NCBI GenBank assembly: GCA_902586925.1
Contig: CACIJE010000001.1
Span: forward strand, 5,720-69,719
Source: an uncultured SAR86 cluster bacterium
Lineage (GTDB): Bacteria; Pseudomonadota; Gammaproteobacteria; Magnimaribacterales; D2472
Direction: 5' to 3'
Length of the DNA stretch: 64,000 bases
Shown: positions 1 to 64,000 of the stretch, one piece after another
How positions within the stretch are numbered: the first letter of the stretch is position 1
Layout: every line of letters begins with the position of its first letter
Position numbers and translations under genes: made by a program
Notes under the pieces: model-generated
What the model was told of the DNA's origin: nothing
What the model saw: only the letters and a program-made list of their open reading frames with translations
The model's database searches: none

Positions 1-878
1 CTAAATATTTCTGTTTTTGGAAATTCTATATTCATTTTGTCAATAATCATCTGATTTATTTTTATCCCAAGTTCATTGATTATTCCAAAATAATTATTTT
101 GGGTATATTCAAGCATAGATATTTCCTCAGCCTCCACATATTCATCTAAATTACCTGAAAGAATTTCGTCATAAGAATTTTTTGTTGTTGTTATACATTC
201 TTTCCACATATTCATGAAATCGATATGCAGATTTATATATTTATCAATATCCTTATCAGAAAATTTTTCAATACCAATGATTGCACATTCATCCATGATA
301 AAGTCTAGGACGTTAGGGTCTTTGATACCAGAATCTATTTTATCTATTGCAGTATTTAAATAATTTACTAGATAGTTTCTTCTATTTCTGAGGTAATGAG
401 AGCTTCTCTTACTGTCCCAATATTGATCTTCGAGGCTCAGCATACCTTTTGAAAAATATAAATATGCAGTTTGAAGGTAACACTCGGGTTCTCTTTTATG
501 TAGAAATCGCAAAAATTTATTAATAAATTTTTCTTGTTGATATGCCAAATTAATCACATCACAATCATCATTTTCATTATCATCTTTTTTTCTAAAATCA
601 AGCTCTTTGATTGAATAGGTGACAAAATCTCGCAGTATTTTTATTGCTTTAATGTGATCATCACTCATTTCTAAATTATTCGTATCAAATTCATTGGCTA
701 TTGAAGATGCATTATCAAATTGCTTAACTAACCTTTTATAATCATAAGTATTTATATTATCTTTGCATGTTTGATAATAGTGTTCTGCATCAGCAGCAAT
801 CCAATAAGAAAGATTCAGTTTTGTTTGTAGTTCTAGAAATAATTTATCATCAGCGTTATTTTTTTTGTAAAAGATCAT
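1..878 (-). CDS. hypothetical protein, partial (runs off the left edge)
   Basis: Not in the ORF track. Manual translation from ATG 878 (MIFYKKNNADDKLFLELQ...) stays open for 292 codons to the window edge; it starts 20 bp after the 899-1207 ORF. Confidence 0.75.
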   Translation of the reverse strand, partial: MIFYKKNNADDKLFLELQTKLNLSYWIAADAEHYYQTCKDNINTYDYKRLVKQFDNASSIANEFDTNNLEMSDDHIKAIKILRDFVTYSIKELDFRKKDDNENDDCDVINLAYQQEKFINKFLRFLHKREPECYLQTAYLYFSKGMLSLEDQYWDSKRSSHYLRNRRNYLVNYLNTAIDKIDSGIKDPNVLDFIMDECAIIGIEKFSDKDIDKYINLHIDFMNMWKECITTTKNSYDEILSGNLDEYVEAEEISMLEYTQNNYFGIINELGIKINQMIIDKMNIEFPKTEIF

Positions 879-898
879 TTGCTTATAAGTTTAGTGTT

Positions 899-1207
899 TT
901 AGTACTTTTTAATATTAATAGTTTTTTTTCTTATTGTTCTAGCTTCTTTTGCAGGTACAATCTTTTCTGGCTGTTCCTTATAGCTTATAAATCCCCACTC
1001 AAGATTATAGTTGTTCAACCTTGCAGAAACATGATTTCCCATTGCTTCTTTAAGTTTATCCATACATAAATCTTTATGTATTTTTGCATCCTTCATTACT
1101 CTGTCGCATTCAAGAATTTGCTCTGCGTATATTTCAAGATCCTTTGCAAGAACTTTTATATCTTCATTTGAGCTAGAAGATAGTTTTTTTAATGAGCTCA
1201 TATTCAT
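899..1207 (-). CDS. hypothetical protein (102 aa)
   Basis: ORF with GGAG RBS upstream and an operator palindrome 46 bp upstream; no recognised motif. Confidence 0.7.
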   Translation of the reverse strand: MNMSSLKKLSSSSNEDIKVLAKDLEIYAEQILECDRVMKDAKIHKDLCMDKLKEAMGNHVSARLNNYNLEWGFISYKEQPEKIVPAKEARTIRKKTINIKKY

Positions 1208-1252
1208 ATAGTTCTCCGTTTAATTATTGATTTAAAGATTATTAAATAGTTT

Positions 1253-1271
1253 TGCGACATTTTGTGTCGTA
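1253..1271. promoter_or_regulatory. palindromic operator copy 1 (putative WYL binding site)
   Basis: TGCGACA-TTTTG-TGTCGTA. Confidence 0.75.
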
Positions 1272-1284
1272 TAAAACTAATTTT

Positions 1285-2103
1285 TTAAATGAGTTTATTT
1301 TCTTTCATTCCATCAAATAGCTCAGCATACTCACATTGTTTATCTCCTTTTGGACCAAAACCAGAGTCCGCATGCCTTGGACATTCATTCATTAGAAGAC
1401 AATTCTTAAGTTCCAAAATAGTATCCTCAACCCATGAATCATCTGCGTCATAAGATATCAATTGAACATCAAACCTCATGTTTGCTTTGTCAATTTCATC
1501 ATTTAACATACCGTCTTCGAAATGTTGATCACCATTTACATAAACAAAATAACCAGTTTTACTTACATTGAAGCCTTCTTGTCTTAAAATCCATTGATAC
1601 ATATCCATTTGTTTTTTGTAAGACTCCTTATATGCACCTACTAAGGTTATTTGGTTTAATGCAGTACCTTCATCATTTTTCCTTCCAGCAGTACTTTTAT
1701 AATCAACAACAAAAATTTCATCAGTTTTAAGATCATGCCAAACATCATCCAAGCCACCCCCAATGATCAAATTGGATGGCTCATGGAAAGTTCTCAATCC
1801 AAGTTGAAGTGACTTTGTCCAAAGTTCAAAATTTTCATGTTTAAATGGTACTAGATGACCTAAACCATTTCTTTCCATAAATGGATGTGGCTTTTGCATT
1901 TCTCGATATCTATCAAAATCTTTTTTTAACAATGTATCAGTTGCAGAATTAAGCAAAAAGCCAGGCATTCCTGGAAATTTAATTCCCTTTACCCTATTCA
2001 TCCAAAAGCAAGCAGGGCAATTCATAAATGATTGAATTTGAGATCTGCTTACCTCATAGGGTTCTGGATGTTCTGGTTTATATGTTCCTCTGTGTCTTGC
2101 CAT
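1285..2103 (-). CDS. PD-(D/E)XK nuclease, RecB/Cas4-like
   Basis: SRSQIQSFMNCPACFW, GGLDD, VVDYKST and QMDMYQ motifs, plus C-terminal cysteines. Confidence 0.8.
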   Translation of the reverse strand: MARHRGTYKPEHPEPYEVSRSQIQSFMNCPACFWMNRVKGIKFPGMPGFLLNSATDTLLKKDFDRYREMQKPHPFMERNGLGHLVPFKHENFELWTKSLQLGLRTFHEPSNLIIGGGLDDVWHDLKTDEIFVVDYKSTAGRKNDEGTALNQITLVGAYKESYKKQMDMYQWILRQEGFNVSKTGYFVYVNGDQHFEDGMLNDEIDKANMRFDVQLISYDADDSWVEDTILELKNCLLMNECPRHADSGFGPKGDKQCEYAELFDGMKENKLI

Positions 2104-2122
2104 AACTAATTATAACCACAAA

Positions 2123-2890
2123 TCAAAGCAAGGGTTTTTTTATAGCTTTTGCATCTTTTACGCCAAGGATATCTTTAATAAATCGGTATCCCTCTTGCCC
2201 CCTCTTCTTGATAAGCGCCTTTTTAAAAATATCTTTTTCCTCACCAGATAGACCATAAATAAAATCAAGCATATGTTTGTTGGTGCCACCAAAAATAGGC
2301 ATAGTTATGTAAAAAGCGTTTTTGGTGCAGGCTACAGTTTGTCCCTCTTCATTTTGATTAATGGCGATTTGTTGCCCTCTAATATTACTTTTATCAACAA
2401 TAAGGTGCTTAAAGTCTAGGATATATTTAGCGTTATATAGGATTGAATTATTTTTTTTATTATCGACTTTTTGATTTTTAATTATTTTTTTTAATTCAGG
2501 AAACTTACCATCTATCGGATTAAAAAAAAATGTATTAATAGCAGCGTTATCAAGACTAATAAAATATTTTCTATACATATTTTTTGATATGTTTGAACGA
2601 TATTTAACAATAATTTTTTTCTTTCTATTTGCTGATTTTCTTGAGAGAGTAATTAATTTCTCCAGGCCCTTTTTAGGAATAATGATTCCTTTTTTATGAG
2701 AACATGAGCCTAACTCGTCATAGAAACATATTATTCTGTGGCCATCTGTGGCAACTATATTTACACCGCCATGTACAGAAGGATTTATAAAAACACCTTG
2801 TAAATTCTGCCTCCAATCAACATTTGGCACAATAAACATTGCATTGCCAAACATTCCAGCATTGAATTCTAATAAAGTATTCTTATGCAT
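2123..2890 (-). CDS. truncated DNA polymerase III beta-clamp-like protein
   Basis: RQNLQGV...IVATDGHRI and IDGKFP match the DnaN central domain; YITMPI resembles the DnaN C-terminal strand. Likely start ATG 2890 (track starts at 2899). Confidence 0.65.
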   Translation of the reverse strand: MHKNTLLEFNAGMFGNAMFIVPNVDWRQNLQGVFINPSVHGGVNIVATDGHRIICFYDELGSCSHKKGIIIPKKGLEKLITLSRKSANRKKKIIVKYRSNISKNMYRKYFISLDNAAINTFFFNPIDGKFPELKKIIKNQKVDNKKNNSILYNAKYILDFKHLIVDKSNIRGQQIAINQNEEGQTVACTKNAFYITMPIFGGTNKHMLDFIYGLSGEEKDIFKKALIKKRGQEGYRFIKDILGVKDAKAIKKPLL

Positions 2891-5057
2891 AAGCGTCACT
2901 TGTTTCTTGTTTGTTAAAACCGAAGTCTCTCTTGTATTTAGCTATTAAAAGAAGATCATCTTCTCCTAGCTTATTGCAGAATATTTCAAATAATTTTTTT
3001 CTGTCTAATTCAGATTTAAACCATTTTGGCTTAATTTTTTGTAATCTCTTTAATGAAAGCTTTTTGGCTAATGACATATTCGATTTAAAAGCTGGGACAC
3101 ATATATCTTTATCGGTTTTGATTGTTATGTGTGCTCTTAAAAATTTTTCTTCAGGCTTGTCGTGAAAAATGTTATCAAGTAATCTTTTATTTTTTTTAGA
3201 AGAAATTGATGCATATTTAAACGATTGTGTATTTTTCATACAAGCAAATTTTAAAACATCAGGGTCTGACTTTATTCTTTCTGAAGCGTATTTTAAGCTT
3301 TGATATGATTTTATAACCGCTTGAATCATAAATTTTTTATTATCAAGTAGATTTGGTGGTATATGATTTTTTTCAAAGCAAGTAAGTCCTTGTTCTGCAA
3401 ATAATTTGAAATAAAATTTGCTATTAACAATTTTATTAAATTGCTCGGGTTTGCAAAAAGGTGCATTCCTAGGATCTTTTTTTTGACCAAATTTAATTTC
3501 AGGATCGTATATTAGAAAATTTGGATTTTTTAATAAAAAATATTCCATAATTTCACGAGTTTTGAGTTTATCTGAAATTTTAAAATAAAATAATTTGCTA
3601 TAGGATTCATTGTCTGCATGATGACGGTAATCAAAAGTTGATTGATAACTTATGATTTTTTTTAAGAACTCAAAGTCTTTATTTGATTCTATATGCTCGA
3701 TAGTTCTTTTAGTGATATCGTCAAGGAACGTCCTGACAAAACCATCTTCATAATAATTCGATATGTGAAGCATTTTTCTAAATTGTATTAAAAAAAGTTT
3801 AGAAGATTTAACCCTTTCATCTAAATTGTCGTAAAATTTTTTGATCTCATAAGAATATATAAACTCATCCCCACGATCTCCACTTACATGCGGGTGAATA
3901 TTTAATTTACATGCAATATGATGAATATATTCTGCTGCTTTTTTAGGACTAGCCTCAATATATTTTAAAAATGTGCACTTTTTTGATTCTATTTTTTTAT
4001 GCATAAAAAAAAGAGGGTGAGATGGATTATGAAGGCTGATATTTACATGACTATAAATACTATAATCTTGATCTAAAAATCTACATTCGTAGAGAAATTT
4101 GCTTATCTTTGAATCTGTAATTTTATTTATATCAATATTTTCTGAGATTTGTTTGGAGGCGTTAATCGTATTAAAAATTGGCCAGTTAAAACGAAAATTA
4201 ACAAGCTTATCTATACTTTTAGTCTTTTTAAAAAAAGCATCTAAAATAGCATTTCGTAACAAAGAAAAATCTATACCAGAAATCCTTAATTTTCTCATCA
4301 TTATTTTTGTCGATTCGTGATATCCATAATAACCTTTACCTTCAAAAGGGAATGGTAAAACATGAGGAGTTGGGGTGCTAAGTGCATAATCTATGACGAT
4401 ATCCGCGTACTCCTCTAGTGTAATTTCATTATTAAGCATGAATAAATAAGCTGCGCTTGGTGAAAGCTTAAGTGCTTGTTTTTTAATCTCAAGGTCATCA
4501 TATGTTTTAGATTTTTTTATTACTTTCCAAGGTGGGCTAAAATATTCCCATGAAGCAACGTGAAATTTGTCAAAAAGTGAAAGATTTTTAGGGTGACTAG
4601 AAGGTATTTTTAGACAATTATCATATTGTTTAGATTTTGGCACTAGTAAATTTTTTGAGTGACCAAAAGATCTTAGAATATTTTTTTTTGTTTGAAATGA
4701 GTGATCTAGAGACTCTACAAAATTAAATGAGTCATCTTTTTTATTTTCAATAATAAAATTAATTATGAACGGGTCATTAAAACATATTTCAGGCAAGTGT
4801 CTTGGCATTTTCTTTTGCCTTGTTAACCATTTTAAAACTATTTCTCTATCACTTCTTAACCTCTCAGAAATATGAGCAATATTAAAATACTTCTCATGTA
4901 TATACTCAAGTACGAAGTCTTTATCATCAAAATATTTTGATGAAATAATTTCATCTGGCTTAGTATGCCAGCGATTAGCAAGTGATTTATAGGCTTCAAT
5001 AACTGAAGATTTGTTGTTTATCAATGGTTTGTTGAATAAATTTTGACTATTTTTCAT
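2883..5057 (-). CDS. DUF4116 repeat-containing protein
   Basis: Repeats such as DDKDFVLEYI...ISERLRSDREIVL and DNKKFMIQAV...LKYASERIKSDPDVL. Confidence 0.7.
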   Translation of the reverse strand: MKNSQNLFNKPLINNKSSVIEAYKSLANRWHTKPDEIISSKYFDDKDFVLEYIHEKYFNIAHISERLRSDREIVLKWLTRQKKMPRHLPEICFNDPFIINFIIENKKDDSFNFVESLDHSFQTKKNILRSFGHSKNLLVPKSKQYDNCLKIPSSHPKNLSLFDKFHVASWEYFSPPWKVIKKSKTYDDLEIKKQALKLSPSAAYLFMLNNEITLEEYADIVIDYALSTPTPHVLPFPFEGKGYYGYHESTKIMMRKLRISGIDFSLLRNAILDAFFKKTKSIDKLVNFRFNWPIFNTINASKQISENIDINKITDSKISKFLYECRFLDQDYSIYSHVNISLHNPSHPLFFMHKKIESKKCTFLKYIEASPKKAAEYIHHIACKLNIHPHVSGDRGDEFIYSYEIKKFYDNLDERVKSSKLFLIQFRKMLHISNYYEDGFVRTFLDDITKRTIEHIESNKDFEFLKKIISYQSTFDYRHHADNESYSKLFYFKISDKLKTREIMEYFLLKNPNFLIYDPEIKFGQKKDPRNAPFCKPEQFNKIVNSKFYFKLFAEQGLTCFEKNHIPPNLLDNKKFMIQAVIKSYQSLKYASERIKSDPDVLKFACMKNTQSFKYASISSKKNKRLLDNIFHDKPEEKFLRAHITIKTDKDICVPAFKSNMSLAKKLSLKRLQKIKPKWFKSELDRKKLFEIFCNKLGEDDLLLIAKYKRDFGFNKQETSDAYA

Positions 5058-5058
5058 T

Positions 5059-6213
5059 TTAGTGCCAACTTTCAGTAGAAATTCTTATTACTTCGCCAAA
5101 AGGAAATTCTGAAGTTTCTTCACCATCAGCTGAAACTAACCACATGACAGGATCCTTTGGAACAAATTTTGGAAATTCTTCGTATCCATCTGTGAGGTAA
5201 ATAGAAACTTTATGGGAACCCATATGATTTTCGTTGTTTTTTTCAAGGTATTTAAAGAAGGGTACAAAGCTTGTTCCTCCCCCTCCCTTTAAAACTGGGA
5301 TTTCTTCAGGAGAGCTTATTTTAAATGGGCCAGACAATTCACAATCACAAAAGAAAAAGTCACATTTCACATGTGGATATGATTTTAATATTCCATTTAT
5401 CTCTGCTACAAATTGATCTATTAGATCTCTTGAGACTGAACCACTTGTATCAACACAAACTGATACTTCCAAAGCCTCGGTCATAAGACCCTCAAGATAA
5501 AGCCCTCTGTACAAGAATCTTCTGTCTAAGTCATCAAAATCTGCTGGTGTTCTTCCTACATATTTCCAAAGTGCATGTCTCCAATTCACCTCAGGTTCTA
5601 AAATATTTTCTACTTCTCTTTCCATTCCATCTGGCAAACCTCCTGTGGTATTACTGCCAAATTTGTCAGAATTATTTACCATATCGGAGTTTTTTAAAAC
5701 TTGTATTTTATCTTTCCAGTAACTTTCTATCTCCAGACCATCTGCTTGACTAGAATTATCATTAGTTCCGCCGTCTTTAAGATCCTGAATATATGATTTA
5801 TGCTTTTTGTATTTATTGTTTTTCAGTAAAGATTCGTAAATAAATTCAACTGACTTATCCCTGTATGTTTTATCAGTAATTGCTCCTTTTGGCAGTATAA
5901 AAGTAGTATTTCTTAAAATTAAATCATTTACGACTATGTCAGCAGCAATATTCCATATTTTTGGATCTCTATTTTGTCGTCTTGTAACATGCAGCAGTGC
6001 CATATGAAGAACTTCGTGCAACATTAAGGCATTTTGCTCTGAAGAATTAAGGCTTTTGAGAAAATTCATGTTGAAATAAATATCTTTTCCATCTGTACAA
6101 GCTGTATCATATTTTTTTGTTTCTTTAATCGAGGCAAATAACATCAAGGCTCCAAAGAATTGACATTCTTTTCGGACTTGAAGCTTGCATTTGCTGATAA
6201 TTTCTTCAAACAT
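5059..6213 (-). CDS. DUF2201-type metallopeptidase plus vWA-like domain protein
   Basis: TACTDG, HEVLH zincin motif, WNIAAD, MIDAS DTSGS, GGGGTSF, LTDGY. Confidence 0.88.
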   Translation of the reverse strand: MFEEIISKCKLQVRKECQFFGALMLFASIKETKKYDTACTDGKDIYFNMNFLKSLNSSEQNALMLHEVLHMALLHVTRRQNRDPKIWNIAADIVVNDLILRNTTFILPKGAITDKTYRDKSVEFIYESLLKNNKYKKHKSYIQDLKDGGTNDNSSQADGLEIESYWKDKIQVLKNSDMVNNSDKFGSNTTGGLPDGMEREVENILEPEVNWRHALWKYVGRTPADFDDLDRRFLYRGLYLEGLMTEALEVSVCVDTSGSVSRDLIDQFVAEINGILKSYPHVKCDFFFCDCELSGPFKISSPEEIPVLKGGGGTSFVPFFKYLEKNNENHMGSHKVSIYLTDGYEEFPKFVPKDPVMWLVSADGEETSEFPFGEVIRISTESWH

Positions 6214-6214
6214 T

Positions 6215-7222
6215 TTATGCTGCTAATAATTTTTGAAGTCTTTCTGCAACCTTCATAAGCTTGTTATTATTTGCAATCATATCTACTAACTGGTCCATTT
6301 GTTTAGAAGTTTTCCATTTTGCACAGACATCATAAGTACACTGACTAAGCCACTCCATTCCACCTTTATCATCAATATATAAGAAGGTGTTTTCTACTTC
6401 TTTTATGGTCTTAGCTCTTGTTGCAAGAGCGCATGTTAGTGCATACCTAGCAGATAAATCCTTAGGGAAGCTTGGTTTTGCCTTACCTTTTAATATTGGT
6501 TCAATATCTGGTAATGTTTTATAAACTTTGCAAAAACTTCTAAATTCAGCTGCACAACCCTCGCCTATTGCAGGATCTATGTCTAAATTAGCTTTCAACA
6601 AAGAATTGCTAATATCCCAACTTCTTGGTGAAGGCCATGAGGGAGAGTTTTTGTCAATTTTATGGAGATATTTTGGTCTAAAATTAAGAAATGAAATAAT
6701 TCTGTCGTCAACATCATTTGTTAAGGCATAGTCCTTAAACTCATCAAGACCTGTTGTAACCTCCAGATGAATAAATCTATTAGCCAAAGGTGCTGGCATA
6801 TCAAAAACTGCTGCAAAATCCTCTTTTCTATTTCCAGCTGACCAAATAAACCATCCGTCAGGGACTTTATAGCTACCAACTTTTCTGTCTAAAATTAATT
6901 GTTGAGCAATACCTTGAACAGCAGGTGGTGCCATATTTATTTCGTCTAAGAATAGAATGCCTTTTCCATCTTTTGGTAAAAATTCTGGGGGATACCAACA
7001 AGCAACATTATCGTTTGGAACAGGGATACCTCGTAAATCTGTTGGAGCTAATTGACTAATCCTTAGATCTATAAGCTCAAGATTATTTCTTTTTGCAACC
7101 GAACTTACTACAGATGATTTTCCAATACCTGGTGCACCCCAAATCATCAACGAAGATTGGATATTATGTTCAACTATGCTGCTAAGATAGGATGAAAGTT
7201 TTTTTATTGAAAGTTTTTTCAT
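6215..7222 (-). CDS. MoxR-like AAA+ ATPase
   Basis: Walker A GAPGIGKS, Walker B ILFLDEIN, AGNR, LANRF, SPRSW. Start ATG 7222 follows AGAGG RBS. Confidence 0.88.
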   Translation of the reverse strand: MKKLSIKKLSSYLSSIVEHNIQSSLMIWGAPGIGKSSVVSSVAKRNNLELIDLRISQLAPTDLRGIPVPNDNVACWYPPEFLPKDGKGILFLDEINMAPPAVQGIAQQLILDRKVGSYKVPDGWFIWSAGNRKEDFAAVFDMPAPLANRFIHLEVTTGLDEFKDYALTNDVDDRIISFLNFRPKYLHKIDKNSPSWPSPRSWDISNSLLKANLDIDPAIGEGCAAEFRSFCKVYKTLPDIEPILKGKAKPSFPKDLSARYALTCALATRAKTIKEVENTFLYIDDKGGMEWLSQCTYDVCAKWKTSKQMDQLVDMIANNNKLMKVAERLQKLLAA

Positions 7223-7267
7223 TTTTTTTCCTCTTTGAAATTTAATTATCATAAGATATTATTAAGT

Positions 7268-7286
7268 AACGACATTTTGTGTCGCA
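7268..7286. promoter_or_regulatory. palindromic operator copy 2, between the divergent AAA ATPase and WYL genes
   Basis: AACGACA-TTTTG-TGTCGCA. Confidence 0.8.
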
Positions 7287-7304
7287 TTTAAAGATTAAAG
7301 TTTG

Positions 7305-8315
7305 ATGAAAAAACCAACTCGTTATGAGGCTATAAGAAGAGGATTTAATATCCTCTCTATGGTCAGTCGAGCTCCATTAGGATCTAAAGATGTCCATGAT
7401 CGAATAAATCGAATTGGTACTGAAGTAAGTAGAAAAACTATTGAAAGAGATTTAAAAGAACTAACTGATCGATTCCCTGAGATGATTGAAGTTGATGATT
7501 CATCTAAACCATATACCTATAGACAGCCAAAACATGCTAGAAAATATTCTGCAATGAGTGCAGAGGAAGCTATATGTCTTCAACTTGCGTTCACTTATTT
7601 AAATCCTTTGTTGCCGAATAGATCACTCGATGATATCAGGCCTTATTTAAAAGAGGCGGAAGCTGTCCTAGGTGAGCAGTCTTCTGTAAAAATGAAAAAT
7701 TGGAAACATAAAGTTTTAACTGTTAATGAGGGTTTACAGCTTGCACAAGCAAAAATTAGAGACAATATTTTAACAAATATACACAAAGCTCTCTGGGATG
7801 GTAAAGCAATTATTGCAAGCTATCAGTCAAAAAGTAAAGCTTTTCCCTCTGAGTACAAGCTTCACCCTGCTGGGCTTGTTTACAGAGGAAGAATTTGTTA
7901 CTTAGTTTGTTCTTTTGATGATTCACCAGATAACATTATTTATTTAGCAGCACATAGGTTTCACAAAATTAAAATTTCTCTTGATACCTATAGCAGACAT
8001 AAAAATCAAAAAGTTAAAGATCTAGCTAAAGACTTATTTGGGTTTAAGCTGAATGACAAAAAAATAAATATTAAACTAAAGTTTTCTGTTCAAGCAGGAT
8101 CTCATCTGTATGAAACGCCAATTTCGAGTTCTCAAAAAATAAAGATGTCTAGAGATGGCTATATATTAGTTGAGGATAAAGTTACTGATAATATGGAACT
8201 TAGATTTTGGATAAGAGCTTTTGGAGATTCTGTAGAAGTAATTAAACCAGTCAAACTTCGAGATGAGTTTAAGAAAATATCAAAAAGAATGGTAAATTTA
8301 TATAATGAAAATTAA
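7305..8315 (+). CDS. WYL domain transcriptional regulator (HTH-WYL-WCX)
   Basis: N-terminal wHTH (VSRKTIERDLKEL), WYL region (LHPAGLVYRGRICYLV...HRF) and C-terminal WCX (WIRAFGDSVEVIKPVKLR). Confidence 0.9.
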   Translation: MKKPTRYEAIRRGFNILSMVSRAPLGSKDVHDRINRIGTEVSRKTIERDLKELTDRFPEMIEVDDSSKPYTYRQPKHARKYSAMSAEEAICLQLAFTYLNPLLPNRSLDDIRPYLKEAEAVLGEQSSVKMKNWKHKVLTVNEGLQLAQAKIRDNILTNIHKALWDGKAIIASYQSKSKAFPSEYKLHPAGLVYRGRICYLVCSFDDSPDNIIYLAAHRFHKIKISLDTYSRHKNQKVKDLAKDLFGFKLNDKKINIKLKFSVQAGSHLYETPISSSQKIKMSRDGYILVEDKVTDNMELRFWIRAFGDSVEVIKPVKLRDEFKKISKRMVNLYNEN

Positions 8316-8703
8316 GCCAAATTCTATTGATGCTGTTATTTTTTTTACATTGTATATTTGCGCTCAAGACGATTTAATTGCTAAGGAAGAAATTGAACAA
8401 ATTGATATTGAATTTCCAATGATTCAAAAATTATATTTTGATATATATGGGGAATTCATTAAAGAGGACCTTAAAGAGCTTATGAGAAGTGTTTCAAACA
8501 AATTATTATCAAGTAACAAATTTATCAAAAAAAGTGTATCAAAACTAGAAAATACTACTTTTTCAACATTAATTACAGATCCGAAGCTTCAAGACATTTC
8601 ATTATTATTCGCTAGGCATGCTGCAAGTGCAGACGGTTTACATGCTCTAGAAGAAAACAAGTTTAATTATTGGGCAAAAAAATGGGGTCTTTCGAAAGTT
8701 TAA
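8305..8703 (+). CDS. TerB-like protein
   Basis: AQDDLIAKEE and ASADGLHALEE half-repeats; overlaps the WYL stop; paralogous to 14430-14774. Confidence 0.6.
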   Translation: MKIKPNSIDAVIFFTLYICAQDDLIAKEEIEQIDIEFPMIQKLYFDIYGEFIKEDLKELMRSVSNKLLSSNKFIKKSVSKLENTTFSTLITDPKLQDISLLFARHAASADGLHALEENKFNYWAKKWGLSKV

Positions 8704-9512
8704 TGTTTTGTTATTGATGAAGTGACTACACCTATAATTTGAAAATCACAAGTCTCAAAATCTTTATAAACTTTATCTTTTTTATCAATTACAAATCCAT
8801 TTTTTCTATATTCAAGACATCCACATATAAATTCGCCGTCTATCATAGCAACAACAATATCATTAATTTCTGGTTTTTGAGATTGATCAACAATCATAAT
8901 ATCTCCGTCGTTAATACCGTGCTCTCGATTAGATTGGCCTTGAGCTCTATATAGGATAGTTGCAGATCTATTTCGAATAAGATATTTGTTTAAATCTATA
9001 GGACCTTCGATATAATCTGATTCATCACTTGGAAAACTTGGTTTATTTTTCTTATTTAAACATGGGTATATAATTTTTCTCAAAAATTTGGTATCAATAA
9101 CCTTTCCACTATATACAGCATCACAAAGTTCTTCTGATTCAAAAAATCTTTTTTCATGGGAACCAAATTTATTAGTTTTAATGTTTAAGCTTATCGGGAA
9201 GAAAATTGTTCCTGGCTTTGAACGATCTTCTGTTAATAAAGCTCTTAATGGAGACGGTATGGAATATCCATCAAAAATGTAATCTGCAAATCGTAATAAA
9301 TTAAAGAAGATTTTCCAAGCAATGCTTTTTTTTAAATTAGCTTCTTTTTGTAAACACTTTTCTCTTAGATTTTTATATTTTTGTTCAAGATATTCTTTTT
9401 TATTACGTAAATCTGAAATTTCTTTTGCTTTGACAAAAATTTCGTCTCCCTCAGCAGGCAAGCTTTCTCTTATTCTTATGTCTTTGGAAACTTTTATTAT
9501 CTCATCAGGCAT
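8700..9512 (-). CDS. N-terminally extended UmuD/S24-like protein, probably catalytically inactive
   Basis: C-terminal half aligns with the UmuD at 28389 (DYIEGPIDLNKYLIRN, RAQGQS, IDGEF). Start 9512 (MPDEII) or 9596. Confidence 0.75.
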   Translation of the reverse strand: MPDEIIKVSKDIRIRESLPAEGDEIFVKAKEISDLRNKKEYLEQKYKNLREKCLQKEANLKKSIAWKIFFNLLRFADYIFDGYSIPSPLRALLTEDRSKPGTIFFPISLNIKTNKFGSHEKRFFESEELCDAVYSGKVIDTKFLRKIIYPCLNKKNKPSFPSDESDYIEGPIDLNKYLIRNRSATILYRAQGQSNREHGINDGDIMIVDQSQKPEINDIVVAMIDGEFICGCLEYRKNGFVIDKKDKVYKDFETCDFQIIGVVTSSITKH

Positions 9513-9600
9513 ATACGTTTGATCTATTAATATAGACAAAACATATATTTGATTTATTTTAGTGTTTCCTAATAAACCTTTAGTAGTGAAAATCATTACT

Positions 9601-9789
9601 TTAAAAAATGATTTTTAAACTAAATGAAATTTGACTTGGTTCTTCCTCAACACAGGATTTCGAGGAGAAAATGTGTTTAATATTACTATTTTTTTTATAA
9701 ACATAGTTTTTTGATAATTCATTGTAAAAATCTGATGACATATTTGGAAGTTCTAGTTGCAATTCTTTTGATTCTGATTCTGTAGTCAT
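9601..9789 (-). CDS. small hypothetical protein (62 aa)
   Basis: Strong AGGAG RBS; operator 47 bp upstream. Confidence 0.6.
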   Translation of the reverse strand: MTTESESKELQLELPNMSSDFYNELSKNYVYKKNSNIKHIFSSKSCVEEEPSQISFSLKIIF

Positions 9790-9835
9790 TTTTATTCTCC
9801 TATTAATTTTTAATAATAAAATTATTTATCAATCA

Positions 9836-9854
9836 TGCGACAGAATAGGTCGGA
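9836..9854. promoter_or_regulatory. palindromic operator copy 3
   Basis: TGCGACA-GAATA-GGTCGGA. Confidence 0.65.
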
Positions 9855-9865
9855 AAAAAATATTA

Positions 9866-10116
9866 GAGTGGCGCCCTTGCATAATTTTACTCATACCAGG
9901 GCGCATCTATAGTGATCCGTTGCATATAGATGCTTTAACAAGCTCACCTAACAAGGCGTCTTTCACTTTGCATATAGATGCTTTAACAAGCTTAGCTAAC
10001 AAACGTCCTTGTTCTTGATTTTCCGCAAAGCTAATGTGCTTTTGTACTAATAACATAAAATATCGATAAATATTACGGTAATAATCAATGTTTAATAAAA
10101 TATGCCACTCAATCAA
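9866..10116 (-). ncRNA. putative structured non-coding RNA, copy A
   Basis: Several helices with compensatory changes relative to copy B; G-U pairs favour the minus strand; lies just downstream of operator 4. Confidence 0.6.
9920..10007. repeat. internal tandem duplication with 48-bp period
   Basis: TTGCATATAGATGCTTTAACAAGCT is identical at 9920-9944 and 9968-9992. Confidence 0.9.
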
Positions 10117-10139
10117 CTATGAAAATTATTTATCAATCA

Positions 10140-10158
10140 TGCGACATAATAGGTCGGA
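10140..10158. promoter_or_regulatory. palindromic operator copy 4
   Basis: TGCGACA-TAATA-GGTCGGA. Confidence 0.65.
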
Positions 10159-10183
10159 CAAAAAGATATACTAGAATTGAAAT

Positions 10184-10379
10184 CGCCCTCGCATAATTTT
10201 ACTCATACGAGGGTGCTTCAATGTAGATCCGTAGCATAAGAAGATTTAACAAGCTCAGCTAAAAAAGCATCCTTGTATTGTTTTTTCCGCAAAGCTAATG
10301 TGCTTTTGTACTAATAACGTAAAATATCGATAAACATTACGGTTAAAAACAAGGTTTAATTAAATATGCCACCAAACCA
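10184..10379 (-). ncRNA. putative structured non-coding RNA, copy B
   Basis: Homologous to copy A with the same helices and no conserved reading frame; begins right after the stop of the 717-aa gene. Confidence 0.55.
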
Positions 10380-12533
10380 CTATGCCACTTCTGCAAGTAG
10401 TTGTTTTTTAAATTTCGAATGCTTCAGCATCGACTTATGAACAACTGATCTATAAGCATTATAGACATAGATTTTTTCTTTTTTATCTAATTCTGAGGTA
10501 TCTAATTTATAGAAATCATTTTTGTTTAGTAAAAATTTTGCGTATTCTGGATTAATTTTAAAAACACAATTTGAAATTGTTTTATGAAAACAATGTGTTC
10601 TAAGAATTAATTGTAAGATTGATAAATCCTGGTCACGACCTCCAGTCAACATTGGATTATGTAATAAATATTGTGCAATAAATAACCTATTTTTAAGCAA
10701 TTTAGATCCTCGAAGATCATCAGTTGATTCAATGTGTGGTGGAGGCACACTTATGATAAATTTAGAAAATTTATCTCCAGAAATAATAACTTTATTGAAA
10801 CAGTTTAAACATTTAAAATTTTTTCTATATACCTGCTTGATTAAACAGTGATTTTTTTTCCATTGAGGATAAATCTTAAGAACAGTTTGCATCTGTTTTA
10901 CTGAATAACTTTCTAAAGTTTCAAGAAAAAGATTTTTTGATTCTTCTGAAGAGTAGTGTTTAGATGCAAAATTCCAAAACTGAATTAATATATCAAGACT
11001 GTGTTTCTGTGAAACATAATATTTATATATTTTTTTTATCAAATCTTTATCTTTGTATGGATCTAAATTTAACTTTGAAAATCTATTTCCTCTTGAGGAT
11101 ATGAGATTTTGTGGCATCTTTCTCATGAAATATTTCTTAATATTGTATTGATCATCTCGTAGCATGTGAAAAGTATTTTGTATATGGTCATAATCTGCAT
11201 ATATCGATTGCGTTATAAGATACTTTCGTATTTTTGGACAATTTTTAATCATCAGCTTGACTAGGTTGTAATCAAAATCTAAAAGCTCATGGGATGAAAT
11301 ATTAAATGTAGAGCCATAGAATTTAAATACCCTGATTAGTTCTCTACATATTTTAAAATCGCTTTGCAAAATTGTTGGAAGCGCTAAATATGACTTTCCA
11401 ATTTTTCCTGATACATGAGATGCTTTTTCTGTAGAGCCTTGAAATAGATTTACCTGGCTAAATTTTTCATTTGGATTTAATTTTAGTTGTTCAAGCTCTT
11501 TTTTAATGTTTTGTAATTCCCTATAAAAGTTATCTTTATGTATTTTATAATCTGATAACTTAGCTGTTTCCATTTTATTTAAATTATTCTTTATCAAACT
11601 CAATTCAAAAATATCTATATTTCCATTATTTTTTTTACGGTGATGTGTTTTAGCAGCAAGTAATAAAAAGGCTTTTTTAGCTTTAGAAAGCTTTATATTT
11701 TTTTTAGACAAATCTAGAATTTCTTGATATTTAATTTTAGTTACTTTGCTTTCAGGACAATAATCAAAGTAATACTGAAGATCATTATCTGTTAAGTTTT
11801 TTAGATTGATATCAATATGTTGAAAACATTTATTTTTTACAATTTTTGTTGTTATTGTATCTATGTTCCTAATTTTTGAAGGGATGCAGTCGATTTGATT
11901 GGGATAGTTATCTATCATGCAAGATGCAATATCTAAATCGTATTGCATATCAGAGGTTAAATCACCATACGTAAAAATAACATCATTAGTATTTCTATTA
12001 TTTTTTGAAAAGCAGCCGTTATTTAGGGCTTTTAGAAGTTGATTTTTTTTGAGTTTTCTTCCTATTCCTTTATGCAGTGGTAATCCAAACTCAACCAGCT
12101 TTTGAGTTATTTCAGGATCATTTAAGACTTTAAATGATATGACTCTTACAAAAGATGTCGTATTAAAGCTTTTAGAATTTTTACTTAATAATTTTAATAA
12201 CAGTCCTTTATCTTCTCTGATGTATGAAGGCATAATCCCCCAGTCAAGCGGATGTTTTGAGTTTGTGATTACTTTTATATATAGATTTTTATGAGATATA
12301 TCTTTTGAAATTTTATATCTATGCAGCCTGCCAAGCCATCCTTGTAAAGACCAGTTATCATATCTTATTATAAAATTTAATAGGTCTACATCAGTAAGAT
12401 ATTTAAAAGGAATGGAATTAATATCCATTTTTTTACTTTTAATTTTTCTTAAAACACCTGCTTTGTTAAGCAAATGTTTTGTCTTAAAATCAAGGTAAAC
12501 AAACCCTGCAGATGATTTTGTTAAATAGTTCAT
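10380..12533 (-). CDS. large basic hypothetical protein, possibly with degenerate DUF4116-like repeats
   Basis: 717-aa ORF with segments like MPSYIREDKGLLLKLL, LTSDMQYDLDIA and LPTILQSDFKIC. Confidence 0.7.
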   Translation of the reverse strand: MNYLTKSSAGFVYLDFKTKHLLNKAGVLRKIKSKKMDINSIPFKYLTDVDLLNFIIRYDNWSLQGWLGRLHRYKISKDISHKNLYIKVITNSKHPLDWGIMPSYIREDKGLLLKLLSKNSKSFNTTSFVRVISFKVLNDPEITQKLVEFGLPLHKGIGRKLKKNQLLKALNNGCFSKNNRNTNDVIFTYGDLTSDMQYDLDIASCMIDNYPNQIDCIPSKIRNIDTITTKIVKNKCFQHIDINLKNLTDNDLQYYFDYCPESKVTKIKYQEILDLSKKNIKLSKAKKAFLLLAAKTHHRKKNNGNIDIFELSLIKNNLNKMETAKLSDYKIHKDNFYRELQNIKKELEQLKLNPNEKFSQVNLFQGSTEKASHVSGKIGKSYLALPTILQSDFKICRELIRVFKFYGSTFNISSHELLDFDYNLVKLMIKNCPKIRKYLITQSIYADYDHIQNTFHMLRDDQYNIKKYFMRKMPQNLISSRGNRFSKLNLDPYKDKDLIKKIYKYYVSQKHSLDILIQFWNFASKHYSSEESKNLFLETLESYSVKQMQTVLKIYPQWKKNHCLIKQVYRKNFKCLNCFNKVIISGDKFSKFIISVPPPHIESTDDLRGSKLLKNRLFIAQYLLHNPMLTGGRDQDLSILQLILRTHCFHKTISNCVFKINPEYAKFLLNKNDFYKLDTSELDKKEKIYVYNAYRSVVHKSMLKHSKFKKQLLAEVA

Positions 12534-13336
12534 ATGCTTAAAGAGGGTAAAGAGTTTTTGCTGTTTGCTAAATCTAATAACCTTTTTTTATGAGTTGCAA
12601 TAATAAAGGGGTCTGTATCAAACCTTTGACATCTTTTCTTATATTGCTGCCATATTAACTTAAAAATTTTTGGATCTTGCATCAAAGAATAGTCGAGCAC
12701 ATCGATTTGAATATTTTTAAGTTTTTTTATAAATTGTAGTCTATTATTTTTCTTTGAAAAAATCGCAGCTTCTATAAAGCATAAATATTTTTTTTCAGAC
12801 TTTTCAAGACAATCAAAATACTTACCATTTTCAATAATTATTTGTCTTTTTATATCTAAATTTGGATGAACATTAGTTAAAAATTTTATTAGCTCTGGAT
12901 TAGAGTTGCAACTGTATTCCTTTATATTCTGTGGCATATGATTAACTAAAAATGGAAAGGAGTCAGAAATCTTTTTTCCAATCTTATTGTTAAGCTTAGA
13001 TTTGTAAACTTTATAAAAAATATCTCGAACATCTTTTTTTATCTTATCAATTTTATTTTCGAATATATTTTGAGACATATGCTCATGGGCATATTTAAAA
13101 ACATTCCCTCTTTTATCTTTTCCTTGATCAATGATCAATCTTGTTTGCGAAAATTGTGGCCAAATATGATATTTGACCTTCTTGTTAGATGATTTTCTGT
13201 AAAATCCTCCATTGCCGCCAACAGAATCTATAAGCATTTGCATTTTCTCAATGTCATTTTTTAGTCCCATCCAATAGAAGTTTTCGTTTGCTATATGAGA
13301 CTCTCCTCTTGCCTCTTCTAATAATTTTATATTCAT
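12530..13336 (-). CDS. hypothetical protein (268 aa)
   Basis: ORF with a 4-bp overlap to the 717-aa gene. Confidence 0.7.
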   Translation of the reverse strand: MNIKLLEEARGESHIANENFYWMGLKNDIEKMQMLIDSVGGNGGFYRKSSNKKVKYHIWPQFSQTRLIIDQGKDKRGNVFKYAHEHMSQNIFENKIDKIKKDVRDIFYKVYKSKLNNKIGKKISDSFPFLVNHMPQNIKEYSCNSNPELIKFLTNVHPNLDIKRQIIIENGKYFDCLEKSEKKYLCFIEAAIFSKKNNRLQFIKKLKNIQIDVLDYSLMQDPKIFKLIWQQYKKRCQRFDTDPFIIATHKKRLLDLANSKNSLPSLSI

Positions 13337-13401
13337 TAACAGTATTTCTTATGTTTTGCCATTTACCTTATTGGTAATAGGAATAAATTTTTACTAAGAG
13401 T

Positions 13402-13420
13402 TGCGACATTTAGTGTCGCA
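13402..13420. promoter_or_regulatory. palindromic operator copy 5 (perfect arms)
   Basis: TGCGACA-TTTAG-TGTCGCA. Confidence 0.8.
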
Positions 13421-13435
13421 TAGAAGAATAAAACT

Positions 13436-13762
13436 TTAGTGATGATTTTCTATATCTGGAGGATCGCTTTTTATTAAATATTCAATATCTTCTGATTGTT
13501 CTTGTTTATGCCCAACGAGAATTATTATTTTATTGTTGCTTAGGACGCAAGTATAAATTCTTCCCTGATTATCATTTCCATTTGATATCTTATGAGTAAC
13601 TTCTTTCCAGTGCTTAGTTTTTTGTACATTTTTATAAGAGATATAGCTGTCTTTACTATGAATTTTATATATTACATCCTCCAGCTTCTGAGTATCTTTG
13701 AAATGCCTATAAACAGCTTTAAGACCCCTTGGTAATAAATTAATATTCGAGTATCTATCCAT
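13436..13762 (-). CDS. hypothetical protein, possible RelE/HigB-fold toxin
   Basis: C-terminal GRIY...IIILVGHKQEQSEDI resembles the RIY...LL.GxK..Q..DI pattern of HigB-like toxins. Confidence 0.5.
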   Translation of the reverse strand: MDRYSNINLLPRGLKAVYRHFKDTQKLEDVIYKIHSKDSYISYKNVQKTKHWKEVTHKISNGNDNQGRIYTCVLSNNKIIILVGHKQEQSEDIEYLIKSDPPDIENHH

Positions 13763-13788
13763 GCTTCTCTCAAATTGCGATACTAATA

Positions 13789-13807
13789 TGCGACATTTTA
13801 GGTCGCA
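13789..13807. promoter_or_regulatory. palindromic operator copy 6
   Basis: TGCGACA-TTTTA-GGTCGCA, with an extra half-site TGCGATA at 13776-13782. Confidence 0.75.
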
Positions 13808-14011
13808 TTGATTACAAATCTAAAAGCTGTCTATATTCTTGAAGCTCATATCTATTTGCAATATTTAAATATGAAAATAATGCGAAGGGTTACAGAGAAA
13901 AAAATGGTTCGCAGGAATGCGGTTCTTGAGATAAATTTACTTTAGTATTTACTTAAGCATCTTTGTAATTATGATTTATAAAAATTAAAAGTTATATTTC
14001 TATTCTAGGAA

Positions 14012-14272
14012 TTAATTTATAAGCTCCCAAACACCTCTTGGGCTATCCTTTGCTGATTTTAAAATCCCTTTTTGCCTGAGATGTGTTGCTGCCCATCTAT
14101 AATCATATTGCCATGTATAAAATAAGTCGCCAGATGTTTTTAAGTCTGTTTCATGATTTTTCCATATTATTTTGGCTATCTCTATTACATTTCCACTGCC
14201 ATTATTTTCGTAAAGAGCTTCTTCAACCCATTTTGAAAGAATAATTTTATTTGATGCTATCGCTTTACCCAT
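14012..14272 (-). CDS. stand-alone Mrr N-terminal-like winged-helix protein
   Basis: RWAATHLRQKGIL...PRGVWEL is typical of Mrr_N; GGAGG RBS. Confidence 0.65.
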   Translation of the reverse strand: MGKAIASNKIILSKWVEEALYENNGSGNVIEIAKIIWKNHETDLKTSGDLFYTWQYDYRWAATHLRQKGILKSAKDSPRGVWELIN

Positions 14273-14429
14273 TAGTACCTCCCTGAATTAATTTATTGAT
14301 TAACTATATTATCAAATATTGTTGGTAACATTTATTTCAAAAATATTAATATCGCACCATACAAAATAATAGTATTTATTTGCACATTTTAATGCTTGGT
14401 GTAAATTAATAACTACATGGGGACAAATT

Positions 14430-14774
14430 ATGAAAGAAGTAATTGATGTAATAAAGCTTTCTGCTTGCATTTCTGCACAAGATGGTGTGATTTCAAATAG
14501 AGAATTAGATACATGTCGTGAGCTTATAAGAGATGAGTACGGAGATCTTAGTGACGATTCATTTGATCAGGCAATTGATGATTTTTTTGATGAGAACCTT
14601 GATTTAGAGGATTATTTAGAGAAGGTTAAATCACATAAAATGGATAATCATTGCGTTTTAAAGATTAGCTATGAGTCAGCTATTAGTGATGGTTTTGATA
14701 TAAGAGAAAATTTAGCTTTCACAAAAGCATGTAAATTTTTTGACATACCAGAAGAGGAATTTATTGATGCCTGA
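14430..14774 (+). CDS. TerB-like protein
   Basis: AQDGVISNRE and AISDGFDIRE half-repeats. Confidence 0.65.
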   Translation: MKEVIDVIKLSACISAQDGVISNRELDTCRELIRDEYGDLSDDSFDQAIDDFFDENLDLEDYLEKVKSHKMDNHCVLKISYESAISDGFDIRENLAFTKACKFFDIPEEEFIDA

Positions 14775-16131
14775 GCTTGTTAACGGAAATCCATCTCCAA
14801 AATCTCATATCAAAACGTTAATGAGAATTGGCTACGATTTAAATTCTGCAGTTGCTGATATTATTGACAACTCAATATCTGCTGAAGCATCTGAAATTGC
14901 AGTAGCCTGTCCTCCTGATTCAAGTGAGCCTTATATCTTAATCTCTGATAATGGTATTGGAATGAACGAGGGTGAGCTTATTGAAAATATGCGAATCGGA
15001 TGCAAGGATCCAAGCTTGGAAAGAGATTTAAAAGATTTAGGAAGGTTTGGATCCGGGATGAAGACTGCAAGTTTTTCTCAAGCTAGAAAGCTAACTGTTA
15101 TTTCTAAAAAGAAAGGCTCCAATATTTGTGCGGCTTATTGGGATATAGATGAAATAGAGGAAACTGATACGTGGTGTCTAAAAAAATTAAATACCAATGA
15201 AATTAAAGATATACCTCAACTTAGCAATAATCCTATAAGTAAAAATGGAACATTATTAATATGGGAAAAGATTCCAAAATTTTTTATTAAAGATCATGTT
15301 AGCTTAGAAAAAGAGATTGCTTCTAACATGGTAGATTTAGCCAAATACATATCCTTACATTTTCATAAGTTTATGCAAGGTCCTAATAAAGTATCAATTT
15401 CTGTTCAGAATAGAGAATTAAAGCCATTAGATCCATTTCTAAAAGGACAGCCTGGATCGCAGGATGGGCCATCTGAGCCAATAAGAACAAAAAAAGGTAA
15501 AGTAACTGTAAATACTCATATTCTCCCCCATCCAAAAAGAATTTCAAAAAGTTTGATTGATGAGCATGGTGGAATTGATGAAATATATAAAAATCAAGGC
15601 CTATATATCTATAGAGCTAATAGATTAATTATTGCTGGGGGATGGATGGGGATATCTAATACTAACATCTTGGGCAATCTTGCTAGAGTTGAAATAAATA
15701 TTCCTGCCAGTTTAGATGATGAGTGGTCAACGGATGTAAAAAAGTCATCAATGCAGCTACCACCAAAAGTTAAAACTGTTTTAAAAAGACTTGGTAAAGT
15801 TCCTGTTGAAGGCTCTAAAAAAGAACATAATTATAGTGGCAATAAACAAATAGCTAATCAATATTGGGACATAATTGAAGATGAAGTTAAAAAAACAGTT
15901 AAATACCATATCTATCTTGATAATAATGAATTAAAGAGTTTTACCGAAGAACTTACAAAAGATAAAAAGATCGCTTTAAAAAAATACTTACAAAATCTTT
16001 GTATTAATCTTCCCTATTATCATATTTTTCAAAAACATGCTGCAGACCCTAAAGCAATTGAACAAAATGAAATTGATTTAGATACATTTATTAAGGCTCG
16101 TAAAGAACTAGACAAAATATGGAACACTTAA
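14767..16131 (+). CDS. GHKL (MORC/MutL-like) ATPase, MzaB-like
   Basis: AVADIIDNS, ISDNGIGM, LGRFGSGMKTAS, GT motifs; start ATG 14767. Confidence 0.88.
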   Translation: MPELVNGNPSPKSHIKTLMRIGYDLNSAVADIIDNSISAEASEIAVACPPDSSEPYILISDNGIGMNEGELIENMRIGCKDPSLERDLKDLGRFGSGMKTASFSQARKLTVISKKKGSNICAAYWDIDEIEETDTWCLKKLNTNEIKDIPQLSNNPISKNGTLLIWEKIPKFFIKDHVSLEKEIASNMVDLAKYISLHFHKFMQGPNKVSISVQNRELKPLDPFLKGQPGSQDGPSEPIRTKKGKVTVNTHILPHPKRISKSLIDEHGGIDEIYKNQGLYIYRANRLIIAGGWMGISNTNILGNLARVEINIPASLDDEWSTDVKKSSMQLPPKVKTVLKRLGKVPVEGSKKEHNYSGNKQIANQYWDIIEDEVKKTVKYHIYLDNNELKSFTEELTKDKKIALKKYLQNLCINLPYYHIFQKHAADPKAIEQNEIDLDTFIKARKELDKIWNT

Positions 16132-18917
16132 GCGATCAAATAAATGTTGTAAGATCAGAGATCTTGCGACAAGTTAAACAAGGGCAACTTGTATCTTTAG
16201 ACCTTGTTGAAAAAACGATAGATATTTTTAATACAGCAGCTTCTTGGAACTTATCTAAAGAAGAGATTGAACATATTGCCTTTCAAATAGAAAGTACTAT
16301 GAATATTGGCATAGATAACCAAGCTGTCATTCTCGGAAATTCTGAAAATGGTGTAAAAAGATGGTTTGATGCCTCAAAGACAGAATTTAATTGGACTTAT
16401 TGGGAAGCATATGAGCGATTACTTCAAGAAAGTGGAAGATCTATAGAAGTGCTAAATGAAAACGAGAAGATTATTGATAGCATATTAGATCTGTCAGGAG
16501 ATCCAAGAATAGAAGAGCCATGGAAAAGAGCTGGTCTTGTTATGGGCAATGTTCAATCTGGGAAGACTCAAAATTATTTAGGGCTCATAAATAAGGCAAT
16601 GGATTGTGGTTATAAGATAATTATTATTTTAGGTGGGCATCAAAATGAACTCAGGAGGCAGACACAATTAAGGGTAGATGAAGGAGTCATTGGAAGAGAA
16701 TCAATTCATTTAGTTCAAGGTTATCAAGATATACCAATTGGAGTTGGAAGCTGGAGACCGGAAAGAGTAAGCACTATGACGACATCAGAGTCAGATTTTA
16801 ATAAACAAACTGCAAATAATCTGCGAATAGATCTGCGTGACTTGAAAGTACCAATTATATTTACAATTAAAAAACTAAAACCAATAATGAAGAATCTTTA
16901 TGAATGGATAGCAGATTTCCATGATCTAAAACCTGACAATGGAAGAAAATTAAACTTGCCAATGTTATTAATTGACGACGAAGCAGATTATGCCTCTATA
17001 AATACTTTAGCACACAGAGACGATATTACAGCTACAAATAAATATATAAGAATGTTAAGGAGTTTATTTAATAGATCAACTTACGTTGCTTATACTGCTA
17101 CACCTTTTGCGAATATTTTTATTGATCCTGACTCTAGCGATGAGATGATTAATGATGAAAATCTTTTTCCAAAAGATTTTATGATTAAAATTCCAGTTCC
17201 TGATAACTATCTTGGTCAAAATTTTTATTTTGAGAGTAGTGATGAAGGGGGAGTTAGAGATCCAATTGTTTTAATTGATGACAATGAAGAAATGCTTCCA
17301 CTGAAACATAATTCAAAAAGCGATGTTGGACCAATATCTGAAAGTTTAAAAGATGCCATCAGAGCATTTATTATTTCAGGTGCTATAAGAAATCTTAGAG
17401 GTGATGAGCACGAGCATAAAACGATGATAGTTAACATTACCGCTTTAAATATTCATCAAAAAGAGTTGACCTTTATGATTGAAAATTATTTAAAAGAATT
17501 AACTAATCAAATATCCTCTAATACTGGATTTCCAATTGAGCAAGCTATTAAAAATTCTACAATTAACACAATTAAGAATACCTTTGAAATGAGGTTTAAT
17601 GTTGAAGAGAGTTTTGCAGAGCTCTATAACCAACTTCATGCTGCTTCAGCTAAGATAAAGGTATTTGGTATTAATAATGAATCGGATCAGCTCCTAGACT
17701 ATTCCCCATATGACAAAGGATTGTCTGCAATTGTTATTGGAGGTCATAAGCTCTCAAGAGGATTAACTTTAGAGGGTCTAAATATTTCGTATTTTGCAAG
17801 AAATTCAAAAGCTTATGACACCCTTATGCAAATGTGTCGTTGGTTTGGGTATAGACCGAAATATGGTGATCTATGCAAAGTATATCTTCCTGTTGAATCT
17901 AATGAATGGTATTCCTTTATATCAGAAGCAATAAATGATCTATATAAGCAACTTGAAAGAATGAGCCTTCAAGGTAAAACACCATCTGATTTTGGTCTTA
18001 AGGTCAGAGCTCATCCAGGGGCGCTTCAAGTAACTGCAAATCATAAAAAAGAAACCGCCGAAGCTACTGTTTTGAAAATTGATCTATGGGGTAATAGGCA
18101 AAGAAGGTTCAGATTTTATAATGATAATGTTGTTAATGATCAAAACTTTAATACAGCTGAAAAATTTATAAATGAAATACAAGAACTAAATCCTGATAAT
18201 GTCACAAAAGATGATCGAACTCCAAGCATTGTGATAGACGATGTATCACATAAAGATATTATTAGTTTTCTAGAAAAAATGAAATTAAAAGAAGATGATC
18301 TGGGAGATATGCCCTTATTAAACCATATAGGTTTTATGGATAAAAATAAGATGCCAAACTTTAAAGTAGTAGTTTTTAATCAAAACAGTGGTAGAGATTT
18401 TTTATGGTCTAAACACGATAAACATAAAGAATTAGCTGATAGTAAAAAAATTAAATTTGCTGGTCATTCAATTAGTCTTGCAAATAGGACTGTTAAATCT
18501 GATGGTGAATTAATTTTCCCACCAAGAGCTGAACTTGGAAGTTCTGTTGATGAAAGCATAGGCTTATCAAATGAAACAATCAAAAAAATGAAAGAAGATT
18601 CCACTAAATCGCTTGGACATTTTGATTATATAAGAGCAGAAGAAAGAGATTATCCTATGCTGATTATTTATCTTTTTAATCTTGCAGTTGCAGAGCCTTA
18701 CGAAAAATTTACAGACAAGGATTATGAAAATATAGATGTCACTCTCCCTTTTGAAAAGCCAACTGTTGGATTATCAATTTCTTTCCCAATTTTAGAGAAT
18801 CAAAAAGATATGAACAAAAAGGATATTGGTAAAATTAATCGTGACTCTATGCAACTAGCTGAAACTAATAAGGTATTCAGACAAATGGAAATGTTTACTA
18901 CTCCGGAGGATTATTAA
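16119..18917 (+). CDS. Z1 domain protein with SF2-helicase-like N-terminus, MzaC-like
   Basis: GNVQSGKT, LIDDEAD, TATP, LSRGLTLEGL, MQMCRWFGYR. Confidence 0.92.
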   Translation: MEHLSDQINVVRSEILRQVKQGQLVSLDLVEKTIDIFNTAASWNLSKEEIEHIAFQIESTMNIGIDNQAVILGNSENGVKRWFDASKTEFNWTYWEAYERLLQESGRSIEVLNENEKIIDSILDLSGDPRIEEPWKRAGLVMGNVQSGKTQNYLGLINKAMDCGYKIIIILGGHQNELRRQTQLRVDEGVIGRESIHLVQGYQDIPIGVGSWRPERVSTMTTSESDFNKQTANNLRIDLRDLKVPIIFTIKKLKPIMKNLYEWIADFHDLKPDNGRKLNLPMLLIDDEADYASINTLAHRDDITATNKYIRMLRSLFNRSTYVAYTATPFANIFIDPDSSDEMINDENLFPKDFMIKIPVPDNYLGQNFYFESSDEGGVRDPIVLIDDNEEMLPLKHNSKSDVGPISESLKDAIRAFIISGAIRNLRGDEHEHKTMIVNITALNIHQKELTFMIENYLKELTNQISSNTGFPIEQAIKNSTINTIKNTFEMRFNVEESFAELYNQLHAASAKIKVFGINNESDQLLDYSPYDKGLSAIVIGGHKLSRGLTLEGLNISYFARNSKAYDTLMQMCRWFGYRPKYGDLCKVYLPVESNEWYSFISEAINDLYKQLERMSLQGKTPSDFGLKVRAHPGALQVTANHKKETAEATVLKIDLWGNRQRRFRFYNDNVVNDQNFNTAEKFINEIQELNPDNVTKDDRTPSIVIDDVSHKDIISFLEKMKLKEDDLGDMPLLNHIGFMDKNKMPNFKVVVFNQNSGRDFLWSKHDKHKELADSKKIKFAGHSISLANRTVKSDGELIFPPRAELGSSVDESIGLSNETIKKMKEDSTKSLGHFDYIRAEERDYPMLIIYLFNLAVAEPYEKFTDKDYENIDVTLPFEKPTVGLSISFPILENQKDMNKKDIGKINRDSMQLAETNKVFRQMEMFTTPEDY

Positions 18918-18919
18918 TA

Positions 18920-19891
18920 ATGAGCGATATGGAAAATGTTTTTCGAGATGATCCTTGGGAGGGAATTGATAATCCAAATGCCTCAAGAAGGCTTTATGAA
19001 AAAGATAAGCGGTTTTGGGTCAGTATTGACGGCGATGGAAGGCTTGAATTTATTATTATAGAAAATGGTAAATATGAAGTTAGAAACCTGCCAAGTCTGA
19101 GCAGTTTAGAAATATCTGTTGATCTTAATCATGATAATGAAACAAGATTAATTTGCACATTAACAGATGAGGATCTTAAAGATAAGTTTGCTATTATTGC
19201 AAAGGCTATTGCATATAAAAACACTAATCTAGCTGGGAATATTTTTTTAGATGCATGTAAAAATCAAATTATTTCTTGGGGTGAATTCTTAAAACCATCT
19301 CGAAAAGGTCTTACTCATGCTGAATGGATTGGCTATTGGGGTGAGCTCTACGTACTTCTATTCATGGTGCACCCAACTTATAGCTTTCATGATGCTGTAA
19401 AGTTTTGGATTGGCCCTTTAGACAAGAAACAGGATTTTGCTATGCATAATATTGCGCTTGAAATAAAGACATCTATGACAGGAGACTCTTCTCATATAAA
19501 AATTAGCTCACTTGATCAGCTACATAAAGTTTCTGACAAATTGTATTTGTTGCACTTGCATATAAGCAAAACTAATGATGAATCTGGATATTCTCTTCAA
19601 GATTTATATGATTTAGCCATAAGTAAATTTGATGATAATACAGAAACTCAACTTGGTTTTACTGATAAAACTAAAAAACTTCAAAGTAAGGCAAGCAAAG
19701 ATCAGTTAGAACAAAAATTTAATTTCGTTACTAATGAAATCTACAGCGTCCCTGATAATGCTCAAGATTTTCCTGCACTCACATCTATGAATGTTAATCA
19801 AGGTATTAGCTCAGTTAAATATTCGATAAATCCAGCCAGATTAACAAATTTTAACGTAAATGATTCCATTGAAGAAATAATAAAACAATAA
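18920..19891 (+). CDS. DUF4420 PD-(D/E)XK protein, MzaD-like
   Basis: GYWGEL, WIGP...QDF, LEIKTS, ISSLDQL. Confidence 0.88.
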   Translation: MSDMENVFRDDPWEGIDNPNASRRLYEKDKRFWVSIDGDGRLEFIIIENGKYEVRNLPSLSSLEISVDLNHDNETRLICTLTDEDLKDKFAIIAKAIAYKNTNLAGNIFLDACKNQIISWGEFLKPSRKGLTHAEWIGYWGELYVLLFMVHPTYSFHDAVKFWIGPLDKKQDFAMHNIALEIKTSMTGDSSHIKISSLDQLHKVSDKLYLLHLHISKTNDESGYSLQDLYDLAISKFDDNTETQLGFTDKTKKLQSKASKDQLEQKFNFVTNEIYSVPDNAQDFPALTSMNVNQGISSVKYSINPARLTNFNVNDSIEEIIKQ

Positions 19892-19906
19892 ACTTTAACT
19901 AATTCT

Positions 19907-22045
19907 ATGCCAAAAAAAGCTGAACAAAATCATCTTCAAGATTTCCTTACAGAACTTCTTAACTCACTTCAAATTGATGCAGAAGTGGCTAGCCCTTTTC
20001 AAGAGAGCAATTTTTTTGACTATGCATCTGAGCTTTTGTCTGATGCTGGTATCTATGACAATATTGAGCAAAATGACTTTCGAGATATTAATAGAGGTAT
20101 GAAAATTGATGGTTTTAATTGGAATCCCCTTGAAAGAACTTTATCAGGAATAATAGTAAATTTTTCAGGTGAATCTTCGCTGGGATCAATCAGTAAAAGT
20201 GATATAGAGAAACTTGGTCGTAAAACTGCAAAGTTTATATCCAATATTCAAAATGAATCTTTTAAAGATTCTTTGGCAGCAACTTCCAAAGGAAGAGAGT
20301 TAATTGAAAGTATGTCTATTTATCTTGAAGAAGTGAACAAATATAGAGTGATAATTTTGACAGATCTCGTTATGAGTAACAGGGTAAAGCTGAAAAAATT
20401 AAAAATAGCTGATATTAATGGCAAAGAGGCTTTCTTTGAAATATGGGATCTAGATAGAATTCATACTTTAGCTACAGCTGGTTCTGAGAGTGAGCCATTC
20501 TCAGTAGACTTTAAATCTCTTTGCGGTGGTCTAAAAGCACTACCAGCAAATGTTACTGCAAAAGGTATGAGTTCATATATGTGTGTTATGCCTGCAACAA
20601 CACTTAGAGAGCTTTATGATAATTTTGGGCAAAGGCTTTTAGAAAGTAATGTTCGTACTTTTCTGCAATTTAGAGGTAAGGTAAATAGAGGCATGAAGGA
20701 GACTTTACTTAAGAATCCTGAAAATTTCTTTGCTTATAATAATGGCTTAACAGTGACTGCAAGTGGAATAAAAACTGAGCAAAAATCTGGTCAAACTATC
20801 ATTACGGAACTTGATAATATGCAAATAGTCAATGGCGGACAAACAACGTCAGCTATATACTTTACGCCATTAGAGAAATCAACACAAAAAGAAATAGATT
20901 TTAAGAATATTGATTTATCAAAAGTTTTTGTTCAAATGAAACTTACTGTAATTGAAGATCCGGAGGAATCTGAGATTATCAAATCCAATGTAGCTCAATT
21001 TGCAAATACTCAAAACATTATACAAGCTGCTGATTTAGTATCAAATCATCCATTACACAGAAAGATAGAGGAACATTCTAGAAATCATTCCGTTCCCCCC
21101 GGTGATAATCAAATTGCTACAAAATGGTTTTATGAAAGAGCTAGAGGTCAATATGAAACTAAATTAAGAGCCCTATCGACTCCAAGTAAAAAGAAAAAGT
21201 TTGAAGTTGAGAATCCTAAATCACAAAAATTTAGTAAAACTGATATGGCTAAATATATTAATACTTGGCGAATGTCGCCATTTGAAGTAAAAAGAGGAGC
21301 TCAGAAAAATCTTGAATTATTAGGTGGTACTCTTAAAAAGGAGTGGGATAAGGATCCTGATAATTTTGGCATCGCATTTTATAAAGACCTTATTGCCAAA
21401 GCTATTCTATTTAAATCAGCCGACCATGCCATTCAGTATAAATCAGGTTGGTATAAATTAGAGCCTGGTTTTAAGGCGGAAACCACTACATATACTGTTA
21501 GCTTGCTAAGATTCTTATTACAAAAAGATGGCAAGGATATTAATTTAAATAGAATATATTTAAATCAAAAAATATCAGAATCTTTGACTAATGAGATTAT
21601 GAGTTTGGCAAAGGTTGTTAGAAATAAAATACTTGATCTTGAATTTAGAGATGGAGCTGCCAATCCCTCAGAATTCTGCAAATCAAAGAAAGGTTGGGAT
21701 AAATTTAAAGAACTAGATTATAGTTTAGAAATAATAGAACCAAGTGATTATTTAACTCAAGAACAGATTAGAGAGGTTAATCAAAAGAACAGAACTGAGA
21801 ATCAGATCAGTAATGATTTGAGTTTCTATGAACAAACAAAACAATTAAGCATGGAACAGTGGAAAGAAGTATACAACTTGCTACTCGATCACATACCTAA
21901 AACAAATAGTGATATGAGATCTTTAAGAAAATTTACATTTGAATCAGGAGGAATAACAAGCTCAATTCAATTAGAAGATTATGAAAAGGCTATGAAAATG
22001 TTAGACAAAGCAAGAGAAGAAGGCTATATAGTCACAAAAAAATAA
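19907..22045 (+). CDS. AIPR family protein, MzaE-like
   Basis: LLESNVRTFL, FFAYNNGLT, QIVNGGQTT, WFYERARGQY. Confidence 0.92.
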   Translation: MPKKAEQNHLQDFLTELLNSLQIDAEVASPFQESNFFDYASELLSDAGIYDNIEQNDFRDINRGMKIDGFNWNPLERTLSGIIVNFSGESSLGSISKSDIEKLGRKTAKFISNIQNESFKDSLAATSKGRELIESMSIYLEEVNKYRVIILTDLVMSNRVKLKKLKIADINGKEAFFEIWDLDRIHTLATAGSESEPFSVDFKSLCGGLKALPANVTAKGMSSYMCVMPATTLRELYDNFGQRLLESNVRTFLQFRGKVNRGMKETLLKNPENFFAYNNGLTVTASGIKTEQKSGQTIITELDNMQIVNGGQTTSAIYFTPLEKSTQKEIDFKNIDLSKVFVQMKLTVIEDPEESEIIKSNVAQFANTQNIIQAADLVSNHPLHRKIEEHSRNHSVPPGDNQIATKWFYERARGQYETKLRALSTPSKKKKFEVENPKSQKFSKTDMAKYINTWRMSPFEVKRGAQKNLELLGGTLKKEWDKDPDNFGIAFYKDLIAKAILFKSADHAIQYKSGWYKLEPGFKAETTTYTVSLLRFLLQKDGKDINLNRIYLNQKISESLTNEIMSLAKVVRNKILDLEFRDGAANPSEFCKSKKGWDKFKELDYSLEIIEPSDYLTQEQIREVNQKNRTENQISNDLSFYEQTKQLSMEQWKEVYNLLLDHIPKTNSDMRSLRKFTFESGGITSSIQLEDYEKAMKMLDKAREEGYIVTKK

Positions 22046-22057
22046 GAGATAAAAAAC

Positions 22058-22987
22058 TTATAAATACTTATTTATCTCTCTTGCTAAGGCACCAATCACT
22101 GGAACAGAAACAGCATTTCCAAATTGCTTGTAAGCCTCATTATCACTTTTATTGACTATAAACCAAGATGGAAAACCTTGTAATCTTTTTGCTTCCTCAG
22201 GAGTTAGCTTTCTAGGATTACTTTTATTAGTTTTTTCAATTAATATCTCAGCGCCATCTTTATAATAACGAGCAGAAAGTGTGTTTGTGTATTGATCAGT
22301 GCGTTTTTTGCTGCTGAAACCAAAACCCTTACCATTTGCTTTATTTCTTTCTTTTCTTGCTTGATGACTTGACCATAACCTATCTGAAATTGTATATTTA
22401 TTGGGCACTCTTCCTGGTTCTAAAATATCACTAACTTTGGTTATTATGTTAGTAGGTTTCGGATATTGAAAACTATTTTTCTTTAAAAATCCTATAATAT
22501 ATATTCTCTCGCGATTTTGAGGAATTCCAAAATCTTTTGAATTTAATATCTCAGGTTCTGGAACAAAATATCCCAGTTTAGCCCTCAGAACTTCCAAAAT
22601 TATTCTTAAAGTGTTTCCATCATTATGAGACCTAAGGCCTTTGACGTTTTCTAATAAAAAGGCTTTGGGTTTATGATAGGCTAGGATTTTTTCAATATCA
22701 TAAAATAAAGTTCCTCTCGTATCATTAAAACCCTTCCTTTTGCCTGCATTAGAGAATGCTTGGCAAGGAAAACCTGCTAACAAAAGGTCATGCTTAGGTA
22801 TAACAGAAAGATTAGAGCACGTAATTTTCTTTATGTCTCCAAAAGGTCTTTCTTTAAAATTAATCTCGTAGGTATCCTGGCATTTCGAATCTATTTCTGA
22901 TGAGAATACACAATGACCACCAAGCTCATCAAAAGGAATTCTTAAACCACCAATGCCAGCAAAGAGATCAATAAATTTAAATTTCAT
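22058..22987 (-). CDS. C5-cytosine DNA methyltransferase, Dcm/SsoII-like (likely CCNGG or CCWGG)
   Basis: DLFAGIGG, GFPCQ, ENV, QNRER; TRD GKGFGF...TLSARYYKDG. Confidence 0.93.
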   Translation of the reverse strand: MKFKFIDLFAGIGGLRIPFDELGGHCVFSSEIDSKCQDTYEINFKERPFGDIKKITCSNLSVIPKHDLLLAGFPCQAFSNAGKRKGFNDTRGTLFYDIEKILAYHKPKAFLLENVKGLRSHNDGNTLRIILEVLRAKLGYFVPEPEILNSKDFGIPQNRERIYIIGFLKKNSFQYPKPTNIITKVSDILEPGRVPNKYTISDRLWSSHQARKERNKANGKGFGFSSKKRTDQYTNTLSARYYKDGAEILIEKTNKSNPRKLTPEEAKRLQGFPSWFIVNKSDNEAYKQFGNAVSVPVIGALAREINKYL

Positions 22988-22992
22988 AAATT

Positions 22993-23553
22993 TTAGATGT
23001 CAGGTAAAAATTGTTTGACTTCAAGTAGGGAAAAATCAGTTGAGAGTCTTGCATTAAAAATAGTTCTGCTTGAAGACTGAAGTTTGATAAATGACAAGTA
23101 ACTAATTCCTGGTAGTGGTAATTCACGAAGAAATTTATAGCCCAAATCATCAGACTTACCATAAATCCTTGGAGGAGCTATTTGCTCCTGTTCATTGAAA
23201 GAAAACCATATGATTTCATTTTGATCATTTATCTTTGATAGCCGTTTGTCAAAGAGTTCAGATAGCTCATTCTTTCTTCGGTATTGTTGTTTTGGATATT
23301 TATATTCTAATTTTAGCTCTTGCATAAATTCAAAAAGCTCAGTTCTTTTAAAAAAACATTTTATTCTGAATGGCCTAGGACCAAAAAAATTTCTAGTCTT
23401 ATCAGATTCATTTCCAACATATAGCTTTGCCTCTCCATTACCTTTATTTAGTTTTTGAGGAATAGAGACGAAACTGTCAGGCAAGGATATTCTTTTTATT
23501 GAATTTAATTGTTGGTACACGGTACCCTCTAATTCATAGAATATCTTTTCCAT
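22993..23553 (-). CDS. hypothetical protein, possibly a restriction endonuclease fragment
   Basis: Sits between two MTases and overlaps the upstream one; no catalytic motif recognised. Confidence 0.55.
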   Translation of the reverse strand: MEKIFYELEGTVYQQLNSIKRISLPDSFVSIPQKLNKGNGEAKLYVGNESDKTRNFFGPRPFRIKCFFKRTELFEFMQELKLEYKYPKQQYRRKNELSELFDKRLSKINDQNEIIWFSFNEQEQIAPPRIYGKSDDLGYKFLRELPLPGISYLSFIKLQSSSRTIFNARLSTDFSLLEVKQFLPDI

Positions 23554-24748
23554 ACTTAGTTATGTCTATTTTTTTTAATAATGCGATTAGAATATCAACC
23601 ACAATACTGTTACCTGCTTGTCTGTATAGTTGGGTATTACTTACAACAATTTTAAAATCATCCCTAAAACCCATTAATCTTAAGCATTCTCTTGGAGTAA
23701 GTTTTCTTATTCTTCCAGTATGAGTGACATAGTTATCAACTCCTGCTCTATGCATTTTATGCATTGATTGAAGTAATGGTCTAGCTATCTTTAAATCTGT
23801 ATCGGTTCTTGTCTTAAAATTCTTAGTTCCTTCTGAAAGAACATATGATGAAACTTTATCAGATAGATAATATTTCTCATCAACTTCGTTGATTTCGAAT
23901 AAGTGTTCGTCAAACTTTAATTTTTTCTTTGATTTTTCAAAAACAAAATCACCATGCCAATTAAATTGCTGATTTGCTTTTTGACACAATGCTACATCTC
24001 CATTTATTTGAGTATAGCTTTTTTTTTGATTTTTTAATGATGTTACAAATTTAACTCCCTTTTCTTTAAGGAAATAGTCTGAATCAGCATAATCCTCAAG
24101 ATAATCTTGCATAGTTGATTCAAGCGGGATGGGATCAGGAAAGTTAAATTTTTTCATTTTTTTTCTGAAACCAACAACAAAAATTCTGCTTCGATTCTGA
24201 GGAACTCCATAATCTTTGCTGTTTAGTACTTTATGAAAAATAGAGTAGCCTAATTCATCAAAAATCTTTTGCATTATCAACCATGTATGACCTTTATCAT
24301 GTGATAGTAATCCCTTAACATTTTCAAAAATAAAGATTTTTGGTTTTGACTCGTCAACAACTCTTGCAAAGTCATAAAATAACGTACCTCTAGCATCTTC
24401 TAATCCACCTCTTCTTCCAACCATTGAAAAAGACTGACAAGGAGAGCCTCCAACTAAAAGATCTACTTTATACTTATATTTTTTTGCTGAAAAATTTGTA
24501 ATGTCATCATGCCAATTCTTTGAATCTATTTTATAATTTGCAACGTAACTCTCTTTGACACTTGGATCAATATCACCCGCAAAAACAATTTGATGTTTAA
24601 GTTTTAATCTTTTAAAAGCTTGCTCAATTGCGCCAATTCCAGTAAAAAGAGTTGCAAGACGTATCTCTTTTTTTGGAAATTTAAATTTAAGATTTCTCCA
24701 ATCCTCTAAAGTATTTTCAAGGGAAATTTCTGCCTGTGGCATTCTCAT
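23534..24748 (-). CDS. C5-cytosine DNA methyltransferase with duplicated variable region
   Basis: LFTGIGA, GSPCQ, ENV, QNRSR, RKLTPRECLRLMGF, QAGNS. Confidence 0.92.
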   Translation of the reverse strand: MRMPQAEISLENTLEDWRNLKFKFPKKEIRLATLFTGIGAIEQAFKRLKLKHQIVFAGDIDPSVKESYVANYKIDSKNWHDDITNFSAKKYKYKVDLLVGGSPCQSFSMVGRRGGLEDARGTLFYDFARVVDESKPKIFIFENVKGLLSHDKGHTWLIMQKIFDELGYSIFHKVLNSKDYGVPQNRSRIFVVGFRKKMKKFNFPDPIPLESTMQDYLEDYADSDYFLKEKGVKFVTSLKNQKKSYTQINGDVALCQKANQQFNWHGDFVFEKSKKKLKFDEHLFEINEVDEKYYLSDKVSSYVLSEGTKNFKTRTDTDLKIARPLLQSMHKMHRAGVDNYVTHTGRIRKLTPRECLRLMGFRDDFKIVVSNTQLYRQAGNSIVVDILIALLKKIDITKYGKDIL

Positions 24749-24810
24749 ACTTTATTTTGTTCGTATTCTCTTAATCCTTTATGATAATTCATGGTTTCTG
24801 AATAAAAGTT

Positions 24811-25278
24811 TCATATCATTTTTTTATCGAAAGACCAAAGCTCGATTTGTATAGGTGTCCTGGCGGCTACTCTTGTTTCATCATATACATTTGTCTTCTG
24901 CCAGTTTAATAATATTCCTTGTTTAATTGACTTAAGTTCTTTGTAGGAATTTAAAGGAATTGATTTTAAATATTGTCTCAATTGAGATCTGTGTCTATCA
25001 GATAATTTTGTATCATATTTACATTCTATTATGAGAGGCTCTTTTAAATCGAAGGATTTATTTTTTTGCTTTGGAATCAAGAAATCTAACTCTCTTAATG
25101 CCAACATTTGATTTTTATAAAAGGTTTCTATGTTAGTTTCTCTAAGATAATCTATCTTCTCCCTCCGAAACTCAAAAGCGAGTCCTCTTTGATATAAATC
25201 TTCATCAAATCCGTCTCCAAGCTCTCTATATACTATATTTGAAAGTCTCTCTAAAGTTTTAATAAAATCTTTATGCAT
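24811..25278 (-). CDS. GxxExxY protein (PD-(D/E)XK superfamily)
   Basis: GFDEDLY motif, LDF...IIECK, QLRQYL, GILLN. Confidence 0.85.
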   Translation of the reverse strand: MHKDFIKTLERLSNIVYRELGDGFDEDLYQRGLAFEFRREKIDYLRETNIETFYKNQMLALRELDFLIPKQKNKSFDLKEPLIIECKYDTKLSDRHRSQLRQYLKSIPLNSYKELKSIKQGILLNWQKTNVYDETRVAARTPIQIELWSFDKKMI

Positions 25279-25365
25279 GTTTACTTAAAGTTTGTTTACA
25301 AATGAATTATAAAGATTATTTTCATTTTGTAACATATTAATATATACGTTTATAGGTATTGAATT

Positions 25366-25794
25366 TCATAAGTTATTTATATTCTCTGAAATTAAAAATT
25401 TTTTTAATAAATTGAATATATTTTCCCTTGTTTTTACAAATACATTTTTTAATTGAACATCATTTAATGCATCATTATCAGGATCTTCATTTGGCCAATG
25501 AAAAACTTTGGTCGCATTAGGGACTGCGGGGCAAACTTCTTCAGCACATAAGGTTATTACATAGTTTAAGTTATTAAGAAAATCGCTCTCTAAAGCATCA
25601 ATAGACTTTGTTTTACTATTTGAGATATCTATTCCTATCTCATCTAAACACGAAATAGCATGTGGATGAACTTTATCAGAAGGATTAGAGCCAGCACTAA
25701 CAATTTCAAATGATTTGGGTAGCATGTCCTTTGCTAATCCCTCGGCAATTTGACTTCTTGCAGAATTTCCAACACATAAAAAAAGTATATTCAT
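25366..25794 (-). CDS. arsC: arsenate reductase / LMW-PTP family
   Basis: CVGNSARSQ P-loop, ITLC...VCP, HW...DP. Confidence 0.85.
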   Translation of the reverse strand: MNILFLCVGNSARSQIAEGLAKDMLPKSFEIVSAGSNPSDKVHPHAISCLDEIGIDISNSKTKSIDALESDFLNNLNYVITLCAEEVCPAVPNATKVFHWPNEDPDNDALNDVQLKNVFVKTRENIFNLLKKFLISENINNL

Positions 25795-25857
25795 TGATCA
25801 AAATTGTAGATTTTTAAATATAAGGTTATCTTATATCCTTTATAAATAATTTTAAAA

Positions 25858-26976
25858 GTGATTAATAAAATTAGTATACAAAATATGTTGAGTGGTCTCG
25901 AAGGCAAGCTTGGAGAAGATGACTATACTGAACCTCTAGAAATCCTAATAAATTCTGCCAACAAAAATAATGAATTCAATTTTTTTGGGTCAATTGCTTT
26001 TAAAAATCAATTAAAAGATCGTTTAAAAATGAGAAGCAAGCTTTATAGTTTTGTTAAAGATAAAGAATTGTGCTCTCCTGCTAATCCAGTTTTTGTAACT
26101 GGACTTCCTAGATCTGGTACAACATTTCTTTTTAATTTATTAGCGTTAGATGATAGTCATAGATCACCAAGATATTGGGAAATAATGTCTCTAATGCCAT
26201 TGGTTAAAAATAATTGGGATATTAAAAGAAGAGAATGGAAGATAAACGCAGAATTGAAATTTGCTAGAACTATTATTCCTAAATTAAGGAATATGCACCA
26301 CATAAGAGCTAATTCTCCTGAAGAATGTGAACTATTAGCTACGATAAATGTAAGAAGTTTTGTATACATGTGTATGGCAAATGTACCTGAGTATGTGGAA
26401 TATTTAAAAGATTGTAGTTTTGAGTCTGTATTCAAATGGCATAAAAGATTCTTTCAAGTACTTGAAATTAACGGTAGGCCAAAAAGATGGCTATTAAAAG
26501 ATCCAAGCCATATAGGTCACATCCCAGAAATACTATCTACCTATCCAAATGCAAAATTTATTAATATTCACAGAGACCCAATGGAGTCGATTGCATCCTT
26601 TTGTAGTCTTGCAAAAAATATAAGAACTGCATTTTCAAAAAATGTTAATCCTATGGAAATTGGAAATGTTATTTTAGATTTTTGGCAACATAGCCTTCAA
26701 AAAGGCATTCAGGCTAAAGAAAATCTTTCCTCAGATCAAATTATCGATATCAGCTATAGCAGCTTTGTAGATGATCCTTTAAATATTTTGAAAGATATAT
26801 ACCAAAACTTTGAATTTGATATGGATATTGTGACTGAAAATAAAATAAAAAATTATCTAATAAACCAAAATAAATTAAAAAAAGAAAAACATTCATATTC
26901 CATAGAAGAATTTGGATTAAGCGAAGACACAGTTAAAAATCATTTTAAAAACTACATCATGAACTATGAGTTTTGA
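25858..26976 (+). CDS. sulfotransferase family protein
   Basis: GLPRSGTT PAPS-binding motif, WLLKDPSH, HRDP. Confidence 0.88.
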   Translation: MINKISIQNMLSGLEGKLGEDDYTEPLEILINSANKNNEFNFFGSIAFKNQLKDRLKMRSKLYSFVKDKELCSPANPVFVTGLPRSGTTFLFNLLALDDSHRSPRYWEIMSLMPLVKNNWDIKRREWKINAELKFARTIIPKLRNMHHIRANSPEECELLATINVRSFVYMCMANVPEYVEYLKDCSFESVFKWHKRFFQVLEINGRPKRWLLKDPSHIGHIPEILSTYPNAKFINIHRDPMESIASFCSLAKNIRTAFSKNVNPMEIGNVILDFWQHSLQKGIQAKENLSSDQIIDISYSSFVDDPLNILKDIYQNFEFDMDIVTENKIKNYLINQNKLKKEKHSYSIEEFGLSEDTVKNHFKNYIMNYEF

Positions 26977-27010
26977 TGATAAAATTAACATACATATCTA
27001 AGGCGTATCA

Positions 27011-27619
27011 TTGAAAACTAGAAACTTTAAAATCTATATACCACTTTTAATAGCTTTAGCCTCGTGTATGGATGTTATTGAAAATGATGAAGCTAACAAT
27101 CTTATGGAGAAGAAAATGACACAAGTAACAATAAAAACATCTGTTGGAGACATTCAACTTGAGCTAAATGACGAAAAAGCACCCATAACAGTTGAAAATT
27201 TTAAAATTATCGCCTCCAGTGGTTACTATGAAGGAACAATATTTCATAGAGTTATAAATGATTTCATGATTCAAGGCGGTGGATTAACTGCTGATATGAA
27301 TAATAAGCCTAGTGGAACTGGTCCTATACAAAATGAAGCTAATAATGGATTGCCAAATAACAGAGGTACTATTGCAATGGCCAGAACGATGGATCCACAC
27401 TCAGCTACAAGTCAGTTCTTTATTAATCACAAGGACAATGCATTTCTAAATCATACTGGTGAGACATCTCAAGGATGGGGATATGCTGTATTTGGTATGG
27501 TTACTGAAGGTATGGATGTTGTTGATCAAATAGCAGAAGTGGCAACTGGATCTTCTGGAGCTTATCAAGACGTTCCTGAAGAAGTGATAACTATTGAGTC
27601 AGTTACTATCTCTGAATGA
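27011..27619 (+). CDS. ppiB: cyclophilin-type peptidyl-prolyl isomerase
   Basis: [35 protein letters not shown]; directly upstream of lpxH. Alternative start ATG 27116. Confidence 0.92.
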
Positions 27620-28329
27620 CATCCTTTTTTATATCGGACATACATTTAAGCGAAAGTAATAATAAACTATCTTCTGCTTTCATAAATTTTCTTAAAGATT
27701 CTAAAGAATCTTGCTCACAACTTTTTATTCTTGGAGACTTATTTGAAGTTTGGATTGGTGATGATTATGAAACAAGTTTTATAAACGACATAAAATCTGA
27801 ACTTTTAAAATTTACAACTAACGGACCGGATACTTTTCTCATGCATGGCAATAGAGATTTTTTAATAAGTGAGAAATTTTTGACTGATACTGGTATTAAA
27901 CTTCTTCCCGATCCATTTGAAATAACTATGCATAATAAAAAAGTTCTCTTAAGTCACGGAGACTTCTTGTGTACTGATGATGTTGATTACATTAATTTTA
28001 GAAATCAGGTTAGAGATAAAGCTTGGCAAGATAATTTTCTGAGTAAGTCAATTGAAGAAAGAAGTGAAATTGCATCAAAACTAAGAAGTGATAGCAATGA
28101 TGCAACCCAAGATAAATCCTCAGAAATCACCGATGTTAACGAGTCATCGGTCAAAAAAATTATTGACGATTACTCTCCTGACATATTTATTCATGGTCAT
28201 ACTCACAGACCTAATATTCATGAATATACATCCTCAAAACGTATTGTTCTTGGCGATTGGAGTGACTTTGGTTGGTATCTACATCTTGACGATAAGTCAT
28301 ACAATTTAGAAAAATTTTCTATTACTTAA
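27616..28329 (+). CDS. lpxH: UDP-2,3-diacylglucosamine hydrolase
   Basis: [33 protein letters not shown]. Confidence 0.93.
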
Positions 28330-28361
28330 TTAAGTACTTTACAAATATTAAGATTTAAATA

Positions 28362-28381
28362 TACTGTATATATATACAGTA
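28362..28381. promoter_or_regulatory. LexA (SOS) box
   Basis: TACTGTATATATATACAGTA, the exact gammaproteobacterial consensus, 7 bp before the umuD ATG. Confidence 0.95.
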
Positions 28382-28388
28382 TTAACCC

Positions 28389-28817
28389 ATGAAAGTTGAC
28401 TATATCGGAAAAATTTCTGAAGAAAATCTGCCGGCAATATTTGTGCCCTATTTTCTTGAATCAGTCCATGCCGGATTCCCCAGTCCGGCAAGTGACTATA
28501 TTGAAAGTCCTATAGATTTAAATAAGCACCTAATAAAAAATGGTGCTGCAACTTTTCTGGTTAGAGCACAAGGACAATCTATGGTTGGTTCTGGTATTAC
28601 TGATCAAGCAGTCTTAATAGTCGATAGAAGTATAAAACCGTCACATAACAGTATTGTGGTTGCAACAATAGACGGCGAATTTGTGTGTAAAAGATTAAAG
28701 CTCAAACCAAGAATGTGTTTAATGCCTGAGAATCCTGAGTATCCTCCTATCTTCATTAATAACGGACAAGAATTAGAGATAGTAGGAACTGTAACAGCAG
28801 CAATTAATAAATTCTAA
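28389..28817 (+). CDS. umuD: DNA polymerase V subunit UmuD
   Basis: AGFPSPA cleavage site, GQSM serine, CKRL lysine. Confidence 0.93.
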   Translation: MKVDYIGKISEENLPAIFVPYFLESVHAGFPSPASDYIESPIDLNKHLIKNGAATFLVRAQGQSMVGSGITDQAVLIVDRSIKPSHNSIVVATIDGEFVCKRLKLKPRMCLMPENPEYPPIFINNGQELEIVGTVTAAINKF

Positions 28818-30079
28818 TGGCTTTTGCTCTTGTCGACTGTGAAAGTTTTTATGCCTCATGTGAAAGAATTTTTCGTCCAGACCTAAAAAATGTTCCTATT
28901 GTTGTACTTTCTAACAATGATGGTTGTGTTATAGCAAGAAGTGCAGAGGCAAAAAGGATGGGAGTCGCAATGGGCATTCCATGGTTTAAGGTTAGAGAAT
29001 CTTTTCTTAAACAAAATGGAAAAGTGTTTTCATCAAATTTTACATTTTACGGAGATATATCTGCCAGAGTAATGAATATTCTTGAGGGATTTGTTCCAAG
29101 GGTTGAAATATATAGTATCGATGAGGCCTTTTTAGACTTAGATACTTTGAAGCAAAACTATAATCTGTATGATTTCGGTTGTCATATAAGATCTTTGGTG
29201 AGGCAATGGACAGGAATCCCAGTTCGGATAGGAATAGCTCCAAATAAAACTTTAAGCAAAATTGCTATAAACGAAATCAAAAGAAAAAATATACCAACAT
29301 CTGTGATTCATTTATCAGATGAAATAAAGATTAAGACTGCATTAAGACATGCTCCAGTAGGCAAGGTATGGGGAGTTGGAAGAAGACTAAACGAGCATCT
29401 AAATAATGCTGGTATCAATACAGCACTAGACCTTGCGAATGTTAGTCCACAAAATATTAGAAAAAAATTTAGTATCGTTTTAGAGAGGACTGTAAGAGAG
29501 CTAAGAGGAGAAAGATGTCTTAATATCGAAGATGATATTTCATCAAAAAAACAAATTGTTGTAAGTAGAAGTTTTGGTGAGAGAGTATCTAACCTAGAAA
29601 CATTAAAACCTATAGTCAGTAATTTTGCTGTTAGGGCAGCAGAAAAGTTAAGAAGTGAAAAACAAAAATGTTCTCAAGTTTCTGTTTATGTAAGAACTAG
29701 TCCCTTTAACAAAAATAAACCTCAGCACTCAGATCTAAAAACAATTGGGCTTCTTACTCCTACAAATGATACTAGAGCGATTCTTACAGCAGCTAAAAAA
29801 GGTTTATTGCCTATCTTTAGATCTGGCTACGATTATGCAAAAGCAGGAATAGTCTTGAATAAATTCACTAATGAGCATATAAAACAATATTCTTTATTTA
29901 AAGACCCTAACGATCCCAAACAAGATACAAAATTGATGAAGTATCTTGATCAAATGAATGCCTACGAAACCCAGATTTACTATGCATCTCAAAATACAAA
30001 AAAATGGTCTCCAATGAAACAAAATATGACTTCTCCGAAATATACAACTAGTTGGCACGACCTTCCAAAGGTAAATTAA
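28817..30079 (+). CDS. umuC: DNA polymerase V subunit UmuC
   Basis: LVDCESFYASCE, SNNDGC, YSIDEAF, QYSLF, SPKYTTSW. Confidence 0.95.
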   Translation: MAFALVDCESFYASCERIFRPDLKNVPIVVLSNNDGCVIARSAEAKRMGVAMGIPWFKVRESFLKQNGKVFSSNFTFYGDISARVMNILEGFVPRVEIYSIDEAFLDLDTLKQNYNLYDFGCHIRSLVRQWTGIPVRIGIAPNKTLSKIAINEIKRKNIPTSVIHLSDEIKIKTALRHAPVGKVWGVGRRLNEHLNNAGINTALDLANVSPQNIRKKFSIVLERTVRELRGERCLNIEDDISSKKQIVVSRSFGERVSNLETLKPIVSNFAVRAAEKLRSEKQKCSQVSVYVRTSPFNKNKPQHSDLKTIGLLTPTNDTRAILTAAKKGLLPIFRSGYDYAKAGIVLNKFTNEHIKQYSLFKDPNDPKQDTKLMKYLDQMNAYETQIYYASQNTKKWSPMKQNMTSPKYTTSWHDLPKVN

Positions 30080-30430
30080 ATGGTAAAAAAATTAAATAAA
30101 TATCGAGCTTTGAGGGCTAGTATGATCATGCCTACAAAATGGCACAAAAAAAATTCAGAATATACCAAAATATTCCTACAAATAACTGATATTCGTCTTA
30201 TGCTAAATGAATTAAAAAGTAGATTAGAGTTAAGTTCTCTTAGGTTAAAAATTGCAATACGCTTTCATAACTCAAAACAAAAAAGAGCTGAGTTAAAATT
30301 TCAACAAAGAATTTTAAATGAGCACTTAAATCAAGTTGATAAATTATTAGCAAGAAATCATAATTTGCAAAAATGGGCTTATGAAAAGGAGTATGGAGAA
30401 AGTTATTTTGATTACGATTATTTCAATTAA
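30080..30430 (+). CDS. hypothetical protein
   Basis: 116-aa ORF abutting the umuC stop. Confidence 0.55.
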   Translation: MVKKLNKYRALRASMIMPTKWHKKNSEYTKIFLQITDIRLMLNELKSRLELSSLRLKIAIRFHNSKQKRAELKFQQRILNEHLNQVDKLLARNHNLQKWAYEKEYGESYFDYDYFN

Positions 30431-30897
30431 GAATTTTCCCAATAAGAAAGTGTTTTCAGATTAATTTTCGATTTATGAGTTTCGTCAATAAGTTTAATCA
30501 ATGATTCGTAAAATAGATCTGCTTCGTCATCTGAAACTAGCAATCTCAATGATTTAATAATTCTAGTTATTCTGAGATAGTTATGATCATGTTTTCTTTT
30601 CCAATGAGAGTTTCTAGCCAAAAATAAAAGAAACCATTTTGATGACTTGACAATATTCTCTTTCACTAATTTGTTAGCTTTTAAGCTAAAAATAGCTTCA
30701 TGGGAATCGAGATATATTCCATTGGAAACTGCGTTGCTCTTTTCATCAAGCGGAAATAAGAGTTGGATAAAATCATGAGTATGTTCAATTTGCTCATCAG
30801 AATAATTCCAAATATCTTGAAGAAACCTATTTTTAAAATCTGGTTCTTTATTGGATAAAAATTTTTCAATATTCATACCAAAAAGATTATAGTCCAA
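30427..30897 (-). CDS. opioid growth factor receptor (OGFr_N)-like protein
   Basis: EHTHDFIQLLFPL and HNYLRITRIIKSL. Confidence 0.8.
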   Translation of the reverse strand: MDYNLFGMNIEKFLSNKEPDFKNRFLQDIWNYSDEQIEHTHDFIQLLFPLDEKSNAVSNGIYLDSHEAIFSLKANKLVKENIVKSSKWFLLFLARNSHWKRKHDHNYLRITRIIKSLRLLVSDDEADLFYESLIKLIDETHKSKINLKTLSYWENS

Positions 30898-30901
30898 TAG
30901 A

Positions 30902-31588
30902 TTAGACTCTTACGTCCTCAACATCAGATTCATTTAATGGATATTCACTGAAACATATTCTTTCAGATTGTTTCATAGCATTTCGCATACCTTTTGTATT
31001 GAAAATCATGTCATCAAGTTCAATATCTTGTGCAAACTTTATCTTTATGATTTCAGCATATCTAAGAGATGGATAATATTTTGGTTTTAGGAGGTAATCT
31101 CCATCGTCAAATATATTTTTAACTTCAAATACAACTTTCTTAGGCTTGTAGTCATCTACTGTAATAACAGCTTCAATTTTGTCTCCAAGATTATAATTTG
31201 TTGCATTAGATGGAGTTGTTATTATGGGATCTGTACATATACAAAATGGTCTGTCCATTTCAATAAAAAAAGTAGATTGATGGTTATCTGATGTTTTCTG
31301 AAGAACTAGTGTTTCTTGACCCCATGAGGTAATACCCCAATTGTCTATTGTTCTTAATTCAATGTCGGCAGAGAGGAATGAAGATGAGACTGCAATAAGA
31401 AGAATATGTTTTCGATATGATCGATCTTGGTTCCCTGAAAAAGGACCGTAATGAACCATATCATTATCAAGGATAATCTCATCTTCAAATTTGTGTAGAT
31501 TTTTCTTTTTCGCAGATAATTTTTTGATAGTAAAAAATAGGCCCGTTAATAATAATGCCACTAAACTGAAGCCAATAAATTCTTCCAT
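30902..31588 (-). CDS. membrane-anchored hypothetical protein
   Basis: N-terminal hydrophobic helix; GGAG RBS. Confidence 0.7.
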   Translation of the reverse strand: MEEFIGFSLVALLLTGLFFTIKKLSAKKKNLHKFEDEIILDNDMVHYGPFSGNQDRSYRKHILLIAVSSSFLSADIELRTIDNWGITSWGQETLVLQKTSDNHQSTFFIEMDRPFCICTDPIITTPSNATNYNLGDKIEAVITVDDYKPKKVVFEVKNIFDDGDYLLKPKYYPSLRYAEIIKIKFAQDIELDDMIFNTKGMRNAMKQSERICFSEYPLNESDVEDVRV

Positions 31589-31655
31589 TCTGTTCTCCTA
31601 TATGAATTGTTTATATATCTATAACGTGGCAGAAAAGAATTTGTTACAAATTAAT

Positions 31656-32300
31656 TTAGCAAGCACAAAAGATATGTCTTTTTACTTCATCAATTACATA
31701 GCTCTTATCAAGATTTTCAATTAAAGATAAATCTACAAAAAAAGTTTCATCTTGTTTAGGCTGATTAATATCATTATTTATAAAATTTTTTTTATTAGCT
31801 TCATAGACTGCATACATAATTTCATATCTATCAAGTCCAATTTGTTTTGCTAGCTCAGAAGATGGTCCCCATAAACCATTAGCCATATCTTCACCAGAGA
31901 TAAATAATGGTTCATCCTCTTCGATCATTAAAGTTTGAGTTTCATTTAATGCAATTTCTTTAGTTTCAGAAATATCTAATGATGAGTTAAAGATAACAAA
32001 GCCTATGGCTGCCATACTTGCTGCAATAGCTAAACCTACAAAAGGTTTAAAATTAATTGCTAAGACTTTAGAGGGTTTATTAAACTGCTCATCAATATAT
32101 GCATCTATCTTATTACTTAGTTCTTTGGACTTATCTCCTCCAAAGAAATCTTTAATAGCTGATTCAGAGACTAAAATGCTTTCGTAAAAGCTTCTTGTTT
32201 CCTCTGAACTATGAACTAGCTCTTTTAGTTCAGGTGAATTATCTAATGTTGCGCCATCATCCATTAAGTTGATAATTTTTATTTGCATTTCTTCATTCAT
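31656..32300 (-). CDS. putative anti-sigma factor with one TM helix and a FimV-like C-terminal module
   Basis: RseA-like N-terminus (LMDDG), TM GLAIAASMAAIGF; ATGA overlap with the ECF sigma stop. Confidence 0.65.
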   Translation of the reverse strand: MNEEMQIKIINLMDDGATLDNSPELKELVHSSEETRSFYESILVSESAIKDFFGGDKSKELSNKIDAYIDEQFNKPSKVLAINFKPFVGLAIAASMAAIGFVIFNSSLDISETKEIALNETQTLMIEEDEPLFISGEDMANGLWGPSSELAKQIGLDRYEIMYAVYEANKKNFINNDINQPKQDETFFVDLSLIENLDKSYVIDEVKRHIFCAC

Positions 32301-32875
32301 AATTTTTTCCCCATGCAATTAGCAAGACGTATCCTTGCTCTACTTGCTTTTACTCTTAAATTTGCCATGCTTATGTTTTCGACAACTTCTTGAATCTCTT
32401 CATAACTGTTACCAGCACCTAGCATGGCAAGGATTGTTTTATCTGTTTCATCAAACTTTTCGAGACAGCTCAACAGCTCTTGATACATAACTGATTGCTC
32501 TTGGAAACCATCATTTGTAATTGGAATATCATTCGCTTCAATGGATATCATTCTTTTCTCTTTGCGATAGTTATCAATAAAGTTATTTTTTAAAATCCTT
32601 TTTGCGTATGACATCGGTTGATCAGAATCCATTAACTTAGCTTTATTATTCATTAATTTTAAAATAGTAGTTTGAATTAAATCTTGAGCATCATCGTAAT
32701 TATTACTGGAAAGGGACATGGCATAACCCTCAAGTTTTTTACTAAGATATGTAATTAATTCCTTAAACGGCATTTCAATTCTATTCTTACATACTTTTTT
32801 TTTAGATTGTTTAATAACAATAGCATTATTAGGCCTAGTCTCAGCCATAGAATTGATTAAGGATACTGTCTCCAT
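32297..32875 (-). CDS. ECF RNA polymerase sigma factor
   Basis: DAQDLIQTT, ILKNNFIDNYRK, SYEEI...RVKASRAR. Confidence 0.85.
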   Translation of the reverse strand: METVSLINSMAETRPNNAIVIKQSKKKVCKNRIEMPFKELITYLSKKLEGYAMSLSSNNYDDAQDLIQTTILKLMNNKAKLMDSDQPMSYAKRILKNNFIDNYRKEKRMISIEANDIPITNDGFQEQSVMYQELLSCLEKFDETDKTILAMLGAGNSYEEIQEVVENISMANLRVKASRARIRLANCMGKKL

Positions 32876-32937
32876 ATTTTAAAATATTTACTTATTTCAT
32901 TTACTAAACGGTGCAGGATTGAAAATGTTACAAATAT

Positions 32938-33306
32938 TTAAGACAAATCTATTGCAAAATCCTTTAAAACTTCCATTTCTATGATTTTTAGAGCTTTTTT
33001 ATTTGTTCTTTTGAGATAAATCTTTGGCGCAAAACCGCATTCGTATGCCTCTTTCCACCTTTCAGCACAAAGACACCAAGAATCACCCTCTTTTAGCCCA
33101 GGAAAATTAAATTCTGGCCTCGGAGTAGACAAATCATTACCTCTACTTTTAGAAAAATCTAAAAATTCCTCAGTTAATAGTGCGCACACAGCATGAATGC
33201 CTCGGTCAAGATCATCTGTATGGCAAAAACCATCTCTAAAAAATCCAGTGACAGGATTGGAGCAACATTCTTCTATAACTTCGTCAAAAACATTAGTCTG
33301 TTTCAT
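32938..33306 (-). CDS. DUF2237 family protein
   Basis: PVTGFFRDGFC, GNDLSTPRPE, WCLCAERW. Confidence 0.9.
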   Translation of the reverse strand: MKQTNVFDEVIEECCSNPVTGFFRDGFCHTDDLDRGIHAVCALLTEEFLDFSKSRGNDLSTPRPEFNFPGLKEGDSWCLCAERWKEAYECGFAPKIYLKRTNKKALKIIEMEVLKDFAIDLS

Positions 33307-33490
33307 TTTTATCTAATTCCTTTTTGTATTTTTCATAATCTTCCCAGTCATGAGGAGTTCCGACATTTTGAATGCCTTTCATTGCACGAAATAAACTTTT
33401 AGTTCTAAGCGCAGTTGAATCTTCTTCTTTCCCAAAAATTTTATTCCATCCAGATTGAAATGATTTAAAAAAGTTTTTTCTGTTTTTCAT
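33293..33490 (-). CDS. small hypothetical protein
   Basis: Overlaps both neighbours in the operon. Confidence 0.6.
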   Translation of the reverse strand: MKNRKNFFKSFQSGWNKIFGKEEDSTALRTKSLFRAMKGIQNVGTPHDWEDYEKYKKELDKNETD

Positions 33491-33732
33491 GTTTTCTTAG
33501 ATTCAAATTCACAAGACATTTTTGCAATAACTTCACCTTCAACTCTTAAATTAACTTTAGCTCTTCCTTCCATTGTTCCAGTGACTGTGCATTGTTCGAT
33601 ACTTTCTTCAACAATCATTCGAACAATTTGTTTTAGTTCGTCTATTGATAATTCGCTAACTTTTCTCTCATCCGTGTCTTCGGTAGAAAACAAAAATGTT
33701 GAACTTAAAAAGACTAGTAATAATAATTTCAT
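33487..33732 (-). CDS. small secreted hypothetical protein
   Basis: Start ATG 33732 after GAGG RBS; signal-peptide-like MKLLLLVFLSSTFLFS. Confidence 0.65.
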   Translation of the reverse strand: MKLLLLVFLSSTFLFSTEDTDERKVSELSIDELKQIVRMIVEESIEQCTVTGTMEGRAKVNLRVEGEVIAKMSCEFESKKT

Positions 33733-33795
33733 ATTGGTCCTCATAAAAATATTAAATGTATAATTAGTTTCATTGTATAAACTAAATAGAAAAAA

Positions 33796-34116
33796 ATGAA
33801 TGAATCTAAAATACTTTTTAATGAAAAATGTAGGGTATGTAATTTTGAGATTAAGCACTATAAAAAAAGATCAAAATTAAATTTTGTGGATTGTAGTGAA
33901 ATGGAAGATAAGTATTTAAAAAGATTGCATGTGGTCTTTGATAATGGTGATGAAATTTCTGGTGTGGATGCTTTCATATATGTTTGGGAAAGAACAAATG
34001 GTTATGCATGGATTGCAAAAATCATTAAGTTGCCGATCGTATACTTTTTGTCAAAAATTGCTTACTCAATTATAGCTTTTATATTGTTTTACAAATATAA
34101 AATACTAGGTAAATGA
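33796..34116 (+). CDS. DUF393 / DCC1-like thiol-disulfide oxidoreductase
   Basis: N-terminal CRVC, RLHV...GVDAF. Confidence 0.8.
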   Translation: MNESKILFNEKCRVCNFEIKHYKKRSKLNFVDCSEMEDKYLKRLHVVFDNGDEISGVDAFIYVWERTNGYAWIAKIIKLPIVYFLSKIAYSIIAFILFYKYKILGK

Positions 34117-34142
34117 GAATGATAATCATATTGATTATCATT
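34115..34142. promoter_or_regulatory. Fur box (overlapping pair)
   Basis: GATAATCATATTGATTATC (34121-34139) matches the Fur consensus at 16/19; upstream of a ferritin-like gene. Confidence 0.75.
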
Positions 34143-34213
34143 AAAAAAATACCTAATATCAGTAGTTTACAATCAATTTAATATTACTATAATAGTATTA
34201 AATTTACAATTAC

Positions 34214-34669
34214 ATGGAGTTACTTCTGATGGACAATAATGAAATTAATGCTGAAGAGGTTTGTGATATTCTGAATGAGATTATGGAGTATGAGCTAGCT
34301 GGTGTTGTTAGGTATACTCACTCTTCTATGATGGTAAGCGGACCCTATAGGTTACCGATAGTTACATTTTTAAAAGAGCAAGCAGAAGAGTCTTTATTGC
34401 ATGCTCAACTTGCTGGTGAAAAAATAGCAGGCTTAGATGGTCACCCAAGTCAAAAGATAGCAAAAATAGAGGAAACAAACAGACATACTATCAAGGATAT
34501 TCTTGAGGAAAGTTTAGAGCATGAACTCTTTGCATTGGGACTATATAAAAAACTTTTAAGTTGTGTCGAAGATAAATCAGTATATTTGGAAGAATATGCA
34601 AGAGCTCAAATTGGTGAAGAAGAGCAACACTCTTTAGAGCTAAAAATAATGCTTAAAGATTTTAGTTAG
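34214..34669 (+). CDS. bacterioferritin / ferritin-like protein
   Basis: Diiron motifs EYELAGV, EESLLHA, EEEQH. Start may be ATG 34229. Confidence 0.85.
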   Translation: MELLLMDNNEINAEEVCDILNEIMEYELAGVVRYTHSSMMVSGPYRLPIVTFLKEQAEESLLHAQLAGEKIAGLDGHPSQKIAKIEETNRHTIKDILEESLEHELFALGLYKKLLSCVEDKSVYLEEYARAQIGEEEQHSLELKIMLKDFS

Positions 34670-35109
34670 CTTTTAAAATATCTTTGATGATGAGCTTCCG
34701 ACAGTTCAAGTAGTTCTGTATTAATTTCATCTTTAATAACTTTGGGATCAAAACTTATCAAACTTTGAATACCATAATTCTTTAATTCGAATTCTTGAGA
34801 ACCAGCTGCTCTAAATAAATCAAATATCCAGGTCAGTGGCTCTAATGAATGATTAAAGTTAATTGCTTTTTCCTCCAACTTAGAAGCGAAAAGTTCTGAA
34901 TCAAAAATCTTAAATCTATTTTGTAAAATTTTAATTTTAAATTGTTCTAGTCGACCATTGATAATTTCTCTTTCATTTTCTGAATATTTTGGCCAATTAA
35001 TTATTTCGTGAGCAAAACGTTTACAACCCTTACATACCTCATCACCAAATGTAGTAGTACAAATTCCTAGACAAGGTGTTGAGGAACGTTTTTTTTGTAA
35101 TTTAGGCAT
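34666..35109 (-). CDS. DUF1289 family protein
   Basis: TPCLGIC...VCKGCKRFAHEIINW. Confidence 0.85.
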   Translation of the reverse strand: MPKLQKKRSSTPCLGICTTTFGDEVCKGCKRFAHEIINWPKYSENEREIINGRLEQFKIKILQNRFKIFDSELFASKLEEKAINFNHSLEPLTWIFDLFRAAGSQEFELKNYGIQSLISFDPKVIKDEINTELLELSEAHHQRYFKS

Positions 35110-35214
35110 ATGAGAAAATAATAACCGATTTTTAATTAAAATTATTGTTAATTTTCCTTATTTAGTGGCTATCTTGAGCTATAAGAGTAAAATATTGCCA
35201 TCGGAGACCAGACG

Positions 35215-37797
35215 ATGTTAGAAGAATATAAAAAACACGTTGCAGAAAGGGCAAAATTAAACATTCCGCCCTTGCCTCTGAGTGCAGATCAGTCTTCAGA
35301 ATTAGTTAATCTCTTAAAAAATGATCACGAAGAAGCAGATTATTTATTAAATCTTTTTAAAGAAAGAATTCCAGCAGGTGTTGATCAAGCTGCATATGTG
35401 AAGGCAGCTTTTCTAACAGATATAACAACAGGAAAGACTGAAAGTCCTCATATTTCCAAGGTAGATGCTATAAAAGTTTTAGGCACCATGTTAGGTGGAT
35501 ACAATATTCAACCTCTTATTAATTGTCTTAAAGATGAAGAGTTAGCTAGTGAGGCTTCGAAAGTTTTAAGTAAAACACTTTTAATTTTTGATGCGTTTAA
35601 TGAGATATTTGAATTATCAAAAGAAAATAGTCATGCAAAGAAAGTAATTGAAGAATGGGCTAATGGTTCATGGTTTACTGAAAAAGAAGATATCAAAGAA
35701 CAAATTAAACTAACTGTTTTCAAAGTTACCGGAGAAATTAACACTGATGATCTCTCACCTGCTCCAGATGCATGGTCTCGTCCAGATATCCCACTTCATG
35801 CACTAGCTATGTTTAAAATGCCAAGAACTGGACTTGATGATCCACTTGGAACAATTGAAAAGCTTAAAGAAAAAGGAAACCCACTAGTATTTGTTGGAGA
35901 TGTGGTTGGGACTGGTTCGTCACGAAAATCTGCTACAAATTCTGTTTTATGGCATATGGGTGATGAAATTCCTTTCATACCGAATAAAAAAGAAGGTGGA
36001 TATTGCTTTGGTGGAAAAATTGCGCCAATTTTTTTTAATACACTTGAAGATTCTGGAGCATTTCCAATTGAAATGAATGTTTCAAAAATGATTACTGGAC
36101 AGGAAATCATCTTAGAACCATATAAAGGGAGAGTGATTGATGCAAATTCTTTAGAGGTACTCTCAGAATTTAAACTTAAAACAGATGTTCTATTAGATGA
36201 GGTAAGAGCCAATGGTCGAATACCTTTGATCATTGGAAGACAATTAACCGATAAAAGTAGAGAAGCTCTTGGGCTGGATACCTCAAAAGTTTTTAGAAGA
36301 CCTGATTCAAGTGATAATAGTGATGCTGGATTCACTCTAGCACAGAAAATGGTTGGTAAGGCGTGTGGGGTTGAAGGAGTTAGACCATGCACATATTGTG
36401 AACCAAGAATGACAACAGTTGGTTCTCAAGATACAACAGGCCCAATGACTAGGGATGAACTTAAAGAACTTGCTTGTTTAGGTTTCTCAGCTGATCTTGT
36501 GATGCAGTCTTTTTGTCATACTGCAGCATATCCAAAACCAGTTGATATAGAGACTCAGCATAATCTTCCAGACTTTATAATGAATCGAGGCGGAGTCTCA
36601 CTAAGACCTGGGGACGGCATAATACACTCCTGGATGAATAGAATGTTGCTTCCAGATACAGTTGGCACCGGTGGTGATAGTCATACAAGGTTTCCTATAG
36701 GTATTAGTTTTCCAGCTGGATCGGGACTTGTGGCTTTTGCAGCAACACTTGGGGTAATGCCTTTGGATATGCCAGAGTCTGTGTTAGTAAAATTTAAAGG
36801 AGAAATGCAACCAGGCATTACATTAAGAGATTTAGTAAATGCCATACCATATGCTGCACTTCAAAGAGGATTATTAACAATCGATAAAGATGGTAAAAAA
36901 AATGTCTTCTCTGGAAGATGCCTAGAAATTGAAGGTCTGCCAAATATGAAGGTCGAGCAAGCTTTTGAATTATCAGATGCCTCTGCTGAAAGATCTGCAT
37001 CGGGTTGTACTGTTAAGCTCAATAAAGAACCTATACTAGAATATCTTCAATCAAACATTGTGATGCTTAGATGGATGATTGCGAGTGGTTATGGTGATCC
37101 AAAAACTCTTGAAAGAAGAGCTCAATCAATGGAGGAATGGATTCTTAATCCAAAGCTTCTTGAGGCGGATGATAATGCTGAATATGCAGAAGTAATTGAA
37201 ATTGATCTAAACGAGATTAAAGAGCCCCTTCTTGCGTGTCCTAATGATCCTGATGATATTAAACCTCTCTCAGAAGTTGCCAACACTAAAATACAAGAAG
37301 TTTTTATTGGATCTTGTATGACAAACATAGGTCATTTTAGGGCTGCAGGAACTTTACTTGAAAAATACAAAAATATTAAGGCAAGACTTTGGGTGGTTCC
37401 ACCAACAAAAATGGATGAAAAGCAGCTTATTGAAGAAGGTATATATAATATCTTTGGTGTCTCAGGTGCAAGAACTGAAGTACCAGGTTGTTCATTATGC
37501 ATGGGGAATCAGGCAAGAGTTTTAGCAAACTCTACAGTTGTGTCAACCTCAACTAGAAACTTTCCAAATCGCTTAGGTGATGGAGCAAATGTCTTTTTAG
37601 CTTCCGCTGAATTATCTGCGATTTGTGCAGTATTAGGAAGGATACCTACAGAAGATGAATATCATAAATATATGAATGATATTAATCCATTGTCTGATGA
37701 AATTTATAGATACTTAAACTTTAATGAAATTGATACCTATGTTGAAAGTGCAAATAATGCTTCAATTCCAGCTGTTAACATTGTAAATCCAGCCTAA
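35215..37797 (+). CDS. acnB: aconitate hydratase B / 2-methylisocitrate dehydratase
   Basis: [44 protein letters not shown]. Confidence 0.98.
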
Positions 37798-39284
37798 CGC
37801 TTTGCTTTAGCTTTTTCTCTTTGCATTTTAAGTTCATCTTTTCTTGCTATCTCAAGTTCTTCAAGATAATTTTCGACCAAAGGTGTAAAGTATTTACCAG
37901 TAAAGATAGATGTTTCAAATTCTTTTATGCCTGGATTTCCCTCTTGAACTGATTCAATGAGATCATCAAGAGTCTGATAAATTAACCAATCTGCATTAAT
38001 TGCAGCTGCAACCTCATCATGTGACTTGTTAGAAGCTATTAATTCAGAGGTAGCAGGCATATCGATTCCATATAAATTTTGATATTTAATCGCTGGTGCT
38101 GCTGATGCAAAGTAAACATTTTTAGCTCCTGCCTCTCTGGCCATTTGAATTATTTTTTTACTTGTTGTTCCTCTGACAATTGAATCATCAACCAATAAAA
38201 CATTTTTACCTTCGAATTCTAAATCTAAGATGTTCAACTTCCTTCTAACTGATTTTTTTCTCTCCTCTTGATAAGGCATGATAAACGTTCTTCCAATATA
38301 TCGGTTCTTTACAAAACCTTCCCTATAAGAGACATCTAAATCAACCGCCAATTGATGAGCTGCGGTAACAGAGCTATCTGGTATTGGTATAACTACATCT
38401 ATATCGTGATCGGGTCTTGATTCCTTTATTTGTTTTGCTAACTTAGTGCCCATTCTCATTCTGGCTTTATAAACTGATATTTCATCAATCTTAGAGTCTG
38501 GTCTTGAAAAATACACGTATTCAAATATACATGGTCTTTTTTCAGGATTCTCTGAGCATTGTTGAGAAAATAGTTTTCCATTTTTATCTATGAAAATAGC
38601 TTCACCAGGATCTACATCTCTAAGTTTTTGAAATCCAAGAGGTGTAAAAAGAGCATCTTCTGAAGAAATAATATACTCATCTCTTGTTTTAGCTTTTCTG
38701 ACACCAATTGAAAGTGGTCTTATTCCATTATTATCCCTAAAAGCTAACATTCCATATCCTGATATTAATGCTAAAACTGCATAGGCTCCATCACATCTTA
38801 TATGGGTTTTTGTAACAGCTTTAAATATATGTTCCGCAGTTGGATAAATTTCTCTTTGTTTGCCAAGCTCGTGTGCAAATATGTTTAAGAGAACTTCAGA
38901 GTCACTATCTGTTTGTAAGTGCCTCATTTCAGCATGAAAAAGTTCGTTAGCAAGCTGTTTTGAATTTGTTAGATTTCCATTATGTGCAAGGCTTATTCCG
39001 TATGGTGAGTTTACATACATTGGTTGAGCAAATTCTTTACCAGCACCTCCAGCAGTAGGATATCTAACGTGCCCTATTCCATAATTTCCAACCAATTGTT
39101 CCATATGTCTTTGTTGAAAAACATCCCGAACATAACCCATTGATTTTCTAGAATTTAATTGATCTTCGTTGTTACAAACAGAAATCCCTGCAGCATCTTG
39201 ACCTCTATGCTGAAGCATTAGGAGAGAATCATATATTTCAGCCGCTACGTTTGTTTCAGCTGAAATTCCAACTATTCCACACAT
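37794..39284 (-). CDS. purF: amidophosphoribosyltransferase
   Basis: [22 protein letters not shown]. Confidence 0.98.
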
Positions 39285-39868
39285 TAAGAGTCCCCATCTT
39301 TTGTGTTTTCGTTAATCGCTTCTGGAATAACTTCTTGCTTTAAAGGTTCAATTATTTCCAGGGCTTCCTCTACAACATTTCTATTATCTATCAAATCTCT
39401 GAAATATGCTTCTATTTGTGGAGCATATTTTTGAATTATTGGCGTAATTTTTGAATTATTTATGACATCTGTTGTCTTAAGTCCAGATGGGAGAATTAAA
39501 AATATTACAAACAAAACAATAAGTCCTCTTATCAATCCAAATATAACGCCTAAAAACCTATCAAAACCTGATGCACCAGACCATTTAATAAGTTTACTTA
39601 CGAATTTTATTATTATTCCACCCAAAAAAATAAAAACTACGAATACAACTATGTAGGATATGATTTTTGAAATTTCCTGATTTCCAATAAACTCATTTAT
39701 TTTTGGTGTAGCTAAATATTCAAGACTTATAGCTGCAACAAATGCTGCTAACCAAAGAAATAATGATAAAAATTCTTTTGTAAAACCACGAGATAAGGAG
39801 ATAATCCCTGAGGCAATTAATACAATTAATATAAACCAATCAGCGAGATTTAATCCTAAAGCTTCCAT
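39284..39868 (-). CDS. cvpA: colicin V production protein
   Basis: RGFTKE, DRFLGVIFGLIRG; upstream of purF. Confidence 0.92.
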   Translation of the reverse strand: MEALGLNLADWFILIVLIASGIISLSRGFTKEFLSLFLWLAAFVAAISLEYLATPKINEFIGNQEISKIISYIVVFVVFIFLGGIIIKFVSKLIKWSGASGFDRFLGVIFGLIRGLIVLFVIFLILPSGLKTTDVINNSKITPIIQKYAPQIEAYFRDLIDNRNVVEEALEIIEPLKQEVIPEAINENTKDGDS

Positions 39869-40266
39869 CTTGAAATTTCCCCATTTTCGGATTCAGATAG
39901 CAATTGAATTGATTCCATATTAGTAACGATATCATCTTCTGATAAAAAAGGTCCAACGTATATTGCAAATAAATCTCTATCGTCTCCAAAAGCCTCAACA
40001 AATGAGGGGTAGCCTCCATCGGTTATTTTTTTACTTAATTTAATTGCATTTTTTTCAGATGACAAAATATGAGCTCTATAGACGAAGAAATCAAAATCAG
40101 ATTCTTTAAATTCCTTAAAGTCAGATAAGTTTTGTTTAGGTGACGGCACTATCTCATCTAAAACGTCATCTTTATCAATGTTTATAGGTTTTGGATAAAA
40201 AGTAATAATAAATATAGATAGGGTGCCTATTAAAAATGATAAGCCAATGAATCTTTCAACAGACAT
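39856..40266 (-). CDS. SPOR domain protein (DedD-like)
   Basis: N-terminal ERFIG plus TM helix, C-terminal IYVGPF; upstream of cvpA. Confidence 0.75.
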   Translation of the reverse strand: MSVERFIGLSFLIGTLSIFIITFYPKPINIDKDDVLDEIVPSPKQNLSDFKEFKESDFDFFVYRAHILSSEKNAIKLSKKITDGGYPSFVEAFGDDRDLFAIYVGPFLSEDDIVTNMESIQLLSESENGEISRWKL

Positions 40267-41528
40267 TAAAATTTATATTTTTTTTTCAACGAATCAATTT
40301 TATTTGAAACTGGAACTGCCTTGTTTTTAAAAAAATTCTCATGATTTTCTTCAACAACTTTTAAATCATATAAATAATTTGCCATAACTCCAAAAGACTG
40401 CATCATTCCCTTTTCAGATGTATCTGCATTTAAGTTTATTTTCTCTAAGCTTGCTCCATTACCAATATGAAATCTACTGACTGGATCGTTTGGCATTCCA
40501 TCATTTCTTTCAGATTTTGTAAGATACTTCACAGCATTTTTCATCAACTCTTCATCACCACAATTTTTTTCAGAACATCGCTCAAAGGATATTGGTGAAT
40601 ACTCCTCCATCCACTTCATAAAACCAGGTAAAGGCGATAACGTCATAAATTGATTTAAATCTGGTAGCTCTCTTTTAAGATTACTTGCAACTTTCTTAAT
40701 TAGAAAGTTGCCAAAAGAAATTCCAAGTAATCCGTTATGGCAATTTGAAATTGAATAAAAAATTGCTGTATTTGCATCTTCAATATCTATTTCTTCTCTT
40801 TCAAGTTTAATAATATTCTGAATTGATTCTGGTAACCCAGTTGTTAACGCAACTTCAACAAATATTAATGGATCATTTGGTATAAGAGGATGAAAAAAAG
40901 CAAAACACTGTCTGTCTGTAGGAGCAAGTCTTGCCCTGAGGTCATCCCAGGAATTTATTTGATGAACAGCTTCGTATTCGATTATTTTTTCAAGAATATT
41001 TGCTGGTGTCTCCCAATCAATTTTTTCCAAAACCAAGAAAGAAGGATTAAACCAATACTTAAATAATTTAAGCAGGCCTGAGTCAAATGCTTTTAACTCT
41101 GGCTTATTCATTGCTCTTATTTTTTCTCTTAATTTTACAAGCCTATAAGTTCCATTGGATGTTGAATTTAATCTTCTAAATAACTCAATCCACAGTGGTT
41201 CAGATGAAATTCTTATTTTTTGTAAATTTTTATCATTTTTTTCACTTGAGTAATTCTTTACATCTTTTGTAAGTTTTTTTGTGTCAATATCGTAATTTGA
41301 TAACAAATGATTTAGGAATTTATATAAAGATTTATCGTCTAGCTTCTCTATCAAATTTAATAAATGTTCAGAATAAACTAGTGACGATACTTCACCGGTT
41401 GTTGACATAACAGAATCGACGGCTTTATTAATATTTTTATGAAGCTTACCAAAACTTTTTGAACGCAAACGGTTTAAACGACGAGTACCTTTCATTACAC
41501 TTGATAAAATATTTTGAAATAAGCTCAT
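40266..41528 (-). CDS. malonyl-CoA decarboxylase
   Basis: YEAVH, FFHP...PLIFVEVAL, FYSISN, GISFGNFLIK, TLSPLPGF, DPVSRFHIGNGA. Confidence 0.92.
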   Translation of the reverse strand: MSLFQNILSSVMKGTRRLNRLRSKSFGKLHKNINKAVDSVMSTTGEVSSLVYSEHLLNLIEKLDDKSLYKFLNHLLSNYDIDTKKLTKDVKNYSSEKNDKNLQKIRISSEPLWIELFRRLNSTSNGTYRLVKLREKIRAMNKPELKAFDSGLLKLFKYWFNPSFLVLEKIDWETPANILEKIIEYEAVHQINSWDDLRARLAPTDRQCFAFFHPLIPNDPLIFVEVALTTGLPESIQNIIKLEREEIDIEDANTAIFYSISNCHNGLLGISFGNFLIKKVASNLKRELPDLNQFMTLSPLPGFMKWMEEYSPISFERCSEKNCGDEELMKNAVKYLTKSERNDGMPNDPVSRFHIGNGASLEKINLNADTSEKGMMQSFGVMANYLYDLKVVEENHENFFKNKAVPVSNKIDSLKKKYKF

Positions 41529-42310
41529 GAAATTGCCTTTTTGATTTCGCTAATATAACTACCTATTCTATCAAATTCTTTTGAACTAGATTCTTCTTCA
41601 ATCATTTTTACAATTGAAGATCCTATAATTACCCCATCAGAGCAGTCAGACAATAATCTAGCATCTTCTGCAGATTTAATACCAAAACCTGCTAAAGTTG
41701 GAACTGTTGCATGTTTTTTAATCTCTTCAATATTGCTATTTATTTCATTAACATCTAAATTAGAAGCTCCTGTAACACCTCTTAAAGTAACGTAATAAAC
41801 AAATCCCGAGCTATTCTTTGCAATAGATTCAACCCTATCTTTCTTTGTTGTAGGTGAAATTAAAGAAATTGTATTTATATTAGAATTATAAACTCCGTAG
41901 TCCTTGAGGTTTAATTCTCCAGGGATATCAACAACTAATACTGAATCTATAACATTATTTTGATTGTCTTCAATTAGCTTTTTATTGAAAATAAAAGTGT
42001 TTAGATATCCCATTAGTACTAATGGCGTCTCATCATCATATTTTCTGTAGTTTTTAACCATCTCATAAATTTTTTGTAAAGAAATATTATTATCTAATGC
42101 CCTATCATGTGCTCTCTGAATGATTGGTCCTTCTGCAATAGGGTCTGTAAATGGTACACCGATTTCAATAACATCTACGCCAGCTTCGACAAAAATCTTC
42201 ATAAGATCTAGGGTAGAATCCAAATCAGGATCACCCGCGACAAGATATGCCACTAAAGCTTTTTTATTATTTTTTTTTAAGTTATTGAGGGTCTTTGTAA
42301 GTCTATTCAA
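41525..42310 (-). CDS. trpA: tryptophan synthase alpha chain
   Basis: [25 protein letters not shown]. Confidence 0.96.
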
Positions 42311-43512
42311 ATCTTTATTCCATCAATTTCTGCAACAGTATTAATGTCCTTATCACCTCTTCCAGAAACATTAACAATTATATTTGCATCTTCATCAAAT
42401 TCTTTCATCAAAGTATCTAAATAAGCAAAAGCATGGGCTGTTTCAAGAGCCGGTATTATTCCTTCTAATTCTGATACCTCATGAAATGCTTTTAACGCTG
42501 CTTCATCGCTTACTGCAACATACTCTGCTCTTCCTGAATCTTTTAACCAGGAATGTTCTGGACCAACACCTGGATAATCTAGACCAGCAGAGACAGATTT
42601 TGTTCCCTTCACTTGACCACCTTCGTCTTGCATCAGATAACTGAGAGCTCCGTGAAGGACACCTGGTGTTCCATCATTTAATGGTGCTGCATGTTCTCCT
42701 GTTTCAACACCTTCTCCTCCAGCTTCAACTCCAATTAATCTAGTTTCGTTAAATTTTATAAAAGGATAGAAGGCACCCATAGCATTTGATCCTCCGCCTA
42801 CACATGCAACAATTGCATCTGGCATTGATTGAAACATTTCTTTTGACTGCGTTATCAATTCCTCTCCAACAACAGAGTTAAAATCTCTGACAATCATTGG
42901 ATATGGATGTGGCCCAGTAACGCTTCCTATGATGTAATAAGTATCATCAACGTTAGTAACCCAATCTCTTAAAGCTTCATTTAATGCATCTTTTAAAGTA
43001 GCAGAGCCTGAATCGACCGCATGAACTTGAGCACCAAGCAGTTTTATTCTATAAACATTTAACGATTGTCTTTGTACATCCTCTGAACCCATATATATAT
43101 GACACTCTAAACCCAACCTTGCTGCAACCGTAGCAGTCGCTACTCCATGTTGACCCGCACCTGTTTCAGCGATAATTCTTTTTTTTCCCATATATTTTGC
43201 TAGCAATATTTGTCCAATAGTATTATTAATTTTATGTGCTCCAGTGTGATTCAAATCCTCTCTTTTCAACCAAATAGATCCTGTTCCATAAAGATTAGTC
43301 AATCTTTCCGCAAAATATAATGGTGAGGGTCTTCCAACAAACTCAGAAAGGTCCTTATAGAATTGATTTTTAAACTCAGCGTCATCTTTTAGTTTTTCGT
43401 AAGTAGTTTCAAGTTCCTCAAGAGCATACATAAGCGTCTCTGGAACAAACTTACCGCCATATTCGCCAAAAAAACCATTTTTATCTGGTAAATTGTTATT
43501 ATTTGCTTTCAT
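42307..43512 (-). CDS. trpB: tryptophan synthase beta chain
   Basis: [27 protein letters not shown]. Confidence 0.98.
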
Positions 43513-43515
43513 ATA

Positions 43516-44127
43516 CTAAATTTTATTCAATATTTCTTTAACCAAATCTAAGCTTTTAACTCCTGGAGAAGATTCAACGCCTGAATTTATATCTAGGCAC
43601 CAAGGTTTTATATCTATAGCATTATCAACATTTTCAGAATTAATTCCACCAGAGAGAATCATTTTAATATCTAAATCTTTTACACTATTCAAAAGATTCC
43701 AATCAAAAGGAACTCCGGTCCCTCCCGGCTTGCCCCTCTCATAATTTTCAAATAAAATTCCGGAAGCATCAGGATAATGAGATATTTTGTCAAAGTTAAT
43801 ATTATTATTTATTCTAAAAACTTTCCAAAAGTCTTTTTCAAATGAATTACAAAACTCGTTAGACTCATTTCCATGAAATTGTAGGATAGGATCTTCAAAG
43901 TATGAAGATGTTTCCTCTATATAACTTCGATCAGCATCAACATATACACATACGGGTCTTTTATTTTTGAAGTCGAAACTTTTAACCTCTTGTAGTAGTT
44001 CGAATGAAACATTTCTTGGACTTTTTTCGTAAAAAATAAATCCTAAAAAATTAATCTGATCATATAGAACTAACTCATTAAGAATTTTTAACTGATTAAT
44101 GCCACATATTTTAATTAAAGGTTTCAT
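43516..44127 (-). CDS. trpF: phosphoribosylanthranilate isomerase
   Basis: KICGI, QFHGNE, GGTG..FDW, SGVESSPGVK. Confidence 0.95.
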   Translation of the reverse strand: MKPLIKICGINQLKILNELVLYDQINFLGFIFYEKSPRNVSFELLQEVKSFDFKNKRPVCVYVDADRSYIEETSSYFEDPILQFHGNESNEFCNSFEKDFWKVFRINNNINFDKISHYPDASGILFENYERGKPGGTGVPFDWNLLNSVKDLDIKMILSGGINSENVDNAIDIKPWCLDINSGVESSPGVKSLDLVKEILNKI

Positions 44128-44912
44128 TATATTTTGAGCCTCTCGATAATACTTTTTTCACATGACTTAATTTTTAACTCATCTTTGTAACTTGGACCGA
44201 GGAAAAAAAGTCCACATGCTGGAGCAGTCTTGCCTGCAAAACTTCTATTTTTTTTGACAAGGATTTCTTCAATTGACAATGAATTTTCTTTTTTTGCAAT
44301 ATCAATCAATGTACCAACCATAATTCTTACCATATTTTGTAAAAAAGCATTTGCAACAATTGTGATTATAATAAAGTTGTTAATAGTTTTGAGGCTTACA
44401 TCATTTACTGTTTTTATAACATTATTAGAATTACAATTTGAACTTCTAAATGAACTAAAGTCTTTTTTCCCTATAAATTTTTTAAGTTCTTCTTCCATAA
44501 GCACAGTATTTAATTTGTTTGTAATCCAATATGCGTGTTTCTCAAAAAAAAGTGGTTTATTATCTGAGTTATATATCAGATAAGCGTATTTTCTCTCAAT
44601 AGCAGAAAATCTAGAATTAAAATCTGCAGGCACTCTAAAAATATCTTTTACTGCAATTGAGCTTGGTAAATTTGAGTTTAGTCCATTTAACCAATTTTTT
44701 TTATTTCGATCTATATTAGTTTCAAAATCACATACTTGTGACATGGCATGAACACCAGCATCCGTTCTTCCTGAATAATTTATTCTTATATCCTCTTTTG
44801 TGACTTTCTTGAGTGCATTTTCAATGCAGCCTTGAACCGTTAAAACATTCTTTTGACTTTGAAATCCTGAATATGTTGTCCCATCATACTCTACGGTAAA
44901 GCCAAGCTTCAC
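44127..44912 (-). CDS. truA: tRNA pseudouridine(38-40) synthase
   Basis: EYDGT, GRTDAGVHA, FLQNMVR. Confidence 0.96.
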   Translation of the reverse strand: MKLGFTVEYDGTTYSGFQSQKNVLTVQGCIENALKKVTKEDIRINYSGRTDAGVHAMSQVCDFETNIDRNKKNWLNGLNSNLPSSIAVKDIFRVPADFNSRFSAIERKYAYLIYNSDNKPLFFEKHAYWITNKLNTVLMEEELKKFIGKKDFSSFRSSNCNSNNVIKTVNDVSLKTINNFIIITIVANAFLQNMVRIMVGTLIDIAKKENSLSIEEILVKKNRSFAGKTAPACGLFFLGPSYKDELKIKSCEKSIIERLKI

Positions 44913-46222
44913 AGCTTTTCCACTTTATCTAGAAGATTTTTTGCAGATTTTTTTATCTCATCATTTTGAGTGGTTTGAACTAAGTTATCAAGAAGAGATT
45001 TTGCATTATCTTTATCGTTCATCTCAAAATATGTAACTGCCAAATCAAACTGCTGTTGGTCTATATCATTTTTGATACTAAGATCAGGTGGTAAACTTGA
45101 TAGAGAAGAACCATTATCCTCAGCCTCATCAAAATCATAGTTAATTTCTTCAGAGGATCTCATCTTTCTGACCTGTATAAAAATTAATGCCAATAAAACT
45201 CCTGATGCTAATGAAATTAAAGAAATAAAAATTAAATCAAAAATTTCAAATTGGTCTTGATTTTGTTGCGTAACCTCACCAGGCACTGCAGTGAGCTCAT
45301 CAAGCATTTGATTGTCAACTGCTAATCTAATTTCTTTAGTGTTTTGTTCAATTAAACTTTTTGGATCTATTGAGTCGCTGAAATCAATTTGTTTTTTATT
45401 TTCATTATTAGGATTCATATCTTGTTTTTCGGTAACATCTTTAATAACTTTGGGTGCGGTAAGAACTAAAAGAGATTTTGAAGCTGATTTTAATCTATCA
45501 GCAAATGAATTATTCATTTCAAATATAGAGTCTCTTGCAATTTGATAAGAGATCTTTTCAATCTCAGCAAATGATGGAATTAATATATCAATATCCTTTC
45601 TAATTAAATTAATATTATCATCGATAAAAGCATCTCTGTTCCCAAGATATATTGACCACATCACTTGATAAATAGATATATTTTTATTATTTCCTTTTAT
45701 TGTTTCAGCCATGCTCCAAACGGTAGTAATGTCACCACTTTTAAAAATTTCTACTGTTTTATTTTTAGATTTAGACTCTTTGATATTTTCATTATCATCA
45801 TTTTTAATATTAGCTTTAATTGATGGCGTTTGTTTATTAGGTATTTGTGTGTCGGTAATGACATTTGAACTTCTAACTTTTGATGGTAAAAAAATAAAAA
45901 TGTCTTTTGAAAAACTTTCTTTGATAACTATATTAAAACTAAAATAATCTTCTTGATATTCATTGGCTAGCACGATTGAAAAGGTTTGAAAATTACCAAA
46001 ATTATTAATTAACGTGTACTCAATAAACGTTTCATTGATAGGATCTTTTGTTTTATATTCATTAATAACTATATCGCCATCACGAATAATCTCTTTTTCA
46101 ATTCTAAATTCTATAATCCTTTGATTTTGATCGTTTACTTTAATTTTTGGTGAAGATAAAAATATATCTGCAATTAGATTGAATGAGAGTAACGTTGAAA
46201 ATAAAAAGAAATATCTCAACAC
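44909..46222 (-). CDS. fimV: FimV/HubP-like polar landmark protein
   Basis: YQVMWSIYLGNRDAFIDDNINL module, TM helix, C-terminal DLAVTYFEM; lies between asd and truA. Confidence 0.8.
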   Translation of the reverse strand: MLRYFFLFSTLLSFNLIADIFLSSPKIKVNDQNQRIIEFRIEKEIIRDGDIVINEYKTKDPINETFIEYTLINNFGNFQTFSIVLANEYQEDYFSFNIVIKESFSKDIFIFLPSKVRSSNVITDTQIPNKQTPSIKANIKNDDNENIKESKSKNKTVEIFKSGDITTVWSMAETIKGNNKNISIYQVMWSIYLGNRDAFIDDNINLIRKDIDILIPSFAEIEKISYQIARDSIFEMNNSFADRLKSASKSLLVLTAPKVIKDVTEKQDMNPNNENKKQIDFSDSIDPKSLIEQNTKEIRLAVDNQMLDELTAVPGEVTQQNQDQFEIFDLIFISLISLASGVLLALIFIQVRKMRSSEEINYDFDEAEDNGSSLSSLPPDLSIKNDIDQQQFDLAVTYFEMNDKDNAKSLLDNLVQTTQNDEIKKSAKNLLDKVEKL

Positions 46223-47232
46223 AACTTATTCTTCTCAACTAAACTTTCAAGAATTTGAACAGTATTTAAAGCAGCTCCCTTTCCATAAACATTATCAGCA
46301 ACTATCCACATTGAAATCCAGTTTTCGTTATTTATTCTTTGAGATCTAATTCTTCCAACATAAACATCCTCAGTATCATTTGCATTCTCAAGAGGAGTTG
46401 GGTATTCAAGAGATTTTGGATTGTCTATGACGTCAATTCCAGGCGCATTACTAAGTAATTCAATTATCTGATTTCGAGAAGTTTCTTTTTTTGTTCTAAA
46501 AAATATTGCTTCAGAGTGACCATTTAATACTGGTACTCTTACGCATGTTGCCTGAACTTCAATGCTAGAATCAAGAATTTTTTTTGTCTCCCAGACAAGC
46601 TTCATTTCTTCTTTTGTAAAATCATTATCTAAAAATATATCGCACTGTGGTATTACATTGAATGCTATTTGTTTTGGATAAACCTCTTGTCTACTCGTTT
46701 TATCTTTTATTTGATTTTGTAACTCTTGCACCGCCTGTTTGCCAGTTCCTGATACTGCTTGATATGTTGCAACATTCAAAAAATCTATAACAAATTCTTT
46801 ATGAATTGGGCTTATAGCCATTAAAAGCTGAGAAGTGGAACAATTAGGGTTTGCTATTAAAGATGGAGCTTGCAAATTGGTTATGTCATCTCCGTTGATC
46901 TCTGGAATTATAAGTGGTACATCTTTTTCATATCTAAATTCAGATGATAAATCTATTACATACACTCCCTTTTTTACAAAATCATTTGCATGCTCTTTTG
47001 CTACTTTTGATCCTGCAGAAAAGATTGCCAAATTAATTTTTGAATAATCAAAGTTGTCCAAATTTTCAATTTTATGAACTTTATTATTAAATGAAATTTC
47101 ATCTCCTACCGAAGATGATCCTAAAGGATAAAAATCGTTTATTTCAATATTTTTGTTTTCTAATAAGGAGATGATTTTCTTACCTACCACGCCTGATGCA
47201 CCAATTAATGCTAAATTTACTAAACTACTCAT
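46216..47232 (-). CDS. asd: aspartate-semialdehyde dehydrogenase
   Basis: GASGVVG, ANPNCST, TYQAVSGTG, CVRVPV..GH. Confidence 0.96.
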   Translation of the reverse strand: MSSLVNLALIGASGVVGKKIISLLENKNIEINDFYPLGSSSVGDEISFNNKVHKIENLDNFDYSKINLAIFSAGSKVAKEHANDFVKKGVYVIDLSSEFRYEKDVPLIIPEINGDDITNLQAPSLIANPNCSTSQLLMAISPIHKEFVIDFLNVATYQAVSGTGKQAVQELQNQIKDKTSRQEVYPKQIAFNVIPQCDIFLDNDFTKEEMKLVWETKKILDSSIEVQATCVRVPVLNGHSEAIFFRTKKETSRNQIIELLSNAPGIDVIDNPKSLEYPTPLENANDTEDVYVGRIRSQRINNENWISMWIVADNVYGKGAALNTVQILESLVEKNKLC

Positions 47233-48301
47233 CTTCAATAATTTTTATAATCTTTCCTGCGACTTCTGATGTTTTTAGATATTTTTCATCAGTAGCAATA
47301 TCTTTTGTTCTAAAACCCTTTTGTATAAAGGTTTTAATAGCAGCATCAATTTTATTTGATACAACTTCTTCATCCAGTGAATATTTTAATGCCATGGATA
47401 GAGATCCAATCATTGCTAGTGGATTAGCAATATCTTGGTTAGCGATATCTGGCGCACTTCCGTGACATGGCTCATACATACCTTTAAGAGAACCATCTAA
47501 AGATGCTGATGGAAGCATTCCGATAGACCCAGTGAGAGTTGCAGCAATATCAGACAGAATATCTCCAAACAGGTTGCTTGCGACAATAACATCAAATTGA
47601 TTTGGATTGAGAACTAACTGCATAGCTGTATTGTCTGCAAGTTGATGAGAAAGCTCAACATCTGGATACTCTGCTGACATTTCTGTAACAATTGATCTCC
47701 AAAACTTAGATACTTCCAAAACATTTGCTTTTTCTACAGAGCATAATCTTCCACTTCTTTTTTGAGCAGATTCAAAAGCTATTTTTGCGATTCTTCTTAT
47801 CTCGTCTTCATTATAAATCATGGTGTTAAAAGCATAATTTGGCGTTTCATCTTCAATAACACCTCTTGGCTCACCGAAATATATGCCTCCAGTGAGTTCT
47901 CTTACTATCAAAATATCTAATCCTTCAATAATTTTTTCTTTTATTGGTGATGCTTCCGATAATTCATTAAAAAGGAAGGCAGGTCTTAAATTTGCAAATA
48001 AATTTAATTCTTTTCTTAGTGTTAATAATGCATTTTCTGGTCTGTCATCCCAACTTAGATTATCCCACTGAGGTGCTCCGACCGCTCCAAACAAAATTGC
48101 ATCAGCTTCTTTGGCTGCTTGTAACACTTCATGTGGAATTGGTGAACCTGTTTTTTCATAAGCAGTTCCTCCAACATCAAGAGTATTAATAGAAAAATTT
48201 AAATTAAACTTTTTAATTGTAAATTTTAAGATTTGCATAGCAGCATCAGTAACCTCTTGTCCAATTCCATCACCAGGCAAAACTAATATTTTCTTACTCA
48301 C
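47225..48301 (-). CDS. leuB: 3-isopropylmalate dehydrogenase
   Basis: LPGDGIG, RELTGGIYFG, NLFGDILSD, EPCHGSAPDI. Confidence 0.97.
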   Translation of the reverse strand: MSKKILVLPGDGIGQEVTDAAMQILKFTIKKFNLNFSINTLDVGGTAYEKTGSPIPHEVLQAAKEADAILFGAVGAPQWDNLSWDDRPENALLTLRKELNLFANLRPAFLFNELSEASPIKEKIIEGLDILIVRELTGGIYFGEPRGVIEDETPNYAFNTMIYNEDEIRRIAKIAFESAQKRSGRLCSVEKANVLEVSKFWRSIVTEMSAEYPDVELSHQLADNTAMQLVLNPNQFDVIVASNLFGDILSDIAATLTGSIGMLPSASLDGSLKGMYEPCHGSAPDIANQDIANPLAMIGSLSMALKYSLDEEVVSNKIDAAIKTFIQKGFRTKDIATDEKYLKTSEVAGKIIKIIEDE

Positions 48302-48939
48302 TTAAACACCCAGGGTTTTTCGATAGCTCGTGCTTTCTCAAAATTAAGAATTTTATTCTTTTCTTTTAAAGTTATATCAATGTCATCTAATCCATAAATA
48401 ATTCGATCAACGAGATGTTGCTCAACACTAAAAAAAATTATCTTATCACCAACTTTAATTTCTTTTTTTTGGAGATCTATTGAAAGTTCAAGTGTATCTT
48501 GATGAGTTTGCTTAAATAAAAAGTCAATTTCCGTTTTATCTAACTTAATTGGTAAGAGGCCATTTTTAAAGGAGTTATTGTAAAAAATATCACCAAAAGA
48601 AGATGCAATAACTGCTTTTATTCCAAAGTCTCTTAGCGCCCAAACAGCATGTTCTCTTGAAGAACCACATCCAAAATTATCCCTAGATAACAATATTTTT
48701 GATTTGTTGTATGGCTCTTGATTGAGAATGAAATTTTCATCTATTATTCTTTCTTCTTTAGTAACACCAAGCTTACCATCATCTTTATATCTCCAACCAT
48801 CAAAAAGATAATCTTCATAGCCAAACTTTTTAATTGATTTTAAATATTCTGTTGGAATGATTTGATCAGTATCAATATTATCTCTGTCAAGATATGCAAC
48901 CATACCATCGATAATTAACCCTTCACTATTTGATTTCAT
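48298..48939 (-). CDS. leuD: 3-isopropylmalate dehydratase small subunit
   Basis: [20 protein letters not shown]. Confidence 0.97.
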
Positions 48940-50333
48940 GATGGATCTCCAATGGTTCCATTTATAGCAGTGTATGCAGCCATTAATGGACTCATTAAAT
49001 GTGTTCTTCCTAAATATCCCTGTCTTCCTTCAAAGTTTCTATTTGAGGTTGATGCACATCTTTCATATGGTTTGAGTTGATCTGGATTCATTCCAAGACA
49101 CATCGAGCACCCAGGATCTCTCCAGATAAAACCTGCATCAGTAAAAACTTTATCTAATCCCTCATTTTCTGCTTGTTCTTTCACAAGACCAGACCCGGGC
49201 ACAACAATAGCTTCTGAAATATTTGATGCAATAGTTTTGCCCTTAACTATTTCAGCAGCCTGCCTTAAATCTTCAATTCTAGAATTAGTACAAGATCCTA
49301 TGAAAACTTTATCGAATGTTAAATCAGATAGTTTAGTTTCATCTTCGATACCCATATAGTCTCTTGCAAGCTCAATATTCTTTTTGTTCTCATCAGTGGT
49401 ATCAAATACTGTTGGAATTGATTCATCATAATTCAATACCATCTCAGGCGAAGTACCCCATGTAACTTGTGGTTTGATTTTTGATACATCTATAGTTATT
49501 TCTTTATCAAATTTTGCATCGTCATCTGACTTGAGTGTTTTCCAATACTCCTTTGCTTGACTAAAAGTGTCTGCATCAAGAAATGATTTACTTTTAACAT
49601 ACTCAATAGTTTTTTTGTCTGGGGCAATTAATCCAACCTTTGCTCCTGCTTCAATAGCCATGTTACAAATAGTCATTCTTCCCTCAACAGATATGCTACT
49701 TATATAGGATCCTGAAAATTCAATGGCATAGCCAGTTCCACCTGCAGTACCAATTTGTCTTATCAAATATAAGACAATATCTTTTGAAGAAACATGTCTG
49801 TCTACTTCTCCTTCAAATCTAACATTCATATTTTTTAATTTAGAAACTTTTAAGCACTGAGTAGCAAGAACGTGTTCAACTTCCGAAGTTCCTATACCCA
49901 TTGCTAAACAACCAAGCGCTCCATGAGTAGAAGTATGAGAGTCACCACAAACAATAGTCATTCCAGGAATAGTAAATCCTAATTCAGGTCCTATAACATG
50001 AACAATACCCTGTTTATTTGACTCTATATCAAATTGTTTAATGCCAAATTTATTACAATTCTTATCCAATTCAACTACTTGTATCTTTGAAATTTCATCA
50101 GTTATTGATTCAGAATTAAAATTATTACCTCTTGTTGTAGGTACATTATGATCAGGAGTAGCAATGTTGGCATTAAGCCTCCAAGGCTTTAAATTTTTCT
50201 TTATTAGTCCCTCAAATGCCTGAGGGGATGTGACCTCATGCAAATAATGTCTATCAATATATAGAAGTGACTCTCCCGAATCGAGTTGGGTGACGTGATG
50301 CTCTTCCCAGAGTTTGTCGTATAAAGTCTTCAT
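48936..50333 (-). CDS. leuC: 3-isopropylmalate dehydratase large subunit
   Basis: [34 protein letters not shown]. Confidence 0.98.
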
Positions 50334-50338
50334 TATTT

Positions 50339-51421
50339 TTACTCACTAAAAGGAAGATTTTGTTCAACATCAGCACATTGAGCTTTATTGATTAATAAAT
50401 GATCCACTAAAACTAAACTAACCATGGCCTCGGCAATTGGCACAGCTCTGATGCCGACACATGGATCATGTCTTCCAGTAACCTCTATATCAACCTCATT
50501 ACCTTCTTTGTTTACAGTTTTTCCTGTTGTTCTAATACTTGATGTTGGCTTTATGATAAAGCTTAAGGTTATATCATCTCCGTTAGATATACCGCCTAAT
50601 ATTCCTCCTGAATTATTTGAAATGAAACCTGCTGCTGTTATTTCATCCCTTGCTTCTGAACCTTTAAGGCTTAATAGATCATCTGCATTGCCAATTGATA
50701 CTGACTTTACTGCGTTAATAGTCATTATTGCTTTTGCTAAATTAGCATCTAACTTCTCGAAAACTGGATCTCCCAATCCAACTGGACAGTTCTCAACAAT
50801 AACTCCTAACTTTGCACCTACAGAATTACCCTCTTTGATTAAGTCTTTAAACATTGAATCTAGTTCAGACAATTTTGATTCATCACTAAAAAAATATTTA
50901 TTACTTATGTTTTTATGATTAATTGTATCAGCTTTTACTTTTCCTATTTCTGATACAAAACCATTTACTGAAACACCTTCCTTTTTAAGAATCTTTTTAG
51001 CAATTGCTCCAGCAGCTACCCAATTTGCAGTTTCTCTAGCACTTGCTCTTCCACCACCTCTGTAATCTCTATGACCATATTTTGCTTGATAAGTAATATC
51101 TGCATGATTTGGTCTAAAAACATCTTTTATATTCGAGTAATCTTTAGATTTTTGATCTTTGTTGTAAATAATCATTCCAATTGGTGTTCCAAGGGTTTTT
51201 CCTTCAAAAACACCAGATAAAATCTCAACAGCATCATCTTCTTTTCTTTGAGTAGTTACATCTGATTGGCCGGGCTTTCTTCTATTTAATTCATACTGAA
51301 TATCTTCTTTTTTTATCTCAATTTGAGGTGGGCAACCATCTAAAATACAGCCCATAGCAGTGCCATGACTCTCACCAAAAGTCGTAATTTTAAATATTTT
51401 TCCAAACGTATTGCCTGACAT
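50339..51421 (-). CDS. aroC: chorismate synthase
   Basis: [27 protein letters not shown]. Confidence 0.98.
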
Positions 51422-51460
51422 GGCGATAATTATAGTCCAAAAAGCTAAAAAAGCTTTACT

Positions 51461-52912
51461 TTAAGGGATTTTTGAAAATAATTTCTGGAAATCGATAACA
51501 GAGGTTTCTTCAAGCTTTTCTTGGTTCATACAAAGTCTGAATATTTCTTCAGATACTTCCTCATTAAATGTTATGTCTAAATTATTTTTAAATTTCTTCT
51601 CTAAAACAGGTATGCCTTCTTTTCTTCTTCGTTTATGACCTATGGGATACTCAACCTCAATCACATCTGTTGAAGTGCCATCATTAAAATGAATTTGAAT
51701 TCTATTTGAGATTGAACGCTTATCTGCTTCAAGATATTCTTTTGAGTATCTTTTATCTTCACTGATTAACATTTTTTCTCTTAAAGCGTCAATTCTAGGA
51801 TCTTTTGCTACATCGTCCTCGTAATCCTCTGCAACTAAATCTCCCTTTAATAGGCCAATTGCAACCATATATTGTAAACAGTGATCTCTATCAGCAGGAT
51901 TATTTAGCTCGCCTACCTTTGAGATAATTCTAATTGCAGATTCATGCGTAGTAATTTCAATAGATTTAATATCTTCGATTTTGTACTTAATTTCATCATG
52001 CAGTTTTACTGCAGCCTCTACTGCGGTTTGAGCATGGAACTCTGCAGGAAAACTAATCTTAAAAAGTATATTTTCCATAACATAAGTTTCAAAAGGTTGA
52101 GGTAAAGAAAGTTTTTCTCCACCAAATGAAACATCTTCAAAACCCCATACAGGTGCAGATAAAACGCCCGGATATCCGATTTCTCCGGACATAGTAATCA
52201 TAGCTAGTCTTACAGCCCTGCTAGTTGCATCTCCAGCCGCCCAACTTTTTCTGGAACCAGCATTTGGAGCATGTCTATAAGTTCTAAGACTTTGACCATC
52301 AATCCAAGCTTGACTTACAGCATCTTTAATTTGATCTGCTGAACCACCCAATAATTTTGTAGCAACTGCTGTTGAGGCGACTTTTACTAATATGACATGG
52401 TCAAGTCCAACTCTATTAAAACTATTTTCAAGTGCTAAAACACCTTGAATTTCATGAGCCATGATCATAGATTCTAAAACAGTTCGCATGGTTAAAGGTT
52501 CTTTTCCATCAGCAATATTTCGTTGTGAAACAAAATCGCATACTGACAGTATTGCACCTAAGTTATCTGAAGGATGGCCCCATTCTGCAGCAAGCCAAGT
52601 ATCGTTATAATCAAGCCATCTAACAATACAACCAATATCGAAAGCTCCTTTTACAGGGTCTAGCTCATAATCTGTTCCAGGTACTCTAACGCCAAAAGGT
52701 ACTTTTGTATCTTTTACTATAGGTCCAAGCATTTTGGTACAAGCAGGGAACTGAAGAGCTAGAAGACCACATCCAATGGTATCTATAAGACAATTTCTTG
52801 CAGTATCTAATGCTAAATCAGATTTAATTTCATAGCTTGAAACGTAATTAGCTATTTTGGAGATAAGTTCATCAAACCCAGGTCTGATATTCAGATCTAC
52901 ATTTGATGACAT
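51461..52912 (-). CDS. prpD: 2-methylcitrate dehydratase
   Basis: [33 protein letters not shown]. Confidence 0.97.
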
Positions 52913-52915
52913 ATT

Positions 52916-54037
52916 TTATGACCTATCAGAGATATCAATCCATTCAGATGACTCAACACCAATATAGTCAGCGCTCGGTCTGATAATTCTATTATTTGCT
53001 CTTTGCTCCATACAATGAGCTGTCCAACCAGAAACTCTTGACATCACAAATATTGGTGTAAATAGTTTTGTTGGTATTCCCATATAAAAATATGCTGGAG
53101 CATGAAAAAAGTCTGCGTTAGCAAACATTTTCTTTTCATCAGCCATTACTTTCTCAACCTCTTCTGCTACTTGATATAAAGTATCGTTTTCAGCTAATTC
53201 GGATAACTCTTTTGCATATTCTTTGATAACAGCATTTCTTGGATCTCTAATTGAATAAACAGCATGTCCAAAGCCCATAATTTTTTCTTTATTACTCAGC
53301 ATCTCAATAATTTTTGATTTTGCTTCTTCTTTGGAAGTCCAATTTTCGATTAACTCCATTGCTTTTTCATTAGCGCCACCATGAAGTGGTCCTCTCAATG
53401 AACCTATAGCAGCTACTACACATGAATGCATATCTGACATAGTCGACGCACAAACTCTTGCCGTAAAAGTTGAAGCATTAAATTCATGTTCAGCATATAA
53501 AATTAAAGAAACGTCCATTACTTTTCTATGCAAATCTGATGGTGTTTTTCCATGAAGTATGTATAAAAAGTGGCCGGCCATACTATCCTCATCGTTTACA
53601 AGATCTATATCTAAACCCTCATGAGAATATTTATACCAATATGTAACAATTGATGGCATTGTTGCTATCATTCTATTTATAGAATTAAGCTGATTAGAGA
53701 ATTCTCCTTCAGGTTCTAAATTTCCTAACATAGATGTACCAGTTCGCATTACATCCATTGGATGAGCTGATGATGGAATTTTTTGCAGAACTTGTTTTAG
53801 TGAGTCAGGAAGATCTCTTAAACTTTTGAGTAATTTCTTATACTCTTCTAATTCTTTTTGATTGGGGAGTTTATCGTAAAGTAGAAGATAAGCCACCTCT
53901 TCAAAAGAGGATTTTTCTGCAAGTAATTCAATTTTATGTCCCCTATAAGCTAATCCTTCTATTTGTCCTACTGTGGAAAGTGATGTTTCTCCAGCAACTT
54001 GTCCTCTTAAGCCAGCTCCCTCTAATTTTTTTGTCAT
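52916..54037 (-). CDS. prpC: 2-methylcitrate synthase
   Basis: AEHEFNASTF, GPLHGGANE, GFGH; in the prp operon. Confidence 0.95.
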   Translation of the reverse strand: MTKKLEGAGLRGQVAGETSLSTVGQIEGLAYRGHKIELLAEKSSFEEVAYLLLYDKLPNQKELEEYKKLLKSLRDLPDSLKQVLQKIPSSAHPMDVMRTGTSMLGNLEPEGEFSNQLNSINRMIATMPSIVTYWYKYSHEGLDIDLVNDEDSMAGHFLYILHGKTPSDLHRKVMDVSLILYAEHEFNASTFTARVCASTMSDMHSCVVAAIGSLRGPLHGGANEKAMELIENWTSKEEAKSKIIEMLSNKEKIMGFGHAVYSIRDPRNAVIKEYAKELSELAENDTLYQVAEEVEKVMADEKKMFANADFFHAPAYFYMGIPTKLFTPIFVMSRVSGWTAHCMEQRANNRIIRPSADYIGVESSEWIDISDRS

Positions 54038-54906
54038 GAACCTTCCTTTTTATTTACAAACTGTTCATCAAGTTCTTTTTCAAATTTATAATAATCAAGA
54101 ACTTCATACAACTCTTCCCGGGTTTGCATTATATCTAACAGTGGCTCTTGTGTCCCGTCTTTGATAATTGAATTATAAATTTTTTCAGCTGAAGCGCTCA
54201 TTGCTCTAAAAGCCGTCAACGGATACAAAACCATATCAACACCAACATCACAAAGTTCTTTTTGAGAAAATAGTGGTGTTCTTCCAAATTCTGTAATATT
54301 TGCTAACAAAGGAGTTGAAAAATTTTTTTTAAATTCCTTGTAGTCTTCAATTGAAATAGCTGCTTCAAGAAAAATACCATCAGCACCAACGTCTAAATAT
54401 TTTCCACATCTTTTGATGGCCTTCTCTATTCCTTCAGATGCAATTGCATCTGTTCTTGCCAAGATAAAGAAAGATTCATCAATTTTTGAATCTACTGCTG
54501 ATTTCAGTCTATCTTGCATCTTTGAAACAGAAACAATTTGTTTATTTGGTCTATGGCCACATCTCTTATCAAAAACTTGATCTTCAATATGTACTGCTGC
54601 CACACCTGCATTTCCCATTTCAACAACTGTATTTGAAACATCTCCCCATCCAGTATCAATGTCCACCAAAAGTGGTAACGAAGAAACATTTGTAATTCTT
54701 TTAGCATCTATTAAGACATCTTCAAGTGAAGTCAATCCCAGATCTGGAAGACCATAAGAGGCAGCTGCAACACCGCTTCCTGAGAGATAAATGGCTTTAT
54801 GATTTGCTGCTTCAGCTAACTTTGCTGAATAAGCATTTATTGCACCAGGTATCACTAAAGGATTATTATTTTTTAAAGCATCCCGAAATTTTTTACCAAA
54901 TGTCAT
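54034..54906 (-). CDS. prpB: 2-methylisocitrate lyase
   Basis: DIDTGWG, HIEDQ, KRCGHRP, ANITEFG. Confidence 0.95.
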   Translation of the reverse strand: MTFGKKFRDALKNNNPLVIPGAINAYSAKLAEAANHKAIYLSGSGVAAASYGLPDLGLTSLEDVLIDAKRITNVSSLPLLVDIDTGWGDVSNTVVEMGNAGVAAVHIEDQVFDKRCGHRPNKQIVSVSKMQDRLKSAVDSKIDESFFILARTDAIASEGIEKAIKRCGKYLDVGADGIFLEAAISIEDYKEFKKNFSTPLLANITEFGRTPLFSQKELCDVGVDMVLYPLTAFRAMSASAEKIYNSIIKDGTQEPLLDIMQTREELYEVLDYYKFEKELDEQFVNKKEGS

Positions 54907-54907
54907 A

Positions 54908-55567
54908 TTAATAAAATTTAATTCCTCTAATAATTCTATCTTTATTGTTTTTTCTTCTCCATCTATTAGTATCTCTTAAACTGTAAACACATCCACAATA
55001 CTCTTGCTGGTAAAAATGTTCCCTTTTTGAAATTTCTATCATCCTAGATGAGCCACCAAGCTTTCTCCAATTAAAATCCCAATATGTAATATTTTCATGT
55101 CTTGAAGCTGCTCTATGTCCTGAATTATTTATTTGATCCATATCCTTCCATCTAGAAATTCCTAAAGTTGTTGCATATGTGTTAAATCCGTTCTCACTTG
55201 CAAAAAGAGCTGATCTTTCAAAACGCATATCGAAACATTTCGTGCATCTTTCTCCTCTCTCAGGCTCATCTTCTAATCCCTTTATTCTTTCAAACCAATT
55301 TTCCTTATCATAGTCTCCGTCAATACAATTGAATCCAACTTGATCACAAAATCTTCTATTCTCTTCTTTTCTAATTTCATACTCATCAATTGGATGAATA
55401 TTTGGGTTGTAAAAAAATACTGTTGTTTTTATGTCTGATGCTGCTAATCCTTCTATTATTTCACCAGAACATGGTGCACAACAACTATGAAGAAGGAGAT
55501 TTTTTTCTCCATTTGGCATCTCTAATTTTGGCCTTTCATAGTTTTTCAACTTATATCTATCATTCAT
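54908..55567 (-). CDS. queH: epoxyqueuosine reductase QueH (DUF208)
   Basis: [26 protein letters not shown]. Confidence 0.92.
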
Positions 55568-56171
55568 TTACAAAAACCGAATTACTAATGATTGCTTTCT
55601 CAAGTTCATCATAATTATAAAAAGATTCTATTTCTGGATACTTAGACGAAACAGTATCTGGAGCGTTCATAAAAAATCCTTGATTGGCAACTTCAAACAT
55701 CTGAATATCATTATGAGAGTCACCAGCTGCAAAACATCTATATCCCATTTCCATAAATGCTGTTATTGCCTGTTTTTTTGCCTTTGGATGTCTAAGTTTA
55801 TATGAAACTATCTCATCATCTACTATTTCAAGGTTGTGACAAAGCAAAAATGGATAACCAAGTTTTTTCATCAAAGGTTTAGCAATATCATGAAATGTAT
55901 CTGACAAAATCACAACCTGAAAGTTTTTTCTTAAATTAGAAACAAATTCTAATGCTCCTGGTAAAAGATCTACTGATGATGCTGCTTTTTGAACATCTGA
56001 GAGCTTTACACCCTCTTTTGACATTATTTTTAATCGCATATCTAGTAACTCTTCATAGCTTGGTATATCTCTAGTTGTTTTTCCTAGATCTTCAATTCCA
56101 GTATTTAAGGCAACTTTCTCCCATATTTCATCGGTAAGAGTTCCCTCCATATCTAAACAAACTATTTCCAT
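55560..56171 (-). CDS. thrH: phosphoserine phosphatase / homoserine phosphotransferase
   Basis: [29 protein letters not shown]. Confidence 0.9.
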
Positions 56172-56174
56172 AAG

Positions 56175-57071
56175 CTAACTATTTTTAATTCCAAACGGCA
56201 CATGTGCAGACGTGGTTGTTTCTATTGCATTCATAATATGTTTTTTTTGATCATCAAAAAAGATATCTGCATCAAAAGATTCTAAAAATTTGGTTTTGTC
56301 CATTCCTCCTAAAAACAATGACTCATCTATACGAACACCCCATTTTCTGAGAGTTTTTATCACTCTCTTGTCTGATGGAGCTGACCTAGCAGTTACTAGT
56401 GCGGTTCTAATTGGACACTCATTTATTTCAAAATCACTTTGAATTTTGTTTAGTTCAACCAAAAATGATTTAAATGGGCCTTCTTTTAGAACTGATTTAG
56501 CATTTACCTCATTTTTAATAAAAGCATCCAGTCCTTTTTCTTGAAAAACTTTCTCAGATTCATCAGAAAAAATTACAGCATCTCCATCAAAAGCAATCTT
56601 TAAAATGTCAGAATCATTTTTTTTCATTCTATCAGATGATCTTGACATAATTGTTGCTGCAGCAACATTACTATTAATGGCTAACCTAACATCTTCTACG
56701 CTACTTGATAAAAATAAGTGAACCCCAAAATCCCTCACATACCTATGAGGACTTTCGCCACCACAAAATGCAGCTCTAGATATATTTAAATTATGATCCT
56801 CAATAGAGTTTCTTATCCTAAGGCCAGTATCTGAAGTATTTCTTGATAATAAAATTACTTCGACTCTTTCTTTTCCATCATAAAGATCATTAATATTCAG
56901 AATTTTTTTTACTAGATTGAACGCCTGTCCGGGTTTTAAAGTCTTATCTTCATTTTCTATTTGATAATCTTGATAGGATTTCAGCCCCCTTTTTTTATAA
57001 ATCTCATGACTAAAATCAAGGTCAAACAAAGCTCTCGATGATATTCCAATAATTAACTTTGAATTTTGCAT
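56175..57071 (-). CDS. 5'-nucleotidase (cN-I-like)
   Basis: ISSRALFD, AFDGDAV, VTARSAP, FFDDQ. Confidence 0.92.
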   Translation of the reverse strand: MQNSKLIIGISSRALFDLDFSHEIYKKRGLKSYQDYQIENEDKTLKPGQAFNLVKKILNINDLYDGKERVEVILLSRNTSDTGLRIRNSIEDHNLNISRAAFCGGESPHRYVRDFGVHLFLSSSVEDVRLAINSNVAAATIMSRSSDRMKKNDSDILKIAFDGDAVIFSDESEKVFQEKGLDAFIKNEVNAKSVLKEGPFKSFLVELNKIQSDFEINECPIRTALVTARSAPSDKRVIKTLRKWGVRIDESLFLGGMDKTKFLESFDADIFFDDQKKHIMNAIETTTSAHVPFGIKNS

Positions 57072-57110
57072 ACTAATCTAACTTGTAAAATTATATATAA
57101 AATTGTATTA

Positions 57111-57130
57111 TACTGTATATATATTCAGTA
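57111..57130. promoter_or_regulatory. LexA (SOS) box, autoregulatory
   Basis: TACTGTATATATATTCAGTA (one mismatch to consensus), 10 bp before the lexA ATG. Confidence 0.9.
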
Positions 57131-57140
57131 TTTTATTATT

Positions 57141-57755
57141 ATGAGAGAAATAACTTCACAACAACAAAGAGTACTAGATTGTATTCAAGTTTACATTAAG
57201 AAAACAGGTTTTCCACCAACAAGAGCAGATATTTGCAGAGAATTGGGATTCAAATCTCCCAACTCTGCTGAAACTCATCTTAGAGCTTTAGAAAAAAAAG
57301 ACTTTATAACCATTGAAAGTGGTGCCTCTCGAGGTATTTCTATTAAGAATAAAGCGGATATTCACAATAGAGATGAATATCCAGTTATTGGATTGGTTGC
57401 AGCTGGCTCACCAACCTTAGCAGAAGAAAATATCGAAAGAACAATAAATTGTCCTAAATCTTTTTTTGATTCCAATTTTGATTATTTTTTAAAGGTAAAA
57501 GGTCTCAGTATGAAGAATGCTGGGATTATGGAAGACGATCTTATTGCAGTTAAAAAAACATCTGAAGTTAAAAATGGAGATATTGTAATTGCAAGGTTGC
57601 AAGACGAAGTTACTGTAAAGTTTTTTAAAAGAAAGTCTTCAAAAATTGTTGAGTTGGAACCAGCAAACGAAGATTTTCAAAATATTGTTATCAACCTAGA
57701 ACAAGATGAGCTTCATATCGAAGGAAAAAGTGTTGGATTATTGAGAAAAAATTAA
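57141..57755 (+). CDS. lexA: SOS repressor LexA
   Basis: FPPTRA, SPNSAETHL, VAAG cleavage site, GLSM, TVK; true start ATG 57141. Confidence 0.96.
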   Translation: MREITSQQQRVLDCIQVYIKKTGFPPTRADICRELGFKSPNSAETHLRALEKKDFITIESGASRGISIKNKADIHNRDEYPVIGLVAAGSPTLAEENIERTINCPKSFFDSNFDYFLKVKGLSMKNAGIMEDDLIAVKKTSEVKNGDIVIARLQDEVTVKFFKRKSSKIVELEPANEDFQNIVINLEQDELHIEGKSVGLLRKN

Positions 57756-58009
57756 TGAACTATATTTTCTTTTTTTGAGAATCTTTCTCTTTGCTTATCA
57801 AAAAATTCATCTAAATCGCTTAAATTACCACTTACGCTCTCTATACCAGCTCTAATCATTTCTTTTGCAACGGACAATTCTTGTCCTTTCAAAAAATCTT
57901 TTGATTCTTTTGAAAATTCTATTTTTACAATAGGATTCTCTTTGTCGTCAGATCTTCTAAGCACGATACTGCCATCTGGTAATTGAGCAAGTTCTAAATA
58001 ATTTGTCAT
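57752..58009 (-). CDS. conserved hypothetical protein
   Basis: 85-aa ORF downstream of topA, convergent with lexA. Confidence 0.75.
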   Translation of the reverse strand: MTNYLELAQLPDGSIVLRRSDDKENPIVKIEFSKESKDFLKGQELSVAKEMIRAGIESVSGNLSDLDEFFDKQRERFSKKENIVH

Positions 58010-58030
58010 TTTCCTAATTTAAATTAAAGA

Positions 58031-58492
58031 TTAACATTCATCAAGTGTTTTTCTGATCAACTCGTTGAACGATTTATACTTACTTAATATCAAAGTAAAT
58101 TTTTTCAAGTCATTTGATTTATTCGAAGAAATTATATTTGTATCTGTTGTTAAAAAGATTCTTTTTTTTGAATCACTTATTGCCGATATTAAGCCATCAT
58201 CAAAAAGTTTATTCTTAATTATATTTTTAATAACCTCGATCTGCATTAATTTAATCCATTTATAATCGAAATTAAATTCATGGATAGATTCAATATCACT
58301 ATTGATTGTCCTATAAATATAATTAGCTTCACAATCTAAACTGTTCTCAATACAAGAAAAAAATATCAATTGATTCTGATTATCTTTTGATGACTTATCA
58401 AATTTAATATTTTTTAAAATATCTTCTGATAAATCTATGTAAAGGTTTGAGAGCTCTTTATATTCCACTAACTTTTTAAATTTTGAACCCAA
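58031..58492 (-). CDS. hypothetical protein
   Basis: ORF following topA; start uncertain. Confidence 0.6.
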   Translation of the reverse strand: MGSKFKKLVEYKELSNLYIDLSEDILKNIKFDKSSKDNQNQLIFFSCIENSLDCEANYIYRTINSDIESIHEFNFDYKWIKLMQIEVIKNIIKNKLFDDGLISAISDSKKRIFLTTDTNIISSNKSNDLKKFTLILSKYKSFNELIRKTLDEC

Positions 58493-61086
58493 TCACCATC
58501 TACATATGCTGCAGTCCATTTTGTTTTTTTGCCATCTTTCTCAGAGGCAACATAGTGAACATCATCTGTCCTGTTGTAACGTATTACATATGGATTGCCA
58601 TCCTTATCATGCTCTGGTGCATCTAAAAGATACAAATGCTTTTCTTTGTCAGGTAAGTATCTGCATGCTTCAATAATTTTCTCTCGAAGATTATTAATTT
58701 CTGAAACTTTTGGGGCTCTTGTTTCCCTATTTTTTGGGTATTGACTTGCTGCCAAAAATAAACCTTTCATGCTATCTCTTAAAAGATAATGGTCCTCACA
58801 TTTAATACATTTAAGTTCCCTGATTTCAATAGGTTCCATTGTAATGGGCTTAGGCTCTCCATTTCTTTGTAAGGCTCTTGTTGCGCCACAGTTATCATTT
58901 AAACATCCAAAATACTTTCCAAATCTGCCTGTCTTTAACTGCATTTCAGACCCACATTTATGACACTCTAATGTTGGTCCATCATACCCTTTGATCTTAA
59001 ATTGACCGTCCTCTATAAGATAACCATCACAATCTGGATTTTTTCCGCAAACGTGAAGCTTTCTATGTTCATCAACCAAATAATTATCCATACTTGTTCC
59101 ACATTTAGGACATCTCTTTTTTATTAAAAGATTTTCAGCTTCCTCAGTATCATCAACACTTATAGCTTCATCTCCTGAAACTAAATTAAGAGTCTCTTTA
59201 CATTTGTCATCACCATTATTTTGATAACCCGCACAACCTAAAAAGACACCATTTGAAGAATTTCTTATTACCATGTTTGTTTTTCCACATGGACAAGTTA
59301 TATTTGTTTCAGTGGGAATATTTCCCGGTCTCATTCCTACCTCTTCGTGCGAAGCTTCAATGAGATCATTTTGAAAAGATTTATAAAAATTATCTAATAT
59401 ATCTCTCCAATCAGCATCTCCATTTGCTACTTCATCTAGGCTGTTTTCAAGATTAGCAGTAAAGTCATAATCCATTATGTCATCAAAGCTCTCGAGAAGT
59501 CTTTCAGCCACAATATGACCAATTTTTTTTACAAAAAATCTTTTATTCTCAATTGCTACGTAACCTCTGTCCTGAATGGTTGAAATAATGTTTGCATAGG
59601 TTGAAGGTCTTCCGATTCCTTTTTTCTCTAATTCCCTTACAAGAGCTGCTTCAGAATATCTTGATGGAGGTTTTGTAAATTTTTGTTCTAAGTCAATACT
59701 TTTTCTTGATATTGAATCTCCCTCGTTCAGTGATGGGAGAATATCTTCTTCTTTTGATGAACTTTTGAGCACTTTTGTAAATCCATCAAATACTAGCTCT
59801 CTTCCCCTAGCAATAAATGTATTATCTTCGATAACAATTTTTGCTGATGTTGATAAATATTCAGCATCAGGTAGTTGAGAAGCAACAAATCTTTCCCATA
59901 TAAGCTTATAGAGTTTTGATTCTTCTTCAGATAATTGCAACACATCTTGAGGTTTTAAAAAAGCATTTGTTGGGCGAACAGCCTCGTGCGCCTCTTGTGC
60001 ATTTTCAGTACTAGAATATATTTTTGGTGCATTTGTTAGATATTTATCTCCAAGATTTTCGTTGATAAAACCTCTTGCGTCATTAATTGATTCTTTGCTA
60101 AGACTTGGAGCATCAGTTCGCATATAGGTTATTAAACCTGCTTCATATAGCTTTTGGGCAACTCTCATAGTTCTTTTGACATTAAAACCTAATCTTGTGC
60201 TAGCAGATTGTTGAAGAGTTGAGGTTATAAAAGGTGCCTTTGGTTTTATTTTGACTGGTTTTTTGGTAATTTCGTTGATTTCTAAATTACACGATTCAAT
60301 TTGCTTTTCAATACTTTTTACTTTCTCTTCTGTCAGTAATGGATCAGTTTTTTTAGTATTAAGTTTAAATTTTATTAATTCTTCATTCTTAGAAGCCCCA
60401 GTAAATGATATCTCCCAAAACTCTTCAGGTACAAATTCCTGAATTGATCTTTCTTTTTCATCTAATAATCTAAGTGCAACTGATTGAACTCGCCCAGCTG
60501 ATAAACCTCTTGCAATTTTTTTCCATAACAATGGAGATAACTCAAAGCCAATTACCTTATCAAGGAATCTTCTTGCTCTATATGCTTTAACTAAATTGAG
60601 GTCAATTTCTTTTGGGTCAGAAAAAGAGTTTAAAATTGCATCTTTTGTTATTTGATTAAATCTTACTCTTGAGTAATTATATTTTTTTGGTCCAAGTGCC
60701 TCTTTCAAATGCCAAGCAATTGCCTCACCTTCTCTATCTAAATCTGTTGCTAAATATATATTTTCTACATTTTTTGCAGCTTTTTTTAAGGTTTTAAGCA
60801 CTTTTTCTTTTTCAGGTATTATTTGCCAATCGGCATCCCAACCGTTATCTGGGTCAACACCCATTCTTCTTACTAACCTTTTTCTATCGTTTATAGATTT
60901 TAGTCTTGCCTTCTCTTCTGGACTTAGGTCTTTGGGTACTGAAAACCTATTGCTAGCTCCAATAGCTTTCTTTGGCAAGTCTCTTATATGACCAACACTA
61001 GACTCAACAATATATTCTGGTCCTAAGTACTTGGATATAGTCTTTGCTTTTGCTGGGGACTCAACTATTACTAAAGATTTTGTCAT
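58468..61086 (-). CDS. topA: DNA topoisomerase I
   Basis: IVESPAKA, DLDREGE, SAGRVQS, ITYMRTD, C-terminal zinc ribbons. Confidence 0.98.
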   Translation of the reverse strand: MTKSLVIVESPAKAKTISKYLGPEYIVESSVGHIRDLPKKAIGASNRFSVPKDLSPEEKARLKSINDRKRLVRRMGVDPDNGWDADWQIIPEKEKVLKTLKKAAKNVENIYLATDLDREGEAIAWHLKEALGPKKYNYSRVRFNQITKDAILNSFSDPKEIDLNLVKAYRARRFLDKVIGFELSPLLWKKIARGLSAGRVQSVALRLLDEKERSIQEFVPEEFWEISFTGASKNEELIKFKLNTKKTDPLLTEEKVKSIEKQIESCNLEINEITKKPVKIKPKAPFITSTLQQSASTRLGFNVKRTMRVAQKLYEAGLITYMRTDAPSLSKESINDARGFINENLGDKYLTNAPKIYSSTENAQEAHEAVRPTNAFLKPQDVLQLSEEESKLYKLIWERFVASQLPDAEYLSTSAKIVIEDNTFIARGRELVFDGFTKVLKSSSKEEDILPSLNEGDSISRKSIDLEQKFTKPPSRYSEAALVRELEKKGIGRPSTYANIISTIQDRGYVAIENKRFFVKKIGHIVAERLLESFDDIMDYDFTANLENSLDEVANGDADWRDILDNFYKSFQNDLIEASHEEVGMRPGNIPTETNITCPCGKTNMVIRNSSNGVFLGCAGYQNNGDDKCKETLNLVSGDEAISVDDTEEAENLLIKKRCPKCGTSMDNYLVDEHRKLHVCGKNPDCDGYLIEDGQFKIKGYDGPTLECHKCGSEMQLKTGRFGKYFGCLNDNCGATRALQRNGEPKPITMEPIEIRELKCIKCEDHYLLRDSMKGLFLAASQYPKNRETRAPKVSEINNLREKIIEACRYLPDKEKHLYLLDAPEHDKDGNPYVIRYNRTDDVHYVASEKDGKKTKWTAAYVDGDWVQNLKS

Positions 61087-61145
61087 GATTTAAAAATTTC
61101 CTTTTTTATGAATATCATCAAAATAGTCATGTTGGCAAGTTAATT

Positions 61146-61589
61146 TTAAAAAAATTTTAAATTTCTTAGAGCTTCATCTATGTTTTTAAGCTCTTCTAAA
61201 CCATCTAATTCTTTCCATAAAAAGTATATATATGATTCAGTAAAAATAATCTCGTCAATGCTTTCTGAAAGATTTTTAAGTTGTTTTTCAATGCTCTGAA
61301 AGTTATCAGAAAATTTAAGTTTGACAGGAGAATACAAGATTAAGCTGTTTTTGTCTCGAATAAAATGGCCTTCTCGCAATTTAGTTGTGTTTGTAATGTG
61401 ATAGTTTACAGAGTGTGAGTTTTTATTTTTAAAATTATTTTTACCATAAAGTATTGAAGAAATTTTGAACCCAATCATCTTAGCTTCAATTCTAAGTTTA
61501 GAAATTTTTCTGGAGGACTTGGAGGGAATTGCAATAGAAATTGAGCCTACCAGCATGACTACAACTAAAAATATTATCAAGTATTCCAA
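61146..61589 (-). CDS. membrane-anchored hypothetical protein
   Basis: N-terminal TM helix. Confidence 0.65.
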   Translation of the reverse strand: MEYLIIFLVVVMLVGSISIAIPSKSSRKISKLRIEAKMIGFKISSILYGKNNFKNKNSHSVNYHITNTTKLREGHFIRDKNSLILYSPVKLKFSDNFQSIEKQLKNLSESIDEIIFTESYIYFLWKELDGLEELKNIDEALRNLKFF

Positions 61590-61592
61590 ACT

Positions 61593-62579
61593 TTAATCTC
61601 GAATTATTTGATTTATTAATTTTGGGCCTTTGATTATAAAACCTGTATAAATTTGAACCAGATTTGCACCAGCTCCGATTTTAGTATGAAAATCATTTTT
61701 ACTCATGACGCCACCAACTCCTATAATTAGCATGTCAGTGTTTGATCTAATGAAAGAAATCTTATTCGTTGATTTTTCCATCAAAGGCTGTCCAGACAAT
61801 CCTCCCTCTTCATTTCTTAATTTTTCATTTGTGATACTGTCTTTGTTTACTGTAGTATTTGTCGCCACTAGACCAGAGAAAGAAGAGTTTTCCACTAATT
61901 CAATAATCATTTTTATTGATTCATCACTTTCATCTGGTGAAATCTTAAGGAAAATAGGCTTTTGAAAATTGATTTCAATAGATTTATTTTCAACAGAGCT
62001 TATTAAATTTTTTAGGTTTTCTTTATTATGTAAATCTCTTAAATCAGGTGTATTTGGAGATGATATGTTAATGGTGATGTAGTCAGCATATTCATGAATT
62101 TTTTCAAAACATAACAAATAATCTTTAATCCTTTGGTCATCTTTTGATGTCTTATTTGCACCAATATTTACTCCTACAATTCCTTTGTACTTTCTTTTTT
62201 TTAGATTCTTTAATAAATAATCTATGCCTTTGTTGTTAAAACCTAATCTATTTATGATTGCGTTATCCTCGTAGTTTCTGAAAACACGTGGTTTTGAGTT
62301 GCCGCTTTGTGGTAACGGTGTAACTGTACCAACTTCTAAAAAACCAAATCCTAATTCGCCCAATGCATCAATGTAGTCACCATTCTTGTCTAAACCAGCA
62401 GCCGTGCCAAGTTTATTCTTAAAATTCATTCCACATAAATTAAATTCAACCTCATCATCTTTTTTTATTTGAAATAAACTTAAGAGCTTAAGTTTATGGA
62501 GGAAATTTAAAGAATTTAATGAAATAGAGTGAGCAAATTCCGGAGGTAAAAATTTAAATATATTGAGAAAAAAATTCAA
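61593..62579 (-). CDS. pyrD: quinone-dependent dihydroorotate dehydrogenase
   Basis: AAGLDKNG, INRLGFNN, NISSPNTP, GGLSG. Confidence 0.96.
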   Translation of the reverse strand: MNFFLNIFKFLPPEFAHSISLNSLNFLHKLKLLSLFQIKKDDEVEFNLCGMNFKNKLGTAAGLDKNGDYIDALGELGFGFLEVGTVTPLPQSGNSKPRVFRNYEDNAIINRLGFNNKGIDYLLKNLKKRKYKGIVGVNIGANKTSKDDQRIKDYLLCFEKIHEYADYITINISSPNTPDLRDLHNKENLKNLISSVENKSIEINFQKPIFLKISPDESDESIKMIIELVENSSFSGLVATNTTVNKDSITNEKLRNEEGGLSGQPLMEKSTNKISFIRSNTDMLIIGVGGVMSKNDFHTKIGAGANLVQIYTGFIIKGPKLINQIIRD

Positions 62580-63436
62580 TCAATATTCCTTATAATTTCT
62601 TTGATGTTTTCACTGATCGATTCATCCCTTAAAGCAAGGGCAATGGTAGCATGAACAAAACCCTCTTTACTACCACAATCAAATTTTTCTCTATCGTATA
62701 AAACACCGTACACCTCCTCCTCGCTTAACATAGATTTTATGGCATCTGTTAATTGAATTTCATTAGATTTATCTGGCTTCACAGATTTTAAGTGTTTAAA
62801 AATTGATGAATTTAATATATATCTTCCGCACAAAGCTAAATCAGATGGAGCATCAATAGCATTTGGTTTTTCAACAATATCTTCAATTTTAATAATTTCA
62901 GAAGTTCTTTCTTTTGGCTTTATAACTCCATATTTATGAATATTGTTTTTATCTATAACGTTAACAGCAATTGCTGAAGATTTATTTAAAGCATATGCGT
63001 CTATTAATTGCTGCAAACAGGACTTTTTAGAAATAAATAGATCGTCTGGAAGAAGTATTGCAAAAGGACTATTACCTATAATACTCTCGGCGTGAAGAAT
63101 AGCATCACCTAATCCATTTTGTTTTTTTTGATTTACATAATAAAAACTAACTTTTGAAAAAATTTCTGGATTTATTGCCATAGCTAAATCATTTTTCCCT
63201 GATTTAATAAGTTTTGTCTCTATTTCTTTATTTTTTTTAAAATGATTTTTAATTGAAAACTTTTCAGGACTTGTAATAAAAACTATTTCATTTATTCCAA
63301 CATTTACCGCCTCTTCAACCGCATATTGAACTAATGGCTTATCAATAATTGGTAACATCTCTTTTGGAATCGCTTTCGATGCAGGTAAAAATCTTGTTCC
63401 AAGGCCTGCAACTGGTAGTACTGCTTTTTTAATCAA
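62576..63436 (-). CDS. galU: UTP-glucose-1-phosphate uridylyltransferase
   Basis: PVAGLGTRFLPASKAIPKEML, LPDD, VEKP, EIQLTDA. Confidence 0.95.
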   Translation of the reverse strand: MIKKAVLPVAGLGTRFLPASKAIPKEMLPIIDKPLVQYAVEEAVNVGINEIVFITSPEKFSIKNHFKKNKEIETKLIKSGKNDLAMAINPEIFSKVSFYYVNQKKQNGLGDAILHAESIIGNSPFAILLPDDLFISKKSCLQQLIDAYALNKSSAIAVNVIDKNNIHKYGVIKPKERTSEIIKIEDIVEKPNAIDAPSDLALCGRYILNSSIFKHLKSVKPDKSNEIQLTDAIKSMLSEEEVYGVLYDREKFDCGSKEGFVHATIALALRDESISENIKEIIRNID

Positions 63437-63437
63437 T

Positions 63438-64000
63438 TTATAATCTCACATAAATGCTCTTGTATATCATAGCAAACAAAATACCTGAAATAAGGCCGCC
63501 CAAATGAGCAAAATTTGCGACCGATCCAAAACCAAACAGATCCAATATGCCAGCAAAACCAAGAAGCAACCAAACAATCATAAATAAGTATAAAGCTGGC
63601 GGTAATTTGTATCTTTCATATTGCGTATCAAATTCGATAATCATACAAAAGCCAATAAGACCATAAATTACACCAGATAGCCCACCAAACAAACTTGTTT
63701 CGGTCCAGAAATATTGAAGGCAGTTACTTAAAATTGCTGAGAAAATAACCAATAATATAAAAATAAGCGACCCGTCTGTATTTTCAATTTTCTCACCAAG
63801 TACAAAGATCCATAAACAGTTAAAGGCTAAATGAGCAAATGAAAAATGAATAAAAATAGGTGTAATAAGTCTCCACCACTGATTGCCAATCCAATATGTT
63901 TGATTAAAATCAAATATAGAAATATATCCTTGATTTGTGATATTTATATTTGTGAATGTTAAAAATTCTATTGCTGCGATAACGGAACCAAAATTTGAGA
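63438..64000 (-). CDS. glpG: rhomboid protease GlpG, partial (5' end outside the window)
   Basis: Frame stays open to the edge and includes WWRLITPIFIHFSFAHLAFN, GGLSG and AHLGGL. Confidence 0.9.
   Translation of the reverse strand, partial: SNFGSVIAAIEFLTFTNINITNQGYISIFDFNQTYWIGNQWWRLITPIFIHFSFAHLAFNCLWIFVLGEKIENTDGSLIFILLVIFSAILSNCLQYFWTETSLFGGLSGVIYGLIGFCMIIEFDTQYERYKLPPALYLFMIVWLLLGFAGILDLFGFGSVANFAHLGGLISGILFAMIYKSIYVRL

Follow-up and report, generated by a model that had tools for sequence, protein, structure and literature searches.

The window (the whole stretch of DNA that was analysed, 64,000 nucleotides from an uncultured SAR86 cluster bacterium) includes an accessory region of ~25 kb, here called the island, in which six copies of a palindrome stand at the heads of leftward operons. 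The genes and related features there are:

3–878, minus strand, running off the window: p292, a conserved member of the putative regulon
899–1207, minus strand: g102, likewise a conserved member
1285–2103, minus strand: PD-(D/E)XK nuclease, Cas4-like, closing the core operon
2123–2899, minus strand: protein resembling the beta clamp (dnaN model, E 1.6e-11; DNA_pol3_beta_2 scoring under the Pfam cut-off; phrog_3007/947)
2883–5057, minus strand: DUF4116-repeat protein, a variable insert of the core operon
5059–6213, minus strand: DUF2201_N metallopeptidase-VWA fusion (family match; phrog_1314)
6215–7222, minus strand: MoxR/AAA_5 ATPase (phrog_1297), which opens the divergent operon; present in 71/88 related loci at a median identity of 82%
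7305–8315, plus strand: WYL regulator, 336 amino acids (wHTH 1–75, three helices 86–134, WYL, WCX)
8305–8703, plus strand: p132, in the WYL-p132 operon, found in 81/88 related loci
8700–9596, minus strand: 298 amino acid protein whose C-terminal half is a UmuD-like S24 peptidase (family match)
9601–9789, minus strand: p62, a gene of the S24 unit (8700–9789)
9855–10385, minus strand: ~300-nt tandem duplication, two copies of the p717 stop codon, 3'UTR, terminator hairpin, and operator
10380–13762, minus strand: p717, p268, and p108, cargo headed by sites 5 and 6

The five leftward units (g102 and p292; AAA, VWA, DUF4116, clamp-like, and PD-(D/E)XK; p62 and S24; p268 and p717; p108) comprise 12 ORFs, and the WYL-p132 operon is additional. 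The protein p132 is possibly TerB-like, a lead for which BLASTP against the TerB of the window gave no match.

The core CGAC-N7-GTCG has exactly six matches in the window (1255, 7270, 9838, 10142, 13404, and 13791), where 0.02 are expected and 0/100 shuffles reach six. Over the whole genome (9 contigs, 1,182,387 bases), a motif scan yielded the same six copies, all within the island and none inside genes; in a weight matrix built from them, the sites score 24–30 bits and the next best genome position 13.4. The pattern occurs 0–2 times per genome in 24 genomes of the same genus that yielded no WYL gene. The six-site observation of the original prediction is thus confirmed, although its consensus, TGCGACA-N5-(T/G)GTCGCA, stood only in part: the core is exact at 6/6 sites, whereas the longer form is exact at 13402 and 13789, the other four sites having one or two mismatches to TGCGACA-N5-TGTCGCA. 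All six sites are, as described, intergenic and 5' of a minus-strand unit, and the reported spacings of 46, 46, and 47 nt to the ATG agree (1253 to 1207, 7268 to 7222, and 9836 to 9789), the AAA ATG at 7222 being preferred over the longer ORF start at 7252 by homologues and its ribosome site. The remaining two distances are 66 and 27 nt. The features at these putative operators are:

1253–1271, minus strand: site 1, heading g102-p292 (minus strand, TACGACACAAAATGTCGCA); a syntenic site is kept before the g102 operons of relatives
1238–1243, minus strand: predicted -10 of site 1, AATAAT, at +26 to +31 from the first C of the core
7268–7286, unstranded: site 2, in the bidirectional region, 46 nt upstream of the ATG of AAA (7222) and 18 nt upstream of that of WYL (7305); this is the site noted earlier between the two divergent genes
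7253–7258, minus strand: predicted -10 of the AAA operon promoter, TATCTT, in register
7235–7262, plus strand: candidate sigma-70-like WYL promoter, TTGAAA-16-TATTAT (10/12; pattern match only)
9836–9854, minus strand: site 3, heading p62-S24; predicted -10 AATAAT at 9821–9826
10140–10158, minus strand: site 4, heading the duplicated non-coding unit; predicted -10 AATAAT at 10125–10130
13402–13420, minus strand: site 5, a perfect palindrome heading p268-p717; predicted -10 AAAAAT at 13387–13392
13789–13807, minus strand: site 6, before p108

Beyond the motif and the -10 box, the sequences flanking the window sites share 0.15–0.57 identity, with 0.29 expected, and the highest values belong to leaders in the same register; because flank identity is near chance, the sites are not copies of a repeat element, and that explanation was ruled out. 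Sites 3 and 4 lie inside the ~300-nt tandem duplication, and the number of independent sites is therefore five. What had been counted as an ncRNA of the regulon turned out to be this duplicated stop-codon/3'UTR/terminator/operator unit, for which no Rfam match was found; its second copy has its own predicted promoter, at site 4.

A generic promoter scan did no better than shuffles (61 found, 74.6 expected). In related loci, the -10 hexamer is conserved at +26 to +31 from the first C of the site: across 49 non-redundant one-way sites, A27 is present in 80% and T31 in 86%, with no conserved -35 and no TGn. Both A27 and T31 occur on at least one side of 96/115 non-redundant sites, as against a frequency of 0.116 per orientation at other offsets, and at non-redundant AAA/WYL intergenic sites they are present toward AAA in 22/22 and toward WYL in 4/22. 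With the -10 so placed, the site covers the -35 position, as in DriD promoters. The suggestion that fixed spacing fits activation near -35 can thus be kept for the location of the site, but the constant distance is to the -10 and not to the start codon. The register is the one seen in the activation complexes of DriD and PafBC whose structures are solved; the PafBC motif, tGTCgg(N10)tA(N3)T, has identical spacing (PMC8635444).

Site 6 falls outside the activator register, having a poor +26 hexamer (CGCAAT) and an ATG just 43 nt from its first C. An alternative promoter, TTTAGA-18-TAAAAT, places its -10 inside the site, so that repression is possible there, and site 6 may be a repressed promoter. 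The start point of the candidate WYL promoter would fall at the edge of operator 2, which is the geometry of autorepression.

The WYL regulator is encoded by the single WYL-domain gene of the genome, and Pfam assigns it WYL and WCX. Among PDB sequences, a profile search found five with WYL (E ~1e-4), of which four belong to DriD entries, the match covering WYL-WCX only; the BrxR entry 7qfz scored E 0.72, and the other matches were arginine-repressor N-terminal domains (E 0.011–0.11). A single-sequence search against DriD gave no match. The structure model (mean pLDDT 83.5) has three helices between wHTH and WYL, and Foldseek ranked DriD first (2e-15), then PafBC (6e-12), CapW (5e-9), and BrxR (5e-8), with 16–19% identity to DriD in the fold alignment. 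The protein has the build of an activator (wHTH, three-helix bundle, WYL, WCX), with DriD as its closest solved relative.

In 88 related marine loci, the WYL gene is divergent from a MoxR-ATPase/zincin-VWA/clamp-like/Cas4-like operon, with a palindrome before each operon, and on long contigs the palindromes are at the same syntenic operon heads. Upstream of WYL, 79/84 loci, the window included, have a palindrome of this family no more than 110 nt from the start, and 114 of 123 instances of CGWC-N7-GWCG are outside ORF interiors, which make up 82% of the bases; in one syntenic, same-order locus (L009, 36% identity), the palindrome was not found. Of 49 loci whose recognition helix is ..ER.., 46 have CGAC-type sites and none the CGAA type, and 21 of the 22 loci with ..Q[DGV].. 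have CGAA-N7-TTCG or mixed sites. Throughout the clade in which ER changed to QD, QG, or QV, CGAA-N7-TTCG stands at every operon head: its 21 loci have 48/48 sites of the CGAA type and none of the CGWC type, and 117/117 CGWC-type sites fall in the 67 loci outside it. The co-variation is essentially one clade-level switch and thus represents one or a few events, not 21. Residues K44, E47, and R48 correspond to DriD R37, E40, and R41 when mapped by helix pattern, without a scored alignment. The arginine lost in the Q clade aligns by this pattern with DriD Arg41, and the changed base is C4; Arg41 is described as contacting the G paired with C4 (PMC10853764). As a counterexample, the helix type VSYRRVQSDL (5 loci) is without the arginine and still keeps CGAC.

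The DNA-damage-type WYL regulator encoded in the island very probably switches it on by way of the six palindromes. That one WYL protein serves about 12 genes, as originally proposed, agrees with the single WYL gene, with sites confined to the island, and with a helix and half-site that change together in relatives; indeed, every checkable part of the WYL-regulon interpretation held in silico. Our preferred reading, with a probability of about 0.7, is that an activator of the DriD type, probably triggered by ssDNA, drives ~12 island genes, represses its own gene, and is separate from LexA/SOS. LexA and umuDC are encoded in the same genome, and the sole CTGT-N8-ACAG box of the window, which we take to be the gammaproteobacterial LexA box type, precedes umuD at 28364, with none in the island, in agreement with the LexA independence that had been suggested.

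We infer the following for binding, signal, direction of control, and the role of the cargo. The regulator would be a DriD-type homodimer (wHTH-3HB-WYL-WCX) with the six palindromes as its operators; its WYL domain would sense ssDNA arising from DNA damage or from phage or foreign-DNA replication, by analogy with DriD, DdaA, and PafBC, which would free the wHTH pair to bind CGAC-N7-GTCG. [quoted passage not shown] Switched on would be g102-p292, the MoxR/zincin-VWA/DUF4116/clamp-like/Cas4-like operon, p62 and S24, the duplicated 3'UTR RNA, and p268-p717. The dimer would also occupy the bidirectional site, on the start of the canonical WYL promoter, and so repress WYL.

A site over the -35 region is also a place where a repressor could act, and a -10-only promoter in an AT-rich genome might be active unaided. 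The same WYL protein might be a BrxR/CapW-style repressor, blocking sigma region 4 at -35 when at rest and released by ssDNA, which we consider unlikely. Lacking any conserved -35 or TGn, the regulated promoters look activator-dependent, and their register equals that of the two structurally solved WYL activators; although a site overlapping the core promoter would suit repression, the BrxR boxes are downstream of the -10, not upstream. Known defence-island WYL regulators are described as repressors (BrxR, PMC9122601; CapW), a defence cluster adjoins the island, and both site 6 and WYL's own promoter have repressor geometry; however, the island protein has 336 amino acids and a DriD/PafBC-like three-helix insert, whereas BrxR and CapW have 266–288 residues and a lower fold rank.

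It is very improbable that another island protein reads the palindrome, such as the LexA-like S24 protein (8700–9596) through its N-terminal half. S24 domains are typical of the palindrome-binding LexA/CI repressors, and its 188 N-terminal residues are without a family match, but the S24 part scores best as UmuD-like rather than LexA, the half-site co-varies with the WYL helix, the palindrome is of the type published for DriD and DdaA, and contigs that cover the region without an S24 homologue (L020, L051, L058, L049, L067, and L096) keep four sites each. We give equally little credence to structural or recombination sites at the cassette borders of a mobile island: one copy does precede each variable cargo block, and the island is absent at the DNA level from 29/30 same-genus genomes, with a decayed remnant in G015, but no recombinase gene is among the annotated ORFs from window position 1 to 28329, the -10 is conserved at a fixed offset on the gene side only, and the half-sites change with the helix of the regulator.

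With the activator as the preferred reading, the nearest known system is DriD of Caulobacter crescentus, a WYL activator of an SOS-independent damage response. Its consensus, given as ATACGAC(X)7GTCGTAT (PMC10853764), has the same CGAC-N7-GTCG core, as the original prediction had stated, and an AT-rich spacer. In both systems, the promoters are without a -35 box and have the site across that position, at constant spacing to the -10 (PMC13004042 for DriD), and in the oligonucleotide printed there, the engineered -35 occupies site positions 3–8 by our own reading, in agreement with the island register. A site in the regulator's bidirectional promoter is reported for 68/69 DriD homologues, at a mean of ~17 nt from the start (18 nt in the island); for DriD, the divergent operon and not the regulator is the activated side (PMC13004042), matching the orientation of A27 and T31 toward AAA. 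The two proteins share their domain order, and both the sequence profile and the fold search rank DriD first, although at 16–19% identity the relation is visible by profile or fold only, and position 44 is Lys, whereas DriD has Arg37 (mapped by pattern). The DriD regulon consists of repair and division genes dispersed over the chromosome (didA, recA, recJ, dnaG, and bapE), whereas all sites here are within the regulator's own acquired island, with a cargo that is phage-like in part.

DdaA of Acinetobacter, a WYL activator of damage-response genes, is described with sites that were sought with, and resemble, CGACNNNNNNNGTCG (PMC13010146). It is described as having a wHTH-WYL-WCX build like that of the island protein (PMC13010146). 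It reportedly controls the core genes aciT, recA, ssb, and uvrA in a lineage without much of the SOS system, whereas the island regulon would be private, in a genome that has LexA and umuDC. The mycobacterial PafBC, the second-best fold match, acts by sigma adaptation, with a promoter-proximal half-site and -10 in the identical register and no -35; two Arg four residues apart read two G of GTC (PMC8635444). In contrast to the single WYL gene and full palindromes of the island, PafBC is a heterodimer with a non-palindromic half-site and is described as unable to bind DNA without RNA polymerase. Like the putative island regulator, BrxR and CapW are WYL proteins encoded in the accessory island that they control, with several boxes and a defence-rich context, but they are described as repressors of phage-defence islands. 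BrxR has two R-boxes, 11-bp repeats with a 5-bp spacer, downstream of the -10 (PMC9122601); such geometry is found in the island only at the WYL gene's own promoter and perhaps at site 6.

The first two operon genes match end to end the PHROG 1297/1314 pair, a MoxR AAA+ and a metallopeptidase-vWA protein (E 5e-88 and 3e-74). The ATPase is 47–53% identical to MoxR-like ATPases of S-TIM cyanophages, and in S-TIM54 the MoxR-like ATPase gene is followed by a gene for a 381 amino acid hypothetical protein. In jumbo phages, the MoxR/vWA pair has been proposed as a virion-assembly chaperone (PMC7824862). There are no virion genes near the pair in the island, where the operon instead adds the clamp-like protein and the Cas4-like nuclease, behind a site of the damage-type activator class.

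The core CGAC-N7-GTCG has six exact matches in the 64-kb window (at 1255, 7270, 9838, 10142, 13404, and 13791) against a chance expectation of 0.02, and a scan of the whole genome (9 contigs, 1,182,387 bases) returned these six copies and no others. Scored with a weight matrix built from them, the six sites reach 24-30 bits and the next best position in the genome 13.4. Each of 24 genomes from the same genus that yielded no WYL gene has 0-2 copies of the core and 1-10 of the core read backwards. The sites had originally been described as copies of a 19-mer; the shared core stood, but the 19-mer is exact as written at only 2/6 sites, the remainder carrying one or two mismatches to TGCGACA-N5-TGTCGCA. 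Six or seven of the seven spacer bases are A/T. As had been stated, every site falls between genes, on the 5' side of a minus-strand unit, and the three start-codon distances of 46, 46, and 47 nt are correct if the AAA gene begins at ATG 7222; this start has a ribosome site and gives 335 aa, as in homologues, the longer ORF starting at 7252. Sites 3 and 4 lie inside a tandem duplication of ~300 nt, but the flanks are otherwise at near-chance identity, so that it is the 19-mer, and no larger element, that is repeated.

Units headed by the six sites, with the regulator gene (site positions are those of the first C of the core; g102 and the p-numbers are ORF names)
Site 1, 1255, leftward: heads g102 and p292
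Site 2, 7270, leftward: heads genes for a MoxR/AAA_5 ATPase (AAA), a DUF2201 metallopeptidase-VWA fusion, DUF4116, a beta-clamp-like protein, and a PD-(D/E)XK (Cas4-like) nuclease
WYL gene, 7305-8315, plus strand: 336-aa WYL protein, divergent from AAA
Site 3, 9838, leftward: heads p62 and a protein with a UmuD-like S24 C-terminal half (S24)
Site 4, 10142, leftward: heads a non-coding duplicate
Site 5, 13404, leftward: heads p268 and p717
Site 6, 13791, leftward: heads p108

The WYL gene is the single WYL-domain gene of the genome and is followed by p132; the 19-mer of site 2 ends 18 nt before its ATG at 7305. Window positions 1-25380 have no DNA-level match in 29/30 same-genus genomes, the conserved core of the genome resumes at ~25380, and the gene to the left of p292 (genome C1:3494-5506) is presumably uvrB, named from its N-terminal sequence alone; the region is therefore an accessory island, and its left side reads as abutting a core repair gene. 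The leftmost island gene, p292 (1-878), runs off the window. To the right of the WYL regulon, 14012-25278 is a defence-type cluster (14.4-25.3 kb) with an Mrr_N-like ORF, TerB, HATPase_c_3, Z1, DUF4420, AIPR, two C5 cytosine methylases, and a PDDEXK_3 protein. Its TerB-HATPase(-Z1) module has no preceding box in the window and adjoins a WYL box in two relatives (L034 and L089). A decayed island remnant was seen in a same-genus genome without a detectable WYL gene (G015:C1:700000-718000, at 9130-10141 of that segment), where two umuD/umuC-like pairs enclose a PD-(D/E)XK gene split over two frames, a single CGAC-N7-GTCG box (9293), and the initial 40 codons of g102.

Homologues of the WYL protein are numerous in marine metagenomes, at 50-84% identity. 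We collected 88 loci, 8 from genome contigs and 80 from metagenome contigs.

Island proteins found in the 88 loci (counts are lower bounds, the contigs being short)
AAA: at least 71/88, median identity 82%
VWA fusion: at least 61/88
p132: at least 81/88
PD-(D/E)XK nuclease: at least 33/88, median identity 80%
Clamp-like protein: at least 22/88
S24: at least 17/88
g102: at least 16/88
p268: at least 14/88

Long contigs have a common layout, which on the left reads p292 to g102 headed by one site, then nuclease, clamp, a variable number of DUF4116 genes, VWA, and AAA headed by a second, from which WYL and p132 diverge rightward; on the right, S24 or other genes, a p268-like gene, and an ORF of 55-62 aa are headed by a third site, and large variable proteins by a fourth. 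The motif is not equally common inside genes: of 123 instances of CGWC-N7-GWCG across the 88 loci and the first 20 kb of the window, nine lie well inside naive ORFs, against 82% of bases, and several of these nine are in over-extended WYL ORFs. One syntenic locus from the same order, with 36% WYL identity (L009), has no CGxC-N7-GxCG, and no clear palindrome was seen in its intergenic region. Three more distant WYL homologues in the same order (31-33% identity) have two CGTC-N7-GACG boxes each (L006 at 9475 and 13833, L007 at 6210 and 10568, L008 at 9498 and 10591), one before the WYL gene and the other 22 nt before a pair of genes for 119 and 175 aa; in L006, the -10 is TATTAT at +25, and the transcript would be nearly leaderless. 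At the end of contig L014 (9657-10473), a segment of ~540 bp is repeated twice; it holds a CGAC-N7-GTCG box along with another palindrome that is richer in GC. Double boxes 25-35 nt apart were also seen between divergent or successive units (L011 at 11693/11728, L041 at 2026/2061, L089 at 11682/11707); the DriD paper describes a similar double site at bapE.

Aligning 49 non-redundant one-way sites on the motif, each oriented toward its downstream gene, left a single conserved flank feature, a hexamer at +26 to +31 counted from the first C of the core (A27 80%, A29 67%, A30 61%, T31 86%); these 49 sites had no conservation at the -35 or TGn position, nor on the upstream side. A -10 hexamer at this distance with no -35 would put the core at about -38 to -24, over the missing -35. 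The original idea that a fixed spacing fits activation near the -35 is borne out in this form, the spacing being fixed to a predicted -10 at +26 to +31. In the window, the hexamers are AATAAT at sites 1, 3, and 4, TATCTT at site 2, AAAAAT at site 5, and CGCAAT at site 6, and the boxes are upstream of the conserved -10 at 5/6 operon heads. Over 115 non-redundant sites of either type, 96 have A27 and T31 on at least one side, other offsets giving 0.116 per orientation. The AAA/WYL intergenic region is polarized: among 22 non-redundant of 51 sites, A27 and T31 are found toward AAA in 22/22 and toward WYL in 4/22, A at +38 is present in 86%, and the AAA start codon follows the core by 43-48 nt in 21/22. 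From the core end to the WYL start is 8-33 nt in 21/22 non-redundant relatives and 84 nt in one.

This site-to--10 geometry is that published for both solved WYL activators, PafBC and DriD. The PafBC motif, as printed in PMC8635444, is tGTCgg(N10)tA(N3)T without a -35, and the distance separating the TGTC T from the hexamer T is 16 nt both there and here. In the bidirectional driD promoter, the site activates the divergent operon and not driD (PMC13004042); on our own reading of an oligonucleotide printed there, an engineered consensus -35 occupies site positions 3-8, and a 17-nt spacer from the +26 hexamer would put a -35 on positions 3-8 here too. TTGAAA-16-TATTAT (7235-7262), which scores best among the sigma-70-like matches of the region, would serve the WYL gene itself; its predicted start is at the edge of site 2, which would be an autorepression geometry; autorepression has been suggested for driD (PMC9186387). 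Site 6 is off the activator register and has a possible -10, TAAAAT, inside it, so it may be repressed rather than activated. A generic sigma-70 and terminator scan of 800-14500 gave 61 promoter-like sites versus 74.6 in shuffles, and two individual matches from it were kept as leads only.

The regulator has the Pfam domains WYL and WCX, and its AlphaFold model (mean pLDDT 83.5) consists of a wHTH (1-75), a bundle of three helices (86-134; helices 86-102, 109-122, and 125-134), and then WYL and WCX folds. DriD contacts RNA polymerase via its three-helix bundle (PMC13004042). Foldseek ranked DriD best (2e-15), followed by PafBC (6e-12), CapW (5e-9), and BrxR (5e-8); differing orientations of the domains keep the TM-scores low, at about 0.3. 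A profile built from 27 homologues matched five WYL sequences in the PDB at E of about 1e-4 over WYL-WCX, four of them entries named DriD; in the same search, the BrxR entry 7qfz had E 0.72, and other matches were arginine-repressor N-terminal domains (E 0.011-0.11). The WYL protein as a single sequence gave no PDB match. In the profile alignment, the DriD ssDNA-pocket residues Tyr168 and Tyr192 fall on the invariant Y173 and Y199, and the other named ligand residues are not aligned to like residues; as just these two tyrosines are, we only infer ssDNA as the effector.

From the register, the missing -35, and the build of the protein, we infer that the WYL protein activates rather than represses. 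The alternative, a repressor of the BrxR or CapW kind, would account for the WYL gene's own promoter, and for site 6 if that is repressed. BrxR boxes are downstream of the -10 (PMC9122601), but that geometry fits the WYL gene's own promoter only, and the 336-aa protein compares with 266-288 residues in the listed BrxR/CapW chains, which also rank lower in Foldseek; we regard a repressor as unlikely. The best-supported reading is a DriD-type, ssDNA-triggered activator with autorepression (probability about 0.7).

The protein that reads the sites can be approached through their variation. Counting the window, 84 loci extend 110 nt or more beyond the WYL start on its upstream side, and in 79 of them a palindrome of the site family lies within that stretch, distributed as 42 CGWC..GWCG, 16 CGAC..GTCA, 17 CGAA..TTCG, and 4 mixed, with none in 5. 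Where the recognition helix ends in ..ER.. (49 loci), the palindrome is CGAC-type in 46/49 and CGAA-type in 0/49; with ..Q[DGV].. (22 loci), it is CGAA-type or mixed in 21/22. The switch is island-wide: in 21 loci of the ..Q[DGV].. clade, the corresponding operon heads carry 48 sites, every one CGAA-type with no CGWC-type among them, and all 117 CGWC-type sites are confined to the remaining 67 loci. A PDB search with the first 85 residues found only designed TIM barrels, which are spurious, and the mapping of helix residues therefore rests on pattern rather than on a scored N-terminal alignment; by this pattern, the window helix S-R-K-T-I-E-R-D-L sets K44/E47/R48 opposite DriD Arg37/Glu40/Arg41. 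Loss of R48 accompanies the change of C4 to A in the sites, and PMC10853764 has DriD Arg41 reading the guanine paired with C4 in the crystal structure. By helix pattern, the lost Arg would correspond to DriD Arg41, which contacts the very base pair that changes. One helix type, VSYRRVQSDL (5 loci), lacks that Arg and retains CGAC. The co-variation is essentially one clade-level event. Because the site type follows the recognition helix across the whole island, the in silico case is strong that the reader of the sites would be the WYL protein rather than some other product of the island. That the LexA-like S24 protein (298 aa, 8700-9596) reads them is argued against by contigs that have no S24 homologue and still carry four sites each. 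The site family, its uniqueness and positions, its co-variation with the regulator, and the promoter register are solid.

The window contains one site of the LexA type, a perfect SOS box (CTGT-N8-ACAG type) 10 nt before a umuD-umuC pair (28389-30079) that is present besides the island S24 protein.

LexA-related features of the window
28364-28379: SOS box, CTGTATATATATACAG
28389-28817: umuD-like gene
28817-30079: Y-family polymerase gene
about 57141-57734: LexA gene

CTGT-N8-ACAG occurs nowhere else in the window, including 1-14000 and the island promoters; the WYL and LexA circuits are thus separate at the level of sites, in agreement with the predicted independence of LexA.

The predicted regulon had included an ncRNA. 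Site 4 does head a non-coding unit, but this is a tandem duplicate comprising the last bases and stop codon of p717, the 3'UTR, a terminator hairpin, an operator, and a -10, and a search of Rfam (E up to 1, window 1-30000) gave a single snoRNA match, due to chance, with none in the repeat unit. In an alignment with three close relatives (L020-L022), each is represented by a single unit of this kind following its p717 homologue. Copy 2 contains an ORF of 69 aa (49 aa from ATG; 9907-10116) with an internal LL(A/G)(K/E)LVKASIC repeat; it is probably not a gene because copy 1 has stops in every frame of its first part and ACG replacing the ATG. Folded to minimum energy, the site-4 transcript scores z = -2.7 (3/200 shuffles were as good), and we do not claim a structured ncRNA, as the terminator hairpin accounts for much of this score. 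Contigs assembled from four RNA-library runs are short, scattered over all operons, and of depth 2-10, and give no start points, strand, or ranking of operons; the depth peak of the island is at 10226-10466, in the repeat unit, in 3/4 runs, where assembly breaks at the repeat are possible. The unit would be transcribed if site 4 works, but a function for it is not supported.

Turning to the cargo, PHROG 1297 and 1314 match the AAA and VWA proteins, respectively, over their full length, and the MoxR-like ATPases of S-TIM cyanophages share 47-53% identity with the island ATPase; in S-TIM54, the ATPase gene is followed by a hypothetical gene of 381 aa. Iyer et al. (PMC7824862) proposed the pair as a virion-assembly chaperone in jumbo phages. 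Unlike the jumbo-phage pair, the pair here shares its operon with genes for a clamp-like protein and a Cas4-like nuclease, downstream of a damage-type activator box; variable cargo and a defence cluster are its neighbours, and no virion genes are nearby. Judged by this context, the cargo may act in DNA damage or against phage. PADLOC had no defence-system model for the AAA, VWA, clamp-like, DUF4116, S24, or p717 proteins; it gave weak Cas4 matches for the nuclease and WYL matches for the regulator. TerB is present in 15% of the members of the p132 Atlas cluster, a lead only, and BLASTP found no similarity between p132 and the window's TerB protein.

Taken together, the island, a widespread marine one, may carry a self-contained, ssDNA-triggered activator circuit, although we hold this fuller picture as tentative. 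A portable "WYL-box" promoter lacking a -35 would let each cargo cassette plug in; the specificity of the regulator and that of every box would be re-tuned jointly, from CGAC to CGAA with one Arg lost; and the conserved core induced by damage or infection (MoxR ATPase, zincin-VWA, clamp-like protein, and Cas4-like nuclease) would be a DNA-processing or anti-phage machine. If true, this would be the first regulatory context for the orphan PHROG 1297/1314 pair, and it offers for the widespread, uncharacterised MoxR/zincin-VWA pair the hypothesis of an ssDNA switch shared with a clamp-like protein and a Cas4-like nuclease. The joint change of the regulator and all its operators is a natural experiment, in which one Arg is lost and one base pair is changed per box, and the compact promoter module is testable in any laboratory host. 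A full-text literature search, judged by titles and the starts of abstracts, found no paper linking WYL regulators to this gene set, and supplementary tables of the DriD papers may list non-alpha-proteobacterial homologues; co-mentions of "WYL domain" and "DUF2201" in full text were zero.

To our knowledge, accounts of DriD-type activators have so far cast them as master regulators of chromosomal repair genes, and the WYL regulators known from accessory defence islands have been described as repressors. The present island would join both: its WYL protein, of the activator type, would have a regulon made up entirely of the horizontally acquired island that encodes it, an arrangement conserved in many marine contigs. 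Of the DriD type, it has the order wHTH, three-helix bundle, WYL, and WCX in about 330 aa (336 here); a site in its own bidirectional promoter, ~17 nt before the start codon in DriD and 18 nt here; and, by promoter alignment, sites predicted to lie over the -35 at a fixed -10 distance in promoters without a -35. The suggested comparison with the published DriD motif likewise gave a match, a CGxC-N7-GxCG palindrome with an AT-rich spacer. The regulator does not match the BrxR/CapW type, with its shorter wHTH-WYL-WCX protein and boxes downstream of the -10. Nor does it match PafBC, in which two WYL paralogues pair as a heterodimer and RNA polymerase is needed for reading the one half-site; here there is one WYL-domain gene with full palindromes, and the promoter register alone is in common. 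The regulator and its box are thus of a known kind, and what would be new is an activator-type WYL circuit that serves a single mobile island, is conserved in contigs from the sea, and has undergone an island-wide switch of specificity.

Follow-up and report, generated by a model that had tools for sequence, protein, structure and literature searches.

A tRNA-adjacent island of phage-type genes under one palindromic operator in a streamlined marine bacterium, a candidate inducible defence or damage-response module

An accessory island of 14 kb adjoining a tRNA gene carries six gene units, each starting at a common palindrome. All coordinates refer to the window, the 64,000-nt stretch of forward-strand DNA that we analysed, taken from the 1.18-Mb genome of a small, streamlined marine bacterium. 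The proposed WYL regulon spans positions 1–13806, within an accessory island of ~25 kb that lies 3′ of tRNA-Asn and next to uvrB. Its core order is o268-o717-o62, a WYL regulator, a set comprising a MoxR AAA+ ATPase, a zincin-vWA protein, a short clamp-like protein and a Cas4-like nuclease, and finally o102-o292. The first-pass annotation had drawn the system at 1285–12533, which is too narrow, as o102/o292 (3–1207), o268 (12530–13336) and o108 (13436–13762) also belong to it; the tight minus-strand operon of AAA+, zincin-vWA, DUF4116, clamp-like and nuclease genes, divergent from a WYL-WCX gene at 7302–8315, is confirmed. The last gene before tRNA-Asn/uvrB is o292 (1–878, minus strand; the full ORF of 312 aa runs 60 nt beyond the window start), which has no match in Pfam, PHROG or PADLOC and is 67–68% identical in the two longest related loci (L012 and L014) and 95% identical in G062, with homologues down to 32%. 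The first gene of its unit, o102 (899–1207, minus strand), encodes a conserved small protein that matched no family and is found at 65–100% identity in G062 and in 6/7 metagenome loci, all but the short L015.

The palindrome is common to all units of the island and nearly confined to it. A search of the whole 1.18-Mb genome for GCGAC-N7-GTCGC (17 bp, at most one mismatch) returned 8 places, of which 6, all intergenic, fall within 12.6 kb of the window (1254–13806), while the reversed pattern used as a control returned 0. The earlier proposal of operator-controlled units alongside one WYL regulator is upheld. Outside the island the palindrome occurs at two places, both with GC-rich spacers, one of them within an ORF. 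Palindrome arms are constant and spacers variable, and at each unit the palindrome overlies the −35/spacer position of an AT-rich promoter, with 6–10 nt from the operator's end to a −10-like box. Operator 1 (GCGACATTTTGTGTCGT, 1254–1270) lies 46 nt upstream of the o102 start. Operator 2 (ACGACATTTTGTGTCGC, 7269–7285) falls in the 50 bp that separate the AAA+ gene from the WYL gene; at the AAA+ promoter, its GCGACA half on the minus strand scores as a −35-like hexamer, with AATAAT 16 nt away. Operator 3 (GCGACAGAATAGGTCGG, 9837–9853) is upstream of o62, Operator 4 (GCGACATAATAGGTCGG, 10141–10157) separates the two copies of a non-coding element, and two perfect palindromes precede o268 (Operator 5, GCGACATTTAGTGTCGC, 13403–13419) and o108 (Operator 6, GCGACATTTTAGGTCGC, 13790–13806), the latter being the outer edge of the regulon as delimited by its sites. 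The slots are occupied likewise in L011, L012 (3 sites), L013, L014 (4 sites), L017, G062 and G015, all of which fill the Operator 1 slot. Operator 2 is preserved in L012 and L014, where the equivalent of Operator 3 is GCGACATATTCTGACGC, and the L014 counterpart of Operator 5 is GCGACACTTATTGTCGC, 74 nt upstream of L014 o268.

The presumed operator-binding protein is the WYL-WCX transcription regulator (7302–8315, plus strand; 337 aa; PF13280 39.6 bits, PF25583 51.7 bits; PADLOC WYL models E 1.1e-25), the sole regulator found in the island and 77–80% identical in L012 and L014. It shares its WYL and WCX domains with CapW and BrxR, the wHTH-WYL-WCX repressors of CBASS and BREX operons, along with a position divergent from the cargo, a palindromic site in the common promoter region and a defence-island setting. 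CapW and BrxR bind ~20-bp palindromes, ssDNA is an established ligand of that family, and it releases CapW from DNA (PMC11662680). Unlike in those systems, six operators here drive six units and not a single neighbouring operon, the cargo bears no relation to that of CBASS or BREX, and the WYL strand has LVYRGR in place of the RWHVR found in the CapW/BrxR lineage; phmmer found no PDB relative. The activators DriD (Caulobacter) and PafBC (Actinobacteria) are likewise WYL regulators with several target promoters, including their own. A 20-bp palindrome is the DriD target at several promoters; the didA site, ATACGTCCGTTTCTGGCGCA, is a palindrome of ~20 bp with the same CG-C ... G-CG layout and a 7-nt centre, but it ends just upstream of the −35 box, whereas the island operator overlaps the −35/spacer (PMC9186387). 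The island regulon also differs from those of DriD and PafBC in being confined to an accessory island, with a site at no core repair gene. Given LVYRGR in place of RWHVR and the lack of a PDB relative, the regulator could act in either repressor or activator mode.

The divergent operon, all on the minus strand, encodes proteins whose Walker A and B, HExxH, MIDAS and PD-(D/E)XK motifs are intact. The MoxR-like AAA+ ATPase (6215–7252; AAA_5; phrog_1297 E 2.1e-88; Walker A 39–46, Walker B 100–104) is matched by 853 phage records and is 92% identical in L012 and L014. Its neighbour, a zincin-like metallopeptidase with a vWA domain (5059–6213; DUF2201_N 106.1 bits, DUF2201 62.8 bits; phrog_1314 E 3e-74), carries HEVLH (66–70) and the MIDAS motif DTSGS (255–259) and is 88–91% identical across L012–L014. 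A 724-aa DUF4116 repeat protein (2883–5057; PF13475 67.8 bits; phrog_31839 E 1.3e-11) is present in L013 (92%) and L015 (42%) and absent from L012 and L014. The RecB/Cas4-like PD-(D/E)XK nuclease (1285–2103; 272 aa; PF12705 28.6 bits, cut-off 22; PADLOC Cas4 E 1.3e-6) has LDDVW (118–122), VDYKS (133–137) and QMDMY (165–169) together with Cys 29, 32, 235, 241 and 257, and is 78–97% identical in related loci. Profile matches and motifs thus bear out both the AAA+/vWA-peptidase pair and the nuclease of the original description. Phages and plasmids carry MoxR AAA+/metallopeptidase-vWA pairs (PHROG 1297 and 1314) that the island pair resembles in adjacency, gene order, strong profile matches and intact Walker, HExxH and MIDAS motifs, and the ATPase is 47–53% identical to those of S-TIM5-type cyanophages. 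The island pair, however, is chromosomal, has a WYL operator and shares its operon with genes for a clamp-like protein and a Cas4-like nuclease, neighbours not seen beside the pair in cyanophage S-TIM5, plasmid pSYSA, a Burkholderia plasmid or a Simplicispira plasmid. Because such pairs typically belong to phages and conjugative plasmids rather than to known defence systems, they argue against a defence reading; for pairs of this type, Iyer et al. suggested that they act as virion-assembly chaperones (PMC7824862).

The remaining gene of the operon (2123–2899, minus strand; 258 aa from GTG, or 255 from the ATG at 2890; phrog_3007 E 5.7e-22) encodes a short protein in which DnaN domain II and the C-terminal end of domain III precede a helical tail, and which lacks domain I. 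Its DnaN match is limited to the central domain (PF02767 25.6 bits, below the cut-off of 27; TIGR00663 E 1.6e-11, positions 137–254 of 367), and its AF2 model (pLDDT 88.3) matches beta clamps in Foldseek (E 5.5e-8), so that the truncated beta-clamp-like protein proposed at the outset is confirmed. The family has 1196 representatives at E ≤ 1e-3 in a profile search; 66/80 sampled members match PF02767, and one member is matched by 174 phage records. Short phage DnaN-like proteins (PHROG 3007, annotated "DNA polymerase III beta subunit" or "RusA-like") are similar in size (~200–260 aa) and in having the central clamp domain only. The window subfamily differs from them in its 35-aa helical C-terminal tail and its fixed partner nuclease, whereas the phage gene stands among unrelated early genes.

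Beyond the WYL gene lie faster-evolving and optional components. The first gene of the o268-o717 unit, o268 (12530–13336, minus strand), matched no family and is 44% identical in L014. The large, fast-evolving o717 (10380–12533, minus strand) is DUF4116-related: it is 40% identical to its L014 and L012 orthologues, the former matching PF13475 at 30.1 bits (cut-off 24.9), and an Atlas lead for it points to a viral cluster carrying DUF4116 (score 0.87). A non-coding element (~9856–10385, minus strand) is tandemly duplicated (tandem repeat D1/D6), with copy 1 (10160–10385; fold z −4.15, 0/200 shuffles as good) directly behind the o717 stop codon and copy 2 (9856–10125; fold z −2.75) having its own operator and a −10-like box upstream and a terminal GC-rich hairpin. 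In L012 and L014, copy 1 keeps its 5′ GTGGCATA box and terminal hairpin and differs in its middle; the o69 frame of copy 2 is not preserved in copy 1. These fold scores agree with the structured RNA called earlier; Rfam gave no match even at E ≤ 1. The 62-aa peptide o62 (9601–9789, minus strand) has a conserved KE.Q.ELPNM..DFY.EL.KNY.Y stretch and a C-terminal Q-x-S-F tail, and its orthologues in L012 and L014 are 47–50% identical. At lower window coordinates than o62, an inactive UmuD′-like S24 domain (~185–298) is fused to a 175-aa N-terminal region (8700–9596, minus strand; PF00717 49.1 bits; NF007621 95.3 bits, below the cut-off of 110), forming a third paralogue besides the genuine umuD (28389–28817), umuC (28817–30079) and lexA (57066–57755). 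A UmuD paralogue had rightly been recognised here, but its start is 9596 and not 9512, giving 298 aa, which fits homologues P0165, P0166 and P0168 aligning from residue 1. The cleavage and catalytic residues said to be missing are lost only in part: Lys is replaced by Gly259 and the Ala/Cys-Gly site by Pro186-Ser187, but the catalytic Ser222 is kept. Ser retained, Lys lost and no cleavage site is the pattern in 4/4 members of this S24 family. Compared with UmuD/UmuD′, the S24 LexA-like autopeptidase and Pol V subunit, the C-terminal 110 residues are 44–45% identical to the UmuD of the genus and keep Ser; the Lys to Gly change, the absent cleavage site, the N-terminal extension and the lack of a umuC gene after it set the island protein apart. 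The S24 fusion has no match in L012 or L014, and since the 724-aa DUF4116 gene is missing there too, both are accessories and not core. Also optional are o132 (8305–8703, plus strand), downstream of WYL and without a match in L012 or L014, and o108 (13436–13762, minus strand), a small protein with its own operator and no match in L014.

The core composition and order recur in related marine metagenome contigs and one same-genus genome, with tRNA-Asn and uvrB adjoining every time, so the expected co-occurrence is borne out. L014 and L012 hold o268-o717-o62, WYL and the AAA-vWA-clamp-nuclease-o102-o292 series, the DUF4116-clamp-nuclease linkage persists in L015 at 42–44% identity, and in G015 a 27%-identical clamp-like type adjoins a nuclease remnant. 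Every module-bearing locus comes from close marine relatives, and co-occurrence is therefore inflated by shared descent. Identity to related loci is uneven (AAA 92%, vWA 88–91%, nuclease 78–97%, clamp-like 44–92%, o62 ~47%, o268 44%, o717 40%), as conflict acting on some of the parts would predict. The relative G015 lacks the island, and its uvrB and tRNA-Asn directly adjoin the LMWPc gene downstream; in G000, ~25.5 kb separates uvrB/tRNA-Asn from the LMWPc gene. Matches to MzaB, MzaC, MzaD and MzaE and two m5C methyltransferases lie at 14.7–24.7 kb. Judged by these matches, the regulon has an Mza-type defence system and the two methyltransferases beside it, and its setting is a defence hotspot. 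As predicted, PADLOC called no system within 1–13.8 kb and gave only weak Cas4, WYL and IetA-like domain matches. Pieces at least 99% alike are present in contigs from 4/4 RNA-library runs in 4 studies, a weak sign, as DNA carry-over is possible.

Together, our results suggest, tentatively, that positions 1–13806 form an ssDNA-triggered, six-promoter regulon of phage-derived genes under the island's WYL-WCX regulator in a defence hotspot, with an inducible anti-phage or abortive module as the leading interpretation. The common palindrome at six units and the phage-type proteins make for a credible inducible defence or damage-response module, not a proven replication-clamp jammer. In the mechanism we propose, a WYL dimer would bind the palindromes and hold the units off, as CapW and BrxR do, until ssDNA from phage replication or DNA damage released it; alternatively, it may work as a PafBC/DriD-like activator. 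The cargo is probably of phage origin. The intact MoxR ATPase and its zincin-vWA partner could constitute a remodelling or proteolytic machine, whose target might be presented by the co-operonic DUF4116 repeat protein and by the short clamp-like protein, with its peptide pocket and no domain I, while the Cas4-like nuclease would serve as the DNA-cutting effector. A second, fast-evolving arm on the same switch may consist of o268, o717, the structured non-coding element and the o62 peptide, with the inactive UmuD′ fusion, o132 and o108 as putative optional add-ons.

The first-pass annotation instead had the inactive UmuD paralogue, the clamp-like protein, and a peptide and a 717-aa protein with clamp motifs all acting on DnaN and Pol V, so as to jam or reroute the replisome during infection or damage, which we consider unlikely. 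Of 18 peptide-pocket residues (taken from PMC11139829), 11 are the same in the clamp-like protein as in E. coli DnaN and 5 are conservatively replaced, as expected of such a role, but the C-terminal part of this alignment-based mapping depends on a weak second stretch, and the TDGHR pocket motif is lost in more divergent marine members of the family. A Q-x-S-F-x-[FL] ending is common to 3/3 o62 orthologues, forming the final six residues in L012 and L014, yet with Phe as its fourth residue, and Thr as the second in two of the orthologues, the tail departs from the canonical Q-phi-x-[L/M]-x-[F/L]. The other motif reported in o62, QLELP, is QKELP in both orthologues, and QVNLF of the 717-aa protein falls in an indel and is missing from both of its orthologues. 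Across 15 island ORFs, clamp-binding motifs are no more frequent than chance, whether canonical (1 observed versus 1.47 ± 1.26 in 500 shuffles) or relaxed (18 observed versus 17.4 expected). A catalytically dead UmuD′ domain so similar to genus UmuD under the same operator fits this reading as well, but the S24 and DUF4116 genes are optional, and the claimed convergence on the clamp and Pol V is not supported. The Caulobacter toxin SocB is a small protein that blocks the beta clamp; what o62 would share with it is the principle of an inducible small protein whose tail binds the clamp, the o62 tail being only near-canonical.

A rather doubtful alternative is an SOS-independent damage-tolerance or repair regulon of the DriD/PafBC type, in which an ssDNA-activated WYL protein would turn on the nuclease, clamp-like adaptor, remodelling ATPase and UmuD′-like modulator for survival and not for phage defence. 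ssDNA-responsive WYL regulators with multi-promoter regulons are established (PMC9186387; PMC11804915; PMC13010146), the island sits between uvrB and the umuDC region, and its operator stands in for a −35 box, as at PafBC promoters (PMC9186387). However, the genome-wide search found no palindrome at recA, lexA, umuDC or other core repair genes, lexA and umuDC are already in the genome, the neighbours are defence genes, and the module is rare (clamp-like gene in 0/60 relatives, nuclease in 5/41 genomes of the genus). It is also improbable that the island is a decayed integrative mobile element or phage satellite whose WYL protein was a lysis/lysogeny-type switch and whose early take-over and replication genes were left behind at a tRNA attachment site. 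The island does lie directly 3′ of tRNA-Asn, and 32 nt further on part of the tRNA 3′ end is repeated over 17 nt with 3 mismatches, where chance would give 0 such copies, but no far-side copy was found within the window. The ORFs scanned at 1–25.3 kb yielded no integrase, recombinase, transposase, capsid or terminase family. Every identifiable cargo gene has phage PHROG relatives (phrog_1297, 1314, 3007, 31839 and 811), MoxR/vWA pairs lie near transfer genes of conjugative plasmids, and short clamp-like genes lie in early-gene regions of phages, but in 13/13 phage or viral loci the clamp-like gene has none of the other island proteins beside it. The intact catalytic motifs, and core genes that stay 78–97% identical across contigs while their neighbours differ, argue for a maintained function over a decayed element.

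We read the region as an island module of phage-derived genes that is switched by a WYL regulator and is most likely defensive. Streamlined, hugely abundant ocean bacteria carry few recognisable defence genes, and how they resist phages is an open question. Nearly all genes in window 1–13.8 kb lie on the minus strand around a single plus-strand regulator (ORF listing). Divergent from this WYL-WCX gene (7302–8315) are minus-strand genes for a MoxR-like AAA+ ATPase (6215–7252; phrog_1297, E 2.1e-88), a zincin-like peptidase and vWA protein (5059–6213; DUF2201_N 106.1 bits, DUF2201 62.8 bits; phrog_1314, E 3e-74), a 724-aa DUF4116 repeat protein (2883–5057; profile search), a 258-aa clamp-like protein (2123–2899) and a PD-(D/E)XK/Cas4-like nuclease (1285–2103). 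The first two junctions leave 1 nt each, the third is an overlap and the fourth spans 19 nt, so the five genes form one operon. On the other side of the WYL gene lies an S24/UmuD-like gene (8700–9596, minus strand), and beyond it come a 62-aa ORF (o62; ORFs are named by length in amino acids), a non-coding stretch of ~590 nt and three ORFs (717, 268 and 108 aa) with no Pfam match. An Atlas look-up gave a DUF4116 lead scoring below 0.9 for o717 and no named relative for o292 (best score 0.79). Among ORFs of 1–13.8 kb, PADLOC-DB 2.0 called no system, as the first-pass annotation had expected, and returned just Cas4, WYL and weak IetA/PDC-S01 P-loop matches. The observation in that annotation proves largely right.

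The operator-defined regulon is well supported, and the operator is the strongest of our findings. A repeat search of the window revealed a recurring palindrome, GCGAC-N7-GTCGC, which with at most one mismatch occurs at eight places in the whole 1.18-Mb assembly, six of them in the island (window 1254, 7269, 9837, 10141, 13403 and 13790); the reversed pattern, used as a control, has no match in the assembly. All six island palindromes are intergenic and end 6–10 nt before an AT-rich -10-like box; what follows, 16–66 nt downstream, is a start codon or the second copy of a non-coding element. The two outside the island have GC-rich spacers, and one falls within an ORF (42307–43512). One palindrome precedes each of six units, in agreement with the operator-controlled units first proposed: o108; o268-o717 with a structured 3′ element; the second copy of that element; o62-S24; AAA-vWA-DUF4116-clamp-nuclease; and o102-o292. 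Because the arms are constant and the 7-nt centres differ, the site fits a dimeric DNA-binding protein and not an RNA hairpin. At the AAA+ promoter a consensus scan took GCGACA, one half of the palindrome, for a -35 hexamer with AATAAT 16 nt away. Sigma-70 consensus sites are fewer than in shuffles (61 versus 74.6), and such a scan cannot place the promoters.

The 50-bp gap between the WYL and AAA+ genes holds the palindrome at 7269–7285, a site of the ~20-bp type in the regulator's own promoter region, which suggests that the WYL protein may be autoregulatory. The protein has a WYL domain (PF13280, 39.6 bits against a cut-off of 21.8, residues 156–224) and a C-terminal WCX dimerisation domain (PF25583, 51.7 bits against 23.9, residues 254–331); its N-terminus has no Pfam HTH match, and the whole-protein PADLOC WYL model PDLC01457 aligns over residues 13–318. 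Where the CapW/BrxR lineage has the WYL-strand motif RWHVR (PMC11662680), the window protein has LVYRGR at residues 192–197, with strands matched by eye. According to two papers (PMC11662680, PMC9186387) and further abstracts, the ssDNA-sensing WYL regulators CapW and BrxR govern single defence operons, and DriD and PafBC govern damage regulons. The island has a compact regulatory design, with one WYL sensor and six operators identical in their arms, and if the module responds to ssDNA, WYL control would reach beyond single operons to an entire island.

Two of the units include the non-coding element, which is present in two tandem copies (~9856–10125 and 10160–10385), each ending in a GC-rich hairpin. 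Both are predicted to fold better than their shuffles (z -2.75 and -4.15, respectively), in keeping with the structured RNA that had been proposed. No Rfam family matched the window at gathering scores, nor did any match 9700–10450 at E ≤ 1. The element's 5′ GTGGCATA box and terminal hairpin are kept in two related marine metagenome loci, L012 and L014, while its middle is not. A doubled GTGGCATA/GTGGTATA box spans the o717 stop codon and the start of the element (window 10360–10400; L014 5700–5760; L012 1580–1640) and is kept in 4/4 aligned copies despite diverging sequence behind it. Contigs from 4/4 RNA-library runs (four studies) carry island segments that are at least 99% alike, and in three of the four runs these include 10108–10466; such contigs show neither strand nor level, nor even RNA origin, and stretches they leave uncovered are no sign of silence.

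Proteins of the AAA+ operon have relatives among phage families. The MoxR and zincin-vWA genes are adjacent members of phrog_1297 and phrog_1314 with a 1-nt gap and intact motifs, which upholds the AAA+/vWA-peptidase pair as annotated. The pair is common in N4-like phages, cyanophages and plasmids, and one report describes a MoxR/peptidase-vWA pair in jumbo phages and proposes a chaperone role (PMC7824862). Among the commonest phage gene pairs without a known function, it is here chromosomal and regulated. The nuclease matches PF12705 above the cut-off (28.6 bits against 22) and has the PD-(D/E)XK motifs D, D/E-x-K and Q-x-x-x-Y at residues 118–122, 133–137 and 165–169, so its description as RecB/Cas4-like holds. 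It has Cys at 29, 32, 235, 241 and 257, candidates for the one N-terminal and three C-terminal Cys of a Cas4 Fe-S cluster. No other cas family appears among the scanned ORFs of 1–25.3 kb, and hence no link to Cas4-type CRISPR-cas adaptation there.

The clamp-like protein is a fragment of a beta clamp that retains much of the peptide-binding pocket. DnaN has three clamp domains in 366–373 aa, whereas only the central domain is matched by Pfam in this 258-aa protein, just below the cut-off (PF02767, 25.6 bits against 27); the DnaN equivalog TIGR00663 reaches E 1.6e-11 and 43.8 bits against a cut-off of 137.65, and phrog_3007 matches at E 5.7e-22. The truncated beta-clamp-like protein first described is thus confirmed, and the genuine dnaN lies elsewhere in the genome as a 373-aa frame (G000:C1:419724). 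The family profile aligns to E. coli DnaN residues 138–256 and weakly to ~316–366. Compared with the 18 residues listed for the DnaN pocket in PMC11139829, 11 are identical, 5 conservative, 1 different and 1 unmappable; the identical ones (clamp-like = DnaN) are R30=R152, L33=L155, T51=T172, G53=G174, H54=H175, R55=R176, P134=P242, N156=N320, Y159=Y323, M200=M362 and P201=P363. The TDGHR motif is lost in more divergent marine family members. Since domain I is absent, a closed, DnaN-type dimer ring is unlikely. An AF2 model built from 80 sequences (pLDDT 88.3; a run on 8 sequences, pLDDT 34.7, was unusable) has beta clamps as its best PDB matches (E 5.5e-8, TM ~0.5).

The clamp-like family is large and reaches into phages. 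A profile search of 1.84 billion representatives returned 1196 proteins at E ≤ 1e-3 (55 at ≤ 1e-10), mostly 200–260 aa long, and 66 of 80 sampled members match PF02767. Because tblastn of the clamp-like protein itself against the phage collection gave no match, a family member was used as the query; it led to 174 phage records, labelled 'DNA polymerase III beta subunit' or 'RusA-like', among early genes. A viral scan with alignment A2 gave no match, and in GTDB contigs the same alignment picked up one weak match (29% across 100 aa), which has none of the other island genes as a neighbour. Only dnaN-size frames were found with the clamp-like query in 60 relatives, and a 400-genome class-wide profile search, uninformative for short paralogues, gave just dnaN-size frames outside the window's own genome among the matches listed. 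Four genomes in that tally (G103, G204, G358 and G370) are flagged unpublished and underlie no specific claim here.

Co-occurrence of the components holds for a core, with optional genes around it. One metagenome scan yielded 7 loci from 147 pattern matches. In two of them, L014 (14.6 kb) and L012 (9 kb), o268-o717-o62 comes first, WYL follows in the reverse orientation, and AAA-vWA-clamp-nuclease-o102-o292 is next (tblastn and ORF listing), with tRNA-Asn and uvrB after it. Palindromes occupy the same slots, four in L014, three in L012 and one each in L011, L013, L017 and the same-genus genomes G062 and G015. The DUF4116, S24, o132 and o108 genes are missing from both L012 and L014 and are therefore accessories; a DUF4116 gene does precede the clamp-like gene in L013 (92%) and L015 (42%). 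None of 13 phage or viral loci with a clamp-like gene has another island protein beside it. All module loci come from close marine relatives, so the co-occurrence partly reflects shared descent. The core module is rare within the genus: the nuclease occurs in 5 of 41 genomes, namely the window's own, G062 (97%), G015 (two frameshifted pieces), and G005 and G036, whose distant homologues (31–36%) sit in unrelated contexts with no other island gene nearby. Identities across relatives are high for AAA (92%), vWA (88–91%), the nuclease (78–97%) and WYL (77–80%) and lower for the clamp-like protein (44–92%), o62 (~47%), o268 (44%) and o717 (40%). That genes side by side in one island should differ so sharply in their divergence from L012 and L014 (ATPase 92%, o717 40%) points to diversifying pressure on the o268-o717-o62 arm and the clamp-like gene, or to cassette exchange there. 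The literature searched (DUF2201, DUF4116, DnaN-like phage proteins, MoxR with vWA, WYL and clamp, and WYL in Pelagibacter; supplements lay outside the search) holds no description of the module. Its fixed partnership of MoxR/zincin-vWA pair, pocket-retaining clamp fragment and nuclease offers a testable handle on the orphan phage families PHROG 1297/1314 and PHROG 3007.

The first-pass annotation had the module converge on the beta clamp and Pol V, a mechanism that is not well supported. Canonical clamp motifs (Q-phi-x-[L/M]-[F/L] and Q-phi-x-[L/M]-x-[F/L]) are at chance in the 4368 residues of island ORFs (1 versus 1.47 +/- 1.26 in shuffles), as are relaxed ones (18 versus 17.4). Two of the cited peptides are unconserved: QVNLF of o717 lies within an indel missing from both orthologues, and QLELP of o62 reads QKELP in both of its orthologues. 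The third, QISF of o62, partly stands, because its C-terminal Q-x-S-F tail is conserved (QISFSL, QTSFSF, QTSFRF) and is the sole conserved candidate motif, but the tail is just near-canonical. Complex prediction for the clamp-like protein with the o62 peptide scored 0.00 in a run without controls, which counts neither for nor against binding. The annotated UmuD paralogue is likewise only partly as described. The window contains lexA, umuD and umuC, and the island S24 protein is a third copy, with a 175-aa N-terminal region joined to an S24 domain 44–45% identical to UmuD. It has Gly259 in place of the catalytic Lys of UmuD and LexA (4/4 fusion members) and Pro186-Ser187 where these have their A-G cleavage site, but the nucleophile Ser222 is kept, invariant in 7/7 aligned sequences. 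Ser222, Gly259, the lack of an A/C-G site and the N-terminal fusion are common to all four known members, one of which, P0168 (49% identical), aligns from residue 1 onwards and so places the gene start at 9596. No umuC follows this gene; the next gene downstream, o132, is convergent with it, and umuC occurs only at 28817–30079.

A reading of the whole island as an ssDNA-triggered replisome decoy defence is, in our estimate, improbable. Under it, infection would lead the WYL switch to release the domain-I-less, pocket-bearing clamp fragment, a 60-aa peptide whose tail resembles a clamp motif and, in some variants, a dead UmuD′, which together would capture or displace phage or host clamp-dependent polymerases. 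The MoxR/zincin-vWA machine and the Cas4-like nuclease would then take apart the stalled complex and its DNA, and fast-evolving DUF4116 proteins might supply target specificity.

The WYL-switched module sits in a larger insertion. In G015, a same-genus relative, uvrB and tRNA-Asn are followed directly by LMWPc, sulfotransferase, cyclophilin, phosphoesterase and umuDC genes; in the window's genome uvrB and tRNA-Asn lie upstream of the window and the LMWPc-to-umuDC genes begin only at 25366, so ~25.5 kb has been inserted at tRNA-Asn. The insert holds the WYL regulon, an Mrr_N-like ORF, TerB, MzaB/C/D/E homologues, two m5C methyltransferases and a PDDEXK_3 gene. In the contig just left of the window (L009), tRNA-Asn lies at 5554–5628 between uvrB and the island, and a 17-nt partial copy of its 3′ end follows 32 nt downstream at 5660–5676 (3 mismatches; 0 expected by chance), together marking a putative tRNA-linked insertion hotspot. 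No far-side copy was found in the window, no integrase among the scanned ORFs and no shared repeat of at least 12 nt between the two junctions. The same tRNA-Asn flanks the module in L012, L014, L016 and G062 and is present in island-less G015. There, region L030 (G015:C1:698000-717900) holds two near-identical umuD-umuC copies (8079–9769 and 12954–14590) with duplicated flanking genes and masked stretches, and between them a frameshifted nuclease, a truncated divergent clamp-like ORF (12187–12651) and one operator. The arrangement reflects either a genuine segmental duplication that surrounds a decayed module or an error of assembly.

Adjoining the WYL regulon is a predicted Mza-type defence system with RM-like methylases (14430–24748), comprising a TerB-like ORF, MzaB (E 1e-57), MzaC (Z1; 5e-107), MzaD (DUF4420; 2e-16) and MzaE (AIPR; 2e-74), the Mza homologues at 14.7–22 kb, followed on the other strand by two C5 cytosine methyltransferases. 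An 86-aa ORF (14012–14272) with a weak, below-cut-off Mrr_N-like match (E 0.0025) lies between the Mza genes and the outermost operator. In L014, positions 1–2705 on the o268 side carry an SNF2-like C-terminal fragment, a 518-aa protein and a Dam-type methyltransferase in place of Mza; judged from gene content, the defence genes next door appear to swap between strains while the WYL module stays.

Follow-up and report, generated by a model that had tools for sequence, protein, structure and literature searches.

A tandem duplication of a 3'UTR-terminator-promoter segment in the WYL regulon of an uncultured SAR86 cluster bacterium, a candidate source of a lineage-specific noncoding RNA pair

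SOS-controlled small RNAs, for example IstR-2 of E. coli, are held under the LexA repressor, and IstR pairs with a toxin mRNA. Small RNAs of the CpxQ type are derived from 3'UTRs, and the ToxI RNA of type III toxin-antitoxin systems is made of tandem repeats of ~36 nt.

Promoters activated by the WYL-type regulators DriD and DdaA (didA, bapE, and recA of Caulobacter; aciT of Acinetobacter) carry the box CGAC-N7-GTCG at the place of the -35 element. The DriD site of Caulobacter is printed as CGAC-N7-GTCG in the partial text of PMC13010146, and beside the DdaA site CGWCA-N5-TGWCG in that of PMC12392091; according to the partial text of PMC13004042, the site overlaps the -35 position of DriD promoters at a fixed distance from the -10. 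The term 'sRNA' is absent from the partial texts of all three papers, 'noncoding' is absent from those of PMC13004042 and PMC12392091, and 'small RNA' occurs once in that of PMC12392091, in the title of a reference. In the titles and abstracts of the papers listed by a literature search, no noncoding target of a WYL activator was reported; regulon supplements might list some.

The same box recurs in the window, the whole 64,000-nt stretch of DNA analysed here, from a bacterium whose genome (1,182,387 bases in 9 contigs, 94.6% complete, 27–37% GC) contains the strict motif CGAC-N7-GTCG exactly 6 times, every one within a single regulon (window positions 1255, 7270, 9838, 10142, 13404, and 13791). 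With a 16-mer derived from the box and a tolerance of 3 mismatches, the window had 8 matches vs 0.36 expected. The likeness to DriD/DdaA extends to the regulator gene (7302–8315, plus strand), which encodes WYL and WCX domains (Pfam, 5.3e-10 and 1.2e-13; no PDB sequence match at E≤0.001) and has a box of its own, located by motif search at 7270–7284 between this gene and a divergent MoxR-like operon. It may extend also to the distance between box and -10-like hexamer: a hexamer with A at its second and T at its sixth position lies at +12 to +17 for five of the six boxes, such hexamers being common at ~30% GC. Two of the boxes, at 10142–10156 and 9838–9852, lie in one gene-free gap and have the CGAC-N7-GTCG form of DriD/DdaA-type promoters, each followed by the identical hexamer AATAAT (10125–10130, at minus-strand offsets of +12 to +17 past the box, and 9821–9826, respectively). 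The difference is that one predicted box-promoter here fronts a unit lacking an ORF, whereas the DriD/DdaA targets described in the partial texts above are protein-coding. That a noncoding gap lies inside a WYL regulon, as the original prediction had it, is borne out by the boxes and the WYL/WCX regulator gene.

ORFs of at least 80 aa cover 95.5% of the genome, the median gap between them is 28 nt, and the gap considered here ranks fourth in size among 654; of the three larger ones, the first and third belong to the rRNA operon, and the second has no Rfam match. It extends over ~560 nt, with no credible CDS, between the stop of the orphan 717-aa gene p717 (10380–12533) and a 62-aa ORF (9601–9789), both on the minus strand. 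p717 shares a predicted transcript with the orphan gene p268 (12530–13336, minus strand), the box of which was located by motif search at 13404–13418. Neither p268 nor p717 matched a Pfam or PHROG family, p717 showed no similarity to the DUF4116 protein of the regulon (E=1.4), and homologues of it were absent from 265 other genomes of the order and from 399 others that were scored in a sample of the class. On the other side of the gap, the 62-aa ORF, with AGGAGA preceding its ATG, is followed by a gene for a protein of 298 aa whose C-terminus is a UmuD-like S24 peptidase (8700–9596, minus strand; PDB UmuD, E=1.3e-16), and the box at 9838–9852 stands before these two genes. The regulon also contains a PD-(D/E)XK nuclease, a clamp-like protein, a metallopeptidase/VWA protein, and a MoxR-like ATPase. 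Among 266 genomes from the order, 35, this one included, had a relative of the WYL protein at E≤1e-10, and the four closest WYL-regulon genomes (49–64% identity) kept the core gene order, with boxes at the same two core places in two. The repeated element of the gap, the 717-aa gene, and the 62-aa ORF were absent from the syntenic loci of these four, which puts the element in the variable part of the regulon. The locus is in a variable island adjoining restriction-like genes.

Repeat search and pairwise alignment resolved window positions 9818–10384 into a tandem duplication of one ~260-nt noncoding unit. On the minus strand, each unit runs from the last five bases of the 717-aa gene (in unit A, their copy) through a noncoding element to a GC-rich hairpin, and from there through a short spacer with a U run and the palindromic box to GATAAATAATTTT. 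Unit B (10122–10384, 263 nt) starts with the last 5 nt of p717, including its TAG stop, and ends with the AATAAT; unit A (9818–10121) keeps this order of parts and is 304 nt long because of an internal 48-nt tandem duplication (9920–9967 plus 9968–10015, together 9920–10015 on the minus strand; repeat search, spacing 48). Mismatches were found in 36 of 259 ungapped columns, a divergence of ~14%, and the repeat search returned blocks of 118 nt at 85%, 55 nt at 84%, and 46 nt at 93%. The two homologous elements of the original prediction were thus recovered by both methods, whereas the extents given for them, 9866–10116 and 10184–10379, were too narrow, as the true units, 9818–10121 and 10122–10384, include hairpin, operator, and AATAAT. 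The anatomy is real, and it is more orderly than had been seen before.

The body of element B (10216–10379, minus strand) begins right after the stop codon at 10380–10382. Because the box is the operator motif of the regulon and occurs only there, copy B forms the 3'UTR of the p268-p717 operon and is no gene in its own right. This arrangement recurs in a metagenome locus (L009), the only relative found, which is 94.4% identical over 3,366 nt and has a B-type copy directly after its 717-aa homologue, its contig ending at the hairpin. The body of element A (9905–10118, minus strand) is a predicted stand-alone noncoding transcript, as judged from box/-10 spacing, contig cover, and the lack of a conserved ORF. 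The duplication junction lies 3 nt past the AATAAT, and copy A therefore inherited a complete box-plus-hexamer; by its sequence, copy A is a unit with no ORF behind this duplicated, predicted promoter. That copy A directly follows an operator with no convincing CDS to control agrees with the box at 10142–10156 being upstream of it on the minus strand. The description as two copies of an RNA gene is not supported: copy B is an operon 3'UTR, and the gap is more aptly seen as a 3'UTR-terminator-promoter segment duplicated in tandem.

The best-conserved part of the elements is a core (10019–10078 in A and 10283–10342 in B, minus strand) in which a closing CCGU...GCGG helix encloses two hairpins, one of AAAGC/GCUUU and one palindromic and AU-rich; the cores of A and B differ at 2 positions in 60 nt, and the core of B shows 0 differences from L009. 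The elements are followed on the minus strand by GC-rich hairpins, identified from folds and pair probabilities, at 9871–9904 after A (inner stem of 11 bp, pair probabilities near 1.0) and 10184–10215 after B. A U7 run at 9854–9860 lies 10 nt downstream of the A hairpin stem, and a scan of 9500–10700 for Rho-independent terminators found 0, the GC-rich stem being present but lacking a direct U tract.

Against this anatomy, the locus resembles IstR-2 in that a noncoding RNA would come under the promoter logic of a DNA-damage regulon; it differs in having a WYL-type regulator, not LexA, in the absence of any toxin ORF or antisense partner among the features found, and in having no sequence or Rfam relation. 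As for 3'UTR-derived RNAs of the CpxQ type, copy B lies between stop codon and hairpin in the 3' end region of an mRNA and has a conserved core; here, however, a second copy (A) has its own predicted promoter, and contigs cannot reveal processed species. Tandem noncoding repeats ahead of a gene in a defence-rich neighbourhood recall ToxI, but the present units are of 263–304 nt, each with a hairpin and a predicted promoter, and the neighbouring genes have no ToxN-like domain.

Translation of copy A was considered as an alternative, since an ORF of 69 aa (49 aa from an internal ATG) is present at 9907–10116 on the minus strand and the internal 48-nt duplication is in frame with it. This ORF starts with TTG at the predicted transcript start with no Shine-Dalgarno sequence, the frame is closed in B and L009, where the internal ATG is ACG, and no Pfam or PHROG match was obtained. 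Within the short ORF of B, 3 of the 4 changes relative to L009 are non-synonymous. A small-protein gene is accordingly the least probable of the explanations considered and can be given almost no weight. The claim that no reading frame is common to the copies held, as the 69-aa TTG ORF is stopped in B and indels shift the frames.

The position of A directly upstream of the 62-aa/UmuD-like operon on the same strand, with box and hexamer identical at both promoters, would also fit a cis-acting role, in which A is a long leader of that operon, two serial damage promoters raise or tune induction, and the A hairpin, not being a canonical terminator, acts as an attenuator. This was judged improbable: it leaves unexplained why the same element is found as a 3'UTR after p717, also in L009, and no anti-terminator alternative was found for the hairpin.

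For evidence of transcription, public sequencing runs were searched for the region. Six metatranscriptome runs contained 23–30% of the sampled words of 9560–10700 (runs X17, X19, and X20: shares of 0.23–0.26), and 13 runs of kind 'DNA?' (X2–X14) contained part of the stretch. Contigs were compared from three RNA libraries, which carry three study codes and share year and habitat, possibly reflecting one campaign. Contigs from all three covered A, from 9849, 9850, or 9866 to 10065 or 10094 at 97–99% identity, spanning the internal 48-nt duplication, and contigs from all three covered B, from 10227, 10229, or 10287 to 10442, 10467, or 10517, crossing into p717, again at 97–99% identity. Flanking-gene contigs of the same runs had similar depth (2.0–2.7 vs 2.4–3.7). 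Such contigs carry no strand, ends, or level, and DNA may be present in the libraries; the cover is consistent with transcription of A and B and is not proof of it. The metatranscriptome check proposed with the original prediction therefore gave contigs over both copies in three libraries, whereas discrete minus-strand transcripts cannot be read from contigs. Positions 10095–10226 and 9656–9839 were uncovered in all three RNA libraries, as were 9611–9848 (a contig of run X16 reaches 9610) and the region beyond 10517, a contig depth of 2–4 being unable to show absence. In two runs the B contigs ended at 10227 and 10229, before the B hairpin, and the A hairpin was covered; a loose end of 23 GC-rich nt was present on one A contig at 9866. 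DNA run X1 (28% read) gave only pieces of 24–36 nt at ~85–96% identity, with no evidential value. Both copies occur in several strains at about 14% A–B divergence.

Minus-strand folds of A and B reached -66.8 and -53.3 kcal/mol (z of -2.80 and -3.82 vs dinucleotide shuffles), and the plus-strand folds gave z of -3.06 for A and -1.79 for B. With RNAalifold, the energy z vs column shuffles was -3.0/-3.2 for the minus strand and -1.7/-1.8 for the plus strand. On the minus strand the GC-rich hairpin has an 11-bp stem that includes two G.U pairs, which become A.C mismatches on the plus strand, leaving a stem of 8 bp and a loop of 16 nt, and the neighbouring genes are all on the minus strand. The reading of the elements on the minus strand, made originally from the letters alone, is thus supported by hairpin G.U pairs and fold z-scores, and with a good deal of confidence both copies can be taken to be transcribed on that strand. 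The pairs probable in A, B, and L009 alike were those of the hairpin, CCGU/GCGG, AAAGC/GCUUU, and GCAU/AUGC, with core pairs at 0.8–0.98; the core fold is ambiguous between two models, and the structure conservation index was unexceptional, being reached by 47 of 200 and 65 of 200 shuffles.

The same palindromes (TATCGATA and the hairpin arms) could in principle serve at the DNA level, as protein-binding or recombination sites instead of RNA structure, a reading that draws on the perfect 8-bp palindrome within the best-conserved block and on the variable island with its adjoining restriction-like genes. The stems, however, need G.U pairs, which are present on one strand only; no other copies were found in the host genome, no tRNA genes in the window, and none of 23 flanking proteins scanned with Pfam matched a recombinase family, making this explanation very unlikely.

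The original prediction described the elements as covariation-supported, with many differences compensatory. Compensatory column pairs were counted in every helix formable in both copies, because helix choice was free, and compared with column shuffles: 6 were observed in helices of at least 4 bp (shuffle mean 5.1; 122 of 300 shuffles reach the observed count), 2 in helices of at least 5 bp (mean 2.0; 173 of 300), and 1 in helices of at least 6 bp (mean 0.7; 151 of 300), and the claim of an excess fell with these counts. The listed pairs exist, but the first of the helices named originally needs realignment and the fifth has 9 bp in A vs 4 bp in B; after realigning one run of A, which puts the first helix in register, the counts were 7, 3, and 2 vs means of 6.2, 2.2, and 0.7 (reached by 127, 116, and 43 of 300 shuffles). 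The statement that a 59-nt block contains exactly two differences, at 10055/10071 vs 10319/10335, was exact. These two fit the helix proposed for them as a single A-U to G-C swap, and fit equally a competing hairpin pair, as A-U to G.U and U.G to C-G changes. RNAalifold on A, B, and L009 predicted 65 pairs, 51 of them invariant and 1 changed on both sides, a lone double change that was matched or exceeded in 168 of 500 shuffles; the compensatory change of L009 sits in a 3-bp hairpin absent from A. The pairs probable in all three sequences are invariant and therefore uninformative on covariation. With three sequences, two of them nearly identical, the test has low power, and the covariation claim is unsupported rather than disproved.

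Constraint was assessed from divergence between the window and L009. Element B differs at 7 of 211 sites plus 1 gap, compared with 14 of 183 fourfold sites in the 717-aa gene and 8 of 52 in the 268-aa gene; B changes less than the pooled fourfold sites (22/235; Fisher p=0.012), with p=0.07 against the fourfold sites of the 717-aa gene alone. A and B are identical over at most 36 consecutive nt (permutation P 0.11), and their best 60-nt window has 2 mismatches (permutation P 0.08), such that the patchiness of A–B conservation is only marginally non-random. Taken together, the slower change of B, the A–B pattern, and the rarity of noncoding DNA in this genome suggest purifying selection but do not prove it.

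Searches for homologues were carried out at several levels. Rfam 15 (including self-cleaving ribozymes, 6S, tmRNA, and riboswitches) gave 0 matches at the gathering threshold over the whole window, and at E≤10 over 9550–10450 only three chance-level matches (10–17 bits vs thresholds of 41–100), in keeping with the prediction of an unannotated RNA. Searching 139 family genomes, 138 of them other than the present one, with A by blastn gave only 4 foreign matches, of 24–50 nt with E of 0.0055–0.009, which is chance level. nhmmer over the whole genome and the fetched loci returned only A, B, and L009, plus a second locus (L010) at E=0.045; L010, one of 2 loci from the metagenome 20-mer scan, was rejected as a GC-rich chance match. 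A covariance model of the core (R1, 83 positions) was run on the 139 family genomes and gave six foreign matches at 18–24 bits (E 0.04–0.98 per genome), none of which resembles the element; they were rejected as homologues, 5 of the 6 lying inside open frames of at least 146 aa. Viral contigs scanned with three motifs yielded 0, 0, and 6 matches, the 6 being one identical virus sequence lacking the flanking stem, and scans of viral sequence guided by p717 and by the S24 protein did not bring up the element. Contigs of genome collections scanned with the WYL protein and a 23-mer, and a phage collection searched by blastn, gave none. The collection of homologues that the original prediction called for thus produced no wider family on which to test covariation, and the element is a lineage-specific candidate, not a covariation-supported new RNA family. 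When the core of B was compared with 1,174 start regions by RNAduplex, regulon genes fell at ranks 122–1005; the best match, at -32.7 kcal/mol, was apparently the 3' end of an upstream coding region, and shuffled queries came close to it at that same site (-30.4, minimum of 200).

These results bear on a neutral explanation, under which B is a mere 3'UTR/terminator of an orphan operon and A a functionless relic of duplication, transcribed through its copied promoter. In its favour, the units end where a simple tandem duplication would place them, with one end at the stop codon and the other 3 nt beyond the -10; compensatory changes do not exceed the chance level; the searches above recovered no wider family; and the A–B conservation pattern departs only marginally from random. 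The element belongs to the variable portion of the regulon and is missing at the syntenic loci in the 4 relatives, and the region is prone to duplication, as the extra 48-nt repeat attests. Against neutrality, these 560 nt are retained in a genome of 1.18 Mb whose median gap is 28 nt, both copies persist at ~14% divergence in several strains, B changes more slowly than the pooled fourfold sites, and the minus-strand fold z is near -3. A neutral by-product is thus a real possibility, if not the leading one. That A tolerates a 48-nt internal duplication is itself a point against function.

The most likely reading, though a tentative one, has the RNAs made as minus-strand transcripts whose conserved core is functional after transcription. 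Under this reading, a WYL regulator bound to ssDNA after DNA damage would bind the box at 10142–10156, the role of the regulator as an activator being assumed by likeness to DriD/DdaA. RNA polymerase would then start near 10118, as the box/-10 spacing suggests, and would make an RNA A of about 250–270 nt ending at or after the hairpin at 9904–9871, and transcription of the p268-p717 operon from its own box would yield element B as 3'UTR. The likely working part is the compact, best-conserved core, with its CCGU/GCGG closing helix, AAAGC hairpin, and AU-rich hairpin, which probably acts post-transcriptionally as a trans-acting small RNA, a protein-binding RNA, or a stability element; an independent function for the RNA is put forward with the same reserve.

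The locus probably encodes a lineage-specific, damage-induced noncoding RNA pair born by duplication. The damage-regulon ncRNA originally proposed was right as to a noncoding, operator-fronted unit overlapped by RNA contigs, but not as to covariation or a wider family. In its fullest form, the reading would give a DriD/DdaA-type WYL-activator regulon its first noncoding RNA, a structured RNA of ~250 nt made upon damage by a streamlined marine bacterium, in two paralogous forms (stand-alone and 3'UTR), and acting in trans on the damage response, which is rather unlikely in all its parts; a bold extension would have the RNA act in feedback on the WYL domain, a sensor of nucleic acid, or on some other protein of the regulon. 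Because only one lineage has the element, its wider significance stays limited unless function is shown. If true, the SOS-independent damage response run by WYL activators would gain a post-transcriptional arm through its RNA target, and the locus would illustrate how a 3'UTR, once duplicated in tandem, can become an RNA gene with a promoter of its own within a genome otherwise shedding its noncoding DNA.

Judged from its sequence, window 1255-13805 is a complete DriD/DdaA-type regulon, built around boxes of the form CGAC-N7-GTCG, the published site of these WYL activators. Six such boxes were found, all within this interval and none elsewhere in the 1.18-Mb genome. Genes preceded by a box encode PD-(D/E)XK, clamp-like, DUF4116, metallopeptidase/VWA and MoxR proteins, as well as the WYL regulator itself (window 7302-8315, plus strand), and further box-preceded units comprise two orphan operons and a 108-aa ORF.

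All four related genomes compared preserve the order of the regulon's core genes, and boxes occupied matching positions in two of them (loci L042 and L044). Within the related regulon at L044 (relative G028), the interval 13051-13360 has two boxes, at 13281 and 13347, separating divergent genes, and one of these boxes is followed by a 59-aa ORF and then a 748-aa gene, echoing the layout of box, small ORF and large gene in the window. Comparison of the window's 62-aa ORF (9601-9789, minus strand) with the L044 locus by tblastn showed no sequence similarity.

A defence-like cluster (window 14740-24748) adjoins the regulon, with HATPase_c_3, Z1, DUF4420 (PD-(D/E)XK family) and AIPR proteins encoded on the plus strand, followed by two C-5 cytosine methylases on the minus strand (all Pfam assignments). 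Two more stretches that contain no ORF (window 13806-14011 and 14273-14429, about 200 and 160 nt long) are found next to the 13791 box and before a TerB-like gene. The source genome is very compact, and three stretches in which no ORF reaches 80 aa stand out by their length: L060 (C1:1201-2805, about 3 kb before the window), L062 (C1:396221-397996) and L061 (C1:691099-691853). Searching these three against Rfam at the gathering score gave a single match, a tRNA at the edge of L061.

Over the tandem noncoding units A and B (window 9818-10121 and 10122-10384, minus strand), the RNA-library contigs covering B ended, in two runs, within the conserved ACGGAUC stretch, at positions 10227 and 10229; they did not reach the hairpin of B, and that of A was covered. 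At 9866, one A contig ended in 23 nt of loose GC-rich sequence. At a depth of 2-4, these contig ends and the loose end may have arisen by chance.

Downstream of the 62-aa ORF, a 298-aa protein (window 8700-9596, minus strand) has a UmuD-like S24 peptidase as its C-terminus (PDB UmuD, E=1.3e-16); the N-terminal extension before it, some 170 aa long, belongs to no known family. UmuDAb of Acinetobacter, a UmuD homologue, is said to behave like LexA (PMC13010146). The box ahead of the 298-aa UmuD-like gene is of the WYL type and not a LexA site.
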